Source of the DNA: Bacilli bacterium
GTDB taxonomy: Bacteria; Bacillota_I; Bacilli_A; RF39; UBA660
NCBI GenBank assembly: GCA_017450205.1
Contig: JAFSVF010000007.1
Span: forward strand, 44,060 to 108,059
Direction: 5' to 3'
Length of the DNA: 64,000 nucleotides
Shown: one piece after another, positions 1 through 64,000 of the stretch
How the letters are laid out: each line of letters begins with the position of its first letter
How positions within the stretch are numbered: position 1 is the stretch's first letter
The notes under the pieces: generated by a model
Seen by the model: the letters and a program-made list of their open reading frames with translations, nothing else
Told to the model about the DNA's origin: nothing
The model's database searches: none
Made by a program: the position numbers and the translations under genes

Positions 1-87
1 GATGACGATTATTCAATCGAAGACGAAGAACCAAGCGAAGAAGACTTACTTGAAATGGAAGAAGACTTTGAAGGAGGGGAAGAATAA
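1..87 (+). CDS. rpoB: RNA polymerase beta subunit, 3' end (partial)
   Basis: In-frame acidic tail ([28 protein letters not shown]) ends at TAA 85-87 and overlaps the rpoC ATG by 1 nt. The rpoB-rpoC order is conserved. Confidence 0.6.
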
Positions 88-3000
88 TGATAGACGTTAA
101 TAACATTAAAGGTATTAAAATTAGCATTGCTAGCCCTGAAAAAATTAGAGAATGGTCTTATGGTGAAGTAACTAAACCAGAAACTATTAACTATAGAACT
201 TTAAAGCCTGAAAGAGATGGTTTATTCTGTGAAAAGATTTTTGGACCATCAAAAGATTACGAATGTTCTTGTGGTAAATACAAGAGATTAAGATATAAAA
301 ATGTTGTATGTGATAGATGTGGAGTTGAAGTTACTTCCTCAGCTGTTCGTAGAGAACGTATGGGACATATTGAACTTGCTTCTCCATGTTCACATATTTG
401 GTTCTTTAAGGGTGTTCCATCAAAGATGGGTCTTACTCTTGATATGTCTCCAAGAGACCTAGAAGAAGTACTATATTTCGTAAGTTATGTAGTAATTGAT
501 CCAGGAACTGCTCCTTTAGAATTTAAACAAATCCTTTCTGATAAAGAATATAGAGCTTATTATGAAAAATATGGCGATACATTCAAAGTTGGAATGGGTG
601 CTGAAGCTATTAAGACATTACTTTCAATGGTTGATGTTAAAGGTGAAATCGAAACATTAAGAAAAGAATTGGAAACTGCTAACGGACAAAAGAGAGTAAG
701 ACTAATCAAGAGACTTGACTGCTTAGTAGCATTTGAAGAATCAGGAAATAAACCTGAATGGATGATTTTAGACTGTATTCCAGTTATTCCACCAGATTTA
801 AGACCAATGATTCAACTTGATGGTGGTAGATTTGCTACTTCTGACCTTAATGATTTATATAGAAGAATCATTAACAGAAATAACAGACTTAAGAAATTAC
901 TTGAACTTGGAGCACCTTCAATTATCGTTCAAAACGAAAAGAGAATGCTTCAAGAAGCTGTTGATACATTATTTGATAATGGTAGAAGAGGTAGAAGTAT
1001 TACTAATGCTTCATCTAGACCATTAAAATCATTATCATCAATGTTAAAAGGTAAACAAGGACGTTTCAGACAAAACTTACTTGGTAAACGTGTTGACTAT
1101 TCAGGACGTTCAGTTATCGCAGTTGGTCCATCACTTAAGATGTATCAATGTGGTTTACCTAAAGAAATGGCTGTTGAGTTATTTAAGCCACATGTAATTA
1201 ATGGATTAGTTGAAAAAGGACTTGCTCATAATATTAAAGGAGCTAAGAAACTTATCGACAATAGAGATGATTGTATTTGGGATATTGTAGAGGAAGTTAT
1301 TGTTGAACATCCTGTACTATTAAACCGTGCACCAACTCTACATAGATTAGGTATTCAAGCATTTGAACCTAAAATTGTTCCAGGAAAAGCAATTAGATTA
1401 CATCCACTTGTTTGTACTGGATTTAACGCTGACTTCGATGGTGACCAAATGGCTATCCATGTACCACTTTCTGAAGAAGCAAAAGCTGAAGCAAGAATTT
1501 TAATGTTATCTTCTAACAACATTCTTTCACCAGCAAATGGAAAACCAATCGTTACTCCAGGACAAGATATGGTATTAGGTAACTACTACATTACTATGGA
1601 AATGGGTAGAAAAGCTAAGACTGTAGTTATTGCTAAAGGTGAAAAACTAAGTACTGATGTTAAAGATTATATTAAACACATTGATAGAGATGAAACTCTA
1701 GATATCTTAGCAGAAAGCTTAGAAATGAACTTTAAAGATGTTGATACTAAGACTGAAGGAACTTATACATATGAAATCGTATTTAAAGATACTAAAGATG
1801 TATATTTAACTCAAACTGTTGAAGTAGTAGCAACTGAATCAGCTAAAAAAGCAAGAATTGAAGATTTAGAAAAATATAATTACATTGAAGATGGACATAA
1901 GAAACCTTATGGTACTTCTGAAGGTAAAGTATTTAAGAATTCTAATGAAGCATTAATGGCTTATGAAAGAAGAGAAATTGATTTACAAACTAGAATTGCT
2001 ATTCCAGTTAGATCATTTACTCATAAATTATTCCTAGATGATGTAATGGATAAATATCTTGTTACAACAGTAGGTAAATTAAAATTCAATGAAATCTTCC
2101 CAGATTCATTCCAATACTTAAATGAACCAGGAAAAGATAATATTGAAGGAATTACTCCAATGAAGTATTTCTTAGAAATGGGAACTAATATTCCAGTTGC
2201 TATCGCTAAGATGCCTTTAACTGAAGCTTTCATTAAGAAAGACTTAAAGAACTCAATTGGAGAAGTTTACAAGAGATATAAAACAACTGAAACTTCAGTA
2301 ATGCTAGATAAACTTAAAGACACAGGATTTAAGTATTCTACAATTGCTGGTATTACATTCTCAATGAATGATATTACTCCTGCAACTAAGAAGGAAGGCA
2401 TTATTGCTGAAGGACAAGAGAAAGTTGATAAGATTAATAAACAATTTAAACGTGGTCTTATTACTGAAGAAGAAAGATATACATCAGTTTGTGACGTTTG
2501 GGCTAAAGTTACTAACGAAGTTCATGGTGAGTTTGCTGAATTATCTGATAAACTTGCAAATGAAAACCCAATCTTCATGATGATGAAATCTGGTGCCCGT
2601 GGTTCTGTTAACCAATTCGGACAAATGGCTGGTATGCGTGGTTTGATGGCTAAACCAGACGGTTCTACAGTAGAAATTCCTATTACTTCATCCCTTGTTG
2701 ATGGATTAACAGTTAATGAATACTTCTTAAATACACACGGAACTCGTAAAGGTAATGCCGATAAAGCGTTAAGAACAGCAGACTCTGGTTACTTAACAAG
2801 ACGTCTTGTTGATGTAGCTCAAGATATTATTATTCATGATGACGATTGTCATTGTTTATCTGGATTAGTAGTAACTGACCTTATTGATGAAAAAGATGGT
2901 TCAGTTATTGAATCTCTATCTGAAAGAATTACAGGAAGATATGCTGCTAAGAAAATTATTAATCCAGAAACTAAAGATGTTATTTGTGAAAAAGATGAAT

Positions 3001-4064
3001 ACATTACTCCAAGTATTGCTAAGAAGATTAAGAAAGCTGGAATTACTTCAGTAGAAATCAGATCAGCAATTACTTGTCAATCAAGAGATGGTATTTGTCG
3101 TAAATGTTACGGTGAAAACCCAGCTACAGGAAATATCGTTGAAAATGGTGAAGCTGTTGGTGTAATGGCTGCACAATCAATCGGTGAACCTGGTACACAA
3201 TTAACAATGAGAACATTCCACTCTGGTGGTGTTGCCGGAGCAGACGATATTACTCAAGGTCTTCCAAGAGTAGTAGAATTATTTGAAGCTCGTAATCCAA
3301 AAGGTAAAGCTACAATCTCTGAAGTTACTGGTGAAGTTACTAAGATTGAAAATGCTAACGGAAAATGGAAAGTTACAGTTGAAAATGATTCAGTATCTAA
3401 AGAACATACAACATTATATGATGCTAAATTAAGAGTAGAAGTTGGAGACAAAGTTTCTGCTGGAGATAAACTTACTGAAGGTACTATTTCTCCAAAAGAA
3501 TTACTTGATGTAACAGATAGAGTTACAACTCTTAACTACATTCTTAAGGAAGTTCAAAAAGTTTATAAATCACAAGGTGTTGATATCTCAGATAAACATA
3601 TCGAAATTATCTCATCTCGTATGATTAATAGAGTTAAAGTTGTAGATGCAGGAGATTCTTCATTAGTTGAAGGATTAACAGTATCAATAAATGAATTCAA
3701 TGATGCTAATAAACCTGTAATTATGACTGGTGGAGTACCTGCTAATGCAAGACCAATAATCCTTGGTATTACTAAGAGTGCTCTTGAAACTGGTTCATTC
3801 CTTTCTGCAGCATCATTCCAAGAAACTACAAGAGTATTAACTGATGCTTCTATTAGAGGTAAAGTTGACCAACTTAAGGGTCTTAAGGAAAATGTTATTC
3901 TTGGTAAACTAATACCAGCTGGTACTGGTTTCAGAGAATATAACAATGTTGGAATCGAATTAGAACATGAATTCTTAAACGATGACGCTTCTGAAGTTTT
4001 AGAAAATGAATTCTTAAACGATGATGAAGAATCAGAATTAGAAGTTGTTGACACTGAAGAATAA
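87..4064 (+). CDS. rpoC: DNA-directed RNA polymerase subunit beta'
   Basis: 1325 aa. Zn-finger CSCGKYK...CDRCGVEV, catalytic NADFDGD motif, conserved trigger-loop and bridge regions. Carries a lineage-specific insertion and a duplicated EFLNDD C-terminal motif. Confidence 0.97.
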
Positions 4065-4071
4065 TAAATAA

Positions 4072-4102
4072 AAACCTTTAAAGCAATTTAAAGGTTTTTT
4101 TA
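4072..4102 (+). terminator. rho-independent terminator after rpoC
   Basis: aaaccttta / aaaggttt stem followed by a T-run. Confidence 0.6.
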
Positions 4103-4130
4103 TGTGTGTTATACTTATTATGGTGATAAT

Positions 4131-5039
4131 ATGAATAAAGTAGTTATTATTGGATGTGGAAATGTTGGATTAAGTTATGCATATTCACTTTTAAATCAAG
4201 ATAATGCAGTTGAAGAATTAGTATTAATTGATTTAGATATGGAAAAGATCGAAGGAGAAGTAATGGATTTAAATCATTGTCTTCCATTTGCACCTAATAA
4301 AATGAAAATAAAAGCAGGTAGTTATTCAGATTGTAAAGATGCTAGCATCGTAGCAATCTCAGCAGGTGCAAACCAAGCTCCTGGTGAAACAAGAATGGAT
4401 CTAATAAATAAAAACTCTAAGATATTTAAATCAATTGTTACTGAAGTAATGAAATCAGGATTTGATGGTATTTTCTTAGTAGCTACTAATCCACTTGACG
4501 TTATGACACATCTTACATATAAATATTCTAAAATGAGTTCTAATAAAGTAATTGGGACAGGTACTACACTTGATAGTGCAAGGTTACGTTATTTAATCGG
4601 AGAAAAACTTCATATTAGTAATAAATGTATTCATGGTTATGTAATTGGAGAACATGGTGATTCAGAATTTGTTCCTTGGAGTACTTTAAATATCGGACCA
4701 CAAAATATAAGTAAGTATTTAAATAAATCAGAGATGAATGAAATCGAAGAACGTGTAAGAACCGCTGCTTATGAAATTATAAATAAAAAAGGATTTACTA
4801 ATTTTGGAATTGGTGTAAGTATGGTAAGAATTACTAATGCTATCCTTAATGATGAACATGGTATCCTTGCAGTTTCAACTTATGATAAGAAACATGATAT
4901 TTATATAAGTTATCCTGCAATTATTGGAAGAAATGGTGTTGAAGATAATATTGCAATTAATCTTACTCAAAGAGAAACAGCTAAATTCAATGCATCAATT
5001 AAAGTAATAAAGAATGCAATTAAATCAATTAAGGAATAA
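4131..5039 (+). CDS. ldh: L-lactate dehydrogenase
   Basis: N-terminal Rossmann motif VVIIGCGNVGLSYAY and the L-LDH signature VIGEHGDSEFVPWS. The likely ATG at 4131 lies downstream of the GTG that opens the ORF track entry. Confidence 0.88.
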   Translation: MNKVVIIGCGNVGLSYAYSLLNQDNAVEELVLIDLDMEKIEGEVMDLNHCLPFAPNKMKIKAGSYSDCKDASIVAISAGANQAPGETRMDLINKNSKIFKSIVTEVMKSGFDGIFLVATNPLDVMTHLTYKYSKMSSNKVIGTGTTLDSARLRYLIGEKLHISNKCIHGYVIGEHGDSEFVPWSTLNIGPQNISKYLNKSEMNEIEERVRTAAYEIINKKGFTNFGIGVSMVRITNAILNDEHGILAVSTYDKKHDIYISYPAIIGRNGVEDNIAINLTQRETAKFNASIKVIKNAIKSIKE

Positions 5040-5042
5040 TGT

Positions 5043-5071
5043 TTGACACATTATTCTTTTTATTTTAAAAT
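5043..5071 (+). promoter_or_regulatory. putative sigma-A promoter
   Basis: TTGACA, 17-nt spacer, TAAAAT, upstream of the COG0523 gene. Confidence 0.35.
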
Positions 5072-5097
5072 TAGTTTTGTTGAAAGGAAGTGTTGTT

Positions 5098-6216
5098 ATG
5101 AATAAAGGAACTCCAGTCTTAGTTATTACTGGTTATTTAGGTTCTGGTAAAACAACTTTAATTAATAATATTTTAAAACAAAATAAGGAAAAGAAAATTG
5201 CACTAATAGTTAATGATATTGGTGAAGTAAATATAGATGAAGAATTAGTATTAAAATCAGGTTATATAAAACAAGAAGATAAAGGTGATGTAGTACCTCT
5301 ATCTAACGGATGTATTTGTTGTACATTAAAAGAAGATTTAATGAAACAACTTACATCACTAGCAACTAATAAAGATTTTGATTATATAATCATCGAAGCA
5401 AGTGGTATTTGTGAACCACTTCCAATTGCTCAAACTATTTCTATTATGGAACAAACTACTGAATCCTATGGATTACCAAAAGTATGTTACTTAGATAATG
5501 TTTTAACTGTCGTAGATGCTAAAAGACTTGTAAGTGAATTCAATGCCGGCGATGCATTAATTAATAGTGAACATGATGATGAAGATTTAGAAAAACTTTT
5601 AATTGAACAAATTGAATTCTGTAATCAAATTATTATCAATAAAGTAAGTGATGTATCTTCTGAAGAATTAGATACAGTTAAAAGTGTAATTAAAGCACTT
5701 AATCCAACTGCTGAAGTTATTGAAACTGATTATTCAAAAGTAGAAAATGATATTATTCTTGATACTAATAACTTTGATTTAGAAGAGGTTCAAACATCAG
5801 CTGGATGGGTTGAGGCAATGGAACATCCTGAAGAACATGAAGATGGTGAAGCTTATGAATATGGAATTAATACTTTTGTTTTCTATAATAGAAAACCATT
5901 CAAACTAGAAGCTTTCCAAGATGTAATTGAAAAGTATTCAGATAAAATAATCAGAGCAAAAGGATTCCTTTGGACTGAAGAAACTGATTCAGAGACAATT
6001 ATCTTTGAAAAGATTGGTAAAGATAAATCACTAAGATCAATCGGAGCATGGATTATTGATATGCCAAAGAATGAACAAGAACAAATCTTAAAATATAATC
6101 CAGATGTAAAAGCTGCATGGGATCCTGAACTTGGAGATAAAATGAATAAGATAGTCTTTATTGGTAGAAATATGGATAAAGATGAAATTATTGCAGATTT
6201 AGAAAATTGTCTATAG
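5098..6216 (+). CDS. COG0523-family (CobW/YjiA/ZigA-like) GTPase metallochaperone
   Basis: Walker A GYLGSGKTT, a CICC metal-binding motif and a CobW C-terminal domain. RBS gaaaggaag precedes the ATG at 5098. Confidence 0.85.
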   Translation: MNKGTPVLVITGYLGSGKTTLINNILKQNKEKKIALIVNDIGEVNIDEELVLKSGYIKQEDKGDVVPLSNGCICCTLKEDLMKQLTSLATNKDFDYIIIEASGICEPLPIAQTISIMEQTTESYGLPKVCYLDNVLTVVDAKRLVSEFNAGDALINSEHDDEDLEKLLIEQIEFCNQIIINKVSDVSSEELDTVKSVIKALNPTAEVIETDYSKVENDIILDTNNFDLEEVQTSAGWVEAMEHPEEHEDGEAYEYGINTFVFYNRKPFKLEAFQDVIEKYSDKIIRAKGFLWTEETDSETIIFEKIGKDKSLRSIGAWIIDMPKNEQEQILKYNPDVKAAWDPELGDKMNKIVFIGRNMDKDEIIADLENCL

Positions 6217-6406
6217 TCAAACGGTTATATAGCGTATTTTTCTTGATTATTGAAACTATAATTTATATATTTAGTATGAAACGAAATGAGGGTGTGAATA
6301 TATACTCTCATTTTTTGTTTTTAGAAGGGAGGAATTAATTATTGATTTAGAAATAAGGGATATTGATTTACAAAGTATTATTTTTGAAATTAGGGGAGTT
6401 TATGTT

Positions 6407-7192
6407 ATGTTATCTTCTGATGTTGCAAAGATATATCATGTAGAAACTAAAGTTTTGAATCAAACAATAAAAAGAAATATAAATCGTTTCCCAGAGACTT
6501 TTTGTTTTCAATTGACTAATGATGAATTAAAAAATCTATCTTCAAGGTCACAAATTGTGACCTTGAACAAAAGTAATAATTCAAGAGGATATAATATAAA
6601 GTACATGCCATATGTTTTGACTGAACAGGGTATCATGATGCTTTCTGGTTTGTTAAAAAGTGAAATTGCTGTGCAAGTAAATGTTCAAATCATTGAAGCT
6701 TTTTGTTTAATGAAAAAATATTTTAATGATGACGCTTTAGTATCAAATCACGAAATGAGAATACAAAAGTTAGAAAAAGTATTTAATAATTATTTAGTTG
6801 AAACCAAATGCAATAAGATATTTTTTGAAGGGCAAATATATGACTCATATTCTATATTACTAGAAATATTTAATAAAAGTAGTAATGAAATAATTATTAT
6901 AGATAATTATTTTTCAAAAGATTTATTAGATATATTAAGAAAACTGGAAAAGAAAATAATAATTGTTTCTAAAAATTTTGATAATGAATTAATTAAGAAA
7001 TATAATTCACAATATGAGAATATAGTATTTTTAAACAATAACTCTTTTCATGATAGATTTATAATAATAGATAGAAAAATTGTTTATTCGTGTGGAGCAT
7101 CATTTAAAGATTTAGGTAAAAAATGTTTTGCAATTAATGAGTTTAATGATAAAGAATATCTTAATAAAATTCTTTCTATCATAAATGTATAG
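6407..7192 (+). CDS. ORF6N (KilA-N-like) DNA-binding domain protein with unknown C-terminal domain
   Basis: The N-terminal roughly 110 aa match the ORF6N pattern (SDVAKIYHVETKVLNQ...RFPETFCFQLT...LTEQGIMMLS). Confidence 0.55.
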   Translation: MLSSDVAKIYHVETKVLNQTIKRNINRFPETFCFQLTNDELKNLSSRSQIVTLNKSNNSRGYNIKYMPYVLTEQGIMMLSGLLKSEIAVQVNVQIIEAFCLMKKYFNDDALVSNHEMRIQKLEKVFNNYLVETKCNKIFFEGQIYDSYSILLEIFNKSSNEIIIIDNYFSKDLLDILRKLEKKIIIVSKNFDNELIKKYNSQYENIVFLNNNSFHDRFIIIDRKIVYSCGASFKDLGKKCFAINEFNDKEYLNKILSIINV

Positions 7193-7198
7193 TTTTAT

Positions 7199-7232
7199 AA
7201 ATGCACTTTAATGTGCATTTTTTTTATTCTAT
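7199..7232 (+). terminator. rho-independent terminator
   Basis: aatgcac / gtgcatt stem followed by T8. Confidence 0.5.
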
Positions 7233-7255
7233 AATTAAGGTAAGGTAGTGATAAT

Positions 7256-8209
7256 ATGCTTGAAGAATTAAAAAAGATAGAATTGCATTGTCATTTAGAT
7301 GGTTCAGTTAGACCTTCAACTGTTTCAGAAATACTAAATATGCCACTTGAAGAAGCAGAAAAACAAATGTGTTTTAAAGAAACTAAAAAAGATTTAAATG
7401 AATATTTATCTAAATTTGATTTACCATTAAGTATTATGCAAGATAAGAGTGGATTAATTAGAGTTTCCAAGGAATTAGCAGAAGATATGAAAAAAGAAAA
7501 TATTATTTATGCTGAAGTACGTTATTCACCTCATAAATCAACTTTAAAAGGTCTTTCACTAGAAGAAGTCGTAGATGCAACACTTGAAGGATTTAATAAA
7601 GTAGAAGGTATAAAAATAAATATTATTTTATGTATGATGAGAAACTTTGATTATAATACTAATTTAGAAGTTATTGATCTTGCTGAAAAATATTTAGGTA
7701 AAGGAGTATGTGCAATTGATTTAGCAGGTGCAGAAGGATTATATCCTACTTATACATTCGAAGATTTATTTATAGAAGCAAGAAAAAGAAATATTCCATT
7801 TACTATTCATGCTGGAGAAGCAGATGGAGTGGATTCAATAAAGAGTGCAATTGAATTTGGAACTAAAAGATTAGGACATGGAGTAAAATCAGTAGAAGAT
7901 TCATCTCTAGTAGAATATACATGCAATAATCACATATTATATGAAGTGTGTCCTACTAGTAATATTCAAACAGGAGCATCTTTTTCATATGATGAACATC
8001 AATTAAAGACTCTTTTCAAAGAAAAATGTGATGTATGTATAAATACAGATAATCGTACAGTTTCTAATACTACATTAACTAATGAAATTAAGATAATGAT
8101 GTCTCACCAGGGATTTACAATTAACAATATAAGGTATATGTTTAGATGTGCACTTAAACATGCTTTTATAAGTGAAAAAGAGTACAAAGAATATATCAAA
8201 AAAATCTAA
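7256..8209 (+). CDS. add: adenosine deaminase
   Basis: HCHLDGS metal-binding motif, HAGE motif, TIM-barrel deaminase pattern. Confidence 0.9.
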   Translation: MLEELKKIELHCHLDGSVRPSTVSEILNMPLEEAEKQMCFKETKKDLNEYLSKFDLPLSIMQDKSGLIRVSKELAEDMKKENIIYAEVRYSPHKSTLKGLSLEEVVDATLEGFNKVEGIKINIILCMMRNFDYNTNLEVIDLAEKYLGKGVCAIDLAGAEGLYPTYTFEDLFIEARKRNIPFTIHAGEADGVDSIKSAIEFGTKRLGHGVKSVEDSSLVEYTCNNHILYEVCPTSNIQTGASFSYDEHQLKTLFKEKCDVCINTDNRTVSNTTLTNEIKIMMSHQGFTINNIRYMFRCALKHAFISEKEYKEYIKKI

Positions 8210-8217
8210 TAATAAGT

Positions 8218-8246
8218 TTGCAAAAAGCTTCTATTTGTGGTATATT
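8218..8246 (+). promoter_or_regulatory. putative sigma-A promoter for pyk
   Basis: TTGCAA, 17-nt spacer, TATATT. Confidence 0.4.
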
Positions 8247-8287
8247 TATACCTGTTTGCGTTTGCAATTTCAAGGAAGGAAAATATT

Positions 8288-9697
8288 ATGAAAAAGACTA
8301 AAATTGTAACAAGTATTGGTCCAGCTAGTAACACTGTTGAAGTATTTACTAAAATGGTTGAAGCTGGTGCAAATGTAGCAAGAATTAACTTTTCTCATGC
8401 TACTATTGAAGAAAGAGAACAAGCTGTTTCTACAGTAAAAAAAGTTAGAGAAATTACAGGAAAAAATATCTCAATTCTTTATGATACAAAAGGACCTGAA
8501 TTCCGTTCTGGTGTAGCTCAAGAAGAAGGTATTAAATTAGTTGCTGGTAACACTATAAAATTAGTTAAAGAAGATGTTATCGGAACTGAAGAACAATTAA
8601 CATTTAACCATAAGACTGCAATTGATGCTTTAGAAGTAGGTAATATCGTATTACTTGAAAATGGTTTAATGAAAATTGAAGTTATTGAAAAACATGATGA
8701 CTATGTTGTATGTAAAGTAATTAATGGTGGAGTATTATACTCTAAGAAGAGTTGTGCTGTTCCAGGTGTTGACTTACATATTCCATTTATTTCAGACATT
8801 GATAGAGAAGACATTATCTATGCTTGTCAACATGAAGGAGATTACTTAGCTGCTTCATTTGTACAAACTGCTGCTGATGTATTAGCTATCAGAGAAATCT
8901 TAAAAGAACAAAATAGAGAAGATATGAAAATTATCGCTAAGATTGAATCTCAAATGGGTATGAATAACTTAGAAGCAATTGCTGAAGTTGCTGATGGTTT
9001 AATGGTTGCTCGTGGAGACTTAGGTGTAGAAGTTCCATTTGAAGATCTTCCTATTTGTCAAAAGAGAATTGTTAAAACTTGTAGAGCTCATAAAAAGATT
9101 TGTATCGTTGCTACAGAAATGTTAGAATCAATGAAACATAATCCAAGACCTACAAGAGCTGAAGTAACAGACGTTGCTAACGCTGTATGGAATGGTACTG
9201 ATGCAGTTATGTTATCAGGAGAAACAACTACTGGAGATTATGTTGTTGAAACAGTTGCTTCAATGGCAAGAATTTGTGAACATATCGAAGGTTCAATTGA
9301 ATACAAAAACATTTTCGCAGATAAAAAAGTTGAAACTGCAACAGATGCTATTATGAAATCAGTAGCAGAAGCTGCTAACTCATTAGGAGCTAAATTAATC
9401 GTAGTTCCTTCAGTATCAGGTAAAAGTGCTAGATTAATTTCTAACCTTGAACCAAGTTGTCCAATCCTTGCTTTAGTAGGGGATGAAGAAACTGCTAACT
9501 TACTTGCATTAAACTATGGTGTTTATGCTAAAGTATGTGATATTAAAAATGACATGGATGAACTTGTTGATTTATCTATCGAAGAAGCTAAAAAATTTAT
9601 GGATTTAAATACTGGTGATAACGTAATCGTTACTGGTGGATTAGTTGCTGGTAAGATTGGTTTCACAAACCTTATGAAAATTGAAACAATTAAATAA
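8288..9697 (+). CDS. pyk: pyruvate kinase
   Basis: MKKTKIVTSIGPAS...ARINFSHA N-terminus and the canonical PK barrel and C-terminal domains. RBS aggaagg precedes the ATG at 8288. Confidence 0.95.
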   Translation: MKKTKIVTSIGPASNTVEVFTKMVEAGANVARINFSHATIEEREQAVSTVKKVREITGKNISILYDTKGPEFRSGVAQEEGIKLVAGNTIKLVKEDVIGTEEQLTFNHKTAIDALEVGNIVLLENGLMKIEVIEKHDDYVVCKVINGGVLYSKKSCAVPGVDLHIPFISDIDREDIIYACQHEGDYLAASFVQTAADVLAIREILKEQNREDMKIIAKIESQMGMNNLEAIAEVADGLMVARGDLGVEVPFEDLPICQKRIVKTCRAHKKICIVATEMLESMKHNPRPTRAEVTDVANAVWNGTDAVMLSGETTTGDYVVETVASMARICEHIEGSIEYKNIFADKKVETATDAIMKSVAEAANSLGAKLIVVPSVSGKSARLISNLEPSCPILALVGDEETANLLALNYGVYAKVCDIKNDMDELVDLSIEEAKKFMDLNTGDNVIVTGGLVAGKIGFTNLMKIETIK

Positions 9698-9708
9698 TTT
9701 TTAAATAA

Positions 9709-9737
9709 AAATAGACTTCATTTATATGAAGTCTTTT
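9709..9737. terminator. bidirectional terminator between pyk and the minus-strand kinases
   Basis: agacttcat / atgaagtct stem flanked by A- and T-runs. Confidence 0.55.
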
Positions 9738-9768
9738 TGTTTAACATTTAAATAATTTATAAAAAATA

Positions 9769-11193
9769 TTACCTTGTTTTAGTAGGTATTGTTACAGTAA
9801 ATGTAGATCCACTTCCATAAATACTTTCTACTGTAATTGTACCATTTAATAAATCAACTAATTTTTTTGTGATTGATAAACCTAAACCAGTACCAACTAT
9901 ATTCGAATTTTTCTCATCAGTTTGTTTAGCAAAATTAGTAAATAGAGTAATTAATGTTTCATTCTTAATACCAATACCAGTATCAGATATTTTTATTCTT
10001 AAATTATAAGTTTCATAATCTACTTGATCAACAGAAAGGTAAGTAGAAATTTTACCTGTTTCAGTATATTTAATAGCATTATTTAATAAATTACGTACAA
10101 TCTTTCTAATATGTTTTTCATCACCAATTAATTCTTCAGGTATTGAATCATCAAATATAAATTCAAATTCTAGATTCTTATTTGAGTTTCTTGATTTTTC
10201 ACTATTAATAACATCTTCGATAGTACTAATAGGATTAAATGGAGCTTCGTATATTTTAATTTCTTTGTTCTCTAACTTATTTATATCTAGAATATTACCA
10301 ACTATTTCATTTAAATTCTTAGAAGCAGGAAGTAAATATTCAATATCATCTAATACATCTTCATCTTTTATTTCATTTTTCATTGAATAAATTTCTTTAG
10401 ATAAAGCTACTATATTATTAAGTGGTTCTGCTAATTCTTCATTCATTGAATTTAAGAAATCTGATTTAGCTCTTAGAGCTTTTTCAGTTTCTTCTTTATT
10501 TCTATTAAGTTCATTTATATATTTTAAATCTGGATTCTCCATTTTAAAGTAAACTATATAAACAAATAAGAATTCAATTATAGAAATAATATGTACATCA
10601 CTAGTAGTCATAGTAAGTACAAGTACAGTACTTCCTAAGAACATAATAGCAATTATTTGAAGTATTCTATTAGTTTCTACTCTTGATCTATATTTAATAG
10701 TTAAATATATCCAGAATATAATATTCATAAAATAGAAGAAAGATACATATATTGCACCTAAACCATTAAATTCACAATTCTTTAAATTAACAGGTAATAA
10801 CATAACTATAATTACACTACTAATTTCCATAATCATATGTTTCTTATATTTTAAATCAAAGAATATTTTATTTCTAAAGTTTTCTCCTAAATGAAGTAAA
10901 ACTGATATATATAAACTAACATAAACTATATATACTATCGTAGAAGCATTATAAATTCTCATAAGTATTTGAGGTATAAAATTAGTTATTTTAAAAGTAT
11001 CTACTAAAACCATAACTATAGTAATAATAACAGTACTAAAAAATGATAAACCAAGTAGAGTATTATATACTTTAATAGTTTCTGAAGTATTTTTATTTTT
11101 AATATTAAATGTAACATATAATCCTAAACTAAATAATATAATAGGAATATAAATAGCAATATAATGAGAAGGACTTAAATAGTAATGAATCAT
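9769..11193 (-). CDS. sensor histidine kinase paralog lacking the phospho-acceptor His (degenerate H-box)
   Basis: Multi-TM N-terminus. The H-box reads SMNEELAEPLN instead of SMSHEIRTPLN (His to Glu). The N, G1 (DTGIGI) and G2 (GTGLGLSI) ATP-binding motifs are intact. Confidence 0.8.
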   Translation of the reverse strand: MIHYYLSPSHYIAIYIPIILFSLGLYVTFNIKNKNTSETIKVYNTLLGLSFFSTVIITIVMVLVDTFKITNFIPQILMRIYNASTIVYIVYVSLYISVLLHLGENFRNKIFFDLKYKKHMIMEISSVIIVMLLPVNLKNCEFNGLGAIYVSFFYFMNIIFWIYLTIKYRSRVETNRILQIIAIMFLGSTVLVLTMTTSDVHIISIIEFLFVYIVYFKMENPDLKYINELNRNKEETEKALRAKSDFLNSMNEELAEPLNNIVALSKEIYSMKNEIKDEDVLDDIEYLLPASKNLNEIVGNILDINKLENKEIKIYEAPFNPISTIEDVINSEKSRNSNKNLEFEFIFDDSIPEELIGDEKHIRKIVRNLLNNAIKYTETGKISTYLSVDQVDYETYNLRIKISDTGIGIKNETLITLFTNFAKQTDEKNSNIVGTGLGLSITKKLVDLLNGTITVESIYGSGSTFTVTIPTKTR

Positions 11194-12596
11194 TGAGTAA
11201 TCCTCCTTCCTGGTTGTTGAGGTAATTCAACTACAACAGTAGTACCCTTACCATAACTACTAACTATATTAATAGTACCTTTAAGCATTTCTACTATTTT
11301 CTTAGTAACTGATAAGTTTAAAGATAACTTAGCATTATAATATTTATTATTCTTAACTTTATCACTATTGTATTCATATACAAAAGGAAGTATATCATTA
11401 TGAATTCCAAGACCTGTATCTTTAACCACAATCTTTAATCTTGGTTTTTCCATATTATCATCAATATCAATATCTAAATCTATATCTCCATTCGTAGTAG
11501 TTTGTAAAGAATTCTCAAGTAATTTAGTAATAATTTGTCTAATATGTCCTTCATCTCCATAAAGAATAGGAATATTGTCACTAACATTAATATTAAATTT
11601 AGTAGTATTAGATATTTTGTATACTATAGACTTTCTTATTTGAGTAATAATAGTTCTTATATCATAATTACTTTCAATTATATCAGTATGTTTAGTATCT
11701 AGTTTATTAATATCTATAATACTAGAAATAGTATCAAGTAATAGATTAGAATAATAAATTAATTCAGTAGCATCTTCTTCAAGTTCTTTAGGAATATTTT
11801 TACTATTAATTTTAATATCTTCAGCTAGTCCAATAATACCATTAAGTGGAGTTCTTATTTCATGTGACATATTCTTTAAGAAATCACTCTTAACGCTATT
11901 AGCTTCATTAACTTTATTTTTAGCACTTTCAAGTTCTTTAATCATTTTATAGTCTGTATTCTCCATAGTTAAATAAATTAAATACATGATTAAATATTCA
12001 ATTATTGTAACTATTGCAAGAGTTGGAAATAGTGCTTGTATAACACCACCTATAACAGCAAGTAATATAAATATATATAAAGGTAATACAATATTTCTTC
12101 TAAATTTACTTCTATTTCTATGTAAAGTCATAGTCCAAAAGAATACATTAACTACTGAATAAATACTTACTGTATTAATAGCAGCACCATACCCATATAA
12201 GTCATTAATATGTACTGGTAAGAAACAAGATACTATAGAAATAATTATACAAAACATAAAAGAATATCTTTTAGTCTTAATATAGTATTTATTATTTTCT
12301 TTTTCATAACATACAGATAAAATATATAATGTTAATTCATTAATCATTGCACATGTATAAACAATATAAAATTTAATTAGTATTTCTCCAAATAAAATAT
12401 TATAGTTGGGTTGATAATACAAATATAACATTGTACCAAATTCATTGATTAAGCCAGTAAAGTTATATATCAATAATTTAGTAAATATTTTAGTTTGCTC
12501 ATTAATTATTCTTTTTTTTGAAAAGAATAAAATAATTGTTACTAGTGAAAAGAATATTGTAATACCAATTGAATAGCAGTATATCACGTTCACCAC
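11190..12596 (-). CDS. sensor histidine kinase (multi-TM sensor, HisKA + HATPase_c)
   Basis: Canonical H-box KSDFLKNMSHEIRTPLN with DTGLGI and GKGTTV motifs. Overlaps the downstream kinase by 4 nt (ATGA). Confidence 0.85.
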   Translation of the reverse strand: MVNVIYCYSIGITIFFSLVTIILFFSKKRIINEQTKIFTKLLIYNFTGLINEFGTMLYLYYQPNYNILFGEILIKFYIVYTCAMINELTLYILSVCYEKENNKYYIKTKRYSFMFCIIISIVSCFLPVHINDLYGYGAAINTVSIYSVVNVFFWTMTLHRNRSKFRRNIVLPLYIFILLAVIGGVIQALFPTLAIVTIIEYLIMYLIYLTMENTDYKMIKELESAKNKVNEANSVKSDFLKNMSHEIRTPLNGIIGLAEDIKINSKNIPKELEEDATELIYYSNLLLDTISSIIDINKLDTKHTDIIESNYDIRTIITQIRKSIVYKISNTTKFNINVSDNIPILYGDEGHIRQIITKLLENSLQTTTNGDIDLDIDIDDNMEKPRLKIVVKDTGLGIHNDILPFVYEYNSDKVKNNKYYNAKLSLNLSVTKKIVEMLKGTINIVSSYGKGTTVVVELPQQPGRRITQ

Positions 12597-12953
12597 ATCC
12601 TTATTATAATTATATCAATATAATAAATTAAATAAAATATTACTGATATGTTTTTATTAAATTTTAATTATTAATATATTGATATAAGAAAAAATATAAA
12701 AAGAGTGGGGATTAACATTACGTCAGAACCTCCAGCAGAAAATAGAAAAACAGTAAGAAAAACACATGAAGAATTAGAAAAAATGAGAATTGAAAAAAAG
12801 TTAAAAAAACAATTGGTTAAAGATTATTAAGTTTATTAGTTAAGGTTATGAAGTAAAAGATAATTATACACTTGATGAGATAAAGGCTCTTGAACAAGAA
12901 ATTGGTGAAGGTGTAAAAATTTTAAACAAAGTAAAATAAGAAGGGTAACCTTC

Positions 12954-13685
12954 TTATTTTGTTTTTCTTAAAATAGGAGATGTATTTTCTAAATCAGGAT
13001 GACCAAAATCATAATGGAAGTCTTCTGGTGTAACCTCTCTTGATTTAAAGAATGAAAGATTATGTTCTTTAGTTACTGTAGTTGAACAATTCTCATTTAC
13101 ATAAGGATAGTATTCAAGTATTTCTCTATAATCATCTACATATGGACTTCTTTCAACATACCATTTACCATTCTTTTCTTCTACACTATATCCAAAGTAT
13201 TGTTCATGGCATAATCTTACTTTACCAGTATTATCAAAATCATATTGATCTTTATGCCAATCGTAATGAGTTTCAACTATTTCTTTTGTATCAATTACAT
13301 TACCCTTTTCATCTTTAATTTCAATTATTTCTCTAGTTTCATATTTATATTCAAACTCTAAATAATCATAATTATTAGCCATTTTATTATATAGGTAATC
13401 AAAGTTTTCTATACCATCAAATAAGTCTTTTTTGGAAATTTTCTCAAAAGCTAATTCATCTTTTTTATTAATATCTATATATTCAGGATTCCATTGATAT
13501 CCGTTGTGGTCATAAAGATGTTCATTATCTTCATATTTTTTAATGGTAAAACCATTAATTTCTTTAGTATATAAATGAACATGTCTATTAGGTAATTCGC
13601 ACTCACTTGTCTCTCCACAACCAGATAATGTTAATGAAGACATTATCATATAAGGTAATAATTTATATATCATTTTCTTTTTCAT
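12954..13685 (-). CDS. lipoprotein, unknown function
   Basis: Signal peptide with lipobox LTLSGC. Y/E/D-rich mature region. Confidence 0.6.
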   Translation of the reverse strand: MKKKMIYKLLPYMIMSSLTLSGCGETSECELPNRHVHLYTKEINGFTIKKYEDNEHLYDHNGYQWNPEYIDINKKDELAFEKISKKDLFDGIENFDYLYNKMANNYDYLEFEYKYETREIIEIKDEKGNVIDTKEIVETHYDWHKDQYDFDNTGKVRLCHEQYFGYSVEEKNGKWYVERSPYVDDYREILEYYPYVNENCSTTVTKEHNLSFFKSREVTPEDFHYDFGHPDLENTSPILRKTK

Positions 13686-13789
13686 ATTAATCTCCCTTTT
13701 TTCAAGGAATTATTCTATATTTTTTAATTGTTGTTGTCAAATAAATTTTGTGCTATACTAAAAATCGTTTAAGGGGAGAGTTGGTATAA

Positions 13790-15421
13790 ATGAATAATGT
13801 ACAATTCGCAGATAATAAACAAGGTTATGATAAGTATTATGCATTAATTAAGAACCTTGAAGGTATATTTGAAAAAGTATATCAAATGAATAATTATAAG
13901 TTAGATATTAGCTATTATGAAAATGAATTAAATAGAATTAAGAAAGAATTCAATTTAAAAGATGAAATGTTACAATCTTCTACAATTACATTTGAAAGCT
14001 TTAGAACAGATTATGAAATGTTTACATTAGGAGAACTAAATAAATCACTAGAAAAATTAACTAATGAATTTGAAAATAATGTTACACCAATTTATAACAT
14101 TTATTTACTTTTTAGATCAATTGATAAAAAGATAAATAATAAAAAAGATAATGATATTGAAGAAGTTTTATCTGAAACATTTAAATTGTTGGATAGTATA
14201 GATTTAGTTTCAACGCATAATAATATTGAAACTACTACTTTAATTGATAGAGCACACAAAACTATTTATAATGCTCTTCTATATGAAGAAGTATATAACA
14301 GACATGACATTCTAAATTATATTAAATCATTAAATTTATCTACAACAAGAGAAACACTTGGAGAAATTATTAGAAAAGAAACTAAAGATTTAGTTGAAAA
14401 AGGTTTTATTACATCAGAAGATATAGATTCAGAATTTATTAATCATATCAATGAAGGTTTAGGATACGATTATTTAAGTGAAGAGTATTTAAAATTACTT
14501 GCTAATACAAAATTTGCTAATAAAATGAATCGCATGAGTAAAAAACAAGAAGAAGAACTAATCCTACTTGAAAAGAAAATAAAAAGAAATAATGATGAAA
14601 TTACATCAGATGAAACATATTTAAAGAATCATAAGTTTGATTTAGTAAAAAATGTTATTCAAGAGGTTATAATGAGAAGTTCAGTAATTGGTGCATTATC
14701 AATACCAGTATTTGGAACTTACCTTGGATATTCTGTTGGAAAATCAACAAGTGAAAAAATTACTGAATATGCAACTATAACAAGAGAAATAGATTTAGAT
14801 ACACGTGAATATTTATCTGAACCTGTAAAAGAATATGATGACAAAGAAACAAGTTATGTTGCAACGCTTACAATATATGAACCATGGACTAAGAATCCAA
14901 ATGGTCCAGGGTATATTAGAAAAGCTGTAGCTTACGAATATATTACACCAGAAAATGCTTCAAGTGATTTTAGAATTACAAGAGAAAACATCGAAGGTAA
15001 TATTAGAGAAAAGTATAAATTTAGTGAATTATCAGATGTAATTCCTGAAAATGAAAATACAACTGATTCCATAATTCATATTACAGAAACATATCAAGAC
15101 AAATTAGATTCAAGAAAAAGTACTAGATATATCTTACCATTTAGTATAGTAGCAGGTATTTTAAGTAGTGCAATTGGAATTGCAGGTTTAATAGCACTTT
15201 TAACAAATGATAATAGAAGAAGAACATTAGAAAACTTAAGCGATGAAAGAAGAGAATACAAGGAAAATATTAAATCTACAAAGGATAATCTAGAGTATTA
15301 TAGTGAAAAAGCATATGAATTAGAAAAAGAAAAAGAGAATATAGAAAATCAATATAATATAAAACTAGATACTGAAGTATTAAAAAGAACTTTAAAACAT
15401 AATAAGCCTAACAAACGTTAG
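13790..15421 (+). CDS. hypothetical protein with C-terminal TM anchor and coiled coil
   Basis: 543 aa ORF with RBS aggggagag. One predicted TM (ILPFSIVAGILSSAIGIAGLIALL) is followed by a charged coiled-coil tail. Confidence 0.45.
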   Translation: MNNVQFADNKQGYDKYYALIKNLEGIFEKVYQMNNYKLDISYYENELNRIKKEFNLKDEMLQSSTITFESFRTDYEMFTLGELNKSLEKLTNEFENNVTPIYNIYLLFRSIDKKINNKKDNDIEEVLSETFKLLDSIDLVSTHNNIETTTLIDRAHKTIYNALLYEEVYNRHDILNYIKSLNLSTTRETLGEIIRKETKDLVEKGFITSEDIDSEFINHINEGLGYDYLSEEYLKLLANTKFANKMNRMSKKQEEELILLEKKIKRNNDEITSDETYLKNHKFDLVKNVIQEVIMRSSVIGALSIPVFGTYLGYSVGKSTSEKITEYATITREIDLDTREYLSEPVKEYDDKETSYVATLTIYEPWTKNPNGPGYIRKAVAYEYITPENASSDFRITRENIEGNIREKYKFSELSDVIPENENTTDSIIHITETYQDKLDSRKSTRYILPFSIVAGILSSAIGIAGLIALLTNDNRRRTLENLSDERREYKENIKSTKDNLEYYSEKAYELEKEKENIENQYNIKLDTEVLKRTLKHNKPNKR

Positions 15422-15473
15422 ACTTATTTTTATATAAAAAAAACTAACTATTTCTAGTTAGTTAATTTCTAAA

Positions 15474-15550
15474 TGGTAGCGACGGGGAGATTCGAACTCT
15501 CGACCTGCCGGGTATGAACCGGATGCTCTAGCCAGCTGAGCTACATCGCC
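15474..15550 (-). tRNA. tRNA-Met (anticodon CAT)
   Basis: Reverse complement reads GGCGATGTAGCTCAGCTGGCTAGAGCATCCGGTTCATACCCGGCAGGTCGAGAGTTCGAATCTCCCCGTCGCTACCA. This gives a cloverleaf with a TTCATAC anticodon loop, a TTCGAAT T-loop and an encoded CCA. A few stem mismatches or wobbles are present. Confidence 0.8.
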
Positions 15551-15630
15551 ATTTCTTCAAGAACAAAAATATAATAACATATATTTAATTATTAAGTCAA
15601 TATTTATTTTGATGTATTTATTTGATATTA

Positions 15631-15657
15631 TTCTCATGCTATAATTTAACATGAGAA
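15631..15657 (+). promoter_or_regulatory. palindromic operator overlapping the -10 of the Fe-ADH promoter
   Basis: ttctcatg-ctataatttaa-catgagaa is an 8-bp perfect inverted repeat bracketing TATAAT (15640-15645). Confidence 0.35.
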
Positions 15658-15671
15658 TAGGAGGAATTACC

Positions 15672-16826
15672 ATGGCAAATAGAATGGTATTAAATGAAAC
15701 TTGTTATTTTGGTTATGGAGCAAAAGACAGTTTAGTTGATGAAATAAAAGGAAGAGGATTTAAAAAAGTATTAGTAGTAAGCGATCCTGGAATTGTAGAT
15801 GCAGGTATTGCAAAACAAATTACTGACCTTTTAGATGAAAATGGAATAGCTTATAAGTTATATGCAGATATTCAACCTAATCCAAGCATTGAAAATGTTA
15901 AAGGTGGAGTAGAAGTTGCAAGAGCTGAAAATGTTGATTCATTTGTAGTAGTAGGTGGTGGATCAGCAATTGATACTACCAAAGCTATTGCAATTATAAT
16001 GACTAATCCAGAATATGAAGATGTAAGAAGTCTTGATGGAGTAGTAGCTACTAAAAATAAATGTATGCCAATTATTGCACTTCCTACAACAGCAGGAACA
16101 GCTGCAGAGGTTACAATAAACTATGTAATTAGTGATGAAGAAAATAAAAAGAAAATGGTTTGTGTTGATCCACATGATATTCCGGTGGTAGCAATCGTAG
16201 ATCCAGATCTAATGAGCACAATGCCATCCCCACTTGCAGCAGCAACAGGAATGGATGCACTTACACATGCAATGGAAGGTTATATTACTAAGGGTTCTTT
16301 CTTAGCATCAGATATGTTCCATATTAATGCAATCGCGCTTATTTATAAGAATCTAGAAGCGGCAGTTAATAAAAAAGATAAAGATGCAATTGAAAAAGTA
16401 GCATATGGTCAATATATCGCAGGTATGGGATTCTCTAACTCAGGTTTAGGAATTGTTCATTCACTAGCACATTCACTAGGAAGTTATTGTCATATAGCTC
16501 ATGGAGATGCTTGTGCTGTTATGCTTCCACATGTATTAAAATTCAATGGTAGTGTTTGTCCAGATGCCTATAGAGATATGGGTAGAGCTATGGGACTATC
16601 AATGGATGGTTTAAGTGATGAAGCAGCAGTAGATGCAGTAGTTAATGCTGTTAAAGATTTATCAGTTAAAGTTGGAATTAAACAAACTTTAAAAGAATTG
16701 GGCGTTGAAAGAGATATGCTTCCAATCATGGCAGATCAAGCAATTAACGATGTATGTACTGGAGGAAATCCAAGAACAACTACTCGTGATGATATGTTAA
16801 AACTTTACGAAGAAACTTATGAATAA
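15672..16826 (+). CDS. iron-containing alcohol dehydrogenase (FucO/DhaT-like)
   Basis: GGGSAIDTTKA NAD-binding motif and the His-rich Fe site (HAMEGY...HSLAHSLG...HG). RBS aggagg precedes the ATG at 15672. Confidence 0.9.
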   Translation: MANRMVLNETCYFGYGAKDSLVDEIKGRGFKKVLVVSDPGIVDAGIAKQITDLLDENGIAYKLYADIQPNPSIENVKGGVEVARAENVDSFVVVGGGSAIDTTKAIAIIMTNPEYEDVRSLDGVVATKNKCMPIIALPTTAGTAAEVTINYVISDEENKKKMVCVDPHDIPVVAIVDPDLMSTMPSPLAAATGMDALTHAMEGYITKGSFLASDMFHINAIALIYKNLEAAVNKKDKDAIEKVAYGQYIAGMGFSNSGLGIVHSLAHSLGSYCHIAHGDACAVMLPHVLKFNGSVCPDAYRDMGRAMGLSMDGLSDEAAVDAVVNAVKDLSVKVGIKQTLKELGVERDMLPIMADQAINDVCTGGNPRTTTRDDMLKLYEETYE

Positions 16827-16918
16827 TAAAAAAAGATTTATAAAAAATATAAATCTTTTTTTATGATATTTTTTAAAAAATATAATCATGTTATAATGAA
16901 TTTAGATTAGGTGAGAGT

Positions 16919-18715
16919 ATGTCGGATATAAGAAATGCGTATTTAGGTTTATTATTAGCTTATAGTATTGTTGTATTTTTACTTATCATGATAAGAGATA
17001 CTAATAATAACAATTCATTTAAAAAATCTTTAAACTTGTTTAATACATGTTTATTTGTTTTTATAATTGGACTAGTTATTAATATATTAGGTAATAATTT
17101 TTATGATACAAGTAATTGGTACTCATTAAAAAATGTATTTTTAGCTAAGGGCTATTGCGCTTATTTATTTTCACTTATAGCATTCTTGTCTTCTTATTAT
17201 TGTGTTAATATTTTTAATTTTCAAATGAATGTATTACCTAAAAATAAAAAGAGTATTTTTTACTTCTTATTTTATATAATTTCAATTATTTTAATATTTG
17301 CATTACCTATAACAATTGAATTAAATGATGGTAGATTCTCATTTACTGGTCTATCTGTAACATATACTATGATAGCAGCTTTCTCATCATTTGTACCTGT
17401 AATTATTGAATTTATAATGAATATAAGAAAGATAGATTATTTTGAACTATTTTCACCATTCTTATTCTTTGCATTATGTATACTTTCAATATATTTTCAA
17501 TATGTAGTTAATTTATCACTTAATGAATTAGTAATAGCATTCTCTCTAGTTGTTACTTATTTTGGCGTTGAAAAAAGAGAAGAAAAACTTCAAGAAAATA
17601 TAAGTAATGCAATTATTTCTCTACAAAAAGGAGCTAGATTTAAATCAGACTTCTTATCTAATATGTCTCATGAAATAAAAACACCACTAAATTCAATTCT
17701 TTATACATCTAGAACATTAAATGAAAATAATAATATTAATTATGCTACTAAAAGAGAAATCAATGATATTATCTATTCCTCAGATATGCTTCAAGAAGTA
17801 ATAAGTAATATATTAATGGTTAATAAACTAGAAAATAATAAAGCTAATTTTAATAAGATTAATTATAACATTAAAACTGAAATTAAAACCTTACCATTTG
17901 TAGAAAAAATGAAAATAGATCCAAATGGAATAAACTTCTTTGTATATATAGATCCAAATGTACCAGATTTAATCTATGGTGAAAAAGAAGCAATTAGACT
18001 AATAATTAATAACGTATTAACATTTGCTCTTAACTATGTTAAGAGTGGTTCTTTAACTTTAAAAATATCTTGGGATGAAGAATCAGATAAAGGTTCTCAA
18101 TTAGTTCTAGAAGTAGAAAACGTTGAAGAAGGAATTGGAAATCTTTATAAGAATATAGATAACTTATCTGTATCTATATTTGACTGTGTTCAAAATTCAG
18201 ACTTTGGATTAGGTTTAGCATCAATTCTTACAAATAAATTAAATGGTAAAATTGATTTAGAAATCGAAGAAAACAGAAACAATATTATATTTAATATTCC
18301 TCATACAATCGGAGTTAAAATGCAAAACTTTGATAATGTAAGTTATGAAGGTAAGAAAGTACTAGTAGTAGATGATGTTAACTTAAATTTAAAAATTGCT
18401 AATAATGTATTCTCAAGTCTTAATATTGCATGTGATCTTGCAAACTCAGGTAGTGAATGTATTGAATTTGTAAAAAATAATATTTATGATTATATATTCT
18501 TAGATATAATGATGCCAAACTTAAATGGTGAAGAAACATTAAAAAAATTAAAAGAAATAGATGGTTTTAATGTTCCTGTTATAGCATTAACAGCTGATGA
18601 TGTACCAGACGCTGAAAAGAAGTATTTAGAAAAAGGTTTTTCAGGTTTTATAATAAAACCATTTACAAAATCAGATATAGTTAATGTTCTTGAAATTACT
18701 AATGGAGGTGATTAG
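16919..18715 (+). CDS. hybrid sensor histidine kinase (multi-TM, HisKA, HATPase_c, C-terminal REC)
   Basis: H-box KSDFLSNMSHEIKTPLN. Receiver segment VLVVDDVNLNLK...FLDIMMPNLNG...ALTAD. Confidence 0.85.
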   Translation: MSDIRNAYLGLLLAYSIVVFLLIMIRDTNNNNSFKKSLNLFNTCLFVFIIGLVINILGNNFYDTSNWYSLKNVFLAKGYCAYLFSLIAFLSSYYCVNIFNFQMNVLPKNKKSIFYFLFYIISIILIFALPITIELNDGRFSFTGLSVTYTMIAAFSSFVPVIIEFIMNIRKIDYFELFSPFLFFALCILSIYFQYVVNLSLNELVIAFSLVVTYFGVEKREEKLQENISNAIISLQKGARFKSDFLSNMSHEIKTPLNSILYTSRTLNENNNINYATKREINDIIYSSDMLQEVISNILMVNKLENNKANFNKINYNIKTEIKTLPFVEKMKIDPNGINFFVYIDPNVPDLIYGEKEAIRLIINNVLTFALNYVKSGSLTLKISWDEESDKGSQLVLEVENVEEGIGNLYKNIDNLSVSIFDCVQNSDFGLGLASILTNKLNGKIDLEIEENRNNIIFNIPHTIGVKMQNFDNVSYEGKKVLVVDDVNLNLKIANNVFSSLNIACDLANSGSECIEFVKNNIYDYIFLDIMMPNLNGEETLKKLKEIDGFNVPVIALTADDVPDAEKKYLEKGFSGFIIKPFTKSDIVNVLEITNGGD

Positions 18716-18718
18716 AGG

Positions 18719-20536
18719 ATGTTAATTACAGTTACTTTAGAATTTTTATCATTTCTATTTTTAATAATAATATTCTGTTCATTTATGATTAGAAACAAAA
18801 ATAAATCCGATGAATCAATATTCTTCTTTAGATTAACTCTTGTTACATTAATAACAATATTAGTTGAAATAGGAGCAACATTTACATTAGCTTATAGAGA
18901 TATTGTACCAACATTAAATATTATATTTAATAGACTATATGTCTCTTTAATTGCTCTTCTCATGCTTCAAATTAGTTATTTTATAATATTCCTATACAAT
19001 GATGAATTTAAAATAAATGAACAAAAGGGAATTAAAATAAGAAAACTATTAGATATTTCATGTTTAGCAGTAGTAATTATTGATTTATTTTTACCAATGA
19101 AATTTATCAGTAATGAATTTGGTGATAAATTTGGTGTTTATACTGATGGTCCAGGAGTATCCTTTGTAATAATTTATGGATTTATATTATTTATACTTGA
19201 TTTAATATCATGCTTAAAATTTAGAAATTATTTTACTAAACATAGAGTGACTTGTTTAATATTTTATTTTCTATTATTATTTGATGGAGTAATTGCAAGA
19301 CTATTACTACCTGGTATAACAATCATATGTTGTGAAGTAGCACTAATAGTTATTTTAATATATTTCCTTATTGAAAATTATGATACTAAAAGGGTAGAAC
19401 AATTAAAAGTAATAAGAGATCAAGCAAATAAATTTGACCAAGAAAGAACTAAATTCTTATCTAATATGTCCCATGAAATAAGAACTAGTTTAAATACTAT
19501 CGTAGTAACATCAAATGATTTACTTGAATCTAATGTAGATAATTCAATAAAAGAAGAACTTAAAGATTGTTTATATGCATCTGATACTTTACTAGAACTA
19601 GTGGGTAACATCTTAGATTTAAATAAAATATCTAGTGAATTCATATCATTAAACAATGTTCAATATAACTTAAAGAAAGAAGTAGAGTCTATAGTAGAAA
19701 TGACTTCTATTAGAATTGAAAATAAACCTATAAACTTTATTATGAATATAGATAATAGTATCCCAAATACATTATATGGTGATAAAGTTTATATGAAACA
19801 AATAATGAATAATTTACTTACTAATGCATTTAAATATACTAATGAAGGTGAAGTTAAATTTAACATTAGTTGTGAAAATGATTTAACTAATAAAAAATGT
19901 CATTTAATAATATCAGTACAAGATACAGGTATTGGTATTCAAGATACTTCTAAGTTGTTTAATAAATTTGATAGGTTAAATGTAGATAAAATAAGTACAG
20001 TTGAAGGAACTGGTTTAGGTTTAGTTATTACAAAGAAAATAATAGACTCAATGAAAGGTACTATTAATGTTGAATCAACTTACGGAAAAGGATCAAAATT
20101 CACTGTTGAATTAGATCAAGAAATTGTAGATAAACCAGTTAATGTAGTAAATAAATCTCAAGTCATTAATTATAACTTTGGTAATAGAAGAATACTACTT
20201 TTAGATGATGATAAATTAAATTTAAAGGTCGAAAAGAAAACATTATCTAAATTTAACTTTAAGATTGATACAGTTAATAATGTAGATGAAGCATTAGATT
20301 TAATTAAAAACAATGGTTATGACTTAATATTTACAGATGTCTATTTAGAAAATGGTTATGATGACCAAGTACTAAGATATGCTAAAAAGTTTAATATACC
20401 AGTTATATGTTTAACAGCAGATGCTATCGAAGGTGCTGAAGAAAAATATTTGAACTTGGGATATAGTTATTATATTTCAAAACCATATACAGTAAGAGAT
20501 ATCTATGATGTATTAGAAAAAGCATTTAGAAAATAG
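18719..20536 (+). CDS. hybrid sensor histidine kinase (multi-TM, HisKA, HATPase_c, C-terminal REC)
   Basis: H-box RTKFLSNMSHEIRTSLN with DTGIGI and GTGLGL motifs. Receiver segment ILLLDDDKLNLK...DLIFTDVYL...CLTAD. Confidence 0.85.
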   Translation: MLITVTLEFLSFLFLIIIFCSFMIRNKNKSDESIFFFRLTLVTLITILVEIGATFTLAYRDIVPTLNIIFNRLYVSLIALLMLQISYFIIFLYNDEFKINEQKGIKIRKLLDISCLAVVIIDLFLPMKFISNEFGDKFGVYTDGPGVSFVIIYGFILFILDLISCLKFRNYFTKHRVTCLIFYFLLLFDGVIARLLLPGITIICCEVALIVILIYFLIENYDTKRVEQLKVIRDQANKFDQERTKFLSNMSHEIRTSLNTIVVTSNDLLESNVDNSIKEELKDCLYASDTLLELVGNILDLNKISSEFISLNNVQYNLKKEVESIVEMTSIRIENKPINFIMNIDNSIPNTLYGDKVYMKQIMNNLLTNAFKYTNEGEVKFNISCENDLTNKKCHLIISVQDTGIGIQDTSKLFNKFDRLNVDKISTVEGTGLGLVITKKIIDSMKGTINVESTYGKGSKFTVELDQEIVDKPVNVVNKSQVINYNFGNRRILLLDDDKLNLKVEKKTLSKFNFKIDTVNNVDEALDLIKNNGYDLIFTDVYLENGYDDQVLRYAKKFNIPVICLTADAIEGAEEKYLNLGYSYYISKPYTVRDIYDVLEKAFRK

Positions 20537-20617
20537 AGTTTAAACTCTATTTTTTTATCTTTTAAATAGATATTATATAAGAAATTTACTATAATATTAT
20601 AGTAGGAGTTGATTACA

Positions 20618-21511
20618 ATGAATGATTCAAAAGAAAAATTATGCCCCAATTGCAATTCATTATTAAATTATGAAAATGAGTCATTCATTTGTGATTATTG
20701 TGACTCTAAATTTAGTGAATTAGATTTAGAAAATATAAAAAATAACATTCCAATAACTAGTGATATAACAATAGATAAAGTTACAAGATATATTCCATTT
20801 ACTAAAACAAAAAATGATCTTTTAAATGAAGTAAAAAGAATAACTAAGGGTAAGATATTTATTCCTAGTATTTTTAAAAGAATTAGAGAAGAAGATATAA
20901 AACTTCAATATGTACCATTCTATATTTTTGATATTAAAAGCGAAGGAGATACTAATCTTAAATGTACTGATATAGTATCTAAAGTAAAAGATGAAAATAA
21001 AATAATTAATATTAAAAAATATAAAACTACAATTAATTCAAAAGTTGATTTTGCTAAAATTCAAGTATGTGCAAATAATGACTTTGATAAAAAAAATATT
21101 GAAGGTATAAATGAATTTGATTTTAATAATTTGAGTGATATACCAACTGATTTAGATAACACATTAGAAACTAATATAACTTATAATGAATCATTAAAAA
21201 TTGTTTATAAAAAATGTAGAAAACTAATTAATGATTTAGTTATGAAAAAGACTGAACATAAATATTCAGTAATAAATTCTAATAATATAAAATATGATTT
21301 AATAAATGCTGAATTAGTATACTTACCAATTCTTTATGTAGAAATAAATTATTTAAATAACAAGTATTATTTAAAAATGAATGGTGAATCAGGAGAATTA
21401 GACTTAGATATTCCTATTTCTAATGAAAGAATGTTTATACTGACTACTCTTGTATTTTTAATAACTGTGCTTATTGCATCATTAATATTCTTCTTAGGAG
21501 GTGCTAAATGA
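20618..21511 (+). CDS. zinc-ribbon membrane protein, unknown function
   Basis: N-terminal CPNCNS...CDYCDS double Cys pair and a C-terminal TM. RBS aggag 9 nt upstream of the ATG at 20618. Confidence 0.5.
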   Translation: MNDSKEKLCPNCNSLLNYENESFICDYCDSKFSELDLENIKNNIPITSDITIDKVTRYIPFTKTKNDLLNEVKRITKGKIFIPSIFKRIREEDIKLQYVPFYIFDIKSEGDTNLKCTDIVSKVKDENKIINIKKYKTTINSKVDFAKIQVCANNDFDKKNIEGINEFDFNNLSDIPTDLDNTLETNITYNESLKIVYKKCRKLINDLVMKKTEHKYSVINSNNIKYDLINAELVYLPILYVEINYLNNKYYLKMNGESGELDLDIPISNERMFILTTLVFLITVLIASLIFFLGGAK

Positions 21512-22359
21512 AAAAAGTAATATTATTCTTAATTCTTTTAATACCTTCTTTTATATCTGCAAAAGAAATAAATTATTGTGAAAGAACTTATGATGATTTA
21601 AAAATAAATGAATCAATAGATATAAATACGATTAATATTGAAGATGTTATGAATACACCATGTGTTAATGATGAAAATAGAGTATACGACTTCAGCGATA
21701 TTCTTACAGATAGTGAAGAAGAAACACTTGAAGGTTTAGTTAAATCTTATATCGAAGCTTATACTAGTGACTATGTAATTTTAACTATAGAAAAAAATCC
21801 TGAATGCAATTATGACTTAGAGACTAATTGTAGTTCAAAATATGCAGAAAACTTTTATAACTATAATAGTTTTAAGAAAAATGGAATATTAGTTTTAATA
21901 GATCTTCAAAATAAAAATAATTTAGTAAGTATTTATACATTTGGCAATGTAACATCAATATTTACTAAATCAACTATTAATAGTATCCTAGATTATTCTT
22001 ATAAGTATTTTAATAATAATGAGTACTTAAATGGACTTAAAGATATTATTTATAATATGAGTAGTTATTATAAAAAAGATTTATCATTCTATAATGAAAC
22101 TAAAGTAACTACTGTTAAAACAGAGAATAAATATTTTATATATTCAATACTAATATTCTTAATATCTTTTTCTATCTCACTTATATTCATTATTTTTAAT
22201 TATAATAAAAGTAAAATAAAAAAAGATGAAACAAAAGAAAATACATTTGTTAAAAATAATGGAGTTAATAAAGTAAATGATCTATTAGTAAGTGAAAATG
22301 AAATAATATCCGATTTAAGTTATTTAGATGATTATAATTTTAAAGGTGATATTTTATGA
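21508..22359 (+). CDS. secreted/membrane protein with possible TPM (TLP18.3/Psb32/MOLO-1-like) domain
   Basis: Signal peptide followed by a YDFSDILTDSEEETLEGLVKSYIEAYTSDYVILTI segment that resembles the TPM-domain start. C-terminal TM. Translationally coupled to the upstream gene. Confidence 0.4.
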   Translation: MKKVILFLILLIPSFISAKEINYCERTYDDLKINESIDINTINIEDVMNTPCVNDENRVYDFSDILTDSEEETLEGLVKSYIEAYTSDYVILTIEKNPECNYDLETNCSSKYAENFYNYNSFKKNGILVLIDLQNKNNLVSIYTFGNVTSIFTKSTINSILDYSYKYFNNNEYLNGLKDIIYNMSSYYKKDLSFYNETKVTTVKTENKYFIYSILIFLISFSISLIFIIFNYNKSKIKKDETKENTFVKNNGVNKVNDLLVSENEIISDLSYLDDYNFKGDIL

Positions 22360-22997
22360 AAAAGAAAATATGTTTATTTGATTGGGGAGGGGTAATTGAA
22401 ACTTCTCATATTGAATATCAAACAATTAGGGATTGCCTTTATTCATTAGGATACTATAATATACATACAACTGATGTATATGATGAATTCCATGAAAAAG
22501 ATTCTTTCTCTCAATTTGATTACATAAATGATGAATCTAAAATAAATGAAGTACTTAAAAAATATTTAAGTAGATTTTCTGATGTAGTAACTGATGAAGA
22601 TGTAAAAAAATATAAAGAAATTTATATTAACATGTTAGTTAATAACCCATATTATAAAGAGGTAAGTGAATATATTTATTCACTTAAAGGAAGAATAGAA
22701 ATAGGAATCTTAAGTAATGCATCAATGTTAGATAAAAAAAGACAAGATAGTCACATAAATTATGAAAAATTAGATTATAAATTTTTATCTTATGAATTAG
22801 GAATGGTCAAACCATTCAAAGAAATATATGAATATGTAGATAATGTATTAAAGGATTATGAAATATTATTTCTAGATGATAAAGAAGTTAATCTAGAAGT
22901 TCCAAAAAGTCTTGGTTGGCACACTTACTTAGTAAAACCAGGTGGAGACTTAGAAGGAATAAAAAAAGTATGTGAAGAATTTATAAAGGAGAATTAA
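22356..22997 (+). CDS. HAD-superfamily hydrolase (YihX-like variant motif I)
   Basis: N-terminal KICLFDWGGVIE resembles the FDLGNV-type HAD motif I. Confidence 0.55.
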   Translation: MKKKICLFDWGGVIETSHIEYQTIRDCLYSLGYYNIHTTDVYDEFHEKDSFSQFDYINDESKINEVLKKYLSRFSDVVTDEDVKKYKEIYINMLVNNPYYKEVSEYIYSLKGRIEIGILSNASMLDKKRQDSHINYEKLDYKFLSYELGMVKPFKEIYEYVDNVLKDYEILFLDDKEVNLEVPKSLGWHTYLVKPGGDLEGIKKVCEEFIKEN

Positions 22998-22998
22998 T

Positions 22999-24213
22999 AT
23001 GAAGAGAGTAGTTATTATTGGAGCTGGTCCAGCAGGACTTACTGCTGCTATAAATGCAGTAAATGATGATACAAGTGTTACTATCTTAGAAAGTAATAGT
23101 GAAGTAGGTAAAAAATTATTACTAACTGGTAATGGAAGATGTAATTATTTTAATGAAACTTTTACTATTGATAAATTTAACTCTAATAATAATGAATTCT
23201 TAAATTTAATAATTAATGAAGATAATATTGATAGAGTATACAAATTCTTTTCTAATTTAGGTATTGAAACAAGGGTTAAAAATGGATATATGTATCCATA
23301 TTCTAATAAAGCATCTACTATTAGAAATGCTCTTTTAGATGAGTGTCTCTTAAGAGGTGTAGATATTAAATATAATTATACAGTTGAGAAAGTAGAATAT
23401 AAAAATGGAGTATATTTAATAGATAAAACTATCGAATGTGATTATTTAATAATTGCAACTGGAGGTTTATCTTTCCCTAAAACTGGATCAACTGGATTTG
23501 CAAAAAAAGTATGTGAAGAATTTGAACTTACATATGTACCTAATACACCATCACTAGTTAAACTTATTACTGATAGTGATCTAAATATAGTTAGTGGTGT
23601 AAGAAGTGATGCAGAAGTATCTTTATATATAGATAATAAAAAGGAAAAATCTGAACTTGGAGAAATCCAATTTAATAAAGATTCAATCTCAGGTATATGT
23701 ATATTTAATATATCTAGAAATGTTAATATAAGCTTAACAAGAAACAGAAAAGTATCTCTTTTTGTAAATCTACTTCCATCTATTAAATATGAAGATATGG
23801 TTTCCTACCTAGATAATAAAGCAAAAAATTTAAAAGATATAACTGTTTCTTCATTCTTACAAAGAATATTTAATGATAAGTTAGTTAAGTTTATTCTTCT
23901 TTCTTCATCAGTAAAAGAAACTAAGTATTATAATAAACTAAGTAATGAAGAAAAAATAAATATAGCTAAAAATATTAGTAAACTTAAATTTAATATCATA
24001 GGCACTGGCGACTATACAACCGCAGAAGTTACTACTGGAGGGATATCTCTTCTAGAACTTAATCTAAACTCTTTCGAAGCTCTAAGACAAAAGAATCTAT
24101 TCTTCATTGGAGAATGTGTAGATGTAGATGGTGACTGTGGTGGATATAATTTAGGTTTTGCATGGATTTCTGGAATTCTTGCAGGTAGTTTTATAAGAGG
24201 AAAAAATGATTAG
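22999..24213 (+). CDS. HI0933/YhiN/BaiN-like flavoprotein
   Basis: VVIIGAGPAGLTAA FAD-binding fold and the TGNGRCNYFN family signature. Confidence 0.85.
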   Translation: MKRVVIIGAGPAGLTAAINAVNDDTSVTILESNSEVGKKLLLTGNGRCNYFNETFTIDKFNSNNNEFLNLIINEDNIDRVYKFFSNLGIETRVKNGYMYPYSNKASTIRNALLDECLLRGVDIKYNYTVEKVEYKNGVYLIDKTIECDYLIIATGGLSFPKTGSTGFAKKVCEEFELTYVPNTPSLVKLITDSDLNIVSGVRSDAEVSLYIDNKKEKSELGEIQFNKDSISGICIFNISRNVNISLTRNRKVSLFVNLLPSIKYEDMVSYLDNKAKNLKDITVSSFLQRIFNDKLVKFILLSSSVKETKYYNKLSNEEKINIAKNISKLKFNIIGTGDYTTAEVTTGGISLLELNLNSFEALRQKNLFFIGECVDVDGDCGGYNLGFAWISGILAGSFIRGKND

Positions 24214-25753
24214 AATTAGAAATATAAAGGTAAATTTAACTGGTGATTTAAAATCGCAAATAAGAAAACTTCTTAAAGTAAGTGATTTTGAATACTCAAT
24301 TGTTAAAAGATCAATAGATGCAAGAAAGAAAGATGTTAACTATATCTATACAGTTGATGTAGATGTATCGCTTAAAGATGTAAAACATATGAGTGATTCT
24401 ATTACAGAAGCTCCAAATGAAAACTATGAATTTAAAATTACTGGAACTAAAAAGCAAGAAAGTAATCCAATCATAGTAGGTGCAGGACCATCAGGTTTAT
24501 TTATAACTTATTTATTAAGTTTATATGGATATAATCCAATACTAATTGAACGTGGAGAAGACGTTGATTCAAGGGTTAAAACCATTAATGAATTTTGGGA
24601 AACTAATAATTTAAATGAAGAAAGTAATGTTCAATTTGGTGAAGGTGGAGCAGGAACATTTAGTGATGGAAAACTAAATACACTTGTTAATGATAAAGAA
24701 TTTAGAAAAAAGTTTGTCTTGGAAACTTTTGTTAAATTTGGAGCAAAAGAAGATATTTTATATGATGCTCATCCTCACATTGGAACAGATTATTTAAGAA
24801 AAGTAGTTAAAAACATGCGTGAAGAAATAATTAGATTGGGTGGTTCAGTAAGATTTAATACAAAACTTACAAATATCAATGTTTCAAATAATGCATTAGT
24901 TTCCATCGAAGTAAATAATAATGAATTAATTAAATGTGATTCTTTATTCTTGTGTATTGGTCACTCAGCAAGAGATACTTTTTATATGTTAAATAGTGTT
25001 GGTTTAGAAATGACTAATAAGCCATTCGCAGTAGGTATAAGAATTATTCATAATGAATCTGATATATCTAAATCAATGTATGGAGAAGCTTATAAATATC
25101 TAGAACCAGCAAGTTATAAACTTACATATAATACAAGCGATAAACGTGGTGTTTACTCATTTTGTATGTGCCCAGGTGGATATGTTGTTAATGCATCAAG
25201 TGAAAAAAATAGATTATGCATTAATGGAATGAGTGATCAAAAACGTGATAGTGGAGCAAGTAACTCAGCAATTGTTGTTACAGTTAACTCTAATGACTTT
25301 GGAGAAAATCTCTTTGCTGGTTTAGAGTTCCAAAGAAGTCTTGAAGAAAAAGCATATGTATTAGGCAGTGGAGTTATACCAATTCAAAGATATGAAGATT
25401 ATACTTTAAATAAAATTAGTGATCACTTTGGTAGTATTAATCCAATTACAAAAGGTAAAACAAACTTTGCTAATTTAAATGAATTATTTCCAAATTATAT
25501 AAATAATTCTTTAAAAGAAGCAATTCCTTATTTTGAAAATAAAATAAAAGGATTCAGTAATCCTGATTCACTTCTACTAGGTATTGAAGCAAGAACATCA
25601 AGTCCAATAAAAATGTTTAGAGAAAATTATGAATCTAATATTAAAGGAATATATCCAACTGGTGAAGGGGCAGGATATGCAGGTGGTATTACTACTGCTG
25701 CAATCGATGGAATTAAACAAGCAGAAAATTACGTTTCAATTTATAGACCTTAG
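24206..25753 (+). CDS. FAD-dependent oxidoreductase (COG2509-like)
   Basis: IIVGAGPSGLF dinucleotide-binding motif. 515 aa. Overlaps the upstream flavoprotein gene. Confidence 0.7.
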   Translation: MIRIRNIKVNLTGDLKSQIRKLLKVSDFEYSIVKRSIDARKKDVNYIYTVDVDVSLKDVKHMSDSITEAPNENYEFKITGTKKQESNPIIVGAGPSGLFITYLLSLYGYNPILIERGEDVDSRVKTINEFWETNNLNEESNVQFGEGGAGTFSDGKLNTLVNDKEFRKKFVLETFVKFGAKEDILYDAHPHIGTDYLRKVVKNMREEIIRLGGSVRFNTKLTNINVSNNALVSIEVNNNELIKCDSLFLCIGHSARDTFYMLNSVGLEMTNKPFAVGIRIIHNESDISKSMYGEAYKYLEPASYKLTYNTSDKRGVYSFCMCPGGYVVNASSEKNRLCINGMSDQKRDSGASNSAIVVTVNSNDFGENLFAGLEFQRSLEEKAYVLGSGVIPIQRYEDYTLNKISDHFGSINPITKGKTNFANLNELFPNYINNSLKEAIPYFENKIKGFSNPDSLLLGIEARTSSPIKMFRENYESNIKGIYPTGEGAGYAGGITTAAIDGIKQAENYVSIYRP

Positions 25754-25831
25754 GGTCTTTTTTCTTTGTCTAAAAAATCGACAAAAAATATATTTCAAAT
25801 AGTTTATTATTCTTTATAAGAAAGGAGTACT

Positions 25832-26716
25832 ATGAATTACTATAATGAAATTAAAAATGAACTTATAAATAATGAGATAAATAGAAGAGTAAAAAACTAT
25901 TCAATTAATAAAAACGAACTAGATACGTACTATACAGTTGGAAAATTATTATTAGACGCTGGTAACCAATATGGAGATAGAATTATTAAAGAGTATTCTT
26001 TAAAACTTACAAAAGAATTAGGACCAGGATATAGTCAAAGAAACCTAAGAAACATGAGACAATTTTATAAAATATCTCTAAAATGGCAGACATTGTCTGC
26101 CAAATTAAGTTGGAGTTATTATTGTGAAGTTCTTTGGTTTGATGATGATAGATTTCAATATTATATTAAGGCTGCAGAATTAAATAATTTATCAGTAAGA
26201 CAATTAAGGGAAAGAATAAAATCTAATGAATACGAAAGATTGCCAGATGAAACAAAAAACAAAATTATCAATAGTCAAAAACTTGATGTAAAAGATTTAG
26301 TTCCTAATCCCATATTAATTAAAAATAAGAATAATGTTGAAATTGTAAATGAAAAAGCACTACATAGATTAATCTTAGAAGATATTGAATCGTTTATGAA
26401 AGAACTAGGAAATTCCTTTTGCTTTATAGGTAGTGAATATAAAATAAAAATAGGCGATAGAAATTATTATATTGATCTATTGTTATTCAATATAAAGTAT
26501 AATTGCTATGTAGTTGTTGAATTAAAAGTAACTGAATATAAAGCAGAATATATTTCACAAGTTCAAAAGTATATGAATTACATAGATAAAAATGTCAAAG
26601 AAGTAAGTAACAATAATACAATAGGAATATTAATTTGTAAAAGAGAAAACAAGTTTGTAATAGAATATTGTTCAGATGAAAGAATTGCAGTTAGAGAATA
26701 TAAGATTATATTATAA
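25832..26716 (+). CDS. YhcG/DUF1016-family PDDEXK nuclease-domain protein
   Basis: YhcG-like N-terminal region (NYYNEIKNELINNEINRRV...TVGKLL). C-terminal core YIDLLLFNIKYNCYVVVELK carries a D...ExK motif. Confidence 0.7.
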   Translation: MNYYNEIKNELINNEINRRVKNYSINKNELDTYYTVGKLLLDAGNQYGDRIIKEYSLKLTKELGPGYSQRNLRNMRQFYKISLKWQTLSAKLSWSYYCEVLWFDDDRFQYYIKAAELNNLSVRQLRERIKSNEYERLPDETKNKIINSQKLDVKDLVPNPILIKNKNNVEIVNEKALHRLILEDIESFMKELGNSFCFIGSEYKIKIGDRNYYIDLLLFNIKYNCYVVVELKVTEYKAEYISQVQKYMNYIDKNVKEVSNNNTIGILICKRENKFVIEYCSDERIAVREYKIIL

Positions 26717-26908
26717 TTTCAATAATAAAAAAATTACGTTAATATTTTTTATGTAATAATAGAAAACAATTTATGAAGAAGTGAGTAATGATAAATTATT
26801 ATTTTAAATAAATTTAGGGAGTTGCTTAAAATGAAAAAAGATCAGTAATCTTTTTCTTTTTTTGTTAAATGAATTGTATTATAATTTATTTAAGATGGAG
26901 GGTTTTAA

Positions 26909-27292
26909 ATGGAAGAGAAAAATTCATATGTATTTATCGGAACTGAATACTTTTTAAGTAGTAAATCAACTGCATTTTGTTATTTAAAGTTAAATAATGA
27001 AATTGGACATGTAGAAATTAAATATATTTTTGATTTAGTTCATGAAAAGTTTTTAAGTAATAATAATATTTATCACTTAGATAATGAAGTATTTAATAAA
27101 ATAGTTAATACAAAAGTTTTTGATAATAATGGAGTTCCTGGAATAATTTCTAAAATGGTTCCAGATAATATATGTAGAGATTTCGTTTATATTTATAATG
27201 AACTTACTAAGGATTATACTTTTAGTGATTCATTTGCAATTAATCATATAAATGAAGAATATAAATTAAAAATAAAAGAAAGAGTGATTTAA
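26909..27292 (+). CDS. hypothetical protein
   Basis: ORF with RBS ggaggg. No recognisable motif. Confidence 0.4.
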   Translation: MEEKNSYVFIGTEYFLSSKSTAFCYLKLNNEIGHVEIKYIFDLVHEKFLSNNNIYHLDNEVFNKIVNTKVFDNNGVPGIISKMVPDNICRDFVYIYNELTKDYTFSDSFAINHINEEYKLKIKERVI

Positions 27293-27293
27293 T

Positions 27294-27980
27294 ATGCGCG
27301 AGTGGATAAAATATAATAAAGGTTCAAATCCTTTAAAAATACTTGAACTTGTTAAAGATAATAATGTATGGAATTTAAATAGAGAAGAAATACATCAAGT
27401 TCTTGATAAGAATGATATTTTATTTTTTATGGTAGATGGATCAATTAAATTAATGATTTATGTTAATGGATTAAAAGTAAATGGTGTCTTTGGCTATGGA
27501 GAAAAAGCTAAAGTAGAAGATATCTACTTAGATGATTTAAAAAAAGAATTATCTTTATTTAAAGATAATAAAGAATATATGGAAAAAGTTAATAATCATA
27601 TTCAAGTAGCTGAAGTATATAAAAAGTTTAATAATGATTGTGAACTTAATATTGATGATTTAAAAGTAATTTATCAAGTTAACAAACCACTTGAAGGCTT
27701 TACTTCAGCACTTGAACAAAAACTAGACGAGATGAAAAGTAATCGAATTAAAGAAAAAGATATATCTGAAATATTTAATGTTAATGAAGAAAAAATTGCG
27801 TTTGATATTGATGAAGTAAATGAAGAAACTGAAGTATTCGTAGGTAATCTATCAGTAGATGATTATAATTTAGATCTAATAAGTAATATTAAATATGTAA
27901 TTGGATACATTTACTTAGATAATAAAAAATTAAAAACAAAAGTACATGTTAAATCCTGCTGGGGATATGAATGTTTATAA
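27294..27980 (+). CDS. hypothetical protein
   Basis: Translationally coupled to the upstream ORF. No recognisable motif. Confidence 0.4.
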   Translation: MREWIKYNKGSNPLKILELVKDNNVWNLNREEIHQVLDKNDILFFMVDGSIKLMIYVNGLKVNGVFGYGEKAKVEDIYLDDLKKELSLFKDNKEYMEKVNNHIQVAEVYKKFNNDCELNIDDLKVIYQVNKPLEGFTSALEQKLDEMKSNRIKEKDISEIFNVNEEKIAFDIDEVNEETEVFVGNLSVDDYNLDLISNIKYVIGYIYLDNKKLKTKVHVKSCWGYECL

Positions 27981-28010
27981 AAAATAGAAGAACTATCTTC
28001 TATTTTTTTT
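27981..28010 (+). terminator. rho-independent terminator
   Basis: aatagaaga-acta-tcttctatt stem followed by T8. Confidence 0.45.
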
Positions 28011-28043
28011 ATATTTTAATTATAATTATACTAGGTGGTATAT

Positions 28044-28529
28044 ATGAGAGTAATAAAAATCATATTTGCTTGTTTAGGTATTCTAATATCTATTGGTACT
28101 TTCTATATAGTATCTAATTATTACGATAGTACTAATGATAGATTTTCATTTATAGATTTAAATGTTGTAGAAGTAAAAAAAGATACTGGAGACAATACTC
28201 AAGATGAAGTAGTAGGAGACAGACCAAAAATAACATTCTCAAATGTATATAGTTTAAAATATAAATATTATCAAATGGCTGGAATATTCTTTGTAAATGG
28301 ATTTTTAGTTTCTCTAATAATTATCTGGATGCTTCAAACAAGATTTTATAAAATAAGTGCATCAGAAAACATTGAAGACATAGATAACTTAATTGTATTA
28401 TTTATGACAGCAATTACTTTAGGACTAATCCTAGCTATGACTCAAATAGTTATTTTTAATAGAGTTTATAGAACTACTAATACTAAAAATATTAATAGTA
28501 TTAATACAAAAGAGGTAGTTAAAAATTAA
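28044..28529 (+). CDS. small membrane protein (3-4 TM)
   Basis: Hydrophobic segments. The ATG at 28044 is preferred over the GTG at 28035. Confidence 0.45.
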   Translation: MRVIKIIFACLGILISIGTFYIVSNYYDSTNDRFSFIDLNVVEVKKDTGDNTQDEVVGDRPKITFSNVYSLKYKYYQMAGIFFVNGFLVSLIIIWMLQTRFYKISASENIEDIDNLIVLFMTAITLGLILAMTQIVIFNRVYRTTNTKNINSINTKEVVKN

Positions 28530-28559
28530 CTTGTTTTATTAACAAGTTTTTGTTATAAT
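28529..28559 (+). promoter_or_regulatory. putative sigma-A promoter for the small K-rich ORF
   Basis: TTGTTT, 17-nt spacer, TATAAT. Overlaps the upstream terminator hairpin aacttgtt / aacaagtt. Confidence 0.4.
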
Positions 28560-28586
28560 GTTAATCGACGCAAAGGAGTGAAATAA

Positions 28587-28736
28587 ATGAGAACTTATAA
28601 AAAGAATTTACCAGATGGAGTAAAATCTGCATTCGGAGCTGTTCGTGGAGTTAAAGTTAAATTTATTAACAAAAAAATGGCTGACGAAAAAAAGAAAAAA
28701 GAAATCGCTAAAAAAGCTGCAAAATCTGCTAAATAA
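28587..28736 (+). CDS. small lysine-rich protein (49 aa); below the 60-aa length of the shortest ORF in the supplied track
   Basis: Strong RBS aaaggagtg 6 nt before the ATG. Sequence MRTYKKNLPDGVKSAFGAVRGVKVKFINKKMADEKKKKEIAKKAAKSAK. Own promoter and a T-run after the stop. Confidence 0.5.
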   Translation: MRTYKKNLPDGVKSAFGAVRGVKVKFINKKMADEKKKKEIAKKAAKSAK

Positions 28737-28814
28737 TTTAGTTGATTTTTTTTTGCTTAATTTTTGACAAAAAAATAATTTGTGATAATATATATCCTAC
28801 GAAAGAGGATTATT

Positions 28815-29654
28815 ATGATCAAGTTAGATAAAGATTCAAATGGAATAATTAATATTAATAATTTAAATGTTAATATAGATATGTTTAATCCTGATAGATG
28901 TGGATTTAGGTTTGTTAAAGATGAAACAAGATATTTCTTTAAAAGATGTGGTAAAGAAGAAACCTTTAAGGAAATTTTTGCATCAAAAGTCGCAGATAAA
29001 ATGGGTATTGAACATGCAAGTTATGATATTGCTACATTTAGTGGTAATGAAGGCGTTGTATGTAACGCAGTTAATAAACAAGATGAAGAATTTATTTCTT
29101 TTGGTCAAATAAGAAGTAAACTTAAAATTAGTTATAAATATGATAATAGTATTGATACTATGAAAAAGAAAATATTACCTAAGATATGTTTATTTAATTC
29201 TAAAGAAGAATTAGATAAATTTATTAATGTATTTATCTTTGATATATTAATGGCTAATAGTGATAGAAACTGTGGAAATATAGGTTTTATTAAAAAGAAT
29301 AATAATTATAGAGTTTCTCCAATATTTGATAATGAAGAAATAGTAAATACACTTGCAATTGATGAACATACATATTCATTTACTGTTATAAATAGAAAAT
29401 TTGATGGTTTAAATTATGATACAATCATAGATTTCTTTAAAAATAAAAACTATGGTTATTTACTTAGTGATGCAATAGATAATTTCAATTTAGAAGATTT
29501 ATATGATTTAGTAGAAGAAATAAATCAAATATATCCTAATAAATTTGATAAAGACTATGAAATCCATGTTCTTAGTGAACTTAAAAGAAATTTACAAATA
29601 CTAAAAGAGTATAGATATGATTACTATAATGAAAGTAAAATGTTGAGAAGATAA
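28815..29654 (+). CDS. HipA-like (HipA_C kinase core) protein
   Basis: FINVFIFDILMANSDRNCGNIGFI...RVSPIFDNE matches the HipA C-terminal catalytic region pattern (F..VFN.L..N.D.H.KN......LSPAYD) with His replaced by Asn. RBS aagagga. Confidence 0.45.
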   Translation: MIKLDKDSNGIININNLNVNIDMFNPDRCGFRFVKDETRYFFKRCGKEETFKEIFASKVADKMGIEHASYDIATFSGNEGVVCNAVNKQDEEFISFGQIRSKLKISYKYDNSIDTMKKKILPKICLFNSKEELDKFINVFIFDILMANSDRNCGNIGFIKKNNNYRVSPIFDNEEIVNTLAIDEHTYSFTVINRKFDGLNYDTIIDFFKNKNYGYLLSDAIDNFNLEDLYDLVEEINQIYPNKFDKDYEIHVLSELKRNLQILKEYRYDYYNESKMLRR

Positions 29655-29656
29655 TT

Positions 29657-30286
29657 ATGGATGCGCATTTTGATTCAAATAATTTAAAAGAGTTTTTAAA
29701 AACAAATAAACCAATAGGTAAAGGTTACTTTGGTAGCTGTTACTTATATAATAATGACTACGTATTAAAAGCTATGGTTGAAGAATCTAAGAAGAAAAGT
29801 AATAGAGTTATTTATAAAGAAATTAAAGAAGATAAAAAACTAGAAGAATATTATTTTAAGACTTATGATACTAACTATACAACTAAAGAAGAAAGACTAA
29901 AAGAAACAATGGAAAGACTTTCCTATACAAAATATAGTTATGATTTAATTCAAGGATTAGCATACTATTATAATTATTGTTTTGGTACAGTATTAAAGTA
30001 TTATAAAGATTATTTAACTCTAGCGCATTCATCAATATATAATTTATCACAAGAAGAATTAGATGAGTTATATCATAACATTGAAGTATCTTATGAAGAT
30101 TTATTTAATAACTATATATATCCATTAGATATTAGAGATGAAAATATAATGTTTAATAATAATTTAGAAGTTAAACTAATAGATTTAGATGATGGATTAA
30201 CTTTTTATAATTATAATAAAAGTGAGAAAAAAGAAGAAATATGTAGAAATAAATTAAAAGAAATTAGAAAGGATCTTAAAAGATGA
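29657..30286 (+). CDS. minimal protein-kinase-like fold protein
   Basis: Gly-rich loop IGKGYFGSCY, beta3 Lys in VLK, catalytic-loop-like DIRDENIM and DFG-like LIDLDDG. 209 aa. Confidence 0.4.
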   Translation: MDAHFDSNNLKEFLKTNKPIGKGYFGSCYLYNNDYVLKAMVEESKKKSNRVIYKEIKEDKKLEEYYFKTYDTNYTTKEERLKETMERLSYTKYSYDLIQGLAYYYNYCFGTVLKYYKDYLTLAHSSIYNLSQEELDELYHNIEVSYEDLFNNYIYPLDIRDENIMFNNNLEVKLIDLDDGLTFYNYNKSEKKEEICRNKLKEIRKDLKR

Positions 30287-30846
30287 AGATTATAAATAAA
30301 AGAAAAATAAAAGGGAGTTTAATAGGTTTAAGTTTACTTGCTTTAGTAGGATGTACAAAAATAAATCCAGATACAGATATTCCAAAGTCTATTGATGCTT
30401 TAAATATCGAAGAAGTAAATGATGAAGAAGTGGTAAAATTTAATGATTTAGAAGATATAAATGTTTACTTCGAATATAGAGTAACTGATAAAAATATTAT
30501 ATATGGATCATCTGTTTTAAAAGAAGTAGATGGTGATAATTATAAAGCCTACTACAATTATAAAAGTGGTAATTTAGTGGGAGTAGAATTTGATAACTTA
30601 AGTGAAGCTGATAAATTCTTTTACAGAAATTATTTAAATACATCGTTCATTAAAGTATCAACTCTTGAAGAACAACTTACTAATCCAAATAATATTAAGT
30701 TAATTCAAGATGGTATAAACTTTGATGAAGAATATATAAACTTGGATACTTTAAGATTAATGGACGCTTCAATGTATCCACATAACAAAGAAGTATTTAC
30801 AAATGAATTAGATAAAGTATGTGAAGAAAAGAAGCTAACTAGATAG
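30283..30846 (+). CDS. lipoprotein, unknown function
   Basis: Lipobox LLALVGCTK. Coupled to the upstream kinase-like gene. Confidence 0.6.
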   Translation: MKIINKRKIKGSLIGLSLLALVGCTKINPDTDIPKSIDALNIEEVNDEEVVKFNDLEDINVYFEYRVTDKNIIYGSSVLKEVDGDNYKAYYNYKSGNLVGVEFDNLSEADKFFYRNYLNTSFIKVSTLEEQLTNPNNIKLIQDGINFDEEYINLDTLRLMDASMYPHNKEVFTNELDKVCEEKKLTR

Positions 30847-30975
30847 TTAACTTCATTTACTAAAGGCTTTTTAGAACCTTCCAAAATTTGACAAAATCAT
30901 TAAAAAGTAATATATTATGGGCAATTCAAGGGAAGATGATGACTTGAATTTCCGTATAGATAATGGGGGTTATTT

Positions 30976-32778
30976 ATGGAAAAAAATTATAGTTTTTATA
31001 GAAATGAACCAGTATTAGATTTAAATCCTAATCAAACAATGTATTCATTTATTAAAAATATTAATGAAAATAATATGGATAAAAAAGCAATTGATTTCTT
31101 TGGTACAAGAACATCATTTGATAGTTTAATTAATGAAAGAACTGTTAAACTTGCTGATGCATATTATAAAAATGGTGTTAGAGAAGGAGATTCTGTTGGT
31201 TTGCTTTTAATTAACATTCCTGCTGTTCAAGAAAATCTTTTAGCACTTAGTTATCTTGGCGCAACTGCTAAATGGATTGATGTAAGAAATAAAGAAAAAG
31301 ATTTAATTGATAAATTAAATGAAAATGATGGTTGTAAATTTGTAGTTGCATTTGATGGAGTTGCAAATAATGTAATTAATATTCTTAATGAAACAAATGT
31401 CGAAAAAGTATTAGTTGTTTCTCCTAAGGATTATTTAAATCCAATTGCTAAAATTGTTGCTAATTATAAAGATTTTAAAGAAAACAAAAAAATAGATATT
31501 GATTATAACGATAAAGTTATGAAATATATGGACTTTTATAAAGAAGGTTCAAAAAATACTGATATTACACCTGTATCGTTTGAAAAAGATAGACCATCTA
31601 TTATTGTTCAATCAAGTGGTAGTACTGGTAAGTCTAAATCTATTTTACATACTGAGTATAACTTTAATAGTGAAATGGTTAAAGAATCATATTCTGATTT
31701 ACCTTTAGTTGCTGGCAATAGGATGTTTGTTACTGTTCCACCATTTATTATATATGGTTTATGTAACTCGATTTATGCAGCAATGACTTTTGGACTAGAA
31801 GGTGTTCTTTCTCCATACTTAGACGATGATGTAGTTTTGAAAGCTCTAGGTAAGATTGATATTTCTGCTGGTGTTCCATTACATTATAGATGTATATATG
31901 CTAAAATGGTTTCTTTAAAAAATGAAATTGATGAATTAATTAAATTAGATTCACCATCAGTTAAAAAAGATTTATTAAAGAAAACAAAAGAATTAGATGA
32001 TATTATTAATAAGTTAAAAAATACTAAAGCATTTATTTCTGGTGGAGATAAAATTACTGCTGATGAAATATTAAGAATGGAACATACATTTAACGTTCCT
32101 GTTATTAATGGATATGGAAATAATGAAATGTGTGGTGCTTCCGTTATTACACCTGTTTATGGTTCTAAACCTGATTCAATTGGTATTCCTTTAAAAGGTG
32201 TAGAAATTCATGCTTTTGATGAAAATACTAATGAACAACTACCTGATGGTGAAGTTGGAGAATTATGTATGAAATCAGATAATATGTTTGTTGAATATAT
32301 TAATAATCCAACTGAAACAAATAAAATTAAACAAACTCATAAAGATGGATCTTCATGGGTTCATACTGGAGATTTAGGATTTATTGATCAAGATGGATTT
32401 GTATTTGTAACTGGTAGAAATCGTCGTTTAATTAAAATGGATAGCTTTAAAATATCACCTGAAACTATTGAATCATGTGTTTTAAAACTTAATTATATTA
32501 AGGATTGTGTAGTAGTAGGTGCTCCTGATGAAGAACATAAGGAAGTTCCTATGCTATATATTGAAAAAAATGTCGATGTTACAGTAAACAACGATGAATT
32601 GATCGAATGTGTAAAACAATATTGCGCAGAAAACATTCCTGATTATGAAAATCCTGCATATATTGAAATTTTAGATAGTATACCATATTCGAATGGTAAA
32701 CATAATTTTAAATTATTAGCAGAAAAAGCCAAAAATTTTGTAAACGAAAATAATAAGAGTAAAGTATTAATGAAATAA
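30976..32778 (+). CDS. AMP-dependent synthetase/ligase (acyl/aryl-CoA ligase family)
   Basis: AMP-binding motif SSGSTGKSK. Adenylation-domain core motifs YGNNE and GDLG. Confidence 0.85.
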   Translation: MEKNYSFYRNEPVLDLNPNQTMYSFIKNINENNMDKKAIDFFGTRTSFDSLINERTVKLADAYYKNGVREGDSVGLLLINIPAVQENLLALSYLGATAKWIDVRNKEKDLIDKLNENDGCKFVVAFDGVANNVINILNETNVEKVLVVSPKDYLNPIAKIVANYKDFKENKKIDIDYNDKVMKYMDFYKEGSKNTDITPVSFEKDRPSIIVQSSGSTGKSKSILHTEYNFNSEMVKESYSDLPLVAGNRMFVTVPPFIIYGLCNSIYAAMTFGLEGVLSPYLDDDVVLKALGKIDISAGVPLHYRCIYAKMVSLKNEIDELIKLDSPSVKKDLLKKTKELDDIINKLKNTKAFISGGDKITADEILRMEHTFNVPVINGYGNNEMCGASVITPVYGSKPDSIGIPLKGVEIHAFDENTNEQLPDGEVGELCMKSDNMFVEYINNPTETNKIKQTHKDGSSWVHTGDLGFIDQDGFVFVTGRNRRLIKMDSFKISPETIESCVLKLNYIKDCVVVGAPDEEHKEVPMLYIEKNVDVTVNNDELIECVKQYCAENIPDYENPAYIEILDSIPYSNGKHNFKLLAEKAKNFVNENNKSKVLMK

Positions 32779-32797
32779 TTGATGTATTTCTATTTAA

Positions 32798-32829
32798 GGA
32801 AACGATATATATCGTTTCCTATTTTTTTT
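32798..32829 (+). terminator. rho-independent terminator after the ligase gene
   Basis: ggaaacgat-atat-atcgtttcc stem followed by T9. It sits inside the N-terminal extension of the 32779 ORF-track entry and argues against that start. Confidence 0.65.
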
Positions 32830-32880
32830 GCTTTTTATTTATGTTATAATTTCACTAGAACAAGAATAGAAGGTAGATAT

Positions 32881-35334
32881 ATGAACTTTGATTTGTTAAA
32901 TTTATGTACATTTATATATACTGTAACGATTAGTATATTATTTTTTAGAAAGAAAAGAGTAAAATCTACTGAATTAACTATTTTTTCTTTTTTACTTGTT
33001 ATTTCTGTTTGTTCACTATCATGTGAGCAAGGTTTGATTTTGCTTGTTGGTTTCAAAAATACTTTGTTTTATACTGCTTTATTAAAATTATTATTAATTT
33101 TTTATTACTTATGGACTGCGTTCTTTTTACTATATACAATATCTGTTTCATTTGAAAAACTAATTACTAAGAAGTTTTTGATTCCATATTTTTTATTTGG
33201 TTTAGCTATTATTGGTATTGTATTTACATTACCAATCCAATTAATTGATTATGGCAGTTCGGGATATTCTTCTGGTCTTGCTGTAGATTTTATAAGTTCT
33301 ATTTGTGGATTATATTGTTTTATTATGATTGTTTTATGTGTTATAAGCTTTAATAAATTTAAAACTAAAAAGTATCTACCTATTATTATTTTATTAATAT
33401 TACTTATTGGATCATTTGTTATTCAACGTTCGAATCCACAAATACTTTTAATGGCTTTTGTTCATGCATTTACGGGATTTGTTATGTACTTTACTGTTGA
33501 AAATCCAGATTTAGGAATAATTAAAGAACTTGAAAAAGCAAGAGATGAAGCTAATAGAGCTAATAAAGCTAAGAGCGAATTCTTAAGTTCCATGTCACAT
33601 GAAATAAGAACACCTCTAAATGCTATTATTGGTTTTTCTGAATTTATCTTAGATAGTGATTCTATCGAAGATGCTCATAATACTGCTAAAGATGTTGTAT
33701 GTGCGTCTCAAACATTACTAGAAACAGTTAATGGTATTCTAGATATATCTAAAGTTGAATCAGGTAAACTAGAAATTATTGAAGACAATTATAACTTAAA
33801 AGAATTACTTGATAACACAGTTAGAATAGCTAAAGCAAGAATGGGTGATAAACAACTTGATTTAAGAGTTCATTTCGCACCTGATCTTCCTGATACATTA
33901 TATGGTGATAAAAATAACTTAAATAAAGTTATTATTAACTTACTTACTAATGCAATTAAATATACTAAAGAAGGCTATATTGATTATTCAGTCCAATGTG
34001 CTAAAACACCTGAAATATGTAGACTTATTATTACAGTTAAAGATACTGGTATTGGAATTAAAAAAGAAAATATTGATAAGTTATTTACTAGATTCCAAAG
34101 ATTTGATGAAAAGAGTAACGGTACTATTGAAGGTACAGGATTAGGACTTGCTATTACTAAACAATTAGTTGAAATGATGGGTGGTAATATTGTAGTTTCT
34201 TCTATTTATGGAGAAGGTTCTAACTTTACAGTTGCACTAGATCAAAGAATAAGTCTTGCTCATGTTGCTCGTGAAGATATTCAAGCAGATGAATATAGAT
34301 TTGATCTACATGATAAAAAGATTCTTGTAGTAGATGATAATAATTTAAACTTAAAACTTGCAGAAAGAATATTCTTAAAATATAACTGTAAAGTTCAATG
34401 CGTAACAAGTGGATTCGAATGCTTAGATTACATTAATAAAGGATATACTTATGATTTAGTATTACTAGATGATGTAATGCCTAAGATGCTAGGTAGTGAA
34501 ACTCTAACAAGATTAAAAAGAATTGAAAACTTTAAAACACCAGTTATTGCATTAACTGCTAATGCAATCGCAGGTATGAAAGAAAAATATTTACTTCTTG
34601 GTTTTGATGATTATTTAGCTAAACCAATTGAAAAAGATCAATTAGAAATAATTCTTAAGAAATTCTTACTTGATAAGAAAGAAGCTAAGAGTCTAAGTGA
34701 TGATGTATTAACTTCAAGTAGACCAATGAGTGTTATTAGTGATGAAACTAAAAATGATATTTTATCAAGTGCTTCTTCTAAGAACACAGTAGTAGTTACT
34801 AAAGAACAAGCTGCACCTGAACCTGCAACTCAAGCACAAACAGCAAAACCTGAAGAAAAATCTCAAGTTGAAGGAATTAAATTCAATGATAAAGGTGCTA
34901 ATGCTGAAATAGTTATTCCTGAAAATGAACAATTTACTGATTACTCTGATAAGAGAATCTTAGTAGTAGATGATAATAAATTAAACTTAAAAGTTGCTCT
35001 TAAATTCTTATCGAGATATAAATTCCAAGAAGATGAAGCATACTCCGGTGAAGAATGTCTTGAAAAGATTAAGAATGGTGAAAAGTACGATATTATCTTT
35101 ATGGATATTATGATGCCTAACTTAAACGGTGTAGAAACATTCCATGAATTACAAAAGATTGAAGGATTTAATATCCCAGTAGTAATTGCCTTAACAGCAG
35201 ATGCTGTTGAAGGTGCAAAAGAAAAGTACTTAAAAGAAGGTTTCGCAGAATATATCTCTAAACCAATCGTAAGAGAAAGACTTGATAAAGTAATACATAA
35301 AGTATTAGATGAAAAAGAACAAAGTGAAGACTAG
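32881..35334 (+). CDS. hybrid sensor histidine kinase with two C-terminal receiver domains
   Basis: Multi-TM N-terminus and H-box KSEFLSSMSHEIRTPLN with DTGIGI and GTGLGLAI motifs. REC1 (ILVVDDNNLNLK...) and REC2 (ILVVDDNKLNLK...DIIFMDIMMPNLNG). Start at the ATG at 32881, which follows the terminator and a TATAAT box. Confidence 0.85.
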   Translation: MNFDLLNLCTFIYTVTISILFFRKKRVKSTELTIFSFLLVISVCSLSCEQGLILLVGFKNTLFYTALLKLLLIFYYLWTAFFLLYTISVSFEKLITKKFLIPYFLFGLAIIGIVFTLPIQLIDYGSSGYSSGLAVDFISSICGLYCFIMIVLCVISFNKFKTKKYLPIIILLILLIGSFVIQRSNPQILLMAFVHAFTGFVMYFTVENPDLGIIKELEKARDEANRANKAKSEFLSSMSHEIRTPLNAIIGFSEFILDSDSIEDAHNTAKDVVCASQTLLETVNGILDISKVESGKLEIIEDNYNLKELLDNTVRIAKARMGDKQLDLRVHFAPDLPDTLYGDKNNLNKVIINLLTNAIKYTKEGYIDYSVQCAKTPEICRLIITVKDTGIGIKKENIDKLFTRFQRFDEKSNGTIEGTGLGLAITKQLVEMMGGNIVVSSIYGEGSNFTVALDQRISLAHVAREDIQADEYRFDLHDKKILVVDDNNLNLKLAERIFLKYNCKVQCVTSGFECLDYINKGYTYDLVLLDDVMPKMLGSETLTRLKRIENFKTPVIALTANAIAGMKEKYLLLGFDDYLAKPIEKDQLEIILKKFLLDKKEAKSLSDDVLTSSRPMSVISDETKNDILSSASSKNTVVVTKEQAAPEPATQAQTAKPEEKSQVEGIKFNDKGANAEIVIPENEQFTDYSDKRILVVDDNKLNLKVALKFLSRYKFQEDEAYSGEECLEKIKNGEKYDIIFMDIMMPNLNGVETFHELQKIEGFNIPVVIALTADAVEGAKEKYLKEGFAEYISKPIVRERLDKVIHKVLDEKEQSED

Positions 35335-35352
35335 AGAAATCTAGTCTTTTTA
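35328..35352 (+). terminator. rho-independent terminator
   Basis: agactaga-gaaa-tctagtct stem followed by a T-run. It overlaps the stop codon. Confidence 0.5.
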
Positions 35353-35585
35353 CTTGTTTTAATTTAATAATATACTTAAATAAATAGGGAAGTATAGTAA
35401 GTTTACGATTAAGACAATAGAAACAAAAAAAGAATATATTAAACACTTTGAAAAGAATGTTCCTATCTCTCATGCACAATACATATTTGAAAAAAATTTA
35501 TAGTATTAAAATTGTCTATTACTTTACATTTTTACTAAAGAGATTATTAATATTATGATATACTTATAAAGTAAGGTGGGAAATT

Positions 35586-36002
35586 ATGGATACATACACA
35601 GAAGAAGACAATAGACAATATACAGATTATTCAGATAAAAGAATTCTTGTAGTAGATGATAATAAATTAAATTTAAAAGTTGCTCTTAAATTTATGTCTA
35701 AATATAATTTTAAAACTGATGAATGCTATAGTGGAGAAGAATGTTTAGATAAAATTCGTAGAGGAGAAAAGTATGATATTATTTTTATGGATATAATGAT
35801 GCCTACACTTAATGGTGTAGAAACATTCCATGAATTACAAAGAATTAAAGGATTTAATACTCCAGTAGTAATTGCTTTAACTGCAGATGCGGTTGAAGGA
35901 GCAAAAGAAAAATATTTAAGAGAAGGATTTGCTGAATATATTTCAAAACCAATAGTTAGAGATCATCTAGATGAAGTAGTTCATAAAGTATTAGATAAGT
36001 AA
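35586..36002 (+). CDS. stand-alone receiver (REC-only) response regulator
   Basis: 138 aa. Roughly 85% aa identity to REC2 of the upstream hybrid kinase, with a shared 28-nt identical DNA stretch. Confidence 0.85.
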   Translation: MDTYTEEDNRQYTDYSDKRILVVDDNKLNLKVALKFMSKYNFKTDECYSGEECLDKIRRGEKYDIIFMDIMMPTLNGVETFHELQRIKGFNTPVVIALTADAVEGAKEKYLREGFAEYISKPIVRDHLDEVVHKVLDK

Positions 36003-36004
36003 TT

Positions 36005-36421
36005 ATGAATATTGAAACTATAAAGAATACATTAGAAATAACTAATGGAGATAATATATTTGTATATTTACCAAGTACATTTTTAAATTTTAAAAGACTA
36101 TTAGAGTTTGAACTTAAAAAGTATGGAGTAAATAAAATATATTTCCATGAAGTAGATATGAATAGAGAAAAAGCTATGATTGATTATTTAGATATAGAAA
36201 ATATATACAAGTATCCAATGTTTGATTATAGTGATTTTAACAAGTATGCTAAACTTCAATATAAGTTTATTATATTTGATGTAGATAGAAATAAAATATA
36301 TTCTTATTTAGATAAAAGCAAGCTAGAAAATACTTTAAAGCATATTGAATCTACTAGAGAATACTTTAATAATTGTTTAGAAAACAATTCTTTAAAAATA
36401 TATATTCATAAAGAAGATTAA
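36005..36421 (+). CDS. hypothetical protein
   Basis: ORF abutting the REC gene. No recognisable motif. Confidence 0.4.
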   Translation: MNIETIKNTLEITNGDNIFVYLPSTFLNFKRLLEFELKKYGVNKIYFHEVDMNREKAMIDYLDIENIYKYPMFDYSDFNKYAKLQYKFIIFDVDRNKIYSYLDKSKLENTLKHIESTREYFNNCLENNSLKIYIHKED

Positions 36422-36671
36422 TTCTTCTTTTTTTTGTAAAGTGTGAAACTTTTTATCAAAAAACATTCAAAAAGTATCACACTAATAAATTATTGAAAAA
36501 TATAAGAAATGTACGTATTTTAGTTGAAAAACGTACATTTTTTTGTTAAACTACTATTGGTTTTGTATAAACAAAACTAATAGACACATTTACCCAGAAG
36601 TCTCTGCCCAGTGGCCATAAGGTTGGTGGAGCTTAGGTAAGTGGATGAAAAAACAAAAGGAGAGTGAAATT

Positions 36672-37601
36672 ATGGCAGTTGTTTCTATGAGTTATTTATT
36701 AGAAGCAGGTGTTCAATTCGGACACCAAACTAAAAGATGGAACCCTAAAATGAAGGAATACATCTTTACTACTAGAGACGATATTTATATTATCGACCTA
36801 GAAAAAACTGTTGCATGCATCGAAACTGCATATGCAAAAGTTAAAGAAATCGCTGAAAACGGTGGAAACTTCCTATATGTAGGAACTAAAAAACAAGCTG
36901 TTGAAGCATCAGTAGAAGAAGCTCAAAGAGGAGAATCTTTCTATGTAACATCTAGATGGTTAGGTGGAACTCTAACTAACTTCAGAACTATTAGAAGAAG
37001 AGTTAGAAGATTAGATGAAATCGAAGCTATGGAAAAAGATGGTACTTTTGAAAAATTACCTAAAAAAGAAGTTATCGGTTTAAGAAAAGAATATGAAAAA
37101 TTAAACAAAGTATTATGTGGTATCAGAGGAATGGATAAATTACCTAACGCTTTAATCATTACTGATCCTTCTAAGGAAATTAATGCTATTAGAGAAGCTA
37201 GAAAATTAAATATTCCAGTATTTGGTATCGTTGATACTAATTGTGATCCTGATTTAGTTGATTATGTTATTCCTGGTAATGACGATGCAGTTAGATCTGT
37301 AAAAGTTATTTTAGGAGTATTAACTAATGCTATTTGTGAAGCTAAAGGACTTCCATTAGTTGATTATATTACTGAAGTAGAAAAACCAAAAACTCAAAAA
37401 GAAGTTTTAGATACTGAAAAAACTAAAGAAGTTAAAAAAGAATCTAAAAAAGAAGAAAAAGTTGAAGTAGTTGAAGAAGTTGCTTCTGAAAACGACTTAG
37501 CTTCTAAAAATGTTACTGAATTAAGAAACATGGCTAAAGAAGCTGGCATCAAAGGTTATTCTACAATGAAAAAAGATGAACTAATCGCATCTTTAAGTTA
37601 A
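36672..37601 (+). CDS. rpsB: 30S ribosomal protein S2 with C-terminal Rho_N-like extension
   Basis: [27 protein letters not shown]... matches the S2 core. A K/E-rich linker is followed by [26 protein letters not shown] (Rho N-terminal / SAP-like motif). RBS aaaggag. Confidence 0.93.
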
Positions 37602-37624
37602 TTAATTAAGATAGGAGAATATAT

Positions 37625-38503
37625 ATGATATCTGCAAAAGATGTAAATGAATTAAGACAAAAAACTGGTGCAGGAATGATGGACTGCAAAAAAGCATTAA
37701 CTGAATGTAATGGTGACATTGAAGCTGCTATTGATTGGTTAAGAGAAAAAGGTATTTCTAAAGCTGCAAAGAAAACTGAAAGAATTGCTGCTGAAGGATT
37801 AGCTAATATTTATGTTGATGGTAACAAAGCTGCTATCGTTGAAGTAAACTGCGAAACTGACTTCGTTACAAGAAATGCTGATTTCGTTGCATTAGTTGAT
37901 GAAATTGGTAAAACAGCTGTTAAAAGTGATGCTAAATCATTAGAAGAAGTACTTGCTTTACCTGTTGAAGGAACTGAAGGAACTGTAAACGATTTAGTTA
38001 TTGCTAAAACTGCAGTTATCGGAGAAAAATTATCTTTAAGAAGAGTTGAAGTTGTTACTAAGACTGATGAAGATAACTTTGGTTCATACATCCATATGGG
38101 TGGAAAAATTGCTTCATTAGTAGTTGTTAAAGGCGCTAATGAAGATGTAGCTAAAGACGTAGCTATGCAAGCTGCAGCTATGAAACCAGCTTACTTAAAA
38201 GCTGATGACGTTCCTGCTGAAGTATTAGAAAAAGAAAAAGAAATCTTAAAAGAACAAGCTATTAATGAAGGAAAACCTGCTGATATAGCTGAAAAGATGG
38301 TTCAAGGAAGAATTTCTAAATACTATAAAGAAAATTGCTTAGTTGACCAAGAATTCGTTAAAGATTCTTCTATGGATATCAAAACTTTCGTTAAAAATGC
38401 TGGTGGTGAAGTTACTGCTATGTACAGATACGAAGTAGGCGAAGGAATGGAAAAGAGAAGCGAAAATTTAGCTGAAGAAGTTGCTAAACAATTAGCTGAA
38501 TAA
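37625..38503 (+). CDS. tsf: elongation factor Ts
   Basis: N-terminal UBA-like LRQKTGAGMMDCKKAL and EF-Ts dimerisation domains. Conserved rpsB-tsf order. Confidence 0.95.
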   Translation: MISAKDVNELRQKTGAGMMDCKKALTECNGDIEAAIDWLREKGISKAAKKTERIAAEGLANIYVDGNKAAIVEVNCETDFVTRNADFVALVDEIGKTAVKSDAKSLEEVLALPVEGTEGTVNDLVIAKTAVIGEKLSLRRVEVVTKTDEDNFGSYIHMGGKIASLVVVKGANEDVAKDVAMQAAAMKPAYLKADDVPAEVLEKEKEILKEQAINEGKPADIAEKMVQGRISKYYKENCLVDQEFVKDSSMDIKTFVKNAGGEVTAMYRYEVGEGMEKRSENLAEEVAKQLAE

Positions 38504-38510
38504 TTAATAT

Positions 38511-38543
38511 AAAGAGTTTATTTCATATAAACTCTTTTTTTTA
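38511..38543 (+). terminator. rho-independent terminator after tsf
   Basis: agagtttat / ataaactct stem followed by T8. Confidence 0.55.
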
Positions 38544-38694
38544 CTTATTTTTAATTTTGGTCCAAAAAATCGCATTTTTTATTCATTTTATTGACAAATA
38601 TAAGAAAAATATCATTTTTTGGTCCAATAATTAATAAAAAACTTGATTTTCATCATTTTTTGTTTATTATTAAAATTAGGAAGTGGTAAAGTGT

Positions 38695-40014
38695 ATGAAG
38701 AAGAATTTTAATAATGAATTATATTTTCAAAAACAAAAAGAAGGTCTTATTAAAAGCTTTGAAGGTGATTTTCAAAGATTTTACGTAGAAATTGGTGGTA
38801 AAACACTTGGTGATTTTCATTCAAATAGAGTTTTAAATGGATATGATCCTGATATTAAATATAAAATTATAAAAGATATAGAAATTGGTTTTGAAATTAT
38901 TGTTTGTATTAGTGCGATATCTATTATCAAAAGAAAAAAGAAAAAAGATACTAAAAAATTATATACTGATGAAGTATTAGAATTATTAGATAGATTAAAA
39001 AAAGATAAAATTAAATTTAATGTTGCTATAACTAGATATAGAGAAAATTTCCATGTAGATGGATTTATTGATAAATTAAAAGATATGAATTGTGGTGTTT
39101 ATCGTTTTTTTGAAGATACAAATTATCCTTATGATGTAGAGAGTGTTGTTTCAAAAAATGGACTTGGATCTAATGATTATATTCCTTGTACTGAAAGAGT
39201 AGTTTATGTTATTGCTCCTGGTACAAATTCTGGTAAATTTGCAGTTTGTATTTCTCAAATTTATCATGAAAAGAAACAAAAAATATGTTCGACTTATAGA
39301 AAATTTGAAACTTTCTTAATTCCTGATTATCCAATTAATCATCCTGTTAACTTAGCTTGTTCAATGGCGATGTGTGATGTTAGAGGGGATGATACAATTG
39401 ATTCAGATTATTTAAAAAAGAGAGGAATGCTTATTTGTATTGATTCTCGAGATGCTGAATCCTTTAAAATATTAAATAGAATAATTCCAAAAGAAGAAAA
39501 AAGAACAACTGTTTATGAATATTTCATTAATAATACTAGTGCCGGAATTATTGATGAAGAACTTGCTATTAAACATGCGAAAAAAGAAATTGTTAGAAGA
39601 TATAAAGAATATATAAAAGCATATAATGGTAATAAAGTAAGTCAAATTGAATTTGATGAAGCTTCTAGAATTTATAATTTGATTGATAAAAATATTATTC
39701 TTAGTAGAAATGAAATGCATGTTTTATTGAAAAACTTTATTGACCTATGGGGATTTGATTGTCAAAGTAATGTTTGTATGGAAGAGATGGGTGAGTTAAT
39801 TCAAGCCATTTGTAAATATAAAAGAGAAGACAATGATGAGAGATATATTCCAAATATTTTAGAAGAAATTGCTGATGTTCATAATATGATTATTCAACTT
39901 GAGGAGTATTTTGGTTATGAAGAAATAAGAAAAATCAGAGAAAGAAAAATATTTAGAGCTCAAAAGTATTTAATGGATGAAATAGAGGAAGGTTTAATAG
40001 GTGATAAGAAATGA
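38695..40014 (+). CDS. DUF1846/UPF0371-family protein (tentative, from recalled family pattern)
   Basis: FYVEIGGKTLGDFHSNRVLNGYDPD, VYVIAPGTNSGKF...YRKFETFLIPDYPINHPVNLA and AKKEIVRRYKEY resemble my recollection of UPF0371 (not checkable here). First gene of the overlapping operon. Confidence 0.5.
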   Translation: MKKNFNNELYFQKQKEGLIKSFEGDFQRFYVEIGGKTLGDFHSNRVLNGYDPDIKYKIIKDIEIGFEIIVCISAISIIKRKKKKDTKKLYTDEVLELLDRLKKDKIKFNVAITRYRENFHVDGFIDKLKDMNCGVYRFFEDTNYPYDVESVVSKNGLGSNDYIPCTERVVYVIAPGTNSGKFAVCISQIYHEKKQKICSTYRKFETFLIPDYPINHPVNLACSMAMCDVRGDDTIDSDYLKKRGMLICIDSRDAESFKILNRIIPKEEKRTTVYEYFINNTSAGIIDEELAIKHAKKEIVRRYKEYIKAYNGNKVSQIEFDEASRIYNLIDKNIILSRNEMHVLLKNFIDLWGFDCQSNVCMEEMGELIQAICKYKREDNDERYIPNILEEIADVHNMIIQLEEYFGYEEIRKIRERKIFRAQKYLMDEIEEGLIGDKK

Positions 40015-40457
40015 ATATATTTTTAGCATCTCCTTTTTCTCAATTTTGTGAAGGAGATTCAGATATAATTGTAGAAAATAGATGGTTTTTTGAAAGATTA
40101 ATTAAGTTTTTTAAAAAAAATAAATTTGATTATTTTTGTTCTCAAGAAAGAGAAAATTGGGGAGAAAATTATGTGAGTCCCGAAGAAAGTATTATATGTG
40201 ATGTTAATGGAATTAAGGATTGTGATTTATTTGTTGCAATTCCTGGTAATCCTATTTCAGGTGGAGTACATGTAGAGATTGGATGGGCAAGCGCATATAA
40301 TAAAAAAATGTTAGTATTTTTAGATAAGAATATTGAATATAGTCCTATGATTTTAGGATTAAAAGAATTAACTGATTGTACTTTTATTTATTATGATGAT
40401 TTATTAACTGATGAAACTGTTGATTTAATTATAAAATCAATTAAGGAGGTAATTTAA
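40011..40457 (+). CDS. nucleoside 2-deoxyribosyltransferase-fold protein (NDT/MilB-BlsM-like)
   Basis: IFLASPFS N-terminus and GGVHVEIGWASAYNKKMLVFL with a candidate catalytic Glu. Confidence 0.6.
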   Translation: MNIFLASPFSQFCEGDSDIIVENRWFFERLIKFFKKNKFDYFCSQERENWGENYVSPEESIICDVNGIKDCDLFVAIPGNPISGGVHVEIGWASAYNKKMLVFLDKNIEYSPMILGLKELTDCTFIYYDDLLTDETVDLIIKSIKEVI

Positions 40458-40458
40458 T

Positions 40459-41463
40459 ATGTATCAAAAATTATTTCCTGAAATGTTAAAATTTGATAAT
40501 AAATTTCCTTTATATTATTGGATTTCACTTTCTAATAAATGTAATGCTAATTGTAAATTTTGTGATATTCACGAGAAAGAAGATATTAATACTAAAGTAG
40601 ATGTTTTTAAATTATTGGATAATATTAAAAATATTGGTGGAAAATATGTTCAATTTACCGGAGGTGGAGAACCTTTCGCAAATCCTGAAATCTTTGATTA
40701 TTTAGAATATGCTACCAAATTAGGTTTAAATATTGTTTTTATAACTAATGGATTTTTTCTTACAGAATCAATTGTAAAAAGATTTAAAAATTACAATATT
40801 AGAGCTATTTTTGTTTCAATAGATAGTCATTTAGCAAAAGTGCATAATGAGACTAGAAGTGTTAATAAACTATTTGAAAGAGCTACTGCTGGTATAAATA
40901 ATATAAAGCATTTATATCCAAATATAAAAATAATAATTAATCATGTTTTAAATGATTCAAATATTGATGATTTAGATAAATTTATTGCGTTAAAGGATGA
41001 AATTAAATACGATTATTTAAATCCTATTATTGTAAAGGAATGTCCTGAGTTTTATTTTACAGATGATCAGATAGATGATTATAAAAATAAAACTAACTTA
41101 TTATTAGAATTGGCTAAAAATCATAATGTTGAATTTTTATATGATGATATAAATTATTTTGTTGATTCTAAATATTTAAACGATGGTTCTGATTTAAGAA
41201 AAAATGATGTTCCTTGTAATGCTTTAAATTACGCTTCTTTTATAGATTGTGTAAGTGGAAATGTTTATCCATGTGATTGCAGTGTACATAGAGATTATGA
41301 CTATTATTGTTTTGGAAATGTTTTAGCTGATAATTTAGAAAAAATATATAGTAATGATAAATGTAAACAATTAAGAAAGGAATTAAAATGTGCGAGTAAG
41401 TGTAAGTCAAAATGTGATTATGCTAATGTTCATTTTAATTTACTAGTTAATGAAAAAAAATAG
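40459..41463 (+). CDS. radical SAM enzyme with C-terminal SPASM-like Cys-rich domain
   Basis: CNANCKFC (CxxxCxxC) motif. C-terminal cysteines CNALNYASFIDC...CDC...C...CKQLRKELKCASKCKSKC. Confidence 0.85.
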   Translation: MYQKLFPEMLKFDNKFPLYYWISLSNKCNANCKFCDIHEKEDINTKVDVFKLLDNIKNIGGKYVQFTGGGEPFANPEIFDYLEYATKLGLNIVFITNGFFLTESIVKRFKNYNIRAIFVSIDSHLAKVHNETRSVNKLFERATAGINNIKHLYPNIKIIINHVLNDSNIDDLDKFIALKDEIKYDYLNPIIVKECPEFYFTDDQIDDYKNKTNLLLELAKNHNVEFLYDDINYFVDSKYLNDGSDLRKNDVPCNALNYASFIDCVSGNVYPCDCSVHRDYDYYCFGNVLADNLEKIYSNDKCKQLRKELKCASKCKSKCDYANVHFNLLVNEKK

Positions 41464-42541
41464 TATTATTCTTTTAGCGGAAGATTTTGGGTTTGGTCCA
41501 GTTACCACATTAATTGAAATAGCTAAAGAGATTAAAAGAAGAGATAAAGATATTGAATTGATATTTATTGGTCCTAAGTTTTGTATTAATAAAATAAAAA
41601 GTGAAGGATTATGTGATAAATATGTTGATATTCGTTATATGCCAGAAGAAATTGAAAAAAACATAGATCTTTTTAAAAATGCTAATAAGATCTTAGCTGT
41701 TGAGACAACTGATATTCTTATTTATTTAATTAATAATTATGATTTAAAGAATATTTATTTAGTAGATAATTTATTTTGGATGTGGGATTTTTTAGAAGAA
41801 GAATTAAAAAAATTAAAAAGATATTATATTTCCGATGTTATATCGTGTGATGAAAACATCGAAAGAATTGGACAAGGATTTAATAATTTATATAAAGTTG
41901 GAATGTTAAGACATAACTATAATAAAGATATTAAAACTGATAATAATTTGATGATTTCATTAGGCGGAGCAAAATCTTATATGTTTAATAGTGATTTAAT
42001 ATATAAGTTCTATTTAAATGTTATTAATCATATTTTAAGTAATGCTAAAGCTAAGGAATTTAAAACTATTTATATTACTGGTGGTTCTGAACTAATAGAT
42101 TATTTAAAAGATAATTTAATTGTTTTAGATAATGTTATTTTAAACACTTATAATCATGATGAATATTTAGATAAATTACATTCTTGTCGTTATGCGATTA
42201 TGTCACCTGGGCTAGGTAATTTTAATGAAATTATTCTATCTAATATTAATACAATGTTTTTATTACCAATAAATTATAGTCAATATATTCAAAGACTAAA
42301 ATTTAAAAAGTATTATGATTATTTTGATTATCAAATTAATAATAAAGAGAGTGCAATTGAAGAATATTTAGAAGAATCAATTGGAGTTAATAAAGTAATT
42401 GATAATCTTAAAAAATATGATTTTAGTAGTTTTGATGCAGAAATAGAATCATTCTTTAACAAAAATGATGTAAATAAAAAAATAGACAAGGATAAATTTG
42501 ATACGAATGGAATTTGTGAAATAGTTGATGATTTATTATAG
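41450..42541 (+). CDS. hypothetical Rossmann-like protein, possibly GT-B glycosyltransferase-like
   Basis: 363 aa. Weak resemblance to GT28/MurG-like C-terminal features (GGSE...SPGLGNFNE). Confidence 0.3.
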   Translation: MKKNSIILLAEDFGFGPVTTLIEIAKEIKRRDKDIELIFIGPKFCINKIKSEGLCDKYVDIRYMPEEIEKNIDLFKNANKILAVETTDILIYLINNYDLKNIYLVDNLFWMWDFLEEELKKLKRYYISDVISCDENIERIGQGFNNLYKVGMLRHNYNKDIKTDNNLMISLGGAKSYMFNSDLIYKFYLNVINHILSNAKAKEFKTIYITGGSELIDYLKDNLIVLDNVILNTYNHDEYLDKLHSCRYAIMSPGLGNFNEIILSNINTMFLLPINYSQYIQRLKFKKYYDYFDYQINNKESAIEEYLEESIGVNKVIDNLKKYDFSSFDAEIESFFNKNDVNKKIDKDKFDTNGICEIVDDLL

Positions 42542-42549
42542 GAGTTAAT

Positions 42550-43716
42550 ATGAAAAAGATTTGTTTTGATCCTTTTTATGGTTTAAATTATATTGGTTTT
42601 AGAGAAAAGCTTAGAGTAAATAAGATTCTTAAGAATAAAAGCTTATTTAGATATGATGGTGTAAACATGCTTTATGAGTCTGATAAAGTAGAAGAAAGCC
42701 TTAAGAACATGTTTAATGAAGATGCATTACTTGTAAATAATGGAACAAGTGCACTAAAACTTTGCTTACTAGCCAATGGAATTGGTGAAGGTGATGAAGT
42801 AATAGTTCCTTGCTTATCATTTATTGCTACAGCTGCTTCTTGTTTATCTGTTGGAGCTATTCCTGTTTTTGCAGACATTGATGAGTCATTTTCTATTGAT
42901 CCTAATTCAATAGTTGAAAGAATTACAAAAAAAACTAAAGCTGTAGTGGTTGTTCACTATCAAGGATATTCATGTGATATGGATAAAATACTAGAAATAT
43001 GCAGAAAATATAATTTAGCTTTAATTGAAGATTGTGCTCAAGCTTTTGGTAGTAAGTATAATAATAAATTAATTGGTACATTTGGAAATAGTTCTGCTTT
43101 TAGTTTTCAAGCTTGCAAAGTTATAACTTGTGGAGAAGGTGGAGCTGTTATTTCTAAAGTTAATATGGATTATATTAATAGATATGCTGATAATGGTGGT
43201 TATAGAGAAAAAGACATGATGCCACTATGGAATAAAAGTTTTACAAGTTTTGGTGAAAATTTCAAAATAACAGATTATCAAAGTGCGTTATTAAGCATTC
43301 AATTAACGAGATTAGATAAAATAATTAATCATCAAAAATTAATATTTAATGCATTAACTGAAGGATTAAATAAATATAATCTTAGAAAGATTAATAAAAG
43401 TTCTGATATTATTCCTATGTCATTATGTGTTACTTTTAAAACTAAAATAGAATGCGATAAGTTTATTGATTATATGAATGACAATGGTATTGAATTTTCG
43501 AAAAGAATAACTAATTTTTTACCCAAATATAATACATTTGAAAAAGGTTTATCCCCTTATAAAAATAATTTTCCTTATAAGAATTATAAGGTTCAAATTT
43601 GTTTAAAAAGTTTAAATCTTTTGAATAGAAGTGCTTGGTTAGTTTTGAATTCAAAATTAAGTAAAAAAGAGATAAATTATATTAAAAATAAAATGGTAAG
43701 TTATTATGAAAAGTAA
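42550..43716 (+). CDS. DegT/DnrJ/EryC1/StrS-family PLP-dependent sugar aminotransferase
   Basis: GDEVIVPCLSFIATA...PVFADID segment and the SFQACKVITCGEGG catalytic Lys motif. Confidence 0.9.
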   Translation: MKKICFDPFYGLNYIGFREKLRVNKILKNKSLFRYDGVNMLYESDKVEESLKNMFNEDALLVNNGTSALKLCLLANGIGEGDEVIVPCLSFIATAASCLSVGAIPVFADIDESFSIDPNSIVERITKKTKAVVVVHYQGYSCDMDKILEICRKYNLALIEDCAQAFGSKYNNKLIGTFGNSSAFSFQACKVITCGEGGAVISKVNMDYINRYADNGGYREKDMMPLWNKSFTSFGENFKITDYQSALLSIQLTRLDKIINHQKLIFNALTEGLNKYNLRKINKSSDIIPMSLCVTFKTKIECDKFIDYMNDNGIEFSKRITNFLPKYNTFEKGLSPYKNNFPYKNYKVQICLKSLNLLNRSAWLVLNSKLSKKEINYIKNKMVSYYEK

Positions 43717-44518
43717 TTTTACAAATGATAAATTGTATAGAGATTCACTATATTTTAGATTTACAACTAATAAGATTAAGTCATCTAAGAATTTAGATAT
43801 AGTTAAATATTTTGGTAAGAATATTTGTTTTCAATATTTTGATAGTGCAATAGATGATGAAGATATATCTTTTTTAAAAAATATAAATAAATCTTCAAAT
43901 ATTCAATTTAGATACATTAATATGGATTCTAATTTATATAAGGTATTAAACATTAATTTTATTATTGATATTACAGATAAATGGAAAGCACCTATCCTAG
44001 AATTAAAGAAAAATGAAGTTGATAATTATGTTAATTCAAAATCATATAATTTTAGAAGAATGATTAAGAAGAATGATAATTATTTAAAAGAATTAAAATT
44101 TAAAAAAGGAAATACCTTTGATTTATGGAAGAATATTTTATATATAGATCAAAATAGTTGGAAGAGTGAAGAAGAAAGTGATATGTTTAATCTTTCTTAT
44201 GAACATATTACTTTGTTATCACAAATTAAGAATTCTGATATTGAAGTTGCTTATAAAAATGGCGTTCCAGTTGGTTATTCATTATTAATTTATTATAGCG
44301 GTATATATTATGCTGCTAAATGGGGAGCAACTGAAGAAGGAAGAAAATTAAATGCTGGAATAATTTGTTTATTTAATCAAATAAAAAGGTTATCTAAGAA
44401 GAAAGACTTATATATAGATTTATGGGGAAGGAATAATAAGATTTATGATAGAATTGCTACAAGTTTTATTGATAGATGTTATTTAAGGATTAGTAAAAAT
44501 GGAAGTAAAAAGAATTAA
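43706..44518 (+). CDS. hypothetical protein, possibly FemAB/BioF2-like GNAT-fold transferase
   Basis: 270 aa. Weak similarity to Acetyltransf_6-type domains. Coupled within the operon. Confidence 0.35.
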   Translation: MKSNFTNDKLYRDSLYFRFTTNKIKSSKNLDIVKYFGKNICFQYFDSAIDDEDISFLKNINKSSNIQFRYINMDSNLYKVLNINFIIDITDKWKAPILELKKNEVDNYVNSKSYNFRRMIKKNDNYLKELKFKKGNTFDLWKNILYIDQNSWKSEEESDMFNLSYEHITLLSQIKNSDIEVAYKNGVPVGYSLLIYYSGIYYAAKWGATEEGRKLNAGIICLFNQIKRLSKKKDLYIDLWGRNNKIYDRIATSFIDRCYLRISKNGSKKN

Positions 44519-45461
44519 ACTCAAAAGTTTAAAAAATATCAATGAATTAGTTGATAATTCTTATAATGGAACATCTTTTTCATATGATTTCTTTTTGAAA
44601 CTTAAAAATGTTGAATATGTTTTATGTGTTTATGATGAAGATAAATTAGTATCTTTTATGCCATTATTTGAAGATAATGGTGATTTGAATCAATCTACCA
44701 TGTATATTCCTTATGGTGGTCCTGTAATTCTATATAATTTTCCTTCTTATAGAAAAAATATTATATATACCAGAAATATTTTAAATGTTATATGTTTGTA
44801 TTTAAAGAATAATTATAAGAATGTATGTTTATCATTAGATCCATTATTAACTGATATTATTTCTTTTGTAAAAAATGGTTTTATTCCTGAAGTTAGATAT
44901 ACTTATAAGATTGATCTAAACGATAATCTTGATATGATTTATTCTAATTTTGGTAGAGATAGAAAGAAACAAATTAAGCTTTGTAAGAATTATAAAGTGA
45001 TTTTTGATGATAAGTGTTCACTTTTTGATTTAGAAAAGGCTCTTATTTGGGAATATAACTATAGTAATGATATAAGTGTAGATTTTACCAAAAAGTATTT
45101 AAGTGAAGCTATCAAAAATAATAATGGTAAAATATTTTTAGCTTCTGATGGAGAAAAAATATTAGGTGGCGTTGCGATAGTTTGGGATAATAAAAATGCA
45201 TATATTATGTATTCATATTATGATAAAACAACAACTACAGTTATTCCTTTCTTATATTATGAGATTATTAAATATTTAAAAGATCATAATATATGTGAAA
45301 ATTTAGATTTTGAAGGATCAGTATTTAAAGAAATAGAAGAATGGAATCTTTCATTTGGATCTAAGCAAGTTTTATATTTTAATTTTTATTATGGAGAAAA
45401 TAGAGAAGAATTATTTAATGACTTGTACGATTATGGTGAAAAAAATGACAAATATGTATAA
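44499..45461 (+). CDS. FemAB/BioF2-like (GNAT-fold, possibly aminoacyl-tRNA-dependent) transferase
   Basis: C-terminal segment ...IVWDNKNAYIMYSYYD...IPFLYYEIIKYLKDHNICENLDFEGS resembles FemX/BioF2-like cores. Confidence 0.45.
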   Translation: MEVKRIKLKSLKNINELVDNSYNGTSFSYDFFLKLKNVEYVLCVYDEDKLVSFMPLFEDNGDLNQSTMYIPYGGPVILYNFPSYRKNIIYTRNILNVICLYLKNNYKNVCLSLDPLLTDIISFVKNGFIPEVRYTYKIDLNDNLDMIYSNFGRDRKKQIKLCKNYKVIFDDKCSLFDLEKALIWEYNYSNDISVDFTKKYLSEAIKNNNGKIFLASDGEKILGGVAIVWDNKNAYIMYSYYDKTTTTVIPFLYYEIIKYLKDHNICENLDFEGSVFKEIEEWNLSFGSKQVLYFNFYYGENREELFNDLYDYGEKNDKYV

Positions 45462-46320
45462 ATATTATTCTAACAGTGGTACTGAATCTTTTGATGTTAT
45501 TTTTAAATCCGATTTTTTCAAAAATGGTGATGAAGTAATTGTACCTGTTTCATTATGTGAATGTGTAATTAATTCTATTATAAAGAATTCATTAGTTCCT
45601 GTTTTTGTAGATATTGATAAAAATTTTTTGATAAAAAAAGAAGACATTAAAAAGAAAATTACCAATAAAACAAGGGCAATCATTTTTGTTGAACAATATG
45701 GTTTTGATATTAATAATGTTTGTACTTATAAGAATAAGAAAAATGAAAAAATTATAAATATATTGGATTCTTGTCAAAATATCATTAAAAATAATAATTC
45801 TGATTATGATTTTATTGTTTATTCCTTTAATAAGAATAAACCTATAAGTATTGGTAAATATTCATTATTTTATTCAAGTAAAAAAATAAATTTTGAGTAT
45901 AAAATTAGTCTTAAATTAAGGTTTATTATTAATTTTAAAAGATTATTATTTTTATTTAAATATTTAAAAAGAAGACATATTTATAATTTTATAAAAAAGA
46001 ATTTGCTTATACATGGGTATTTTATTAGTCATAGTAACTCTTCATTACATAGAATAGTATTTATTATGAAAATCACAAAAAAAGGTTTTATTAAATTAGA
46101 TGATAAATTATATGAATTTTTAGATAAGAATAATTTTAATTGTGTTCAAACTACAATTGAAGTTTCACCATTTGAAAGATTAAAAATTAAAGACGAGTTT
46201 AAACAATTTAATGATTATAGATATAAAGCATTGTATTTTAGACCATCATTCAAAAAAAGTGAATATTTAAAAGTTATTAAATACTTGAATGATATATGGG
46301 GTGATTTAAATGAAAATTGA
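45445..46320 (+). CDS. divergent N-terminally truncated DegT-like protein
   Basis: GDEVIVPVSLCECVINSI...PVFVDID...TRAIIFVEQYG and YSFNKNKPISIG mirror DegT motifs, but the protein is about 80 aa shorter. The ATG at 45445 overlaps the upstream stop. Confidence 0.4.
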   Translation: MTNMYKYYSNSGTESFDVIFKSDFFKNGDEVIVPVSLCECVINSIIKNSLVPVFVDIDKNFLIKKEDIKKKITNKTRAIIFVEQYGFDINNVCTYKNKKNEKIINILDSCQNIIKNNNSDYDFIVYSFNKNKPISIGKYSLFYSSKKINFEYKISLKLRFIINFKRLLFLFKYLKRRHIYNFIKKNLLIHGYFISHSNSSLHRIVFIMKITKKGFIKLDDKLYEFLDKNNFNCVQTTIEVSPFERLKIKDEFKQFNDYRYKALYFRPSFKKSEYLKVIKYLNDIWGDLNEN

Positions 46321-47773
46321 TTATGTACATAAAGAATTAATTTCTAGAAAACCATATTTATTAGAAGATAATTTTTGTCCAAATGTAGGTTTATTTGAAT
46401 ATGGAAAATCAGAAAACGTTGATAAAGTTTTATATGGAGCAAATGTTTATAGATATGATATTTATAACTATAGAGATGATGAAGATAGGATTAAGAACCT
46501 TGGTGGTGGTGATCCTATTCAATTTAAGACGTATAAATACATAAATAAAGATATTAATTCTTATTTAAAGAAAAATAAATTAAATGATTATCCTCATACT
46601 TCAGGTGATGAAGAAGTAAAAAATAAACTAATTGATTATCTTAAAAGTATTGGTATAAGTGATGTTAATGAAGAAGAACTTCTTATAACTGCTTCTACTA
46701 CTCATGGTTATTCTTTAATTTTAAAATCTATTATTAGGCCGCATGATGTTGTAATAATACCAACACCAACTTATGGTTTATTTGTTTATGAACCTGAAAA
46801 ACTTGGCGGAAGAGTAGAGTTTATTGAACTTCATGAAGATAAGAATTGGAAATTAGATTTAAAAGAGTTTGAAGATTTAATAATTAAAATTAATAAAGAT
46901 TTAAAGAATAAATATAAAGATTTAGGATATACTCCAAGAGTAGTTTCTATTTATCATCAAAATCCTAATAATCCTTTAGGAATTACTTATTCCAAAAAGG
47001 ATAAAAAGTATTTAAAAGATTTTTTAAAAATTTGTGAAAAATATAAATTATTGGTTATTGATGATTTAGTTTATAGAGATTCAGTATACGATTTAGATGA
47101 TATATCTATACCACTTGCTTCTTTTAAAGAATATAAAGATTGTGTTATTTCTTTATTTGGTATTTCAAAATCATTTTCCCTTGCGGCATTAAGAACTGGT
47201 TTTATACACGGAAATAAATATATTATTCAAGATATCAGAGATAGTTTATTTATTCAAATGGATTCTATTTCAATGTTAAGTCAAATAGCTTTATCTAGCG
47301 TATTTAATAATGATACAAAGAGAGTTGAATATAGAGAAAAATTTTTAAGTAAAATTAAGCAAAAATATTTAGATAACCTAGATATTATTAAATTTTTTGT
47401 CAATGGTGAGACTGATATTTCATCTAGAAATAAAAGAAGAATCAAGAGATTATTAAAAGGTAATTATAATAAGTATAAAGATGGAAATAAAGATGTAAGT
47501 ATTTATCATAATCTTATTCCTAAATCTGGATTCTTTATATTATTAGATTTTTCTAAATTTAAAGGGAAAAAGATTAATAGGAAACTTATTAAAAATGATA
47601 TAGATTTCTTAATCGAGATTTATAAGTGTTCTAAAATTAAATTTCTTCCTGGTAATTCATTTGCATGGAATAATACGGATGATATTATTGGAAGAATTAC
47701 ATTTTCTAAGCCTTTTGAAACATTGTTATTTGATTTTAAATCTTTAATGGATGTTTTAAATGGTTTTAAATAG
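46310..47773 (+). CDS. class I/II PLP-dependent aminotransferase-like protein
   Basis: NPNNPLG segment and the SKSFSLAALRTG motif containing the PLP-binding Lys. Confidence 0.7.
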   Translation: MKIDYVHKELISRKPYLLEDNFCPNVGLFEYGKSENVDKVLYGANVYRYDIYNYRDDEDRIKNLGGGDPIQFKTYKYINKDINSYLKKNKLNDYPHTSGDEEVKNKLIDYLKSIGISDVNEEELLITASTTHGYSLILKSIIRPHDVVIIPTPTYGLFVYEPEKLGGRVEFIELHEDKNWKLDLKEFEDLIIKINKDLKNKYKDLGYTPRVVSIYHQNPNNPLGITYSKKDKKYLKDFLKICEKYKLLVIDDLVYRDSVYDLDDISIPLASFKEYKDCVISLFGISKSFSLAALRTGFIHGNKYIIQDIRDSLFIQMDSISMLSQIALSSVFNNDTKRVEYREKFLSKIKQKYLDNLDIIKFFVNGETDISSRNKRRIKRLLKGNYNKYKDGNKDVSIYHNLIPKSGFFILLDFSKFKGKKINRKLIKNDIDFLIEIYKCSKIKFLPGNSFAWNNTDDIIGRITFSKPFETLLFDFKSLMDVLNGFK

Positions 47774-47782
47774 GGTGTTTAT

Positions 47783-48643
47783 ATGAATAAGTATATTGAT
47801 TTACATTGTCATTCAACTTTTAGTGATGGTGATTATAGTGTTGATGAATTAGTTCAAATGGCTAAGAATAATAATGTTGGATTTTTTAGTATAACTGATC
47901 ATGATAAAGTAGATGCTTGTTCTCATAAAGTAAATGATGAGGATATAACTATGGTTAATGGAATAGAATTATCTACTTATTATAAATATAATAATGAAAT
48001 TTGTTATATTCATTTATTGGGTTATGATTTTAATCCATATAATAAGAAATTACTTAATGAACTTAAAAGAATGAGAGAGATATTAATTGATGATAGTACT
48101 AGATTTGTTAATTGTTTATTGAGTAAAAAAATACCATTAGCTCCTAATGTTATTGAACAAATAGATGTTTCTAGTTATAGACTTATTCAGGATCAATTAA
48201 AAATTGTTATGTTAAATAATGGTTATGATGAGAAATATTATAAATTTATTAGTTCTATTATTAAAGATGATTATCCATTATATGAAGATTATGAAATTGA
48301 ATTAGGTAAAGCAATTGATATTATATTAGAAGCTGATGGTATTCCTGTTTTAGCACATCCTAATAGAATTCATATAAGCGAAGAGAAAAAAGATTCTTTA
48401 ATTAAAGAGTTAAAAAATAAAGGTCTTATGGGAATTGAAAGCAATTATTCTTATTATAGTGATTATGAATTTGATTTATATTCTAAAATAGCAAAAAAAT
48501 ATTCTTTACTTGAATCAGTTGGTTCTGATTTCCACTTTTATACTAAAGAAAATAATGTTAATATAGGAAGTGGGATAAATTCTAATCTTCTAAAAGAAGA
48601 TTGCTCACTTAAGAGAGTATTGATAGAGAGGCCATTAAGATGA
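47783..48643 (+). CDS. PHP-family metal-dependent phosphoesterase
   Basis: IDLHCHSTFSDGDYSVDELV...ITDHD motif, typical of PHP/histidinol-phosphatase-like enzymes. Confidence 0.8.
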   Translation: MNKYIDLHCHSTFSDGDYSVDELVQMAKNNNVGFFSITDHDKVDACSHKVNDEDITMVNGIELSTYYKYNNEICYIHLLGYDFNPYNKKLLNELKRMREILIDDSTRFVNCLLSKKIPLAPNVIEQIDVSSYRLIQDQLKIVMLNNGYDEKYYKFISSIIKDDYPLYEDYEIELGKAIDIILEADGIPVLAHPNRIHISEEKKDSLIKELKNKGLMGIESNYSYYSDYEFDLYSKIAKKYSLLESVGSDFHFYTKENNVNIGSGINSNLLKEDCSLKRVLIERPLR

Positions 48644-49404
48644 AAAGCAAGATAGATGAAATAATGAAGAACGCAACAATTAATGATATAAGTATTGGTT
48701 GTTCAGGAGATAGTGTTAAAGAAATAGTTAAAAACGATAAAACTTATTATTTGAAAAAGGCTAAAGGGAATAAACTTGATAAAGAATATTATATGTTTAA
48801 TTATTTAAGTGAATTACATTTAGCTCCAAAAATAGTTGAGTTTAAATTTGATGGTGAATATAGTTATTTATTTACTGAAAAACTATCTGGTGATATGATT
48901 TGTTGTGATGAAATTTTTGATGATATGAATCATGTTATTGAATTAGCAGCAAAGGCAATCAACATTTTACAATCAATTGATGTTGATACTTGTCCTTTTT
49001 ATAATAATTTAAATATTAAATTAAGAACTGCTAAATATAATATTGAACATGGATTGGTAAAGACTGAAGATATGTCTGAAGAGAGCCAAAAAAGATTTGG
49101 AAGTGTAGAAAGGGCATATGAGTATTTAGTTAATAATAAAATTGTAGAAGAAAAATTAGTGTTTTCTCATGGAGATTTAAGTATTCCAAATATATTTTAT
49201 GAAAATGAAGAAATTACAGGATTTGTTGATTTAGGAGATTCTGGAATTGCTGATATGTGGTTTGATATAGCAATTTTAGTTAAATCTTTAAGAAAAAATT
49301 ATGAAACTGATGAAGCAGAGAAGTATTTATTTAAACTATTAGGAATTGAACCAAAATATGATATTATAGATTATTATATTATTTTAACAGATGTATTTTT
49401 ATAA
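48640..49404 (+). CDS. aminoglycoside 3'-phosphotransferase-family kinase (APH(3')-like)
   Basis: VFSHGDLSIPNIFYENEEITGFVDLGDSGIADMWFDIA aligns along its length with APH(3')-III-type catalytic and Mg-binding motifs. Gly-rich loop GCSGDSV...YYLKK. Confidence 0.85.
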   Translation: MKSKIDEIMKNATINDISIGCSGDSVKEIVKNDKTYYLKKAKGNKLDKEYYMFNYLSELHLAPKIVEFKFDGEYSYLFTEKLSGDMICCDEIFDDMNHVIELAAKAINILQSIDVDTCPFYNNLNIKLRTAKYNIEHGLVKTEDMSEESQKRFGSVERAYEYLVNNKIVEEKLVFSHGDLSIPNIFYENEEITGFVDLGDSGIADMWFDIAILVKSLRKNYETDEAEKYLFKLLGIEPKYDIIDYYIILTDVFL

Positions 49405-49422
49405 AAAACAGGGGGTGATATT

Positions 49423-51066
49423 ATGCAAATATTAAATGTAAATGAGTTAGGAATGAATTTTGGGTTCGGAACATTATTTAGTAATTTATCTTTTACTTTA
49501 AATGAAGGAGAATCTATTTCAATTGTTGGTCCAAATGGATGTGGAAAATCCACATTATTAAAGATTATTGCTGGTTTAGAAAAACAAGATTGTGGTCAAG
49601 TAAGTATTAAAAAAGGTGCTAAAGTAGCTTATTTAGATCAAACTGGTGCTTCAAAGGATGATTCAAGAAAAGTATATGATGTTTTAAAAGAATCTTTTGG
49701 TAGTTTATATGAATTAGAAAAAGATATTAAAGAGTTAGAAAAAACTATGGAAGCACAACCAGACAATTCTAAAATAATTGAAAAGTATTGTGTTATGATT
49801 GATAAGTTTTCTCAATTAGGTGGATATGAGATGGATTCTACTATTAATACAGTATTATCTGGATTAAGAATTGATTCTAAAGTTCTAGAACAATCATTTA
49901 ATAATTTAAGTGGTGGAGAAAAAACTTTAATTCAATTATGTAAATGTTTAATTACTAAACCGGATTTATTGTTATTAGATGAACCAACAAACCATTTAGA
50001 TATAGAAAGAATAGAATGGTTAGAAAAATATATTAAGAATTTTAAAGGTGCTTGTGTAATTGTTTCACATGATAGATATTTCTTAGATAAAATGTGTAAT
50101 AAGATTTTAGATTTAGAAGATAAAGAACCTGAAATTTTTAATACTAATTATACTGGTTATTTAGAAGAAAAAGAAAATAGATTTGAAAAACAATTAGCTG
50201 AATATAAAGATCAACAATTAGTTATTAAAAGATTAGAAACTGAAATGAAAATGTTTGCGGAACGTGGTATGCAAACTAACAGTTCTACCTTGACAGCAAG
50301 AGCTCATGCGCTTCAAACTAGAATTAATAAAATTAAAGAAAATGCTGTTGCTAGACCAGTTAAAAGAAAAAAATCAAATATTGAATTTAATGAAGAAGCT
50401 AAATCTAGTAAAAAGATAATTCAAGTTAATGATTTAACTGTTATGTTACCAAATGCTGATCTTTTATTAGATGATATTAGTTTTGATATTAAAGCTGGTG
50501 AAAGAATTGCTTTAATTGGTTCAAATGGATGTGGAAAATCAACAATTGTTAAATCAATTATGGGTACTAATGACTTAGAGTATGATGGTGAAATAATAAT
50601 TGGACCTAGTGTTAAAATCGGATACATTCCTCAAATTATTCAATTTAGTGATGAGAAGAAGTCATTACTAGAATACTTTAGAAATGCTACTGGTTTACCT
50701 GAACAAAGGATTAGACAAATACTTGTTGGTTTCCAATTCTATAATGATTCAATTATGAAGAGAGTAGGAAATCTTTCTGGTGGTGAAAGAATGAAATTAA
50801 AATTAGCTGAGTTGTTACAAAATAAAGTTAATACATTAATTTTAGATGAACCAACAAACCATATAGATATTGATACTAAAGAGGTATTTGAAAGCGCTTT
50901 AGATGATTACAATGGAACAATGATTTTTGTATCACATGATAGATATTTTATTAATAAATTTGCGGATAAGATTTATGAAATTGATAATGGTAAATTAGAT
51001 ATTTATTATGGCGATTATGATTATTATGCTGAAAAGAAAGCTCAACAATTAGTAAGAAAAAGATAA
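49423..51066 (+). CDS. ABC-F family ATPase (tandem ABC domains with inter-domain linker; ARE/ribosome-protection-like)
   Basis: Two Walker A motifs (GPNGCGKST, GSNGCGKST), two LSGGE signatures and no TM domain. Confidence 0.9.
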   Translation: MQILNVNELGMNFGFGTLFSNLSFTLNEGESISIVGPNGCGKSTLLKIIAGLEKQDCGQVSIKKGAKVAYLDQTGASKDDSRKVYDVLKESFGSLYELEKDIKELEKTMEAQPDNSKIIEKYCVMIDKFSQLGGYEMDSTINTVLSGLRIDSKVLEQSFNNLSGGEKTLIQLCKCLITKPDLLLLDEPTNHLDIERIEWLEKYIKNFKGACVIVSHDRYFLDKMCNKILDLEDKEPEIFNTNYTGYLEEKENRFEKQLAEYKDQQLVIKRLETEMKMFAERGMQTNSSTLTARAHALQTRINKIKENAVARPVKRKKSNIEFNEEAKSSKKIIQVNDLTVMLPNADLLLDDISFDIKAGERIALIGSNGCGKSTIVKSIMGTNDLEYDGEIIIGPSVKIGYIPQIIQFSDEKKSLLEYFRNATGLPEQRIRQILVGFQFYNDSIMKRVGNLSGGERMKLKLAELLQNKVNTLILDEPTNHIDIDTKEVFESALDDYNGTMIFVSHDRYFINKFADKIYEIDNGKLDIYYGDYDYYAEKKAQQLVRKR

Positions 51067-51070
51067 TTTA

Positions 51071-51097
51071 AAGATATCATTTGATATCTTTTTTTTG
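51071..51097 (+). terminator. rho-independent terminator ending the operon
   Basis: aagatatca / tgatatctt stem followed by T6. Confidence 0.5.
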
Positions 51098-51300
51098 ACA
51101 CTTTTTATATTTATTATTTTATATGTGTAAGTAATATAAGAGTTAGTAATTATGAATTGTTTTTTTATAAAAAATAATGAAGAAGAGTGAATTATATGAA
51201 TGATATGAATTAATAAAAGATCAATAAAGAAATATATGTTAAATATTTATTTTTCAATAAATATATGATATAAATGATGTAGAGGAAGCATTATCAATTA

Positions 51301-51486
51301 ATGTTATCTCGGTTTGGGTTAACGCCTAGTCAATGACTAGGTGTTTTTTATTAACCAAAACCCCTGAAAGAAAAGACTCCTTCTATATGATCAATAAAAG
51401 AATAATTATAAGTAAAATAAAGATAATCTTATCTCTTCTGCTCATAACTAAACACCTCACATTCACTTAGAATGCCGAGATAACAT
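51301..51486. repeat. nested inverted-repeat structured element
   Basis: Outer IR aatgttatctcgg (51301-13) / ccgagataacat (51475-86). Inner IR ggtttgggttaa / ttaaccaaaacc encloses the hairpin cctagtcaatgactagg followed by T6. Confidence 0.4.
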
Positions 51487-51780
51487 CAAGATAAATAATC
51501 CTCTAATATTATATATACACGGTCGAAGTCCATTTTTCTCATTTTTATATTTAAAACTTTAAAAATATTTGTAAATTTCAAAAAAATGCTATTTCCAAAA
51601 CTAAATTAAATTAATAGTAAATAAATTTAATATCTTTTTTTATGATTTTATTATAAAATTAGTTTAGGAGGCTAACTATTAAAAGTCAATAATTTTTAAT
51701 AGTAGTTATAAATTGGAAGAGAATCCCACGCCAAAAAGATTTCACTTTCGTGAAATTTTTGAAAAAAATAATTATTTTAG

Positions 51781-52947
51781 TTATTTCAATAAAGACGGAT
51801 CAAAAAGGATATTTTGAGTTTCGAGTTTGTAAATAACTCTAAGTAGTTTTTTACAAACATGAGATAATGCAACACGATGATTTTTACCTTCTGAACGTTT
51901 CTTTAAGTAAAAATCATAAAAAGTCGGGTTATATTTAATAACAATATTTGCAATATTCATTAAAGAATATCTTAAATATCCAGAACCACGCTTAACCATT
52001 TTACCATTACATGAAATAGTACCTGATTGGTATATTCCAGGTTCTAAACCTGCAAATGATAATAATTTATCTGCATTTGAAAATTTATTAAAATCTCCAT
52101 ATTCAGATATGATTACAGCTGTGGTAAGTTCACCAATTCCTGGAATAGAAAGTGTTGGTGGATTTAGTTCTTTGACAATTGTAGAAATTTGTTTATCAAT
52201 TGAATTTATTTTTGAATCAATTTCGTTGTAAAGGCAAATAAGAGTTTGAAGTTCAATTTCAAATACTTCGTTTGATTCACCAATCGTATTTTTTGCAAGT
52301 TCTTTAAGTTTTGCAAATTTAGCATAAGTTAAGTGACATTTAGATAGTTTATTTGGTGTTTCAAAATCACGCATATTAGCCATTTTTTCAGCAGTACCAT
52401 ATTTATTAAGAAAATATAACGATGTAACTGAAAACTTATTATTAAAAAATGGTTTAAACTCAGGAAAAATAATATCTAATATATTAGTTAATTGAACCAT
52501 ATATTTAGATCTTTGTTTTACTAAAGATTCTCTTAGTCTTGAAAGTGACTTGATTGAATATTTATGATAAAATAGTTTTGAATTTGGGGTGTATGGAACT
52601 GACATAAGTTTTTGACAAATTATAATAGCATCAACTTTATCAGTTTTAGTTCTTCTTAAAGTTAATGATTTTTTAAATTCTTTAACTAATAAAGGATTAA
52701 ATTCCATAAAATTATAATTATTCTTTTCTAAGAATAATTTCAAATTCAAACCGTAATGTCCAGTGGCTTCGAGACCGATATGGACATTTTCATTATCATA
52801 GGATTTCAACAAGTCTAGAAATCGTTGGAATCCTTTTTTATTATTTTCAAATGATAAATTTTCTACAATGATTTCACCTGTATCTTTACAGATGAAACAA
52901 TCGTGTTTGTATTTTGATATATCTATTCCAACATATATCATATACAT
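51781..52947 (-). CDS. IS110-family transposase (DEDD RuvC-like N-terminus + C-terminal Tnp domain)
   Basis: N-terminal YVGIDISKYKHDCFI and conserved family architecture. 388 aa. Confidence 0.85.
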   Translation of the reverse strand: MYMIYVGIDISKYKHDCFICKDTGEIIVENLSFENNKKGFQRFLDLLKSYDNENVHIGLEATGHYGLNLKLFLEKNNYNFMEFNPLLVKEFKKSLTLRRTKTDKVDAIIICQKLMSVPYTPNSKLFYHKYSIKSLSRLRESLVKQRSKYMVQLTNILDIIFPEFKPFFNNKFSVTSLYFLNKYGTAEKMANMRDFETPNKLSKCHLTYAKFAKLKELAKNTIGESNEVFEIELQTLICLYNEIDSKINSIDKQISTIVKELNPPTLSIPGIGELTTAVIISEYGDFNKFSNADKLLSFAGLEPGIYQSGTISCNGKMVKRGSGYLRYSLMNIANIVIKYNPTFYDFYLKKRSEGKNHRVALSHVCKKLLRVIYKLETQNILFDPSLLK

Positions 52948-53223
52948 GCACCTCCTTGATTAGATTTTTTTGCACTGTTTGTTTGGCCACAAGTTTTTCT
53001 TATTTTGTATCCTCGCTGAACATATAAAACATCAAAGTGTTAACTAACTAATCAACAATTAAATAAAAAATCTGTGGTAAGAGCCTCCTTGACCAGTCAA
53101 GCCGGAACTATACAGAAACAAATCCACAGTGCGATTCTTATTATATAAAATAATAAGAAAATATAAAATGAAAGGAATCAATTAAAAGGATCAATTCCTT
53201 AATATTGATTATACGAGGATTAT

Positions 53224-54831
53224 ATGAAAAATATTAAATTATTATTAGGTATCATTTTAGAAGTATTAATTGTATTCTTTATGTATTACTTTATGTTACC
53301 TGCAATTAATATTCACTCAATTGGGTTTTGGGCATTTATATTTATTGCATTAATCATTTGGGAATTCATTTATTTAATTGTATGTTCTACAGAAAGAATA
53401 GAAAGAATCTTTAAAGGAAGAAGAATTGATGTACAAAATAAATTTAGTATTGTACCATTTATATTAGCTTTTGCTATTATAATTGTAATTGTAGTAATTA
53501 ATTTCTTTGCATCTCCTTTATTTAATGCTAAAAGTTATTCAAGAAGAATAACAGTAGATGAAACTGGAGACTTTATAAAAGATATTAATGAAGTTGATTT
53601 TAACTCTTTACCACTTCTAGATAGAGATTCTTCTGAAAAACTAGGAGATAGAGTAATGGGTCAAATGAGTGACTTTGTATCACAATATTATGTAAGTGAT
53701 CAATACTCACAAATTAATTATAATAATGATATTATTAGAGTTACTTCACTTGAATATGCTGACTTTATAAAATGGATCAGTAATAGAAAAGAAGGAGTTA
53801 AAGGTTATATTACAGTTAACTCAGTTAATGGAGAAGCAAATCTAGTTAAATTAGATAAAGGTATGAAATATATGCCTAGTGCTCACTTTAATGAAAAACT
53901 AGTTAGAGTATTAAGATTTAAGTATCCAACATTAATTTTTGGAGCAGAAAAGTTTGAAATTGATAATGAAGGAAATCCTTATTGGATTATTCCAACATAT
54001 ACTTACACAGCATTTGGTCTTAAGACTAAAGTAACTGGAGTAGTTATTCTAGATCCAATCACAGGAAAGTCTAAACACTATAAAATAGATGATGTTCCTA
54101 CATGGGTAGATAATGCTTATAACGCTGATTTAATTATCGAACAAGTAAATGACTGGGGAACATATAGAAATGGCTTTATTAATAGTGTATTTGGCCAAAA
54201 GAACGTTGTTAATACTACTCAAGGATATAATTACTTAGCTATGAATGATGATGTATATTTATATACAGGAATCACTTCAGTATTAAGTGATGAATCTAAT
54301 TTAGGGTTTATCTTAACTAATATGAGAACAGGTAAGACAGTATTCTACTCAGTACCAGGTGCTGAAGAGTATAGTGCTATGTCATCTGCTGAAGGTCAAG
54401 TTCAACAAATGTCATATAAATCTACATTCCCACTTTTAATCAATTTAAATAATAAACCAACTTATTTAGTTAGTTTAAAAGATGCAGCAGGACTAGTTAA
54501 GATGTATGGTTTTATTGATGTAGCAGACTATCAAAAAGTAGTAGTTACGGATGCTTCTCAAGGAATTAAAACAGCAGCTCAAAACTATTTAAATCAATAT
54601 GCTGAAGAAATTAGTGAAGACTTACTAATCAAAGAAACAATCAAAGTAGATAAGATTACTAGTGCTAATAAGAATGGTAATACTTATTATTATGTAACTT
54701 CTAATAATAAAAAATATGTAATATCTATTGAACTAAGTGATGAACTTCCATTTGTTAATACAGGAGATACTTTAAATATTGGATATTATGAATCAGATAA
54801 AAAGATAATAGAAGTTGTTAAATTAATATAA
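53224..54831 (+). CDS. hypothetical membrane-anchored protein
   Basis: Three N-terminal TM helices followed by a large extracytoplasmic domain. 535 aa. Confidence 0.4.
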   Translation: MKNIKLLLGIILEVLIVFFMYYFMLPAINIHSIGFWAFIFIALIIWEFIYLIVCSTERIERIFKGRRIDVQNKFSIVPFILAFAIIIVIVVINFFASPLFNAKSYSRRITVDETGDFIKDINEVDFNSLPLLDRDSSEKLGDRVMGQMSDFVSQYYVSDQYSQINYNNDIIRVTSLEYADFIKWISNRKEGVKGYITVNSVNGEANLVKLDKGMKYMPSAHFNEKLVRVLRFKYPTLIFGAEKFEIDNEGNPYWIIPTYTYTAFGLKTKVTGVVILDPITGKSKHYKIDDVPTWVDNAYNADLIIEQVNDWGTYRNGFINSVFGQKNVVNTTQGYNYLAMNDDVYLYTGITSVLSDESNLGFILTNMRTGKTVFYSVPGAEEYSAMSSAEGQVQQMSYKSTFPLLINLNNKPTYLVSLKDAAGLVKMYGFIDVADYQKVVVTDASQGIKTAAQNYLNQYAEEISEDLLIKETIKVDKITSANKNGNTYYYVTSNNKKYVISIELSDELPFVNTGDTLNIGYYESDKKIIEVVKLI

Positions 54832-54927
54832 TAAAAAGGTACTTTTAAGTACCTTTTATTATGGCATATAAAAGTGGAATAATATGCAAAAACATGTTAT
54901 AATAATTGCATATTAGAGGTGGTTTAT

Positions 54928-55536
54928 ATGCTTAATAATAAATTAAATATTACAAGCGAAATTGAACTTTCTAAGGAAGAGGAAAGAATTACAAAACTTA
55001 AAGCATTAGAACTATTTGATAAAAAAATAATAGATCAGTTTGAGGTAGGTACATTTAATGGCTTATCTGAAATTCACAAATATCTTTTTGATGATATATA
55101 TGATTTTGCTGGAAAAGTTAGAAATGTAAATTTAGCTAAAGGAAACTTTAGATTTGCATCTGTTTTGTATTTAGATGATGTTTTAGATAGTATTAATAAA
55201 ATGCCTCAAACTAATTTTGATGAAATAATTGATAAATATATTGAAATGAATATAGCTCATCCGTTTAGAGAAGGAAATGGAAGAAGTACTAGAATTTGGT
55301 TAGATTTAATACTAAGAAAAGAACTTTCTAAAGTTATTGATTGGAGTAAAGTAAATAAAGAAGATTATTTACTTGCTATGGAAAGAAGTCCGGTAAGAAG
55401 TATTGAAATAAAAAAATTACTTAATAGTGCTTTAACTGATGATGTAAATAATAGAGAAATATATATGAGAGGTATTGATGTAAGTTATCAATACGAAGGA
55501 TATTATACTTATTCTATATCGGATTTAGATAAATAA
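54928..55536 (+). CDS. Fic/Doc-family protein (putative AMPylase)
   Basis: Canonical Fic motif HPFREGNGRSTR. RBS agaggtgg before the ATG at 54928. Confidence 0.85.
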   Translation: MLNNKLNITSEIELSKEEERITKLKALELFDKKIIDQFEVGTFNGLSEIHKYLFDDIYDFAGKVRNVNLAKGNFRFASVLYLDDVLDSINKMPQTNFDEIIDKYIEMNIAHPFREGNGRSTRIWLDLILRKELSKVIDWSKVNKEDYLLAMERSPVRSIEIKKLLNSALTDDVNNREIYMRGIDVSYQYEGYYTYSISDLDK

Positions 55537-55537
55537 A

Positions 55538-55565
55538 AAAACTGAAGATTTCTTCAGTTTTTATT
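55538..55565. terminator. bidirectional terminator between fic and the pilB-like gene
   Basis: aactgaaga-tt-tcttcagtt stem flanked by A- and T-runs. Confidence 0.5.
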
Positions 55566-57480
55566 GTGTATTTAAATTTGAAAATAATGGATTATTACTT
55601 AAAAATGAAAAATCATCATTATTTGCAGCATTTGTTACTTCTTCAGGTTTAGGTTCGTTTGAAAAATCAATTGGAGCATTTTCAACAACAGGGCTTTCTT
55701 GAACTGTAGTTTGTTGTGTCTCTTCAACAACTTCAGGAGTAGATTCTACATTAGAAGTTTCTGGTTCAGAAGTAATTTCTGTTTTGATTTCTTCTTTAAC
55801 CTCAGGTTCTTTAACTTCTTCTTTAACATTTTCAGTTTTAACTTCTTCATTAGGTTCATAATTCATTTGAGTTTCTTCAATTTGATTTTGCAATCCTAAT
55901 TGAGTATCTGATCCTAAATCATCATCTAAGTCTATAAGTTTAATGATTTCATCAAATGTTGTATCTCCTTGAAGAACTTTTCCTAAACCATCTTCAAGCA
56001 TTGTTCTTGTATCAGCTCTACCATAAACAGCTTTTCTTAATTCAGACTTAGGTACGTTTTGAGTAATTGCATCTCTAACATGTTGATTTAATAATAATAC
56101 TTCATGTACTGCAATACGTCCTCTATAACCTTTAGAACATTCATCGCATCCAACTGCATCATATATTTCATTAACTTCTTGTTTAACTGTTTTTCTAAAT
56201 ATTTCTTTTTCATAATCAGTAGTAGGTCTTAATTTTTTACATTTAGGACATAATCTACGAGCTAACTTTTGTGAGATGATACCAGAAAGGGCAGATCCAA
56301 GTAAGTATCTTTCAACTGACATATCTGTCAAACGTTCGATTGTATTAAGAGCGTTATTTGTATGGATTGTTGATAATACTAGGTGACCAGTTATGGCAGC
56401 TCTAACTGCGATTCTTGCTGTTTCATCATCACGAATTTCTCCGACCATTATGATATCTGGGTCTTGACGTAAGATAGAACGTAATACTGAAGCAAATGTA
56501 AGTCCGATTTCAGATTGAGTTTGAACTTGGTTAATACCTTCGATATTCATTTCGACTGGGTCCTCAACTGTGATAATATTTGTTTCTTCATCATTAAGAG
56601 CTTGAAGAACTGAGTATACAGTAGTTGATTTACCAGAACCAGTAGCACCAGTTACTAAGATAATTCCATTAGGAAGTTCCATCATTTTATGTATCTTAGT
56701 TATATTGAAATCTGAAAAATCTATATGATCAATACCTTGAGCAGACATTGTATAGTCCATGATACGAAGAACGACTTTTTCACCCATGTTAGTAGGAAGT
56801 ACTGATACACGGATATCTATAGGTTGGTTATTAATAGTAGTTCTAATAGCACCATCTTGAGGTATTCTTGATTCTGTAATATTCATACCAGAAATAATCT
56901 TAATACGAGTTACTAAATTTCTTTTTACATATAAAGGTACGATAGAGTAGTCATGTAATAAACCATCTATTCTTATTCTTATTTTAATACCTTCTTCATA
57001 AGGGTCAAAATGGATATCTGATACACCTTTGTCAATAGCATCCAAAATAATAGAGTTAACTATATCTGTAATTGGAGTATTGTTGTAATCAAATGTAACC
57101 ATACCAGTTAAACCAGCACCTCTAGTAGCAGGTCCACCACTTGATGCATCAGATAATTCAAGATTTTGTGCAGGTACTTGTGCTTCATTTCCAGGAAGTT
57201 GTTCGTTTCCAGGTAATGCTTGCGTATCTCCTGGTAGAGTAGCATCAGCAGGTAAACTAGTTTCTACTTGTTGAGCATCTCCCGGTAAAACAGAAGTATC
57301 TTGTGGAATTTCTTGTGTTATTACTTGAGTTTCTGCTTGTGGTACAACAGCCTCTACAACTGGAGATTCTTGAGCAACTGGAGCCTCAGGAACAACAGGT
57401 GCTTCAGGCATAGTTTGAACTTCAGGTTGTACTGCTTCAGCAGGAACAGCATTATTTACTAAAATTTCTTGATTATCCAT
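55561..57480 (-). CDS. GspE/PilB-family secretion ATPase with disordered N- and C-terminal extensions
   Basis: Walker A GATGSGKST, Asp and His boxes, tetra-Cys CPKCKK...CDEC. P/E/A/V/Q-rich N-terminal roughly 120 aa and an E/K/V-rich tail. Confidence 0.85.
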   Translation of the reverse strand: MDNQEILVNNAVPAEAVQPEVQTMPEAPVVPEAPVAQESPVVEAVVPQAETQVITQEIPQDTSVLPGDAQQVETSLPADATLPGDTQALPGNEQLPGNEAQVPAQNLELSDASSGGPATRGAGLTGMVTFDYNNTPITDIVNSIILDAIDKGVSDIHFDPYEEGIKIRIRIDGLLHDYSIVPLYVKRNLVTRIKIISGMNITESRIPQDGAIRTTINNQPIDIRVSVLPTNMGEKVVLRIMDYTMSAQGIDHIDFSDFNITKIHKMMELPNGIILVTGATGSGKSTTVYSVLQALNDEETNIITVEDPVEMNIEGINQVQTQSEIGLTFASVLRSILRQDPDIIMVGEIRDDETARIAVRAAITGHLVLSTIHTNNALNTIERLTDMSVERYLLGSALSGIISQKLARRLCPKCKKLRPTTDYEKEIFRKTVKQEVNEIYDAVGCDECSKGYRGRIAVHEVLLLNQHVRDAITQNVPKSELRKAVYGRADTRTMLEDGLGKVLQGDTTFDEIIKLIDLDDDLGSDTQLGLQNQIEETQMNYEPNEEVKTENVKEEVKEPEVKEEIKTEITSEPETSNVESTPEVVEETQQTTVQESPVVENAPIDFSNEPKPEEVTNAANNDDFSFLSNNPLFSNLNTQ

Positions 57481-57554
57481 AATATCAACCCATTCTTTTA
57501 TTCTAGTAAAATTATAAAAGAATATATATTAATAGTCAATAAACTAAAATAAAA

Positions 57555-57574
57555 AAGGAAGTAAATACTTCCTT
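57555..57574 (-). terminator. terminator downstream of ponA (minus strand)
   Basis: ggaagta-aat-tacttcc stem with a T-run on the minus strand. Confidence 0.45.
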
Positions 57575-60500
57575 TTAACATGAATTACTAATTCTAATTG
57601 TCTTAGATTTTATAGTTTTTCTTGTTGAATCATCTATTAAATCAAATCTAATTGAATATGTATTTCCATCACTTATATTTGCACAAGATGTTTGTGAATT
57701 ACTTGAGTTATAACAAGTAGCTTGAATACTTAATCCAGCACTACTAGGACTAATAGTTGAACCATTTCTTTTAACATCAACCTTTGATTCAGCAGAAGCA
57801 CCACCAGTAGAAGAGTAAGCAGAGTAGCTTAAGCAATCACTTCCTTTGAATGATATGTCATAGTTTTGAATGTCTCCACCATTTTCTACTTTAGTAGAAG
57901 CACCAGTAGACATATTAGCAGTAAAGTTAGAATATGATGATTTAACTATATAAGTTGTATCTCCAGCAGGTAAGTTAACTGTCATTGTTGTATTAGTAGT
58001 AAATCCTAAATCAACTGTACCACTAGATGTTTGTTGGTAAACTCTATAACCAGGAGTACCAAATACTGAATTATTATAATTAATTCTATCATTTACCATT
58101 CTTTCAGCCCATGGTTTATAAATCTTAGAATCATTAAAGTATTTATTTAACCATTCATTACTAACAGCATTAGGTGTATAAGCGTTCCAACTTAATGTTA
58201 CTTGTGAACCATTTCTTGTAGCTTTAAGTCCACTAACATTTTCAAGTCTTGCAAATCTTTCACTTACCGTATCAGGTGCAGTACCATCTCTAAAGTAAGC
58301 AACTTCTTTTAAATCATTTGGAGTAAATTCTGATGCTAATTGAATAGGATCAGTACCTAACTCGATAGTTACTTCTTCAACTGTTGAAGGTTTAGTAAAT
58401 GTTCTATTCTTTTCCATAATACCTTTAACAAGTGATTTAGTAATAGCTTTTCTAGCAGCACCACCTTCTTCATTAAGTAGGTAGTGATCTTTTGTAATCT
58501 TATCATAACCATACCATGTAGATATTACATAGTCTGGTGAATAAACATTTTCCCAAGAGTCACCAATTAAGTTCCCTTTAATACCAAGGTCTCTCTTAAT
58601 AGCTGCATCTACAGTAGATGTTCCAGTTTTAGCACATATATCAGTTCCAGATACTGTTCCTGATGAAACAGCTCCAGAAGTAACAGCATATTTTAATATT
58701 TGAGTAATAATATAAGCAGTATCTTCGCTCATAACTTCTTTTCTAACAGGGTTAACTCTATAAGTTTCTCCAGTATCAGTATATTCAATTGTTCTAACTG
58801 AATATGGTTCAATATAAACGCCACCTCTAGCAAAAGCACCATAAGCAGCAGAACTTTGAAGTGGGTTAACTCCATCAAAACCGCCAATTGAGTTAGTTTC
58901 AAGTAAGTTACCATTACCATCTTCAATAGGATACCATCCTAAGTTATTAGCAAATTCTTTCTTTTGGGCATTTGTAGTTAATTGGAATGTTTGTAGAGCA
59001 GGGATATTTCTTGATTGAGCAAGAGCATATCTAACTGTCATAACACCTTTATATTTATTATCCCAGTTCTTAATAGAACCACCACTAGAGTAATTATATT
59101 CTAAGTCTACTACTGTATTAGATGAACCCCATCCTAAATACTCAATTGCAGGACCATAATCAATTACAGGTTTTGCAGTAGAACCAGGATGTCTTGAAAT
59201 TTGTGTAGCATAGTTATAACTACGTTCACTAGTTTTATTTCTACCACCACCAATGGCAACTATTGATCCATCTTTAACAGATGTAACAGCAATACCAACT
59301 TGGCTATATTCATTTTTATATTTAAAGTCTTGTCCATATTTACTAAATTCACCATTAGTTATATCATTAACAACATTTTGTTTTTCAGGAACCATTGTAG
59401 TATGAATAACCATTGATACATTATATGGATTATTACCAGTTCTTTTAATTACTTCATCAACAACTGTATCTATAAATGATACATTTGGATTAACACCACT
59501 ATTACTTTTTTCTCTAATTAAATCTTTAACATGAATTTTTTTAGCAGCTTCACATTCTTCATCTGAAATATATCCATGTCTCTTCATTAAGTTTAATACA
59601 ATATTTTTTCTTTGATTTGCTTTCTCACTACTATTAAATGGATTATAAGAATCAGGAGCTTGATATAAACCAGCAATCATTGCAGCTTCTGGTAAAGTTA
59701 ATTCTTTAACACTCTTACCAAAATAAGCATTACTTGCTTGTTCAACACCATAAGCTGCTCCTAAATAAGGAATATTAGTATAGAACTCTAATATTTCTTC
59801 TTTAGTATACTTCTTTTCAAGTACAAATACTGCAAGGTAAATATCAGTAAACTTTCTAATAATACCTTGAATACCAGTAGATTTAGTAGAAGTAGCAACA
59901 AGTTTAGATATTTGCATTGTTAGAGTAGAACCACCACCAGCATCACTACGACCTAGAAGTTGTCCAACAACTGCTTTAGTAAATCTTGCAAGGTCAATAC
60001 CATTGTGTTGGAAGAATCTTGAATCTTCAGTAGCAACAATAGCATCAATTAATACTTCAGGAAGTTCATCATATGTTATAACTTCACGATTTTGTTTTCC
60101 AAGTCTAGCTATTTGATTATCATTAGCATCAAGTATAACAGTAGAACTTGCTTGATATAATTTTTCCTTACTTATTTGTGGAGCATGAATTACTATATAA
60201 CTAATAAATCCAACACCTGCTAAACAAATAAGAATTAAAAGAATCATAAAGATAATTAATAATTTATCTTTAAAAGTTCCATACTTTAATCTTTTTCTTA
60301 GTCTTTTCATATCGAATCTCATCACCTTAAATCTATTCCTCAAAAAAATAATAGGCCATAAGTATACAGGAGTTCCTTTATATTTATGAAACACTAATTT
60401 ACTATATTCATCTTCGTAAATTTCTTTTCTGAGTTCTAATTTATTATATACTTTTTTAGTATTTCTTTTAAATAGTGGAGTAGAAACTTTACATTTCCTT

Positions 60501-60853
60501 TTCTTAGATTTTGTAGTTTGCTTTATTGGTTTTTTAAGTTGATTTCCTTCTAAAACAATTAAATTGTATTTTTTAGGTATACCATCTTTTTCAGTACTTT
60601 TTCTTTTCTTTGTATTAGTTTTTTTCTTAGTAGTATTTTTAACTTTATTTGTTGTTGTAGTTTTCTTAGGAGTCTTAGCTTTACTAGTACTAGTGGAAGT
60701 TTTCTTTTCTTCTTTAGTAGAAGTTTTAGTACTAGTTTTATTAGTACTTGTACTTTTCTTAGTAGAAGTAGTTTTCTTTTTAGTACTAGTCTTACTACTT
60801 GTAGTCTTTTTAGTATCTATTTCTTTTTCTTTTTGTTTCTTACTATTTGCCAT
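57575..60853 (-). CDS. ponA: class A penicillin-binding protein (GT51 transglycosylase + transpeptidase) with K/T/S-rich N-terminal tail
   Basis: GT51 motifs EDSRFFQHNGID and GGSTLTMQ. Transpeptidase STAK (SxxK) and KTGTS motifs. A roughly 200-aa low-complexity N-terminus precedes the TM. 1092 aa. Confidence 0.9.
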   Translation of the reverse strand: MANSKKQKEKEIDTKKTTSSKTSTKKKTTSTKKSTSTNKTSTKTSTKEEKKTSTSTSKAKTPKKTTTTNKVKNTTKKKTNTKKRKSTEKDGIPKKYNLIVLEGNQLKKPIKQTTKSKKRKCKVSTPLFKRNTKKVYNKLELRKEIYEDEYSKLVFHKYKGTPVYLWPIIFLRNRFKVMRFDMKRLRKRLKYGTFKDKLLIIFMILLILICLAGVGFISYIVIHAPQISKEKLYQASSTVILDANDNQIARLGKQNREVITYDELPEVLIDAIVATEDSRFFQHNGIDLARFTKAVVGQLLGRSDAGGGSTLTMQISKLVATSTKSTGIQGIIRKFTDIYLAVFVLEKKYTKEEILEFYTNIPYLGAAYGVEQASNAYFGKSVKELTLPEAAMIAGLYQAPDSYNPFNSSEKANQRKNIVLNLMKRHGYISDEECEAAKKIHVKDLIREKSNSGVNPNVSFIDTVVDEVIKRTGNNPYNVSMVIHTTMVPEKQNVVNDITNGEFSKYGQDFKYKNEYSQVGIAVTSVKDGSIVAIGGGRNKTSERSYNYATQISRHPGSTAKPVIDYGPAIEYLGWGSSNTVVDLEYNYSSGGSIKNWDNKYKGVMTVRYALAQSRNIPALQTFQLTTNAQKKEFANNLGWYPIEDGNGNLLETNSIGGFDGVNPLQSSAAYGAFARGGVYIEPYSVRTIEYTDTGETYRVNPVRKEVMSEDTAYIITQILKYAVTSGAVSSGTVSGTDICAKTGTSTVDAAIKRDLGIKGNLIGDSWENVYSPDYVISTWYGYDKITKDHYLLNEEGGAARKAITKSLVKGIMEKNRTFTKPSTVEEVTIELGTDPIQLASEFTPNDLKEVAYFRDGTAPDTVSERFARLENVSGLKATRNGSQVTLSWNAYTPNAVSNEWLNKYFNDSKIYKPWAERMVNDRINYNNSVFGTPGYRVYQQTSSGTVDLGFTTNTTMTVNLPAGDTTYIVKSSYSNFTANMSTGASTKVENGGDIQNYDISFKGSDCLSYSAYSSTGGASAESKVDVKRNGSTISPSSAGLSIQATCYNSSNSQTSCANISDGNTYSIRFDLIDDSTRKTIKSKTIRISNSC

Positions 60854-60855
60854 AA

Positions 60856-61419
60856 TTACTCCTTAAAATATAATTTGTCTATTATTTCAAGATAATCAAT
60901 TCTTGGATTTATTTTTTGTTTTATTACATATCCATTTTCTTCAATAAAAGAGTAGGAAATACTTTTTTTAGTCTTATTATTTTCTATATAATTAATAATA
61001 TCATTTCCATCTAAATAATATATTAAATCATTTATACTAATTATTAAAAATGTAATACCACCATGTTCTAATACCTTCTTCATATGAAGTAGTTGATGTT
61101 CATGTATATTTTGTAAAGGAAATCTAGTAACTTCTTTAGTCTCTTTGGCATCGAAGTCTATATATTTACCCTTATATAATCCGTTGTAATCTAATGTTGA
61201 AGGTGCTTCGAAATATGCATCACTTATCTTAATTCCTTTATTAGATATCTCAGTTTTAACTATCTTAATAGGAGTAGGCTTCTTATAAATAATTGCTTTA
61301 TTAATCTCTCTATAATAATCATTAGTTAGATTAAGTAAACTTTCTAATTTCATACCTCTATTAGCATGAGATACTTTTTGTCTTTCATAAGTTTTATTTA
61401 TCTTATTAGGATATTGCAT
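60856..61419 (-). CDS. recU: Holliday junction resolvase RecU
   Basis: RecU pattern LESLLNLTNDYY...KPTPIKIV...DYNGLYKGKYIDFDAKET...FPLQNIHEHQ...GGITFLII. Conserved recU-ponA arrangement. Confidence 0.85.
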   Translation of the reverse strand: MQYPNKINKTYERQKVSHANRGMKLESLLNLTNDYYREINKAIIYKKPTPIKIVKTEISNKGIKISDAYFEAPSTLDYNGLYKGKYIDFDAKETKEVTRFPLQNIHEHQLLHMKKVLEHGGITFLIISINDLIYYLDGNDIINYIENNKTKKSISYSFIEENGYVIKQKINPRIDYLEIIDKLYFKE

Positions 61420-61536
61420 ATTCTCACCAATATAATTATATAATAAAGATAATCTTTTATCTACAATAATGATTCTTAGTAATAGGTTTTTTTATATTTG
61501 TTTGATATAATACATTTGTTGAAGGAGTGTGTTCTT

Positions 61537-62127
61537 GTGAAAATAACAAGTTCTAATTTAGAGACTATCGCAGTAAGAATGAGTCAATATCCAACTGATC
61601 ATAGAAATGAATATATGTTATGTGGTAGAAGTAACGTAGGAAAGTCAAGTTTTATTAATACCATCTTAGGTAGAAAAAACTATGCTCATACATCTTCTAA
61701 ACCAGGTAAGACTCAATCACTTAATTTCTATTTAATTAATGATGACTTTTATTTAGTAGACGTACCAGGATATGGATATGCTGATGTATCAAAAGAAAAA
61801 CAACAAAAATTTGGTCTTATGATCGAAGAATATGTTAAAACAAGAAGTAATTTAAAATGTGTATTCTTACTTGTTGATTTTAGACATAAACCTGATGAAA
61901 ATGATTGTTTAATGTATAACTTCTTAAAGTACTATGAAATACCAACAGTAATCGTAGCTACTAAATATGATAAAGTTAAACCTAGTCAAAGAGAAAAGGC
62001 AGAAAAATTACTTAGAGATACATTAAATATACTTCCAAATGACCAAGTAGTACTATTCTCATCCGTTACTAAAAAGGGAAGAGAAGAAACTTATGGCATA
62101 TTGTCAAGTTACGAAAAAAAACAATAA
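61537..62127 (+). CDS. engB: ribosome biogenesis GTP-binding protein YsxC/EngB
   Basis: GRSNVGKSSFIN G1 motif and DVPGYGY G3 motif. GTG start 9 nt after RBS gaaggag. An extended -10 TGATATAAT sits upstream at 61499-61510. Confidence 0.85.
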   Translation: MKITSSNLETIAVRMSQYPTDHRNEYMLCGRSNVGKSSFINTILGRKNYAHTSSKPGKTQSLNFYLINDDFYLVDVPGYGYADVSKEKQQKFGLMIEEYVKTRSNLKCVFLLVDFRHKPDENDCLMYNFLKYYEIPTVIVATKYDKVKPSQREKAEKLLRDTLNILPNDQVVLFSSVTKKGREETYGILSSYEKKQ

Positions 62128-62179
62128 TATAGATTTTTATTATTGTTTTTTTATGCTAATATAAAAATAGGTGATGATA

Positions 62180-62782
62180 ATGAAAAAAGGTTTTACTTTA
62201 GTTGAATTATTAGCAGTTATAGTAATAATTGGATTATTAATGACAATTGCAATTCCTGCTGTTTTAAAAATCTCTGGTAATGTAAAAGATGAAAGTTATA
62301 ATACAAAAATCAAAATGATTACTAATGGTGCTGTTTCCTATGGAGATGTTATTAAAAGAGAAAAACTAATTAATAGAGTTGGAAAAGAAGTCGTAGGTCA
62401 ATGTACAGCTTCAGGTGTACAAGAACAATGGATTAAAATATCACAAAATGCGAATACAAAAGAAGCAGAAGTAGAATGTAAAGATAGTAATCCAGATGCA
62501 GATGTACTTTATCCCGCTTATAGAATGACAGTTGAAGATTTAGCCAATGCAAAAGAAATATCTTTTGATGAAACAGATAGATGTAAAAGTGGTTCTAAAT
62601 GTACTACTGGTTCCGATTATGATAATGTAATTAAAAATCCAGTAAGCGGAAACATTATCAACAAGTGTTATGTATATATTTATTATAAGAATAATAGATT
62701 ATATGCAATCTTTGATAAGAAAACATGCAGTGAAGTAAAAGACTCAACTGCAGGTCATGAATATAAAGACATTTTAGCATAA
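62180..62782 (+). CDS. type IV pilin / prepilin-type N-terminal cleavage-methylation domain protein
   Basis: Class III signal MKKG^FTLVELLAVIVIIGLL and C-terminal Cys pairs. Confidence 0.75.
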   Translation: MKKGFTLVELLAVIVIIGLLMTIAIPAVLKISGNVKDESYNTKIKMITNGAVSYGDVIKREKLINRVGKEVVGQCTASGVQEQWIKISQNANTKEAEVECKDSNPDADVLYPAYRMTVEDLANAKEISFDETDRCKSGSKCTTGSDYDNVIKNPVSGNIINKCYVYIYYKNNRLYAIFDKKTCSEVKDSTAGHEYKDILA

Positions 62783-62858
62783 TTCTAAAAAGCCTAAATA
62801 ATTGATATTTAGGTTTTTTTATGCTATTATAAAGGCACTTTATGAAGGGGTGATATAT

Positions 62859-64000
62859 ATGAGAAAAACAGTATGTTTAGTAGGTAGACCAAATACTGGA
62901 AAATCATCTTTATTTAATAGAATGGTAATGCAAAATAAAGCTATTATTAGTGATACTGCAGGTACTACTAGAGATAGACTTTATGGGGTTTGTTATCATA
63001 ATGATAAATCTTTTACAGTTATAGATACTGGTGGTATTGATTTAGAGAATGCAGATTTTAATACTAATATTAGAATGCAAGCAGAACTTGCTATTGATGA
63101 AGCAGATGTAATTGTATTCGTAGTAGATGGAAAAGAAGACTTAACACAAAATGATTATGAAGTAAGAAATATGTTAATGCGTACTGATAAAAAAGTAATT
63201 GTTGCAGTTAATAAAATAGATAATCCCGAAAGAGAAGAAAATATATATAACTTCTACGAATTAGGATTTGAACATATAGTTACTATCTCAGTAGAACATA
63301 AAAGACACATTACTGAACTTCTAGATTTGATTACTGAAGATTTTCCTCCATATTCAACTGAACCAAGAGATTCTGTTTGTAGATTCTCACTAATTGGTAG
63401 ACCAAATGTAGGTAAATCAAGTTTAGTAAATGCAATCCTTGGAGAAGAGCGTCAAATAGTATCTAACGTTGAAGGTACTACAAGAGATGCTAGCGACTCT
63501 AGATTTACATATAATCATGAAGACTATATCGTAGTAGATACTGCAGGTATAAGAAAACGTGGAAAAATCTATGAAGAACTAGAAAAGTATTCAATTATTA
63601 GAGGATTTAGAGCAATCGAAAGAAGTGATGTATGTTGTGTTGTTATTGATGCTGAAGCTGGTATCATTGAACAAGATAAACATATAGTTCAATATGCTCT
63701 AGAAAATAATAAAGCAATCGTACTTGTAGTTAATAAATGGGATACAGTTAAAAATAAAGATCAAGCTTTAAAAGAATGGAAATTAAAAATTCAAAACGAA
63801 TTCCAATTCATTCCATATGTAAGAACAGTATTCTTAAGTGCTAAAGAAAAACCAAAAGTTCCAGAACTTATGGATGCTATTATTAAAGCTTACGAATCAT
63901 TTACTAAAGAAGTTAAAACAAGTACTATAAATGATATTATTAGAGATGCTTATGCTCTACACATGGCACCAAGTTATAAAAAGAATAGACTTAAGATATT
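62859..64000 (+). CDS. der: GTPase Der/EngA (partial, runs off window end)
   Basis: Two GTPase domains: GRPNTGKSSLFN...DTGG and GRPNVGKSSLVN...DTAG. RBS gaagggg. Confidence 0.9.
   Translation, partial: MRKTVCLVGRPNTGKSSLFNRMVMQNKAIISDTAGTTRDRLYGVCYHNDKSFTVIDTGGIDLENADFNTNIRMQAELAIDEADVIVFVVDGKEDLTQNDYEVRNMLMRTDKKVIVAVNKIDNPEREENIYNFYELGFEHIVTISVEHKRHITELLDLITEDFPPYSTEPRDSVCRFSLIGRPNVGKSSLVNAILGEERQIVSNVEGTTRDASDSRFTYNHEDYIVVDTAGIRKRGKIYEELEKYSIIRGFRAIERSDVCCVVIDAEAGIIEQDKHIVQYALENNKAIVLVVNKWDTVKNKDQALKEWKLKIQNEFQFIPYVRTVFLSAKEKPKVPELMDAIIKAYESFTKEVKTSTINDIIRDAYALHMAPSYKKNRLKI

Follow-up and report, generated by a model that had tools for sequence, protein, structure and literature searches.

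The mildiomycin pathway is built from the same five enzyme types as the locus described here, namely MilB, MilC, MilG, MilD and MilH (PMC11784345), and the ribosomal P site is the target of the related inhibitor blasticidin S (PMC5572114). A further family relevant to this locus, DUF1846, corresponds to PyrJ, a newly described CTP synthase (preprint, bioRxiv 10.1101/2024.09.24.614635). In the operon analyzed below, putative counterparts were found for MilB (ORF2), MilC (ORF4), MilG (ORF3) and MilD (ORF5) of the mildiomycin pathway, and for BlsM (ORF2), BlsD (ORF4), BlsE (ORF3) and BlsH (ORF5) of the blasticidin S pathway. None of the core enzymes of the operon reaches the curated equivalog cut-offs set for the Streptomyces enzymes.

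Organization of the operon

The window, that is, the whole stretch of DNA analyzed, comprises 64,000 nt from an uncultured, low-GC Bacilli bacterium (RF39; UBA660; assembly GCA_017450205.1, contig JAFSVF010000007.1, positions 44,060-108,059 of the forward strand). Its ORF list contains 12 intact, tightly packed ORFs on one strand between positions 38695 and 51066, with successive ORF1-ORF12 junctions of -4, +1, -14, +8, -11, -20, -44, -11, +9, -4 and +18 nt. ORF1 starts at ATG 38695, preceded by an AGGAAG ribosome-binding site. Independent gene calls in the same contig family are concordant, giving ORF1 a length of 439 aa and the short DegT protein one of 300 aa. Orthologues sharing 37-73% amino-acid identity occur with the order kept in five other loci (L010, L011, L014, L015 and L016), which argues that these ORFs are real genes and not chance occurrences. 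The junctions, the common strand and the orthologous loci bear out the coupled 12-gene operon proposed in the initial annotation. HMM searches with each ORF also recovered every domain it had named (DUF1846_N, Nuc_deoxyrib_tr, Radical_SAM with SPASM, DegT, the short DegT, Aminotran_1_2, PHP, APH, ABC-F with ABC_tran_Xtn, and IS110), but DUF1846 is located in gene 1 and not ninth, as its prose implied. That annotation had overlooked what DUF1846 means, as well as the MazG-like fusion and the lack of an exporter.

The operon is flanked by the following features:

38512..38545, plus strand: AT-rich hairpin and T-run 3′ of tsf (inverted repeat I2, arms 87% complementary, then T8)
38546..38694, plus strand: upstream control region with promoter-like hexamers, a repeated motif and the ribosome-binding site
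51070..51096, plus strand: hairpin AAAGATATCAtttGATATCTTT then a T-run, read from the sequence
51781..52947, minus strand: IS110-family transposase gene (PF01548, DEDD_Tnp_IS110, 2e-34; PF02371, Transposase_20, 1.6e-22)

The hairpin downstream of tsf, which was not called by a G+C-rule terminator scanner, is probably a terminator parting rpsB-tsf from the cluster, and the hairpin AAAGATATCAtttGATATCTTT is the probable operon terminator. The promoter-like hexamers are TTGACA at 38591 and TTGATT-16-TATTAT at 38643-38670, and two copies of TTTTGGTCCAA(A/T)AA are located 5′ of ORF1, at 38555 and 38617. Since the TTGGTCCAA motif has no counterpart upstream of the orthologous clusters, a regulatory role for it is speculative. 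The IS110 transposase gene adjoins the cluster and is not a member of it; no IS110 was found beside the cassette in L010, L011, L014, L015, L016 or L019.

Proposed cytosine supply

The first two genes point to the metabolism of cytosine nucleotides:

38695..40014, plus strand: ORF1, fusion of a DUF1846/PyrJ N-domain with a MazG-like NTP pyrophosphohydrolase (Pfam PF08903, 1.8e-73)
40011..40457, plus strand: ORF2, predicted CMP N-glycosidase of the MilB/BlsM/BcmB type (PDB 4jen, 9.1e-26; 5vto, 5.8e-23; 4jem, 5.8e-22)

Residues ~1-330 of ORF1 correspond to the N-terminal domain of DUF1846/PyrJ, an ammonia-dependent CTP synthase family, and the last ~110 residues to the MazG-like domain. The UPF0371 PDB entries 7f00 and 3bh1 (~500 residues) align with residues 6-325 only, and ORF1 scores 258 bits against NF010184, for a cut-off of 631. 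Because the C-terminal third of PyrJ is missing, CTP synthase activity of ORF1 is doubtful. The C-terminus of ORF1 matches the NTP pyrophosphohydrolase phrog_2245 (8e-23), as observed in six of six orthologues, and its EExxE...EExxD motif is invariant. This domain pair suggests a dedicated CTP to CMP to cytosine route, in which three consecutive cytosine-nucleotide enzymes would head the operon.

The best solved relatives of ORF2 are the CMP N-glycosidases BcmB, BlsM and MilB (9e-26 to 6e-22), in line with the MilB/BlsM fold initially annotated, and ordinary deoxyribosyltransferases match at ~1e-3. Alignment revealed FLAxPF and HVEIGWASA motifs common to ORF2 and the glycosidases; the score against Pfam PF05014 is 29.5 bits. 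ORF2 is thus a strong candidate for a CMP N-glycosidase.

Proposed sugar assembly

Three enzymes would build the sugar moiety:

40459..41463, plus strand: ORF3, radical SAM/SPASM protein of the BlsE/MilG type (Pfam Radical_SAM and SPASM; PDB BlsE 7vob, 4.8e-14)
41450..42541, plus strand: ORF4, predicted glycosyltransferase of a rare sister family of the CGA synthases MilC and BlsD (TIGR04467 CGA_synthase match)
42550..43716, plus strand: ORF5, full-length DegT/DnrJ/EryC1 sugar aminotransferase (Pfam PF01041, 6.7e-74)

The alignment with BlsE 7vob spans residues 19-282 of ORF3 and includes CxxxCxxC and a C-terminal C...CxC. BlsE is by far the top match in the PDB, the next being at 2.6e-5, which agrees with the blasticidin-type radical SAM enzyme previously proposed; the score against the BlsE family TIGR04466 is 71.5 bits, for a cut-off of 400. 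By homology, ORF3 would act on a cytosyl-hexuronate sugar, via radical C3′ dehydration or decarboxylation.

ORF4 has no Pfam match, and among families it matches only TIGR04467 CGA_synthase, weakly (29 bits; cut-off 300). Only 24 word-sharing homologues were found among 5.8 billion proteins. TIGR04467 is the only family consistently matched by its relatives (20 of 22 close and 112 of 114 distant ones, best E 6e-33, with all scores below the family cut-off), so that the GT-B-like protein of the initial annotation can be read as CGA-synthase-like. In the wider glycosyltransferase family, eight NDT-GT, two GT-DegT and one GT-rSAM fusions link the core steps of the pathway. ORF4 would join cytosine to a UDP-sugar. 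No UDP-glucuronate supply gene is present in the cluster, and a motif search, which is a weak test, detected no UDP-glucose dehydrogenase motif in the window or related loci.

ORF5 matches sugar aminotransferases of the PDB with E down to 4e-48 and contains the SFxxxK lysine. It presumably corresponds to MilD and BlsH and would place the 4′-amino group.

Predicted aminoacyl transfer and tailoring

The next four genes encode predicted transferases and PLP proteins:

43706..44518, plus strand: ORF6, tandem-GNAT, Fem-type transferase (predicted-structure superposition)
44499..45461, plus strand: ORF7, second tandem-GNAT, Fem-type transferase (predicted-structure superposition)
45418..46320, plus strand: ORF8, short, divergent DegT-like PLP protein (Pfam PF01041, 1.9e-14, profile positions 46-179 only)
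46310..47773, plus strand: ORF9, class I/II aminotransferase of 487 aa (Pfam PF00155, 8e-30)

The ORF6 and ORF7 models superpose best on the aminoacyl-tRNA-dependent transferases FemA, FemX and Sbb17. The two FemAB-like transferases first annotated are thereby upheld at the level of the fold, despite PF13480 matches (21.8 and 20.6 bits) just under the Pfam cut-off of 22. No sequence similarity was detectable between them. Both probably depend on aminoacyl-tRNA, as judged from their fold alone. ORF8, present in all cassette variants, retains the Schiff-base lysine, and its SFxxxKP and D..Q motifs are kept in eight of eight orthologues. ORF9, with generic PDB matches only, is an accessory gene limited to the 12-gene version and missing in L011, L016 and L019-L022.

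Phosphatase, kinase and ABC-F protein

The operon ends with three genes:

47783..48643, plus strand: ORF10, PHP-family phosphoesterase (PF02811; NF041577, 1.8e-35, 122 bits for a cut-off of 400)
48640..49404, plus strand: ORF11, APH(3′)-like kinase (PF01636, 7e-16; HGDxxxxN and DLGD motifs)
49423..51066, plus strand: ORF12, ABC-F ATPase without membrane domain (two ABC_tran and ABC_tran_Xtn)

ORF10 is related to 3′,5′-nucleoside-bisphosphate phosphatase and RNase AM; it is kept in all variants and inverted jointly with the APH gene in L011 and L016. ORF11 scores 193.9 bits against NF033068 APH_3p (cut-off 205) and could phosphorylate the product, as a self-resistance, or serve as a GenP-like biosynthetic kinase. 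ORF12, also kept in all cassette variants, exceeds the cut-off of the ribosomal-protection family NF000355 ribo_prot_ABC_F (475 bits versus 380), and its scores with EttA models are under their cut-offs. Its similarity to the housekeeping proteins EttA, YbiT and Uup is about that to resistance ABC-Fs, EttA being the closest in the PDB. ORF12 is a probable ribosome-protection (self-resistance) factor, as had been suggested for the ABC-F protein.

Distribution of the cassette

Ten to 12 cluster genes recur in other Firmicutes assemblies, where they take at least four gene orders and lie in unrelated neighbourhoods, with PHP, APH and ABC-F in every recurrence. The four-gene core (glycosidase, rSAM, GT and DegT) is also found in Paenibacillus periandrae and P. 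faecalis, where the tailoring genes differ. Decay is visible in some copies: L021 has split rSAM and ABC-F genes and L022 a split DegT gene, and the PHP gene of L014 is interrupted by an in-frame stop.

The initial annotation had also proposed horizontal acquisition. The differing neighbourhoods of the cassette across lineages support this indirectly, but the GC content of the cluster (23.4%) is barely below that of the window (26.1%) and thus gives no sign of transfer, and the island is found on 19 of 19 contigs with an identical tsf, so that these include no island-free relative. The further proposal of that annotation, that the cluster replaces the usual pyrH-frr continuation, is conjectural; neither pyrH nor frr was found downstream of the cluster within the 64-kb window.

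Proposed pathway and alternative explanations

We consider that the operon is probably a cluster for a peptidyl (aminoacyl) cytosine pyranosyl nucleoside of the blasticidin S/mildiomycin/gougerotin class, with its own resistance genes. ORF2, ORF3, the GT family, the Fem folds and the mildiomycin pathway all support the cytosylglucuronate-type reading with tRNA-dependent aminoacylation and ABC-F protection that was advanced initially. In this homology-based route, the PyrJ-like domain of ORF1 would make or bind CTP, which the MazG-like domain would cut into CMP and pyrophosphate, and ORF2 would hydrolyze CMP into free cytosine and ribose 5-phosphate. ORF4 would then combine cytosine with a UDP-hexuronate (UDP-glucuronate by analogy) into a CGA-like nucleoside, whose sugar would be activated or deoxygenated by ORF3. 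ORF3 would also generate a 4′-keto group, which ORF5 would transaminate to the 4′-amine. ORF6 and ORF7 would successively move amino acids from aminoacyl-tRNAs onto the 4′-amine and then onto the first residue, so that a mono- or dipeptidyl side chain would arise with neither NRPS nor ATP-grasp enzymes, and ORF8 and, optionally, ORF9 may perform further tailoring. A phosphorylation/dephosphorylation by ORF11 and ORF10 may serve producer protection or phosphate-activated deoxygenation; a cytoplasmic PHP phosphatase would, however, undo phosphorylation-based protection, which counts against our explanation. Finally, ORF12 would shield the producer ribosome, with the peptidyl-transferase centre as the expected target.

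A secreted antibiotic cluster without an exporter is unusual, and the cassette is not accompanied by any conserved exporter or immunity transporter. The product could instead be a non-antibiotic cytosine-sugar nucleoside (for example one that serves in signalling, in storage or in a cofactor-like role, or one that stays associated with the cell), with ABC-F and APH having general translation and kinase functions or forming a resistance module that travels with the cassette. The decaying copies in L021, L022 and L014, the APH score under the APH(3′) cut-off and an ABC-F without clear resistance subclass fit this idea. Retention of PHP, APH and ABC-F through four different rearrangements nevertheless argues for a functional link with the biosynthetic genes, the ABC-F is above the ribosomal-protection cut-off, and all characterized MilB/MilC/BlsE/DegT-type pathways yield a translation inhibitor (PMC11784345, PMC5572114), making a non-antibiotic product rather unlikely. 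A cell-envelope pathway, in which FemABX-type enzymes would aminoacylate an amino sugar modifying peptidoglycan, teichoic acid or capsule, is very improbable.

We attach equally little credence to a viperin-like antiviral system, in which the radical SAM enzyme would dehydrate PyrJ-supplied CTP into a chain-terminating ddhCTP-like nucleotide processed by the kinase, phosphatase and pyrophosphatase. CTP-related enzymes do head the operon, PADLOC pVip models match ORF3 at 2e-22, and its score against NCBIfam viperin_w_prok (70.4 bits) is close to that against the BlsE profile. The viperin matches stop at the radical SAM core (residues 24-215), to which the pVip matches are likewise limited, and the viperin score is far under the cut-off of 180. 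The SPASM-type C-terminal Cys domain aligns with BlsE, which also prevails in pairwise searches (55.6 versus 26.7 bits). The glycosidase that releases the base, the GT, the two aminotransferases and the pair of Fem-like enzymes would be without a role in such a system. None of the nine other proteins scanned (ORF1, ORF2, ORF4, ORF6-ORF8 and ORF10-ORF12) matched a defence model of the biosynthetic or effector type; further matches came solely from the ABC-F, to generic P-loop ATPase models, and a search of the phage collection gave no match to the cassette. The second possibility in the initial title, that of an aminoglycoside or aminocyclitol cluster, is extremely unlikely. BtrN is a radical SAM enzyme of butirosin biosynthesis, and the operon also combines a radical SAM enzyme with an APH(3′)-like kinase and a DegT protein whose good PDB matches include 2-deoxy-scyllo-inosose aminotransferases (BtrR and related), but profile searches of the cluster genes revealed no 2-deoxy-scyllo-inosose synthase, inositol-phosphate synthase or cyclitol dehydrogenase, and the CMP glycosidase and CGA-synthase-like GT indicate a nucleoside.

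As a probable source of an aminoacyl cytosine nucleoside, this operon is a good discovery lead.

Organization and genomic setting of the operon

Analysis of the region confirmed the twelve-gene operon proposed in the initial annotation: twelve intact, co-directional ORFs lie on the plus strand between the rpsB-tsf pair and an IS110 transposase gene, and the domain assignments made there were all recovered with Pfam and NCBIfam. The window is very AT-rich (26% G+C), and the region is laid out as follows.

36645-38503: rpsB-tsf pair
38512-38545: AT-rich hairpin and T-run, 3' of tsf
38695-51066, plus strand: ORF1 (PyrJ-N(DUF1846)-MazG fusion), ORF2 (CMP N-glycosidase), ORF3 (radical SAM enzyme), ORF4 (GT), ORF5 (DegT aminotransferase), ORF6 and ORF7 (Fem-type enzymes), ORF8 (short DegT-like protein), ORF9 (class I/II aminotransferase), ORF10 (PHP phosphoesterase), ORF11 (APH(3')-like kinase), ORF12 (ABC-F protein)
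51070-51096: hairpin and T-run, 3' of the last gene, ORF12
51781-52947, minus strand: IS110 transposase gene

From ORF1 to ORF12, the successive junctions measure -4, +1, -14, +8, -11, -20, -44, -11, +9, -4 and +18 nt. ORF1 is preceded by its own AGGAAG ribosome-binding site and by promoter-like hexamers, which, together with the hairpins at both ends, makes the twelve genes look like one independent transcription unit. Five further loci, drawn from metagenomes and assembled genomes, carry orthologues (37-73% identity) in the same order; the genes are thus not chance ORFs.

A near-palindrome, TTTTGGTCCAA(A/T)AA, occurs in two copies (38555-38568 and 38617-38630) on either side of a TTGACA upstream of ORF1, and its stricter form, TTTGG.CCAAA, is confined within the window to these two sites. 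Upstream of the orthologous clusters in the other loci the TTGGTCCAA motif is not kept, which excludes a conserved operator; the near-palindrome may have arisen by chance or may serve as an operator in this species only. An Rfam scan of the window for riboswitches or leader RNAs returned only a tRNA-Met, located elsewhere.

The evidence offered initially for a recent insertion of the cluster was not supported. The IS110 gene is a neighbour only, the compositional anomaly of the cluster relative to the window is negligible and uninformative, and neither integration into a tRNA gene nor flanking direct repeats were found around the cluster. No island-free relative emerged among 19 contigs with an identical tsf, all of which carry the island (19/19). 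Searches with tblastn gave no match for ORF4 in plasmids and none for ORF7 in phages.

Several other genes of the window are unusual. Ribosomal protein S2 (36645-37601) carries a Lys/Glu-rich C-terminal extension of ~70 aa with a Rho_N/SAP-like domain (PF07498) at its end. Directly after a single-domain response regulator, a 138-aa ORF (36005-36421) with a weak, sub-threshold match to the M29 aminopeptidase N-terminus could represent either the remnant of a truncated gene or a small domain of a new kind. A Fic protein (54919-55536) scores 301 bits against the NmFic-type protein adenylyltransferase model (cut-off 230). Finally, a GspE/PilB-like secretion ATPase with long Pro/Glu/Gln-rich low-complexity extensions at both ends (55561-57480, minus strand) and a pilin-like protein (62171-62782) suggest a type IV pilus or competence system.

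Predicted cytosine-nucleotide functions at the head of the operon

The pneumococcal DUF1846 member Spd_0310 (PyrJ) was reported as an ammonia-dependent CTP synthase, on the basis of synthetic lethality with pyrG, rescue by cytidine and conversion of UTP to CTP by the purified enzyme (preprint, bioRxiv 10.1101/2024.09.24.614635). Residues 6-325 of ORF1 correspond to the N-terminal two-thirds of this DUF1846/UPF0371 family and align with the pneumococcal protein (7f00) at 1.4e-55. With the model of full-length PyrJ (NF010184, ~494 aa), ORF1 obtained 257.8 bits against a cut-off of 631, over profile positions 2-333 of 494. Unlike PyrJ, ORF1 is devoid of the C-terminal third (~165 residues) and harbors instead ~110 residues with an invariant EExxE...EExxD signature, identified by PHROGs as an NTP pyrophosphohydrolase (8e-23) in 6/6 orthologues. 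PHROGs was decisive for this MazG-like region, which is barely seen by Pfam or in the PDB (E of 0.16 and 0.33). In a contig of the same species (L027, 2741-4129), the gene call for the ORF1 homologue gives 462 aa and no Pfam match is recorded, an indication that the allele of the PyrJ-MazG fusion there is frameshifted or variant.

ORF2 (148 aa) lies barely above the cut-off of the Pfam deoxyribosyltransferase model. Comparison with solved structures placed it with the MilB/BlsM-type CMP/hydroxymethyl-CMP N-glycosidases: the best matches were BcmB (9.1e-26), BlsM (5.8e-23) and MilB (5.8e-22), against about 1e-3 (7e-4 or weaker) for generic or true deoxyribosyltransferases. The FLAxPF motif and HVEIGWASA, which holds the catalytic Glu, align between ORF2 and the CMP N-glycosidases. 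The operon thus starts with three successive activities predicted to act on cytosine nucleotides, namely those of a CTP-synthase-like domain, an NTP pyrophosphatase and a CMP glycosidase.

A putative four-enzyme scaffold core

ORF3 is a radical SAM protein whose C-terminus is of the SPASM type. Among solved structures its best relative is BlsE (4.8e-14), nine orders stronger than the next one (2.6e-5), in an alignment that spans CxxxCxxC through C...CxC, common to both proteins. Against the BlsE/MilG equivalog model (TIGR04466), ORF3 scored 71.5 bits for a cut-off of 400.

ORF4 gave no match in Pfam or in the PDB. The cytosylglucuronate (CGA) synthase equivalog model, TIGR04467, matched residues 164-280 only, with 29.1 bits (E 5e-7; cut-off 300). 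The same model was matched by 20/22 close and 112/114 distant ORF4 relatives, with a best E of 6e-33 and none at the cut-off, and no other model was consistently matched across these proteins. These consistent, sub-cut-off matches place ORF4 in a sister family of the CGA synthases, outside the equivalog. The family is rare, with 24 homologues in a word-indexed search of 5.8 billion proteins and 854 members by full profile search of 1.84 billion representatives. The most distant word-sharing homologue (33% identity) is found among seven genes, all devoid of Pfam matches (L013, 1-7769), which may form a very different cluster around the same GT family.

Among the representatives of the profile search, the GT is fused with each of three partners, as listed below (P numbers designate proteins of the wider ORF4 family).

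CMP-glycosidase-like-GT fusions (n=8): P0229, P0251, P0252, P0272, P0285, P0301-P0303
GT-DegT fusions (n=2): P0175, P0191
GT-radical SAM fusion (n=1): P0261

The fusions argue independently for a single pathway that comprises all four activities, in which the GT uses as its substrate the base set free by the glycosidase. The fusion proteins also point to additional, so far uncharacterised clusters for cytosine nucleosides.

ORF5 is a DegT sugar aminotransferase of full length and ordinary type (PF01041, 249.7 bits), belonging at the family level only with MilD and BlsH, the PLP enzymes that act at C4'. A motif search for UDP-glucose dehydrogenase in the window and the related loci, which is a weak test, found none.

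Fem-type enzymes and candidate tailoring enzymes

ORF6 and ORF7 fell just below the PF13480 cut-off of 22 bits (21.8 and 20.6, respectively) and are members of neither PF13480 nor PF02388 by sequence; the NCBIfam search of both gave zero matches. AlphaFold models built from homologue alignments were confident (pLDDT 88 and 90.5), and both displayed the two GNAT domains in tandem and the intervening substrate cleft that characterize FemABX proteins. The best structural matches of the ORF6 model were Sbb17 (score 17.4), Weissella FemX (16.7), FemA and FemX (14.8), and MprF. Sbb17 (PDB 9wqx), which ranked first for ORF6 and third for ORF7, was solved in complex with streptothrisamine, and its homologue Orf11 uses Gly-tRNA to aminoacylate this amino-sugar antibiotic intermediate (PMC12945691). 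The two proteins were also considered as paralogues, and this was rejected as neither BLASTP nor hhalign detected mutual similarity.

ORF8 is a shortened, divergent DegT-like protein in which the SFxxxKP lysine and the D..Q motif are kept in 8/8 orthologues; this conservation makes it probably an active PLP enzyme. The PDB matches of ORF9 were all generic class I aminotransferases, and it has no close relative that would hint at its specificity.

Putative resistance genes

ORF12 combines two ABC_tran domains with an ABC_tran_Xtn linker, has no membrane domain, and obtained 475.1 bits with the ribosomal protection-like ABC-F model NF000355 (cut-off 380). It lies below the cut-offs of the EttA and Uup models as well as those of every model for the named ABC-F resistance subfamilies (Vga, Lsa, Msr, Sal, OptrA and producer type). 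In the PDB, EttA ranked best, with PoxtA and VmlR/ExpZ close behind at about equal closeness. ORF11 narrowly missed the APH(3') model NF033068 (193.9 bits, cut-off 205), with its kinase motifs intact. The nearest group of the ORF10 PHP phosphoesterase is 3',5'-bisphosphate nucleotidase/RNase AM, with a score far under the cut-off. No exporter is conserved with the cassette.

Related loci and distribution

The same twelve genes are found in the same order in three further loci (L010, L014 and L015). An 11-gene form (L011 and L016) has no ORF9 and carries the APH and PHP genes inverted as a pair. A much commoner form, to which most of the 173 ORF7 homologues belong, consists, in this order, of LysR, PHP, glycosidase, radical SAM, GT, DegT, Fem1, Fem2, methyltransferase, short DegT, ABC-F and APH genes; it has neither ORF1 nor ORF9, and the methyltransferase occurs only in this L019-type variant. 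In the index of the assembly collection, one ORF7 homologue of the commoner (10-gene) variant appears in 88 blocks, and the product may accordingly be ecologically relevant in the sampled communities.

Genes next to the Fem-containing cassette
Window, 12-gene form: directly after rpsB-tsf
L010, 12-gene form: between vanY and mutS
L014 ("Bacillales bacterium UBA6331"), 12-gene form: directly after mnmA, with lepA further upstream (3115-7055)
L015 ("Eubacteriales" assembly), 12-gene form: directly after lysS, with tilS further upstream (501-6802)
L011, 11-gene form: a few genes downstream of fusA-tuf (1-2747)
L016 (Clostridia assembly), 11-gene form: unrelated neighbourhood
L019, commoner form: a few genes downstream of rplU-rpmA (1146-2066)

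In several lineages the cassette lies no more than a few kb from translation-related housekeeping genes, which may be due to chance, the genomes being small, or may reflect a preference for regions of high expression. Some copies are disrupted, with the radical SAM and ABC-F genes split in L021 (5826-6841 and 12710-14371), the DegT gene split in L022 (7981-9167) and an in-frame stop in the PHP gene of L014 (16311-17180); either decay or assembly errors would account for them.

The four-gene core alone (glycosidase, radical SAM, GT and DegT) was found in Paenibacillus periandrae (L017, 5064-20433) and P. faecalis (L018, 6878-19007). There it neighbours arginase-family, PEP-utilising/PPDK-like/ATP-binding, class III aminotransferase and P-loop kinase genes, together with a second radical SAM/SPASM gene and NTP_transf_5; no Fem-type enzyme is present in these two loci. 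The core, which recurs with differing partners, thus behaves like a module that forms the scaffold, and the remaining genes like exchangeable modules for tailoring and resistance. Retention of PHP, APH and ABC-F through every rearrangement of the Fem-containing cassette is the strongest argument for counting these three genes as part of it.

Comparison with characterized pathways

In blasticidin S and mildiomycin biosynthesis, a glycosidase, a CGA-synthase-type GT, a BlsE-like radical SAM enzyme and a DegT enzyme produce a 4'-amino pyranosyl-cytosine core (PMC11784345; PMC5572114; PMC3715490). The matches to CMP N-glycosidases, BlsE, the CGA synthase family and the Fem fold support the blasticidin-like interpretation put forward in the initial annotation.

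Mildiomycin involves MilB, MilC, MilG, MilD and MilH, the last being a putative tRNA-dependent aminoacyltransferase for the seryl side chain (PMC11784345). The operon contains the same five enzyme types as this mil cluster of Streptoverticillium rimofaciens: MilB (CMP/hydroxymethyl-CMP N-glycosidase) corresponds to ORF2, MilC (CGA synthase) to ORF4, MilG to ORF3 and MilD to ORF5, and MilH, by description, to ORF6 and ORF7. However, the CMP hydroxymethylase MilA, the arginine-modifying MilM/MilN and the carrier protein MilI have no equivalent here, whereas the operon has two Fem-type enzymes instead of one and adds the PyrJ-N/MazG fusion, PHP, APH and ABC-F. It also belongs to another phylum, with 23% GC compared to about 70%, and its GT and radical SAM enzyme are far under the equivalog cut-offs.

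In the bls cluster of Streptomyces griseochromogenes, the cytosinine core is made by BlsM (CMP hydrolase), BlsD (CGA synthase), BlsE and BlsH (PLP); BlsM is the second-best solved relative of ORF2, and BlsE the best of ORF3. The beta-arginine of blasticidin S comes from an aminomutase and is joined by an ATP-dependent ligase, and self-protection relies on leucylation and export. In contrast, the operon has neither aminomutase nor exporter; its side chain would be added by Fem-type enzymes, and ABC-F and APH would provide protection. The target of blasticidin S is the ribosomal P site (PMC5572114).

The Fem-type enzymes resemble those of the BD-12/streptothricin type (Orf11 and Sbb17), which share the fold and transfer an aminoacyl group from tRNA to the amine of an amino-sugar antibiotic intermediate, but the sequence identity is only 9-12%, and the acceptor is streptothrisamine, not a cytosine nucleoside. 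BcmB, the closest solved relative of ORF2, likewise comes from a low-GC Firmicute, Clostridium botulinum, and shares FLAxPF and (H)xEIGWASA; its bacimethrin pathway uses a hydroxymethylase, a methyltransferase and a kinase, is not known to include a GT, radical SAM, DegT or Fem enzyme, and yields a free pyrimidine, not a nucleoside. Bagougeramines, gougerotin analogues from Bacillus circulans, indicate that Firmicutes are able to make this compound class, and their cluster might be related to this operon.

Proposed pathway and alternative explanations

The four core enzyme types and the MilH precedent in known pathways led us to propose a route. Observation extends to the families and folds of the proteins, to fused genes and to genes conserved together; from these we infer every substrate, the step order, tRNA use, sugar and biological activity. 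ORF1 would convert CTP to CMP, which ORF2 would hydrolyse to cytosine for ORF4 to join to a UDP-hexuronate. ORF3 would then activate the sugar by radical chemistry to form a 4'-keto group, and ORF5 would transaminate it to the 4'-amine. One or two aminoacyl groups would be added by ORF6 and ORF7, followed by further tailoring by ORF8 and, where present, ORF9, while ORF12 would shield the producer's ribosome.

Two roles can be envisaged for ORF11. The kinase could inactivate the product by phosphorylation; APH-type self-resistance is known alongside ABC-F proteins for A201A and hygromycin A, and a cytoplasmic phosphatase such as ORF10 fits this role poorly. Alternatively, it could act like the GenP-type kinase of gentamicin 3',4'-dideoxygenation, which activates a hydroxyl for PLP-dependent elimination, with ORF8 as the putative PLP partner.

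Weaknesses of the proposed route are that every core enzyme is under the curated cut-off of its Streptomyces counterpart, that part of PyrJ is missing from ORF1, and that neither a conserved exporter nor a UDP-glucose dehydrogenase motif was found. Four other explanations were weighed against it: the nucleoside may not be an antibiotic, or the operon may modify envelope glycans, act in defence in the manner of viperins, or make an aminoglycoside. Defence draws on ORF3, whose radical SAM core gives about equal scores with the viperin and BlsE profiles, a further weakness of the route. ORF3 was the sole biosynthetic match in a PADLOC scan of ORF1-ORF4, ORF6-ORF8 and ORF10-ORF12, and this match (pVip, 78 bits) covers the radical SAM core only; with the viperin model NF038283 it reached 70.4 bits for a cut-off of 180. 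The SPASM C-terminus and the pairwise scores favour BlsE as the probable relative, and the defence system was rejected. The "aminoglycoside-like" part of the initial description was likewise abandoned, since cyclitol enzymes are absent. None of the four explains the glycosidase-GT fusions and the linked ABC-F and APH genes together.

Significance

Cytosylglucuronate-type peptidyl nucleosides such as blasticidin S, mildiomycin and gougerotin are valued ribosome inhibitors and selection agents, known, to our knowledge, almost only from actinomycetes. Full-text literature searches, covering few subscription journals, returned no earlier description of such a Firmicute cluster; prior work may exist. 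The scaffold logic is known; the phylum and the precursor-supply fusion are new, and both the amide-forming strategy, with its two Fem-type enzymes, and the resistance set differ. Taken as a whole, our joint reading is tentative and stands slightly short of an even chance: the operon would represent, as its first member, a widespread cluster family not described before, from uncultured anaerobic Firmicutes with rarer core-only Paenibacillus relatives, that makes new cytosine pyranosyl nucleoside translation inhibitors. Two Fem-type aminoacyl-tRNA-dependent transferases, acting in sequence, would assemble the whole of their peptide side chain, a dedicated PyrJ-MazG line from CTP to CMP would feed the cluster, and protection would rely on an ABC-F protein whose specificity, new for this family, counters a P-site/PTC nucleoside, and on a phosphotransferase/phosphatase pair.

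The operon is a solid natural-product discovery lead rather than a conceptual surprise, and the cultured P. periandrae and P. faecalis could serve for experimental study of the scaffold. A related but clearly diverged pathway in uncultured low-GC Firmicutes would broaden the class in chemistry as well as in taxonomy, and would offer a compact case in which tandem tRNA-dependent Fem-type enzymes assemble a peptide. It would also give the PyrJ/DUF1846 domain a second, secondary-metabolic context, and the ABC-F protein and the kinase may be a natural reservoir of resistance against P-site/PTC nucleoside antibiotics.

Follow-up and report, generated by a model that had tools for sequence, protein, structure and literature searches.

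Twelve genes on the + strand form an operon of 12.4 kb (about 38.7-51.1 kb) in the window, the whole 64,000-nucleotide stretch of DNA that was analysed. The operon opens with a gene for a DUF1846/UPF0371-family protein (g01, 38695..40014; Pfam PF08903, E 2e-73), for which the start of the metagenome gene call, 38695, was used rather than that of the ORF tool, 38683; its similarity to the PDB entries 7f00 and 3bh1 is confined to about the first 330 residues. Next come a BlsM/MilB-type CMP N-glycosidase (g02, 40011..40457), which matches PDB 4jen, a CMP N-glycosidase, at E 9e-26, BlsM (5vto) at 6e-23 and MilB (4jem) at 6e-22 and would supply free cytosine, and a BlsE-like radical SAM/SPASM enzyme (g03, 40459..41463; Pfam Radical_SAM and SPASM). 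They are followed by a putative glycosyltransferase with weak similarity to cytosylglucuronate synthase (g04, 41450..42541; TIGR04467, E 5e-7) and a DegT/DnrJ/EryC1 sugar aminotransferase (g05, 42550..43716; PF01041, E 7e-74), for which we infer a BlsH-like role. Two GNAT-fold proteins, both tentatively FemAB-like (Acetyltransf_6, PF13480), are encoded by g06 (43706..44518; 21.8 bits, slightly below the gathering score of 22) and g07 (44499..45461; 20.6 bits, sub-threshold); a PDB sequence search with g07 returned no match. A short DegT-like PLP-fold protein of ~300 aa (g08, 45418..46320, start taken from the metagenome gene call) shows family similarity only in its N-terminal part (PF01041, E 2e-14, residues 40-167), and g09 (46310..47773) encodes a 487-aa class I/II aminotransferase (PF00155, E 8e-30). 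Genes 10 and 11 encode a 286-aa PHP-family (TrpH/RNase AM-type) metal-dependent phosphoesterase (g10, 47783..48643), hereafter PHP, and a 254-aa APH(3')-like kinase (g11, 48640..49404), hereafter APH, from a divergent clade whose C-terminus is LL(T)ELFL. The last gene (g12, 49423..51066) encodes an ABC-F ATPase of the ribosomal-protection (ARE) type, with two ABC domains, an inter-domain linker and no transmembrane domain (Pfam ABC_tran x2 and ABC_tran_Xtn); its NCBIfam NF000355 score of 475 bits exceeds the curated cutoff of 380. An intrinsic-terminator-like hairpin on the same strand at 51321..51345, the sole such hairpin in 38300-51900, likely marks the operon end, although one site against 1.2 expected from shuffles is weak evidence alone. 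Scans with Rfam and for promoters and terminators found nothing regulatory inside the operon, and promoter-like sites were fewer there than shuffles of this AT-rich DNA would give. Pfam and NCBIfam annotation found no exporter gene among the twelve.

The initial annotation of this locus had drawn an analogy with streptomycin producers. On the evidence of its predicted gene products, the operon is a cytosine-nucleoside (blasticidin-type) cluster and not an aminoglycoside cluster, because its glycosidase is of the BlsM/MilB type and BlsE is the sole PDB relative of its radical SAM enzyme. The only PDB matches of the latter below 1e-5 were the BlsE structures 7vob/7voc (5e-14). On TIGR04466, however, it scored 71.5 bits against an equivalog cutoff of 400, and several other radical SAM models scored equally well or better. 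The g04 product likewise reached 29 bits on TIGR04467, far below the cutoff of 300, and a PDB sequence search with it returned no match. Its gene nevertheless holds a constant position, always between the radical SAM and DegT genes, and this position beside the radical SAM gene is suggestive of a CGA synthase (BlsD/MilC-type). The cluster thus resembles those of blasticidin S, mildiomycin and gougerotin in grouping a BlsM/MilB-type glycosidase, a BlsE-like radical SAM enzyme, a weak CGA-synthase match and a DegT aminotransferase. It differs from them in that the window's matches all fall below the equivalog cutoffs and in its tailoring genes (DUF1846, the two GNAT-fold proteins, g08 and g09). 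Since the ABC-F protein scores above its curated cutoff, the target would be the ribosome. The product may accordingly be a blasticidin/gougerotin-like, ribosome-targeting cytosine amino-hexuronate peptidyl nucleoside, a proposal that we hold as evenly balanced, this grade applying jointly to the whole of the preferred reading developed below.

The PHP and APH genes are adjacent and share an ATGA overlap, as the initial annotation had reported: the PHP stop codon TGA occupies 48641-48643 and the APH start codon ATG 48640-48642. A Shine-Dalgarno-like AGAGAGG lies inside the 3' end of the PHP gene, about 8 nt upstream of the APH start. Translational coupling of the two genes is not obligatory, because a related gene order, architecture 3 below, places them at opposite ends of the operon.

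The assignment of PHP to its family is far above chance (Pfam PF02811, E 2.5e-8), with PDB matches to RNase AM (E 4e-17) and Cv1693 (E 1e-10). Its AF2 model (pLDDT 95.1) comprises a PHP barrel and an insertion domain, with Foldseek TM scores of 0.71-0.74 to 9etk and 2yb1. PHP shares this fold with insertion domain with the 3',5'-nucleoside bisphosphate phosphatase Cv1693 and RNase AM (TrpH/YciV, COG0613), together with the trinuclear site, of which all nine metal ligands (H7, H9, D14, H39, E64, H75, H191, D248 and H250, Cv1693 numbering) are kept in the cluster PHPs. In Cv1693, R99, R102 and R134, together with H136, form a positively charged 5'-phosphate cavity, and the RNase AM equivalents of the three arginines are R107, R110 and R141 (PMC9410882). 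In contrast to the metal site, this cavity is not conserved in the window protein. No cluster PHP has R102 or H136, and the architecture found in the window lacks R99 and R134 as well; in the window protein the positions of R99, R102 and R134 carry L, D and D (or Q, depending on the alignment). R102 was absent from 16 of 16 cluster PHPs examined and present in 10 of 10 generic or structural homologues; these ten TrpH-type sequences kept all four residues. All cluster PHPs also have a one-residue deletion, and their clade has a specific C-terminal motif. The window PHP fell below both NCBIfam equivalog cutoffs, with 122.4 against 400 for NF041577 and 100.3 against 375 for NF047791. The cluster PHPs are thus predicted to have a remodelled substrate pocket in which the 5'-phosphate cavity of the pAp phosphatase/RNase AM type is not conserved.

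PHP also appears from its sequence to be a cytoplasmic enzyme. Its N-terminus reads MNKYIDLHCHS, in which the HxH motif begins at residue 8 and supplies the metal ligands 8 and 10, and the AF2 model takes on a globular fold from residue 4 onwards; neither shows a signal peptide or an N-terminal extension. The representative P0056 has an extension of just 10 residues, which is hydrophilic. Streptomycin producers combine an intracellular APH(6) with a secreted phosphatase, StrK, and apramycin (AprU/AprZ) and amicoumacin (AmiN/AmiO) are handled likewise; these phosphatases are secreted and of the alkaline-phosphatase type. The apramycin-cluster kinase AprU has literature support. The window operon is like the streptomycin model in that a kinase encoded within the biosynthetic cluster would mask the product in the cell and a phosphatase would unmask it. 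It is unlike that model in that PHP lacks a signal peptide and comes from a different superfamily, and in that the cluster is not of the aminoglycoside type. Because PHP has its HxH at residue 8 and is globular from residue 4, without a signal peptide, the picture of a secreted phosphatase is inapplicable here. Of the phosphorylation/dephosphorylation self-protection pair that the initial annotation envisaged, the masking logic fits best and the pair is conserved with the cluster, while the streptomycin-style export phosphatase falls away.

The APH assignment is similarly far above chance (Pfam PF01636, E 7e-16; PDB APH(3')-IIIa, E 4e-36). The AF2 model (pLDDT 93.4) has the eukaryotic-protein-kinase-like APH fold, with a Foldseek TM score of 0.88 to 1j7l. 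The motifs HGDLSIPN and GFVDLGDSGIADMWFDIA, quoted earlier as evidence of close tracking of APH(3')-III, are both present in the translation. That likeness holds for the catalytic core and not for the substrate-contact positions, identity to APH(3')-IIIa being about 31-32% over the full length. The two proteins share fold and length, the catalytic residues K44, E60, H188, D190, N195 and the Mg-binding D208 (IIIa numbering) are conserved, and the Brenner motif HxDxxxxN is intact. At the level of residues, both PHP and APH are thus predicted to be catalytically intact. Residue D261, which is reportedly among the aminoglycoside contacts of APH(3') enzymes, is replaced by T or M in the APH clade (T in the window protein), and E157 is absent or M and E160 variable. 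The clade has one extra C-terminal residue, so that F264 is no longer C-terminal, while E262 (as D or E) and F264 themselves are kept. In APH(3')-IIIa, the aminoglycoside is contacted by E157 and E160 of the binding loop, by E262 of helix alpha-C and by the C-terminal F264 (PMC3691515). The canonical ...DELF end was found in 83 of 151 sequences compared (the 150 nearest representatives and the IIIa reference). The clade stands apart, with one 50%-identity representative at 368 bits and the next match at 173 bits. These features suggest that APH belongs to a small, separate APH(3') branch with an altered C-terminal substrate site. An exact-protein look-up of APH gave matches only in contigs from the same organism. 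On the NCBIfam APH(3') model NF033068, APH scored 193.9 bits, just below the curated cutoff of 205, and the sister sequence P0198 scored 228.5; since the cutoff separates the two, the family boundary runs through this group. Positions 211 and 230 are charge-swapped relative to IIIa. The change of E230 to K/R and of R211 to D was considered as a sign of an anionic group on the substrate and downgraded, because 211 D/E and 230 R co-vary; the changes may be an internal salt-bridge swap rather than substrate contacts.

Related clusters occur in metagenomes in three gene orders. Architecture 1 has the same 12-gene order as the window, with PHP-APH-ABC-F at the 3' end and 41-74% protein identity, and was found at eight loci (L011, L014, L015, L021, L024, L037, L038 and L042) in different chromosomal sites; in L024, g08 and g07 are a single fused ORF of 605 aa. 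In architecture 2 (L027/28 and L033), PHP and APH form a two-gene unit between a divergent ABC-F gene and a convergent biosynthetic operon. In architecture 3 (L041, L045, L050 and L058), PHP opens the gene order and APH closes it. Both g06 and g07 are kept in all architectures and g01 in architectures 1 and 2 (identity 44-62%). Architectures 2 and 3 lack g09, and L018/L019 have just a remnant of it, which suggests that it is an optional tailoring gene. Both PHP and APH were present at every locus with core biosynthetic genes and sufficient flank. Their co-occurrence with the cluster spans the three architectures and more than a dozen divergent metagenomic lineages, with cluster-associated sequences diverging down to about 35-40% identity. 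The cluster type of PHP always appeared together with the cluster or remnants of it (one sequence cluster, P0056, accounts by itself for 243 indexed blocks of the metagenome collection). Variant APHs were also found without the cluster, at L017, L029/30 and L047, with neighbours of the nucleotide-sanitising or detoxification type; L043 and L044 repeat the L029 island and were not counted as independent. The reading of L029 as a blasticidin-type resistance island stays suggestive, its cytidine-deaminase-fold gene being a generic homologue (71 bits against a cutoff of 74). At L018 the cluster is gone and PHP carries a nonsense codon, and APH is intact. The same metagenomes are rich in canonical APH(3') genes, and none of the 11 recovered loci with the canonical APH signature carried cluster genes. 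Collectively, these comparisons support the PHP-APH pair as an integral, conserved and specialised part of the biosynthetic operon.

An outgroup comes from a scan of genome contigs with g04, which recovered three loci. Two of these are Paenibacillus clusters that share only the common four-gene core; they carry non-homologous kinases, and one also has an EEP phosphoesterase. Because these core clusters have kinases of their own, phosphorylation appears to recur on this scaffold. Blasticidin self-protection is effected by a deaminase or an acetyltransferase. It is also achieved by leucylation (PMC5572114), as against the phosphorylation that we propose for the window operon.

We consider it an even call that the operon encodes a cytoplasmic cryptic phosphorylation and dephosphorylation of its own nucleoside, with the ABC-F protein guarding the target. 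The APH(3')-derived kinase would use ATP to phosphorylate a hydroxyl of the sugar (or another hydroxyl) on the cluster's nucleoside, whether intermediate or finished product. The phosphorylated compound would be inactive and retained in the producer cell, and later pathway enzymes would act on, or tolerate, the phospho-form. PHP, derived from a 3'-nucleotidase/RNase AM-type ancestor with a rebuilt 5'-phosphate pocket, would remove the phosphate from the mature molecule in a late deprotection, and the ABC-F protein would shield the ribosome from any active compound present. Self-protection would then be a benefit of the cryptic phosphorylation. In this scheme we infer which substrates are used, where the phosphate is placed, how the steps are ordered and that both enzymes act on the same phosphate.

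The closer analogy would then be the intracellular cryptic phosphorylation of nikkomycin/polyoxin and sinefungin. Sinefungin has the kinase SinF and the phosphatase SinD, and tRNA-dependent aminoacylation acts on its phospho-intermediate; the two candidate FemAB-like transferases of the window cluster can be set beside this amino-acid addition. Cryptic phosphorylation is also reported for nikkomycin, polyoxin and malayamycin (for nikkomycin and polyoxin according to secondary citations), and in these systems and in sinefungin the phosphate serves as a handle and prevents active compound from forming in the cell. They resemble the window operon, as predicted from its genes, in being nucleoside clusters that encode a kinase and an intracellular phosphatase. 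The enzyme families are different: for nikkomycin and polyoxin the kinase, NikN/PolQ2, is of the P-loop NTPase kind, in contrast to the APH(3')-derived kinase and PHP/TrpH-type phosphatase here. The scaffold there is a ribonucleoside and the host Streptomyces, whereas the window cluster points to a cytosine hexuronate in a low-GC Firmicute. APH-type self-resistance kinases are known from nucleoside clusters, for example Ard2 and Mur28. Ard2 is a phosphotransferase that inactivates the cluster's own ribosome-targeting nucleoside, A201A, and is paired there with the ABC-F protein Ard1. Like Ard2 and Hyg21 of hygromycin A, APH would be a self-resistance kinase in a ribosome-targeting nucleoside cluster, the scaffold and host being different; we know of no dedicated phosphatase partner described for those two.

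Several observations weigh against the cryptic-phosphorylation reading. A kinase and a phosphatase in one cytoplasm would run a futile cycle unless early and late forms are discriminated, which is assumed here. A homologous Metallophos phosphoesterase stands beside or near the stand-alone variant APHs in two non-producer lineages, and this does not fit a partner needed by producers only. Few genes of the cluster are as poorly conserved as PHP (32-51% identity against 41-66% for APH), and single nonsense codons interrupt it at two MAG loci, one of which, L011, otherwise has an intact cluster; PHP may be dispensable, or the nonsense codons may be assembly errors. The lack of an exporter gene in the operon, the separation of the two genes in architecture 3, the co-variation of positions 211 and 230, the retained E262 and F264 and the passing score of P0198 also appear to count against it.

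An unlikely but serious alternative splits the roles of the pair. APH would be a self-resistance kinase on the finished antibiotic, PHP would act on another phosphoester of the pathway, such as a precursor at the nucleotide level or a building block that bears a phosphate, and the phospho-antibiotic would be exported or reactivated by unrelated phosphatases. Architecture 3, with PHP heading the biosynthetic genes and APH after ABC-F, resembles a separation of biosynthetic and resistance placement; the two proteins evolve at different rates; and the ancestors of PHP act on nucleotides in a pathway that begins at CMP. Yet no cluster PHP retains an intact 5'-phosphate pocket for a nucleotide, and the PHP and APH genes, which overlap or adjoin each other in architectures 1 and 2, travel together there independently of the biosynthetic operon. 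In addition, we know of no CGA-type step in the blasticidin, mildiomycin or gougerotin pathways that requires a phosphatase.

Far less probable is a role of the phosphate as a leaving group. APH would then activate a sugar hydroxyl for elimination by one of the PLP-fold proteins g05, g08 or g09, giving a deoxy or unsaturated sugar, and PHP would merely proofread or recycle stalled phospho-intermediates. Sugars of the blasticidin type are indeed deoxygenated or unsaturated, and the operon holds three PLP-fold proteins, including the odd truncated DegT-like g08. There is also a precedent in an APH(3') homologue, GenP, which works in this way with the PLP enzymes GenB3/GenB4 in the 3',4'-dideoxygenation of gentamicin by phosphorylation and then elimination (PMC7941887). 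Against this reading, variant APHs persist at loci whose biosynthetic genes are missing or in decay (L017, L029, L047 and L018), by themselves or with no companion but PHP, which would be senseless for a purely biosynthetic kinase; the PHP-APH unit of architecture 2 is transcribed separately from the biosynthetic operon and adjoins ABC-F; and an eliminated phosphate would leave a conserved hydrolytic phosphatase unnecessary. For blasticidin, the corresponding chemistry is ascribed to BlsE and BlsH, and no kinase is known to take part. BlsE itself has been described (PMC3715490).

The alternative offered by the initial annotation, that APH is a bona fide kanamycin/neomycin-type resistance gene embedded in the operon, is similarly improbable. 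Its place there would be fortuitous, and PHP would be a TrpH/RNase AM-like housekeeping enzyme unconnected with it. The full-length APH(3') fold, the near-cutoff NCBIfam score with P0198 above it, the retained E262 and F264 and the commonness of canonical APH(3') genes in metagenomes of the same kinds all speak for it. The association of APH with PHP and the cluster through three architectures and deep divergence disfavours it, as do its separate clade, the loss of D261 and E157, the displacement of the C-terminal carboxylate by the extra residue, the absence of cluster genes at the canonical loci and the loss of the pAp phosphatase/RNase AM pocket in PHP, with its low equivalog scores. APH further differs from APH(3')-IIIa in being cluster-associated rather than mobile-element cargo. 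The argument that anaerobes need no aminoglycoside resistance was dropped, given the abundance of canonical APH(3') in these metagenomes. Two other roles were rejected: a HisC/HisK-like trio in which the aminotransferase g09, PHP and the kinase would process a phosphorylated amino-alcohol, since architectures 2 and 3 have PHP and APH without g09, and an MtnK-like salvage of radical SAM-derived 5'-deoxyadenosine, since the likeness of APH is to APH(3') in particular and extends along the whole protein.

We searched the literature for such clusters beyond the actinomycetes, for Paenibacillus clusters of the bagougeramine/gougerotin kind and for antibiotic clusters with a PHP-domain phosphatase, and found no prior description; the operon is in this respect previously undescribed, in uncultured low-GC Firmicutes. 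If the cryptic-phosphorylation reading is true, prodrug masking of this kind would extend to the cytosylglucuronate (blasticidin-type) class, and two new enzyme families would serve it: a branch of APH(3') with a nucleoside as substrate and a PHP/TrpH enzyme whose substrate is a natural product. The kinase C-terminus LL(T/M)EL(F/Y)+1 and the loss of R102 and H136 in PHP offer signatures for mining. We tentatively suggest, as a broader and less secure proposal, that a widespread family of blasticidin-like, ribosome-targeting cytosine peptidyl-nucleosides exists in uncultured low-GC spore-forming Firmicutes of gut-type metagenomes, made as phosphate-masked prodrugs by repurposed APH(3') and RNase AM/pAp-phosphatase folds, the stand-alone kinases of non-producers being resistance genes against such a compound. 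These Firmicutes would then hold a sizeable, uncharacterised family of ribosome-targeting antibiotic clusters, and the APH(3') resistance family would be linked to nucleoside-antibiotic immunity besides aminoglycosides. On the cryptic-phosphorylation reading, the annotation "aminoglycoside 3'-phosphotransferase" may mislabel kinases with another natural substrate, which would affect resistome surveys.

The initial annotation placed a PHP-family phosphoesterase beside an APH(3')-like kinase, and both open reading frames were recovered where it had put them, the phosphoesterase (PHP) at 47783-48643 (+, 286 aa) and the kinase (APH) at 48640-49404 (+, 254 aa). The ATGA overlap of the PHP stop with the APH start is present at 48640-48643, the motifs quoted for the kinase are found in its sequence, and a Shine-Dalgarno-like AGAGAGG lies inside the 3' end of the PHP gene. 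APH matches Pfam PF01636 and the APH(3')-IIIa structures (E 4e-36), and its AlphaFold model (pLDDT 93.4) aligns to 1j7l with a TM score of 0.88. PHP matches PF02811, RNase AM (E 4e-17) and Cv1693 (E 1e-10), and its model (pLDDT 95.1) gives TM scores of 0.71-0.74 to 9etk and 2yb1. The assignment to family is robust for each protein.

PHP and APH occupy positions 10 and 11 in an operon of 12 tightly packed + strand genes (~38.69-51.07 kb); the sole terminator-like hairpin in the operon region is at 51321-51345. Gene 1 (38683-40014) encodes a DUF1846/UPF0371 protein, a family for which we know of no function; it has 439-443 aa, compared to 496-507 aa in solved members, and the match is limited to the first ~330 residues. 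The best solved relatives of gene 2 (148 aa) are CMP N-glycosidases (4jen, 9e-26; BlsM, 5vto; MilB, 4jem), and gene 3 encodes a radical SAM/SPASM protein whose PDB relatives below 1e-5 are BlsE only. Gene 4 (363 aa) is a weak cytosylglucuronate-synthase match, gene 5 a DegT sugar aminotransferase, genes 6 and 7 two GNAT-fold proteins, tentatively FemAB-like, gene 8 a short DegT-like protein and gene 9 (487 aa) a class I/II aminotransferase. Gene 12 (49423-51066) encodes an ABC-F ATPase that scores 475 bits, passing the curated ribosomal-protection ABC-F cutoff of 380. Judged by its sequences, the gene set carries the signature of a predicted cytosine peptidyl-nucleoside pathway (cytosylglucuronate-derived, blasticidin/gougerotin-type) whose target would be the ribosome, and the pathway is predicted not to be of the aminoglycoside type. 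The single-gene matches to BlsD and BlsE fall below equivalog cutoffs.

The window DNA (~25% G+C) is chromosomal, with rpoC at its start and rpsB-tsf just upstream of the operon. The rpsB gene (36645-37601) encodes a ribosomal protein S2 of 318 aa in an unusual fusion with a C-terminal Rho_N domain (PF07498, E 2e-11). The window holds many hybrid histidine kinases; at least five hybrid histidine kinase/response-regulator genes lie upstream of rpsB, at 9769-20536 and 32779-36002, an unusual density. An IS110-family transposase (51781-52947, -; L001-L005) is found ~0.7 kb downstream of the operon, and a Fic-domain protein is encoded at 54919-55536.

All catalytic residues are kept in APH (K44, E60, H188, D190, N195 and D208, APH(3')-IIIa numbering). 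When 1.84 billion representatives were searched exhaustively, the whole cluster-type APH clade formed a single 50% cluster (368 bits), and the next match scored 173 bits. Among 151 sequences, comprising the 150 nearest representatives and the IIIa reference, the canonical ...LLDELF end occurs in 83, and the full variant signature (D/E at 211, T/M at 261 and one additional C-terminal residue) in only five. In APH(3')-IIIa, the aminoglycoside is contacted by two binding-loop residues, E157 and E160, and by two residues of helix alpha-C, E262 and F264 (PMC3691515). The window APH lacks E157 and has T in place of D261; it retains E262 and F264, although the latter no longer ends the protein. D261 is another of the defining residues of APH(3') enzymes. 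The window APH scores 193.9, slightly short of the NCBIfam APH(3') cutoff (205), and a stand-alone sister sequence scores 228.5, above the same cutoff. The substrate site appears remodelled, not abolished, and may still accept aminoglycosides. Positions 211 and 230 have exchanged charges in a co-varying manner, a change that may be structural.

The trinuclear metal site of PHP has nine ligands, every one of them invariant, and the enzyme is therefore predicted to be active. The 5'-phosphate cavity of RNase AM and Cv1693 is formed by R107, R110 and R141, corresponding to R99, R102 and R134 of Cv1693 (PMC9410882). R99, R102, R134 and H136 are kept in ten generic or structural TrpH-type sequences; in the cluster PHPs (16/16, from all three gene orders of the cluster), R102 and H136 are lost and a one-residue deletion is present. 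PHPs of architecture 1, the gene order of the window, have lost R99 and R134 too. Since the pocket is lost and the NCBIfam equivalog scores are far under their cutoffs, PHP does not qualify as an orthologue of pAp phosphatase or RNase AM; it would be a derived form with a new substrate. No signal peptide was found in the PHP sequence or AlphaFold model. PHP is among the least conserved cluster genes, and single in-frame nonsense codons interrupt it in two related loci: TAG at codon 141 in L011 (16311-17180), where the rest of the cluster is intact, and TAA at codon 206 in L018 (9038-9949), where L019, with 99.9% identical DNA, reads GAA. The adjoining APH is intact in both L011 and L018. These codons may reflect either genuine decay or a fault of assembly.

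Every related sequence comes from a metagenome or a MAG. Identical APH copies were confined to metagenome contigs of the window's own organism, and distant relatives show three cluster architectures. Architecture 1, with the 12 genes in the window's order, occurs in L011 (Bacillales bacterium UBA6331), L014, L015/16, L021, L024-26, L037, L038 and L042, at protein identities of 41-74%. Its chromosomal site varies by lineage (after tsf in the window, with gap and pgk on either side in L024, before mutS in L014), and the operon therefore behaves as an insertable island. Genes 7 and 8 are one 605-aa fused ORF in L024 (6747-8564) and are called separately in L025 and L026, which are near-identical to it; the single ORF reflects either natural fusion or frameshifting, and the fused call hints that the two proteins work together. 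Architecture 2 (L027/28 and L033) has a biosynthetic operon lacking gene 9 and, on the opposite strand, PHP-APH as a separate pair of genes; ABC-F is divergent from PHP. Architecture 3 starts with PHP, ends with ABC-F-APH (L041, L045, L050 and L058; partial views in L039, L051 and L053) and carries an additional methyltransferase, implying a methylated congener. The DUF1846/UPF0371 gene comes first in the operon of architectures 1 and 2; neither it nor gene 9 was seen within the fetched flank of architecture 3. In L045, the added SAM-dependent methyltransferase (6567-7292) lies between genes 7 and 8, and the CMP N-glycosidase-type (NDT), radical SAM (rSAM) and ABC-F genes are each split into two ORFs, so this assembly may be degraded.

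Both PHP and APH are present in every locus with core biosynthetic genes and enough flank, and co-occurrence with the cluster is therefore the conserved feature; only architectures 1 and 2 also show adjacency and translational coupling. Stability is lower for ABC-F, which shares 41-74% identity with its window counterpart, out of step with the other cluster genes, a pattern that suggests exchange of the ribosome-protection gene between clusters. This identity is 41% in L014 (10829-12478), otherwise the closest relative of the window cluster, 56% in L015 and 72-74% in L011, L021 and L024.

The PHP-APH pair is kept in decaying loci. L019 retains the counterparts of genes 6 and 7 (Fem1 and Fem2) in the order Fem1-Fem2-(gene 9 remnant)-PHP-APH; L031/32 have only Fem1, Fem2 and gene 8 of the biosynthetic genes, with divergent PHP and APH; and L018 has housekeeping genes, a frameshifted gene 9 remnant, the PHP interrupted by its single nonsense codon, and an intact APH. 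In the variant locus L020 (2135-2656 and 5627-6184), NUDIX and Ham1-like genes follow PHP-APH, with no ABC-F there, and a partial ORF upstream of PHP resembles, by eye, a DegT-type C-terminus. Variant APHs are also found without cluster and without PHP: in an integrase-bearing element in L017 (9240-12468); among NUDIX, methyltransferase, Metallophos, cytidine-deaminase-like, two GNAT and Ble-like genes in L029/30 (5442-11197; same island as L043/44); flanked by UDG and Fur in L047; and as a truncated copy near dNK-like, NUDIX and HAD genes in L064. The cytidine-deaminase-fold protein of L029/L030 has 249 aa, and the small neighbours of the stand-alone kinases in L029/L030 and L017 are of detoxification or nucleotide-sanitising type. 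L017 and L029 have homologous Metallophos genes (36% identity), and thus a second phosphoesterase type recurs near the variant kinase outside the cluster. Two Paenibacillus loci carry the four-gene NDT-rSAM-GT-DegT core only; PHP and APH are absent from both, and other kinases are found instead. These kinases are non-homologous in both loci: L012 (Paenibacillus periandrae, 5064-20433) has a P-loop CPT-like kinase at 12386-12907, and L013 (P. faecalis, 2840-20782) a PPDK_N/PEP-utilizers enzyme of 840 aa (12826-15348) together with an EEP-family phosphoesterase, NTP_transf_5 and two ABC exporters. The products of these two loci may be bagougeramine-like.

The most economical reading is that PHP and APH both act on the cluster's own nucleoside, and we give it about an even chance. 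APH would mask a nucleoside intermediate or product by phosphorylation, PHP would remove the mask from the mature compound within the cytoplasm, and ABC-F would protect the ribosome. APH(3') enzymes target a ring hydroxyl of an aminohexopyranose, and TrpH-type enzymes take the 3'-phosphate off a nucleoside with an anionic 5' group. A phospho-cytosyl-aminohexuronate would resemble both ancestral substrates, and masking would therefore be chemically natural given the ancestry of both enzymes. Sinefungin provides a precedent, with the kinase SinF, the phosphatase SinD and tRNA-dependent aminoacylation on the phospho-intermediate; cryptic phosphorylation is likewise part of the nikkomycin, polyoxin and malayamycin pathways. 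APH-type self-resistance kinases such as Ard2 and Mur28 are known from nucleoside clusters. The systems of StrK, AmiO, Ard1 and Hyg21 served as further comparisons.

The roles could instead be split, with PHP working on another phosphoester, which we consider unlikely. Activation of the substrate by APH for PLP-dependent elimination, as with GenP (PMC7941887), is very doubtful, and is weakened because the kinase persists where biosynthetic genes are absent and has a conserved hydrolytic partner. Least probable is a true aminoglycoside resistance gene beside an unrelated housekeeping PHP, against which stand the association of the two genes across three architectures, the separate APH clade and a PHP without the 5'-phosphate pocket. 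Masking and unmasking of the nucleoside has weak points of its own: early/late discrimination by kinase and phosphatase is assumed, PHP appears to be under relaxed constraint, no exporter is encoded in the operon, PHP and APH lie apart in architecture 3, and a homologous Metallophos phosphoesterase is found near stand-alone kinases in two lineages.

No description of this cluster family was found in the searchable literature, and we know of no phosphorylation in blasticidin-type pathways. The comparative asymmetry fits masking, with a kinase that would be useful for resistance alone and a phosphoesterase that would be tied to production. Kinase-based self-protection and cryptic phosphorylation are already known kinds; the novelty lies in the families from which the enzymes are drawn, in the class of pathway and in the cluster family.

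Follow-up and report, generated by a model that had tools for sequence, protein, structure and literature searches.

An ABC-F ATPase at the end of a predicted cytosyl nucleoside operon in gut Bacilli: a candidate self-resistance factor

The ABC-F gene and the operon that it closes

The stretch of DNA analysed here (the window, 64 kb in length) carries an ABC-F ATPase gene on the forward strand at 49423-51066, which begins with ATG and whose open reading frame translates into 547 aa. It is recorded in GenBank as MBQ7240105.1 under the name 'ABC-F type ribosomal protection protein'. Pfam detected two ABC_tran domains (E 1.6e-53) and the inter-domain module ABC_tran_Xtn (PF12848, residues 230-322, E 7e-11). 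The first nucleotide-binding domain (NBD1) spans residues 1-240 and the second (NBD2) residues 331-530, followed by a C-terminal helix at 532-546. Both Walker A motifs are intact (residues 36-43 and 366-373), the LSGGE signature is present at 162 and 451, and the Walker B motifs (182-187 and 471-476) end in the catalytic glutamates E187 and E476, with the H-loop histidines at H216 and H505. No transmembrane segment was found in the protein, the peak 19-residue Kyte-Doolittle hydropathy being 1.09. An AlphaFold2 (AF2) model with a pLDDT of 81.6 contained a visible arm hairpin and a visible linker hairpin. With two intact NBDs, a helical linker and no transmembrane domain, the protein has the architecture of the ABC-F subfamily, as a preliminary description of this DNA had claimed.

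The upstream limit of the operon is a forward-strand hairpin at 38511-38543 (AAAGAGTTTAT..ATAAACTCTTT then T8) that ends the rpsB-tsf operon, and promoter-like hexamers lie at 38643-38676, before the first cluster gene. All cluster genes are on the forward strand. The first, g01 (38683-40014), encodes a DUF1846-family protein (PF08903, E 1.8e-73) whose true start is likely the in-frame ATG at 38695; it also opens the type-1 form of the cluster elsewhere (L004-6, L151 and L153). The product of g02 (40011-40457) is a CMP N-glycosidase of the BlsM/MilB/BcmB type, an enzyme that frees cytosine from CMP. In a phmmer search of the PDB it matched 4JEN (9e-26), BlsM (5VTO, 6e-23) and MilB (4JEM, 6e-22), compared with merely about 1e-3 for generic nucleoside deoxyribosyltransferases. 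The radical SAM/SPASM enzyme encoded by g03 (40459-41463) has the cytosylglucuronate decarboxylase BlsE as its closest solved relative (7VOB, 4.8e-14), followed by a radical SAM core domain protein and viperin at about 3e-5, and it scored 71.5 bits on TIGR04466 against a cutoff of 400.

A lineage-restricted GT-B glycosyltransferase, g04 (41450-42541), is the candidate cytosyl-hexose synthase, as judged from its AF2 model (pLDDT 89.5), for which Foldseek returned GT1/GT-B UDP-glycosyltransferases (E 5e-10 to 1e-7). Its profile found no match among PDB sequences, the GT-B fold having come from the fold search alone, and its sole NCBIfam match was the CGA synthase model TIGR04467 (E 5e-7, 29 bits). 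Its homologues in the database came to only 24 clusters. In the type-2 form of the cluster the counterpart of this step is a fusion protein that matched TIGR04467 at 1.2e-40 (140 bits, cutoff 300). The next gene, g05 (42550-43716), encodes a DegT/DnrJ/EryC1 sugar aminotransferase suited to the BlsH-type step (PF01041, E 6.7e-74). It is followed by two paralogues, g06 (43706-44518) and g07 (44499-45461), possibly acyl or aminoacyl transferases of a Fem/GNAT-like kind; their matches to Pfam Acetyltransf_6 were borderline, just under the gathering score (E 2e-4 and 5e-4). Both are kept in every type-1 cluster, and g07 in type 2 as well. A truncated DegT-like PLP enzyme, g08 (45355-46320; PF01041, E 1.9e-14), starts about 60 nt later according to gene callers, giving 300 aa (gene call in L063). 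The class I/II PLP enzyme g09 (46310-47773; PF00155, 8e-30) has as its closest model NCBIfam GntC, a family of arginine-derived chemistry (1.6e-31, under cutoff). Pfam placed g10 (47783-48643) in the PHP family of phosphatases, of the 3',5'-nucleoside bisphosphate phosphatase type (NF041577, 1.8e-35, under cutoff). Directly upstream of the ABC-F gene, g11 (48640-49404) encodes an APH(3')-like O-phosphotransferase (APH(3')-IIIa in the PDB, 4e-36; 193.9 bits on the NCBIfam APH(3') family, cutoff 205).

By these matches, g02, g03, g04 and the DegT aminotransferases are predicted to supply the central steps of a cytosyl-hexose nucleoside pathway. The operon product is likely a cytosyl-aminohexose nucleoside of the blasticidin/mildiomycin/gougerotin type, probably peptidyl in kind. 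Blasticidin S, gougerotin, mildiomycin and arginomycin inhibit the peptidyl-transferase centre (PTC). The cluster contained no exporter gene and no detectable arginine 2,3-aminomutase, and Pfam identified no transcription-regulator gene in the type-1 cluster.

The g11 gene stops at 49404, and the 18-nt gap that follows holds a strong Shine-Dalgarno sequence, AGGGGGTG at 49410-49417 on the forward strand, read from the sequence. Since the gap is so short, no leader peptide or attenuator can precede the ABC-F gene. An Rfam search found no riboswitch, leader or attenuator element near the cluster, including upstream of the operon. The drug-inducible leader-peptide or attenuator control looked for was therefore absent, and expression is tied to the operon instead. 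Four nucleotides past the ABC-F stop lies an AT-rich forward-strand hairpin with a T-run (51070-51098, AAAGATATCA/TGATATCTTT), which is likely the operon terminator; it was left unflagged by the terminator scanner, having too few G-C pairs. A second, stronger intrinsic-terminator-like site follows on the same strand at 51321-51351 (an 11-bp stem with 5 G-C pairs, then a T-run). The ABC-F gene is thus read as the final gene of a terminator-bounded operon, predicted to be co-transcribed after the kinase gene, in agreement with the earlier placement of the gene at the end of an operon and beside an APH. Further downstream, on the reverse strand, is an IS110-family transposase gene at 51781-52947 (DEDD_Tnp_IS110 2e-34, Transposase_20 1.6e-22). 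This IS110 arrangement recurs in other contigs of the same organism.

Arm, linker and family placement

The arm subdomain is inserted in NBD1 at residues 94-131 (49702-49815, forward strand; AF2 helices 94-111 and 116-131) and is kept as in EttA, PoxtA and OptrA. The distance from Walker A to the H-loop is 174 residues in the window ABC-F versus 111 in Msr(E), whose short NBD1 indicates that the arm is missing. According to Murina et al. 2019 (PMC6723617), arm loss is most drastic in ARE1 and ARE2. The inter-domain linker (PtIM/ARD) comprises residues 243-330 (88 aa; 50149-50412, forward strand), as placed by alignment and the AF2 model, in which a helix (243-285), the tip, a second helix (288-306) and a disordered basic tail follow one another. 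The tip motif KMFAERGMQTNSSTLTARAHALQTR (residues 276-300; 50248-50322, forward strand) was defined from alignments. Its core, GM-x-x-NS-x-x-L, is nearly invariant throughout the clade; compared with EttA, the tip has 8-10 additional residues and a different conserved motif.

The preliminary description had expected linker length to separate resistance from housekeeping factors. Measured as the distance from the H-loop to the following Walker A, the linker value was 156 for the window ABC-F, 156 for PoxtA and 147 for OptrA, compared with 145-148 for the E. coli housekeeping factors and 177-181 for Lsa and Msr. Relatives without known function gave 156 (the 540-aa Listeria protein), 154-155 (Paratissierella and Halanaerobiales) and 149-150 (other proteins of ~640 aa). 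The linker is about 11 aa longer than that of EttA, and the extension of ~30 aa over EttA that marks ARE1-5, and from which ARE7 and ARE8 are exempt, is absent. ARE1-5 linkers average about 30 extra residues, but such an extension is not the rule (Murina et al. 2019, PMC6723617). PoxtA and OptrA indicate that a resistance ABC-F needs no long linker. The window value is intermediate, equal to that of PoxtA and to that of the Listeria relative, and we dropped linker length as a discriminator between the classes.

In the phylogeny, with support values given as bipartition counts, the window ABC-F belonged to an unnamed clade that was monophyletic in 100% of 200 bootstraps, and a split at 100% bootstrap set this clade apart from EttA, Uup, YbiT, YheS, OptrA and PoxtA. 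The placement proposed earlier as a check thus gave no grouping with EttA, Uup, YbiT or YheS, and no supported grouping with PoxtA/OptrA either. The clade sits apart on a long branch, and no protein outside it exceeds 43% identity; the nearest outgroups, at 41-43% identity, are the 540-aa Listeria ABC-F and proteins of ~630 aa from Tissierellia and Halanaerobiales. The clade's ABC-F diverges faster than a core translation gene, with 70% identity where an AlaRS fragment has 89%. Cluster-linked ABC-Fs are not monophyletic within the clade, cluster-less copies being nested among them.

The window ABC-F fell under the cutoff of every specific NCBIfam family (score/cutoff): Vga 360/725, Msr 320/680, Lsa 257/750, Sal 326/725, CplR 318/780, OptrA 317/1450 and the TlrC/CarA/OleB/SrmB producer family 310/800, and likewise EttA 376/599 (377/807 on the TIGR model), Uup 358/900, YbiT 351/762 and YheS 287/917, the cutoffs of the housekeeping families spanning 599-936. 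It passed NF000355, 'ribosomal protection-like ABC-F', with 475 bits against a cutoff of 380. E. coli controls on this model scored 432 (YheS), 431 (YbiT), 418 (Uup) and 377 (EttA). YbiT, Uup and YheS pass the cutoff too, and NF000355 was dropped as proof of a resistance role. The GenBank auto-name appears to rest on this generic model, the only NCBIfam model that the protein passed. EttA was the best match both in the PDB sequence search (272 bits) and in the Foldseek search with the AF2 model, in which PoxtA ranked second (9e-42), and the top structural matches were all ribosome-binding ABC-Fs. These searches were set aside as discriminators, since EttA, PoxtA, VmlR2, YbiT and Uup score about equally. 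Criteria at the protein level leave resistance and housekeeping undivided, and it is comparative genomics that decides.

Linkage of the ABC-F to the cluster across genomes

An ABC-F was present in all ten independent versions of the cluster (type 1, 7/7; type 2, 3/3), which differ in architecture (two forms), gene order (three) and flanking context (at least five). Searches led by the ABC-F recovered it with type-1 clusters in the window, P0015/L072, P0010, P0043 and L076, and with type-2 clusters in P0003/L071, P0008/L007 and P0002. The chromosomal flanks vary: rpsB-tsf with IS110, pgk-tpi, HTH and AMP-binding genes, a kinase-like gene, and GNAT with Ham1. A second route, starting from the glycosyltransferase g04, led to L151 and L153. 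In L151 an inversion affects the APH and PHP genes, yet the last position is again taken by an ABC-F; L153 has a permuted order of cluster genes, among which lies an ABC-F that is non-orthologous, being only 42% identical and not part of the clade. The ABC-F is the best-conserved gene of the cluster, with 73-76% identity versus 25-69% for the enzymes. The setting looked for in a resistance factor, an antibiotic biosynthetic cluster or a mobile element, is therefore found for the window ABC-F. The earlier suggestion that its position speaks for ribosome protection rather than an EttA/Uup/YdiF-type role is reinforced by its recurrence in 10/10 clusters and by the non-orthologous ABC-F in L153.

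Six lineages of the clade have no adjacent cluster (P0062, P0047, L008/L009, L074, L075 and L079), and two cluster-less group-A lineages account for 77 of the 120 database matches, counted as sequence clusters at 90% identity. Because relatives of 56-72% identity exist without an adjacent cluster, the linkage is frequent and not obligatory. P0062 and P0047 share synteny, which points to vertical inheritance there. The clade member in L075 adjoins a VirD4/TraG conjugation gene, and others sit among GNAT and APH genes. Upstream of a cluster-less P0062-type copy is a cytidine-deaminase-family gene. Its assignment as a blasticidin S deaminase was unsupported: ordinary Cdd enzymes matched best (2e-12), with blasticidin S deaminase at just 5e-8 to 3e-4.

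Proposed self-protection, rival readings and known systems

Taking together what was observed of the domains, the place in the operon, the class of pathway and the recurrent linkage, we consider it probable that the window ABC-F is the producer's self-resistance ribosome-protection factor rather than a housekeeping translation factor. Ribosome binding, the drug target and resistance are proposed by analogy. From homology to solved ABC-F-ribosome complexes, the ATP-bound protein would occupy the ribosomal E site with its arm touching the L1 stalk, and the medium-length linker hairpin would direct its GM-x-x-NS-x-x-L tip towards the acceptor end of the P-site tRNA and the PTC. There the tip may displace the cluster product or reshape its binding site, and ATP hydrolysis (E187, E476) would release the factor. 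As the gene shares its transcript with the pathway and lacks an attenuator, protection would begin along with production. The APH(3')-like kinase and the PHP phosphatase probably add a second layer in which intermediates are held phosphorylated, and the cluster-less copies of the clade may be immunity genes retained or acquired by non-producing relatives. The comparison with Vga, Lsa, Msr and OptrA in the preliminary description implied PLSA, macrolide or oxazolidinone drugs, PLSA being pleuromutilin-lincosamide-streptogramin A; the cluster's own cytosyl nucleoside is the likelier target of protection. A literature search on blasticidin and ABCF yielded no bacterial link, and we know of no ABC-F that protects against blasticidin-type drugs. 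Counted against the resistance reading were this lack of precedent, the uninformative NF000355 match, the short linker relative to Lsa and Msr, structure searches that did not favour resistance factors over EttA, the six cluster-less lineages, the synteny of P0062 and P0047, the non-monophyly of the cluster-linked copies and the absence of an exporter.

Several of these points would suit a lineage-resident housekeeping factor, YdiF/YfmM-like, that resolves stalled ribosomes and merely lies beside a secondary-metabolite cluster. It is favoured by the 56-72% identical relatives without an adjacent cluster, two of which are in conserved synteny, and by cluster-less copies nested among cluster-linked ones. 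The linker length and arm resemble those of EttA, PoxtA and the chromosomal Listeria relative, and no second ABC-F was found within the 64-kb window. We nevertheless regard this explanation as unlikely. Adjacency held in every one of the ten clusters through changes of architecture, gene order and flanks, and chance adjacency does not explain a non-orthologous ABC-F inside one of them. The long isolated branch of the clade, its divergence faster than AlaRS and the copy adjoining a conjugation gene also argue against a housekeeping role.

Cluster linkage would be accounted for equally well by an LmrC-type regulatory or sensing ABC-F that binds product-stalled ribosomes and thus turns on or tunes the genes of biosynthesis, conferring little resistance itself; the precedent is a cluster-encoded ABC-F as signal transducer in lincomycin biosynthesis (PMC8546547). 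We find this quite unlikely: the type-1 cluster is without a regulator gene, the ABC-F gene is preceded by neither a leader nor an attenuator and none was detected ahead of the operon, the ABC-F sits last in the operon that it would control, and a copy without a cluster would be left with no genes to control. It is hardly credible that the protein is the ATPase subunit of a product exporter, as Ard1-type and Hyg28-type proteins were historically annotated. The cluster holds no other transporter, and one source labels a relative 'ABC transporter, ATP-binding protein', but the ABC-F has no transmembrane segment, a permease gene occurs in 0/10 clusters, the two fused domains with an ABC_tran_Xtn linker are the hallmark of ABC-Fs, and the top structural matches all bind ribosomes. 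Ard1 and related proteins are today seen as mis-annotated transporters (PMC10201436).

Returning to self-resistance, we suggest more tentatively, and with somewhat more doubt than confidence, that abundant uncultured Bacilli in the guts of humans and animals make a blasticidin/gougerotin-like PTC inhibitor and protect their ribosomes by an unnamed ABC-F subfamily with the tip GM-x-x-NS-x-x-L. If so, resistance to hexopyranosyl-cytosine nucleosides through an ABC-F would be seen here for the first time. We know of no cluster-embedded ABC-F self-resistance gene described in Firmicutes, nor did one appear in literature gathered for other questions. The cluster-less copies and the conjugation-linked copy would then be circulating immunity genes, a gut reservoir of new target-protection resistance, with a target-protection gene already found outside its producer cluster. 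The ABC-F of one relative occurred in 822 blocks of an assembly collection, at least one of its contigs being labelled human gut metagenome, and a very common gut lineage would thus be tied to the production of a ribosome-targeting nucleoside antibiotic. A new resistance clade with a medium-length linker would also be of use in explaining the action of short-linker ABC-Fs, PoxtA and OptrA among them, at the P-site and the PTC. The auto-name 'ABC-F type ribosomal protection protein' calls for caution, as E. coli housekeeping factors pass NF000355.

Among known ABC-Fs, the housekeeping factors EttA, Uup, YbiT and YheS resemble the window protein in fold, arm and overall length. PoxtA (ARE8) and OptrA (ARE7) share the arm and a short or medium linker but are only 28-34% identical to it; both are found on mobile elements, and the drugs concerned are phenicols and oxazolidinones. 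Vga, Msr, Lsa, Sal and CplR (ARE1, ARE3, ARE6) and VmlR (ARE2) are Firmicute ABC-Fs that protect the PTC. The linkers of Lsa(E) and Msr(A)/(E), the members measured, are 21-25 aa longer than that of the window protein. Firmicute resistance ABC-Fs are typically under leader-peptide attenuation, which is absent at the window ABC-F. The APH-ABC-F pair of the window mirrors the ABC-F and phosphotransferase pairs msr(E)-mph(E) and msr(A)-mph(C).

The Streptomyces clusters for blasticidin S, mildiomycin, gougerotin and arginomycin share a CMP N-glycosidase (BlsM/MilB type) and a sugar aminotransferase with the operon, which also has a glycosyltransferase and a radical SAM enzyme as candidate counterparts of their cytosylglucuronate synthase and of BlsE. 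Unlike these, the window cluster lies in low-GC (about 25%), uncultured gut Bacilli, its enzymes all score under equivalog cutoffs, and it has DUF1846, PHP and APH(3')-like proteins and two Fem/GNAT-like proteins in addition. Streptomyces clusters of the blasticidin type provide self-protection by an acetyltransferase, a deaminase or efflux, and to our knowledge none uses an ABC-F for it. An ABC-F is paired with a phosphotransferase in the A201A cluster too, where Ard1 stands with Ard2. Ard1 (AAF1), from the A201A cluster of Streptomyces capreolus, is a self-resistance factor of narrow spectrum against nucleosides, and VmlR gives protection from both A201A and hygromycin A (PMC10201436). Ard1 is actinobacterial and of another subfamily, and its drug is an aminoacyl-aminonucleoside, as against the cytosyl-hexose nucleoside predicted here. 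What the two have in common is an ABC-F inside the biosynthetic cluster of a PTC-targeting nucleoside, the target being inferred for the window cluster.

The ABC-F protein and its comparison with known families

The open reading frame at window positions 49423-51066 (forward strand) begins with ATG and encodes a 547-aa protein in which Pfam recovered ABC_tran twice, along with ABC_tran_Xtn, the linker module of ABC-F proteins. Both ATPase sites are complete, with Walker A at residues 36 and 366, LSGGE at 162 and 451, the catalytic Glu of Walker B at 187 and 476 and the H-loop His at 216 and 505. No membrane helix was found in the protein (19-residue hydrophobicity maximum, 1.09). These results bear out the preliminary description of two ABC domains, an inter-domain linker and no transmembrane segment. 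In the AlphaFold2 model (pLDDT 81.6), the arm in the first domain is a hairpin of helices 94-111 and 116-131, and the linker is a second hairpin (helices 243-285 and 288-306) with a disordered, basic segment after it.

Twelve closely packed genes run in the same direction here, and the ABC-F gene comes last. An 18-nt gap, containing only a strong Shine-Dalgarno sequence, separates it from the APH-like gene, and its stop codon is followed by a hairpin and T-run, with a stronger terminator 250 nt beyond. The operon start is preceded by the terminator that ends rpsB-tsf. The terminal position next to an APH was thus confirmed. The ribosomal protein S2 encoded at 36645-37601 has an unusual C-terminal fusion to a Rho_N-like domain (Pfam PF07498, E 1.8e-11, residues 284-316). 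Downstream, about 700 nt of AT-rich non-coding DNA (51100-51780) and an IS110-family transposase gene (51781-52947, reverse strand) lie between the cluster and genes for a 535-aa protein without assigned function, a Fic protein and a T2SSE ATPase; this arrangement recurs on other contigs of this organism. One tRNA gene (15477-15550, reverse strand) was the sole Rfam match across the 64-kb window.

Judged by its own features, the protein could be either a resistance factor or a housekeeping factor. Among NCBIfam models it passes NF000355 ('ribosomal protection-like ABC-F') alone, at 475 bits against a cutoff of 380, and is far below the cutoffs of the resistance families Vga, Msr, Lsa, Sal, CplR, OptrA and the producer type, as well as those of the housekeeping families EttA, Uup, YbiT and YheS. 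Three E. coli proteins, YbiT (431 bits), YheS (432) and Uup (418), pass this model as well, and EttA falls just 3 bits short; the match is therefore uninformative on resistance and was rejected as a sign of such a role. We infer that the GenBank name of the protein (MBQ7240105.1, 'ABC-F type ribosomal protection protein') derives from NF000355 and is then equally uninformative; PGAP names resting on this model may exaggerate the evidence for resistance. A PDB sequence search gave EttA 272, VmlR2 271, YbiT 255, YheS 253, PoxtA 251 and Uup 250 bits, and the Foldseek scores of EttA, PoxtA and VmlR2 differed by no more than three orders of magnitude.

Linker length, expected to distinguish the two classes, did not. 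Measured from the domain 1 H-loop His to the domain 2 Walker A Lys, it is 156 residues in the window protein, 145-148 in the four E. coli proteins, 147 in OptrA, 156 in PoxtA and 177-181 in Lsa(E) and Msr(A)/(E). The 8-10 additional residues of the window protein are located precisely at the hairpin tip. Relatives without assigned function have 156 (a 540-aa Listeria protein), 154-155 (some proteins of ~640 aa) or 149-150 (others), so the value of 156, shared with both PoxtA and the Listeria relative, is indecisive. Murina et al. (2019) report linkers about 30 residues longer on average in ARE1-5 and state that extension is not the rule. The window protein is structurally closer to the short-linker factors PoxtA and OptrA than to Vga, Lsa and Msr, and an indirect mechanism via the acceptor end of the P-site tRNA would therefore be favoured over a direct clash with the drug.

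The cluster and its candidate product

The putative CMP N-glycosidase of the cluster matched BcmB, BlsM and MilB at E 1e-21 to 1e-25, compared with ~1e-3 for ordinary nucleoside deoxyribosyltransferases. The best solved relative of the radical SAM/SPASM protein was by far the cytosylglucuronate decarboxylase BlsE (5e-14; next, ~3e-5). The glycosyltransferase matched no Pfam family and has just 24 homologous sequence clusters in the database, every one from this lineage; its model (pLDDT 89.5) has a GT-B/GT1 UDP-glycosyltransferase fold, and its sole NCBIfam match is the cytosylglucuronate synthase model. That model was also matched (1.2e-40) by the counterpart in a second cluster architecture (type 2), the N-terminal half of an 823-aa fusion. 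The PLP-type genes encode a DegT aminotransferase, a truncated DegT-like enzyme and a GntC-like enzyme. Considered jointly, these genes suggest the core of a pathway of the blasticidin S, mildiomycin, gougerotin and arginomycin type. Identity with any of those four clusters was rejected, as all enzymes of the window cluster fall below equivalog cutoffs, no arginine aminomutase was detected in it and it has several additional genes. The remaining genes encode two possible Fem/GNAT-like transferases (borderline matches), a nucleotide-phosphatase-like PHP protein and the APH(3')-like kinase. The four known compounds bind the peptidyl-transferase centre, and the candidate product may do likewise.

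The TTG start listed mechanically for the truncated DegT-like gene overlaps the preceding gene by 107 nt (45355-45461); gene callers on identical contigs place the start ~60 nt further downstream, for a more plausible product of 300 aa. At a type-2 locus (L067:5870-8341 and L067:2-1000), the 823-aa protein joins a CGA-synthase-like half to a GntC-like PLP enzyme, and a second fusion, of 421 aa, contains a CMP-glycosidase domain. These fusions link glycosylation to the amino-acid chemistry of the pathway.

Linkage and descent of the ABC-F clade

Relatives with 56-76% identity to the window protein come from MAGs of uncultured 'Bacilli bacterium' and from metagenome assemblies, at least part of them labelled as human gut, and the gene surroundings were recovered for 14 lineages. 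Clusters with the window gene order (type 1), ending PLP enzyme-PHP-APH-ABC-F, accompany ABC-Fs of 72% (P0015/L072, in 822 blocks of the collection, flanked by pgk-tpi), 73% (P0010), 71% (P0043) and just 56% identity (L076). Type-2 clusters, in which APH is absent, run glycosidase fusion, PHP, radical SAM, DegT, a counterpart of the second Fem/GNAT-like candidate, DegT, synthase-PLP fusion, ATP-grasp, methyltransferase and ABC-F, the last with 76% (P0003/L071), 74% (P0008/L007) and 76% identity (P0002). The ABC-F is the most conserved gene in the cluster, at 73-76% identity compared with 41-69% (type 1) and 25-39% (type 2) for the enzymes.

Linkage was also examined in reverse by sampling the most divergent homologues of the glycosyltransferase. 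One locus (L151) carries the type-1 gene set in an order in which APH and PHP are inverted; an ABC-F is again terminal. In another (L153), the order is permuted: PLP enzyme, DegT-like, ABC-F, DUF1846, glycosidase, radical SAM, glycosyltransferase, DegT, both Fem/GNAT-like candidates, a small ORF, PHP and APH. Its cluster-internal ABC-F (L153:5377-7047; GCA_964562125.1, CAZLSM010000014.1) is only 42% identical to the window protein, is not part of the clade and differs in its linker tip, EYGRLAFPGGVGFF; it looks like an independent recruitment by the same pathway. An ABC-F is thus present in 7/7 type-1 and 3/3 type-2 clusters, non-orthologous in one, a pattern for which chance adjacency to a housekeeping gene is no reasonable explanation. 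This pattern, the strongest evidence obtained, supports the ribosome-protection role previously proposed from context. In two lineages the cluster follows directly on a translation-factor operon: rpsB-tsf (window 36645-38503) and fusA-tuf (L151:1-2747). This could be chance or exploitation of a highly expressed neighbourhood.

In neighbour-joining trees (526-530 well-aligned columns, 200 bootstraps scored as bipartitions), the clade was monophyletic in 100% of bootstraps, with deep groups A (100%), B (90%) and L076, every one containing a cluster-linked member. The linker tip KWFAERGMATNSSTLTARAHALQTR, with the core GM-x-x-NS-x-x-L, is nearly invariant in alignments of all three groups. A 100% split placed the clade with the Listeria 540-aa ABC-F, ~630-aa Tissierellia and Halanaerobiales proteins and the L153 protein, opposite EttA, Uup, YbiT, YheS, OptrA and PoxtA; Msr and Lsa were further from the clade than that side. 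Of the two placements envisaged in the preliminary description, grouping with the housekeeping factors EttA, Uup, YbiT and YheS was not found, nor was grouping with the resistance factors OptrA, PoxtA, Msr and Lsa.

Within group A, the cluster-linked copies were not monophyletic (type 1 in 10% and type 2 in 0.5% of bootstraps), and cluster-less copies were nested among them. The pattern is compatible with an ancestral linkage in which the cluster was lost later while the ABC-F was kept, and also with a vertically inherited resident gene next to which the cluster evolves. Comparison of two cluster-less genomes with shared synteny gave 70% identity for the ABC-F and 89% for an AlaRS fragment; the ABC-F therefore evolves faster than this core translation gene.

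Clade members without an adjacent cluster occur in a common island of GNAT, NUDIX, HAD, Ham1 and S51 genes (P0062 and P0047), at L008/L009 and L074, beside a VirD4/TraG coupling protein (L075) and among MurD-like, GNAT, O-methyltransferase and APH genes (L079). The L075 ABC-F is 60% identical to the window protein and 78% to the cluster-linked L151 copy; its position next to the conjugative coupling protein gene (L075:373-4758) suggests carriage on a mobile element. Islands dense in small GNAT acetyltransferase, NUDIX, HAD, His_Phos, Ham1, S51 and PNP genes (L059:7631-17946, L061:4865-9961, L068:2170-6442) host the P0062 and P0047 copies and the type-2-linked P0002 copy. The L059/L060 island has an additional Cdd-like deaminase with an extra N-terminal domain, and at L059 a GntC-like PLP enzyme and two ATP-grasp genes lie 6.4 kb downstream.

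Probable self-resistance and its precedents

Collectively, we consider it probable that the window ABC-F is a producer self-resistance factor shielding the ribosome from the cluster's own nucleoside. As the gene is co-transcribed, without an attenuator, protection would be turned on together with the pathway. A main weakness of this reading is the numerous clade members without an adjacent cluster, which would suit a lineage housekeeping factor lying beside the cluster incidentally; with an ABC-F in 10/10 clusters, one of them non-orthologous, we regard that explanation as unlikely. A regulatory role of the LmrC type seems a slimmer prospect still, and service as the ATPase of an exporter is very improbable.

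Cluster-encoded ABC-F self-resistance is known from OleB, CarA, SrmB, TlrC, VarM, LmrC and Ard1, all from Actinobacteria. New here are the host, which is an uncultured low-GC representative of Bacilli from the gut, an unnamed ABC-F clade with its own linker-tip motif and, for an ABC-F, the drug class of the candidate product, a blasticidin-type nucleoside; a literature search found no bacterial ABC-F linked to that class. The APH-ABC-F arrangement resembles the kinase and ABC-F pairs msr(E)-mph(E) and msr(A)-mph(C), as well as Ard2/Ard1 and Hyg21/Hyg28. Hyg21 and Hyg28 have been named in a review as self-resistance candidates. VmlR also protects against A201A and hygromycin A (PMC10201436). 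The closest functional precedent for the window ABC-F is Ard1, which is encoded in the A201A cluster and confers narrow-spectrum nucleoside self-resistance (PMC10201436).
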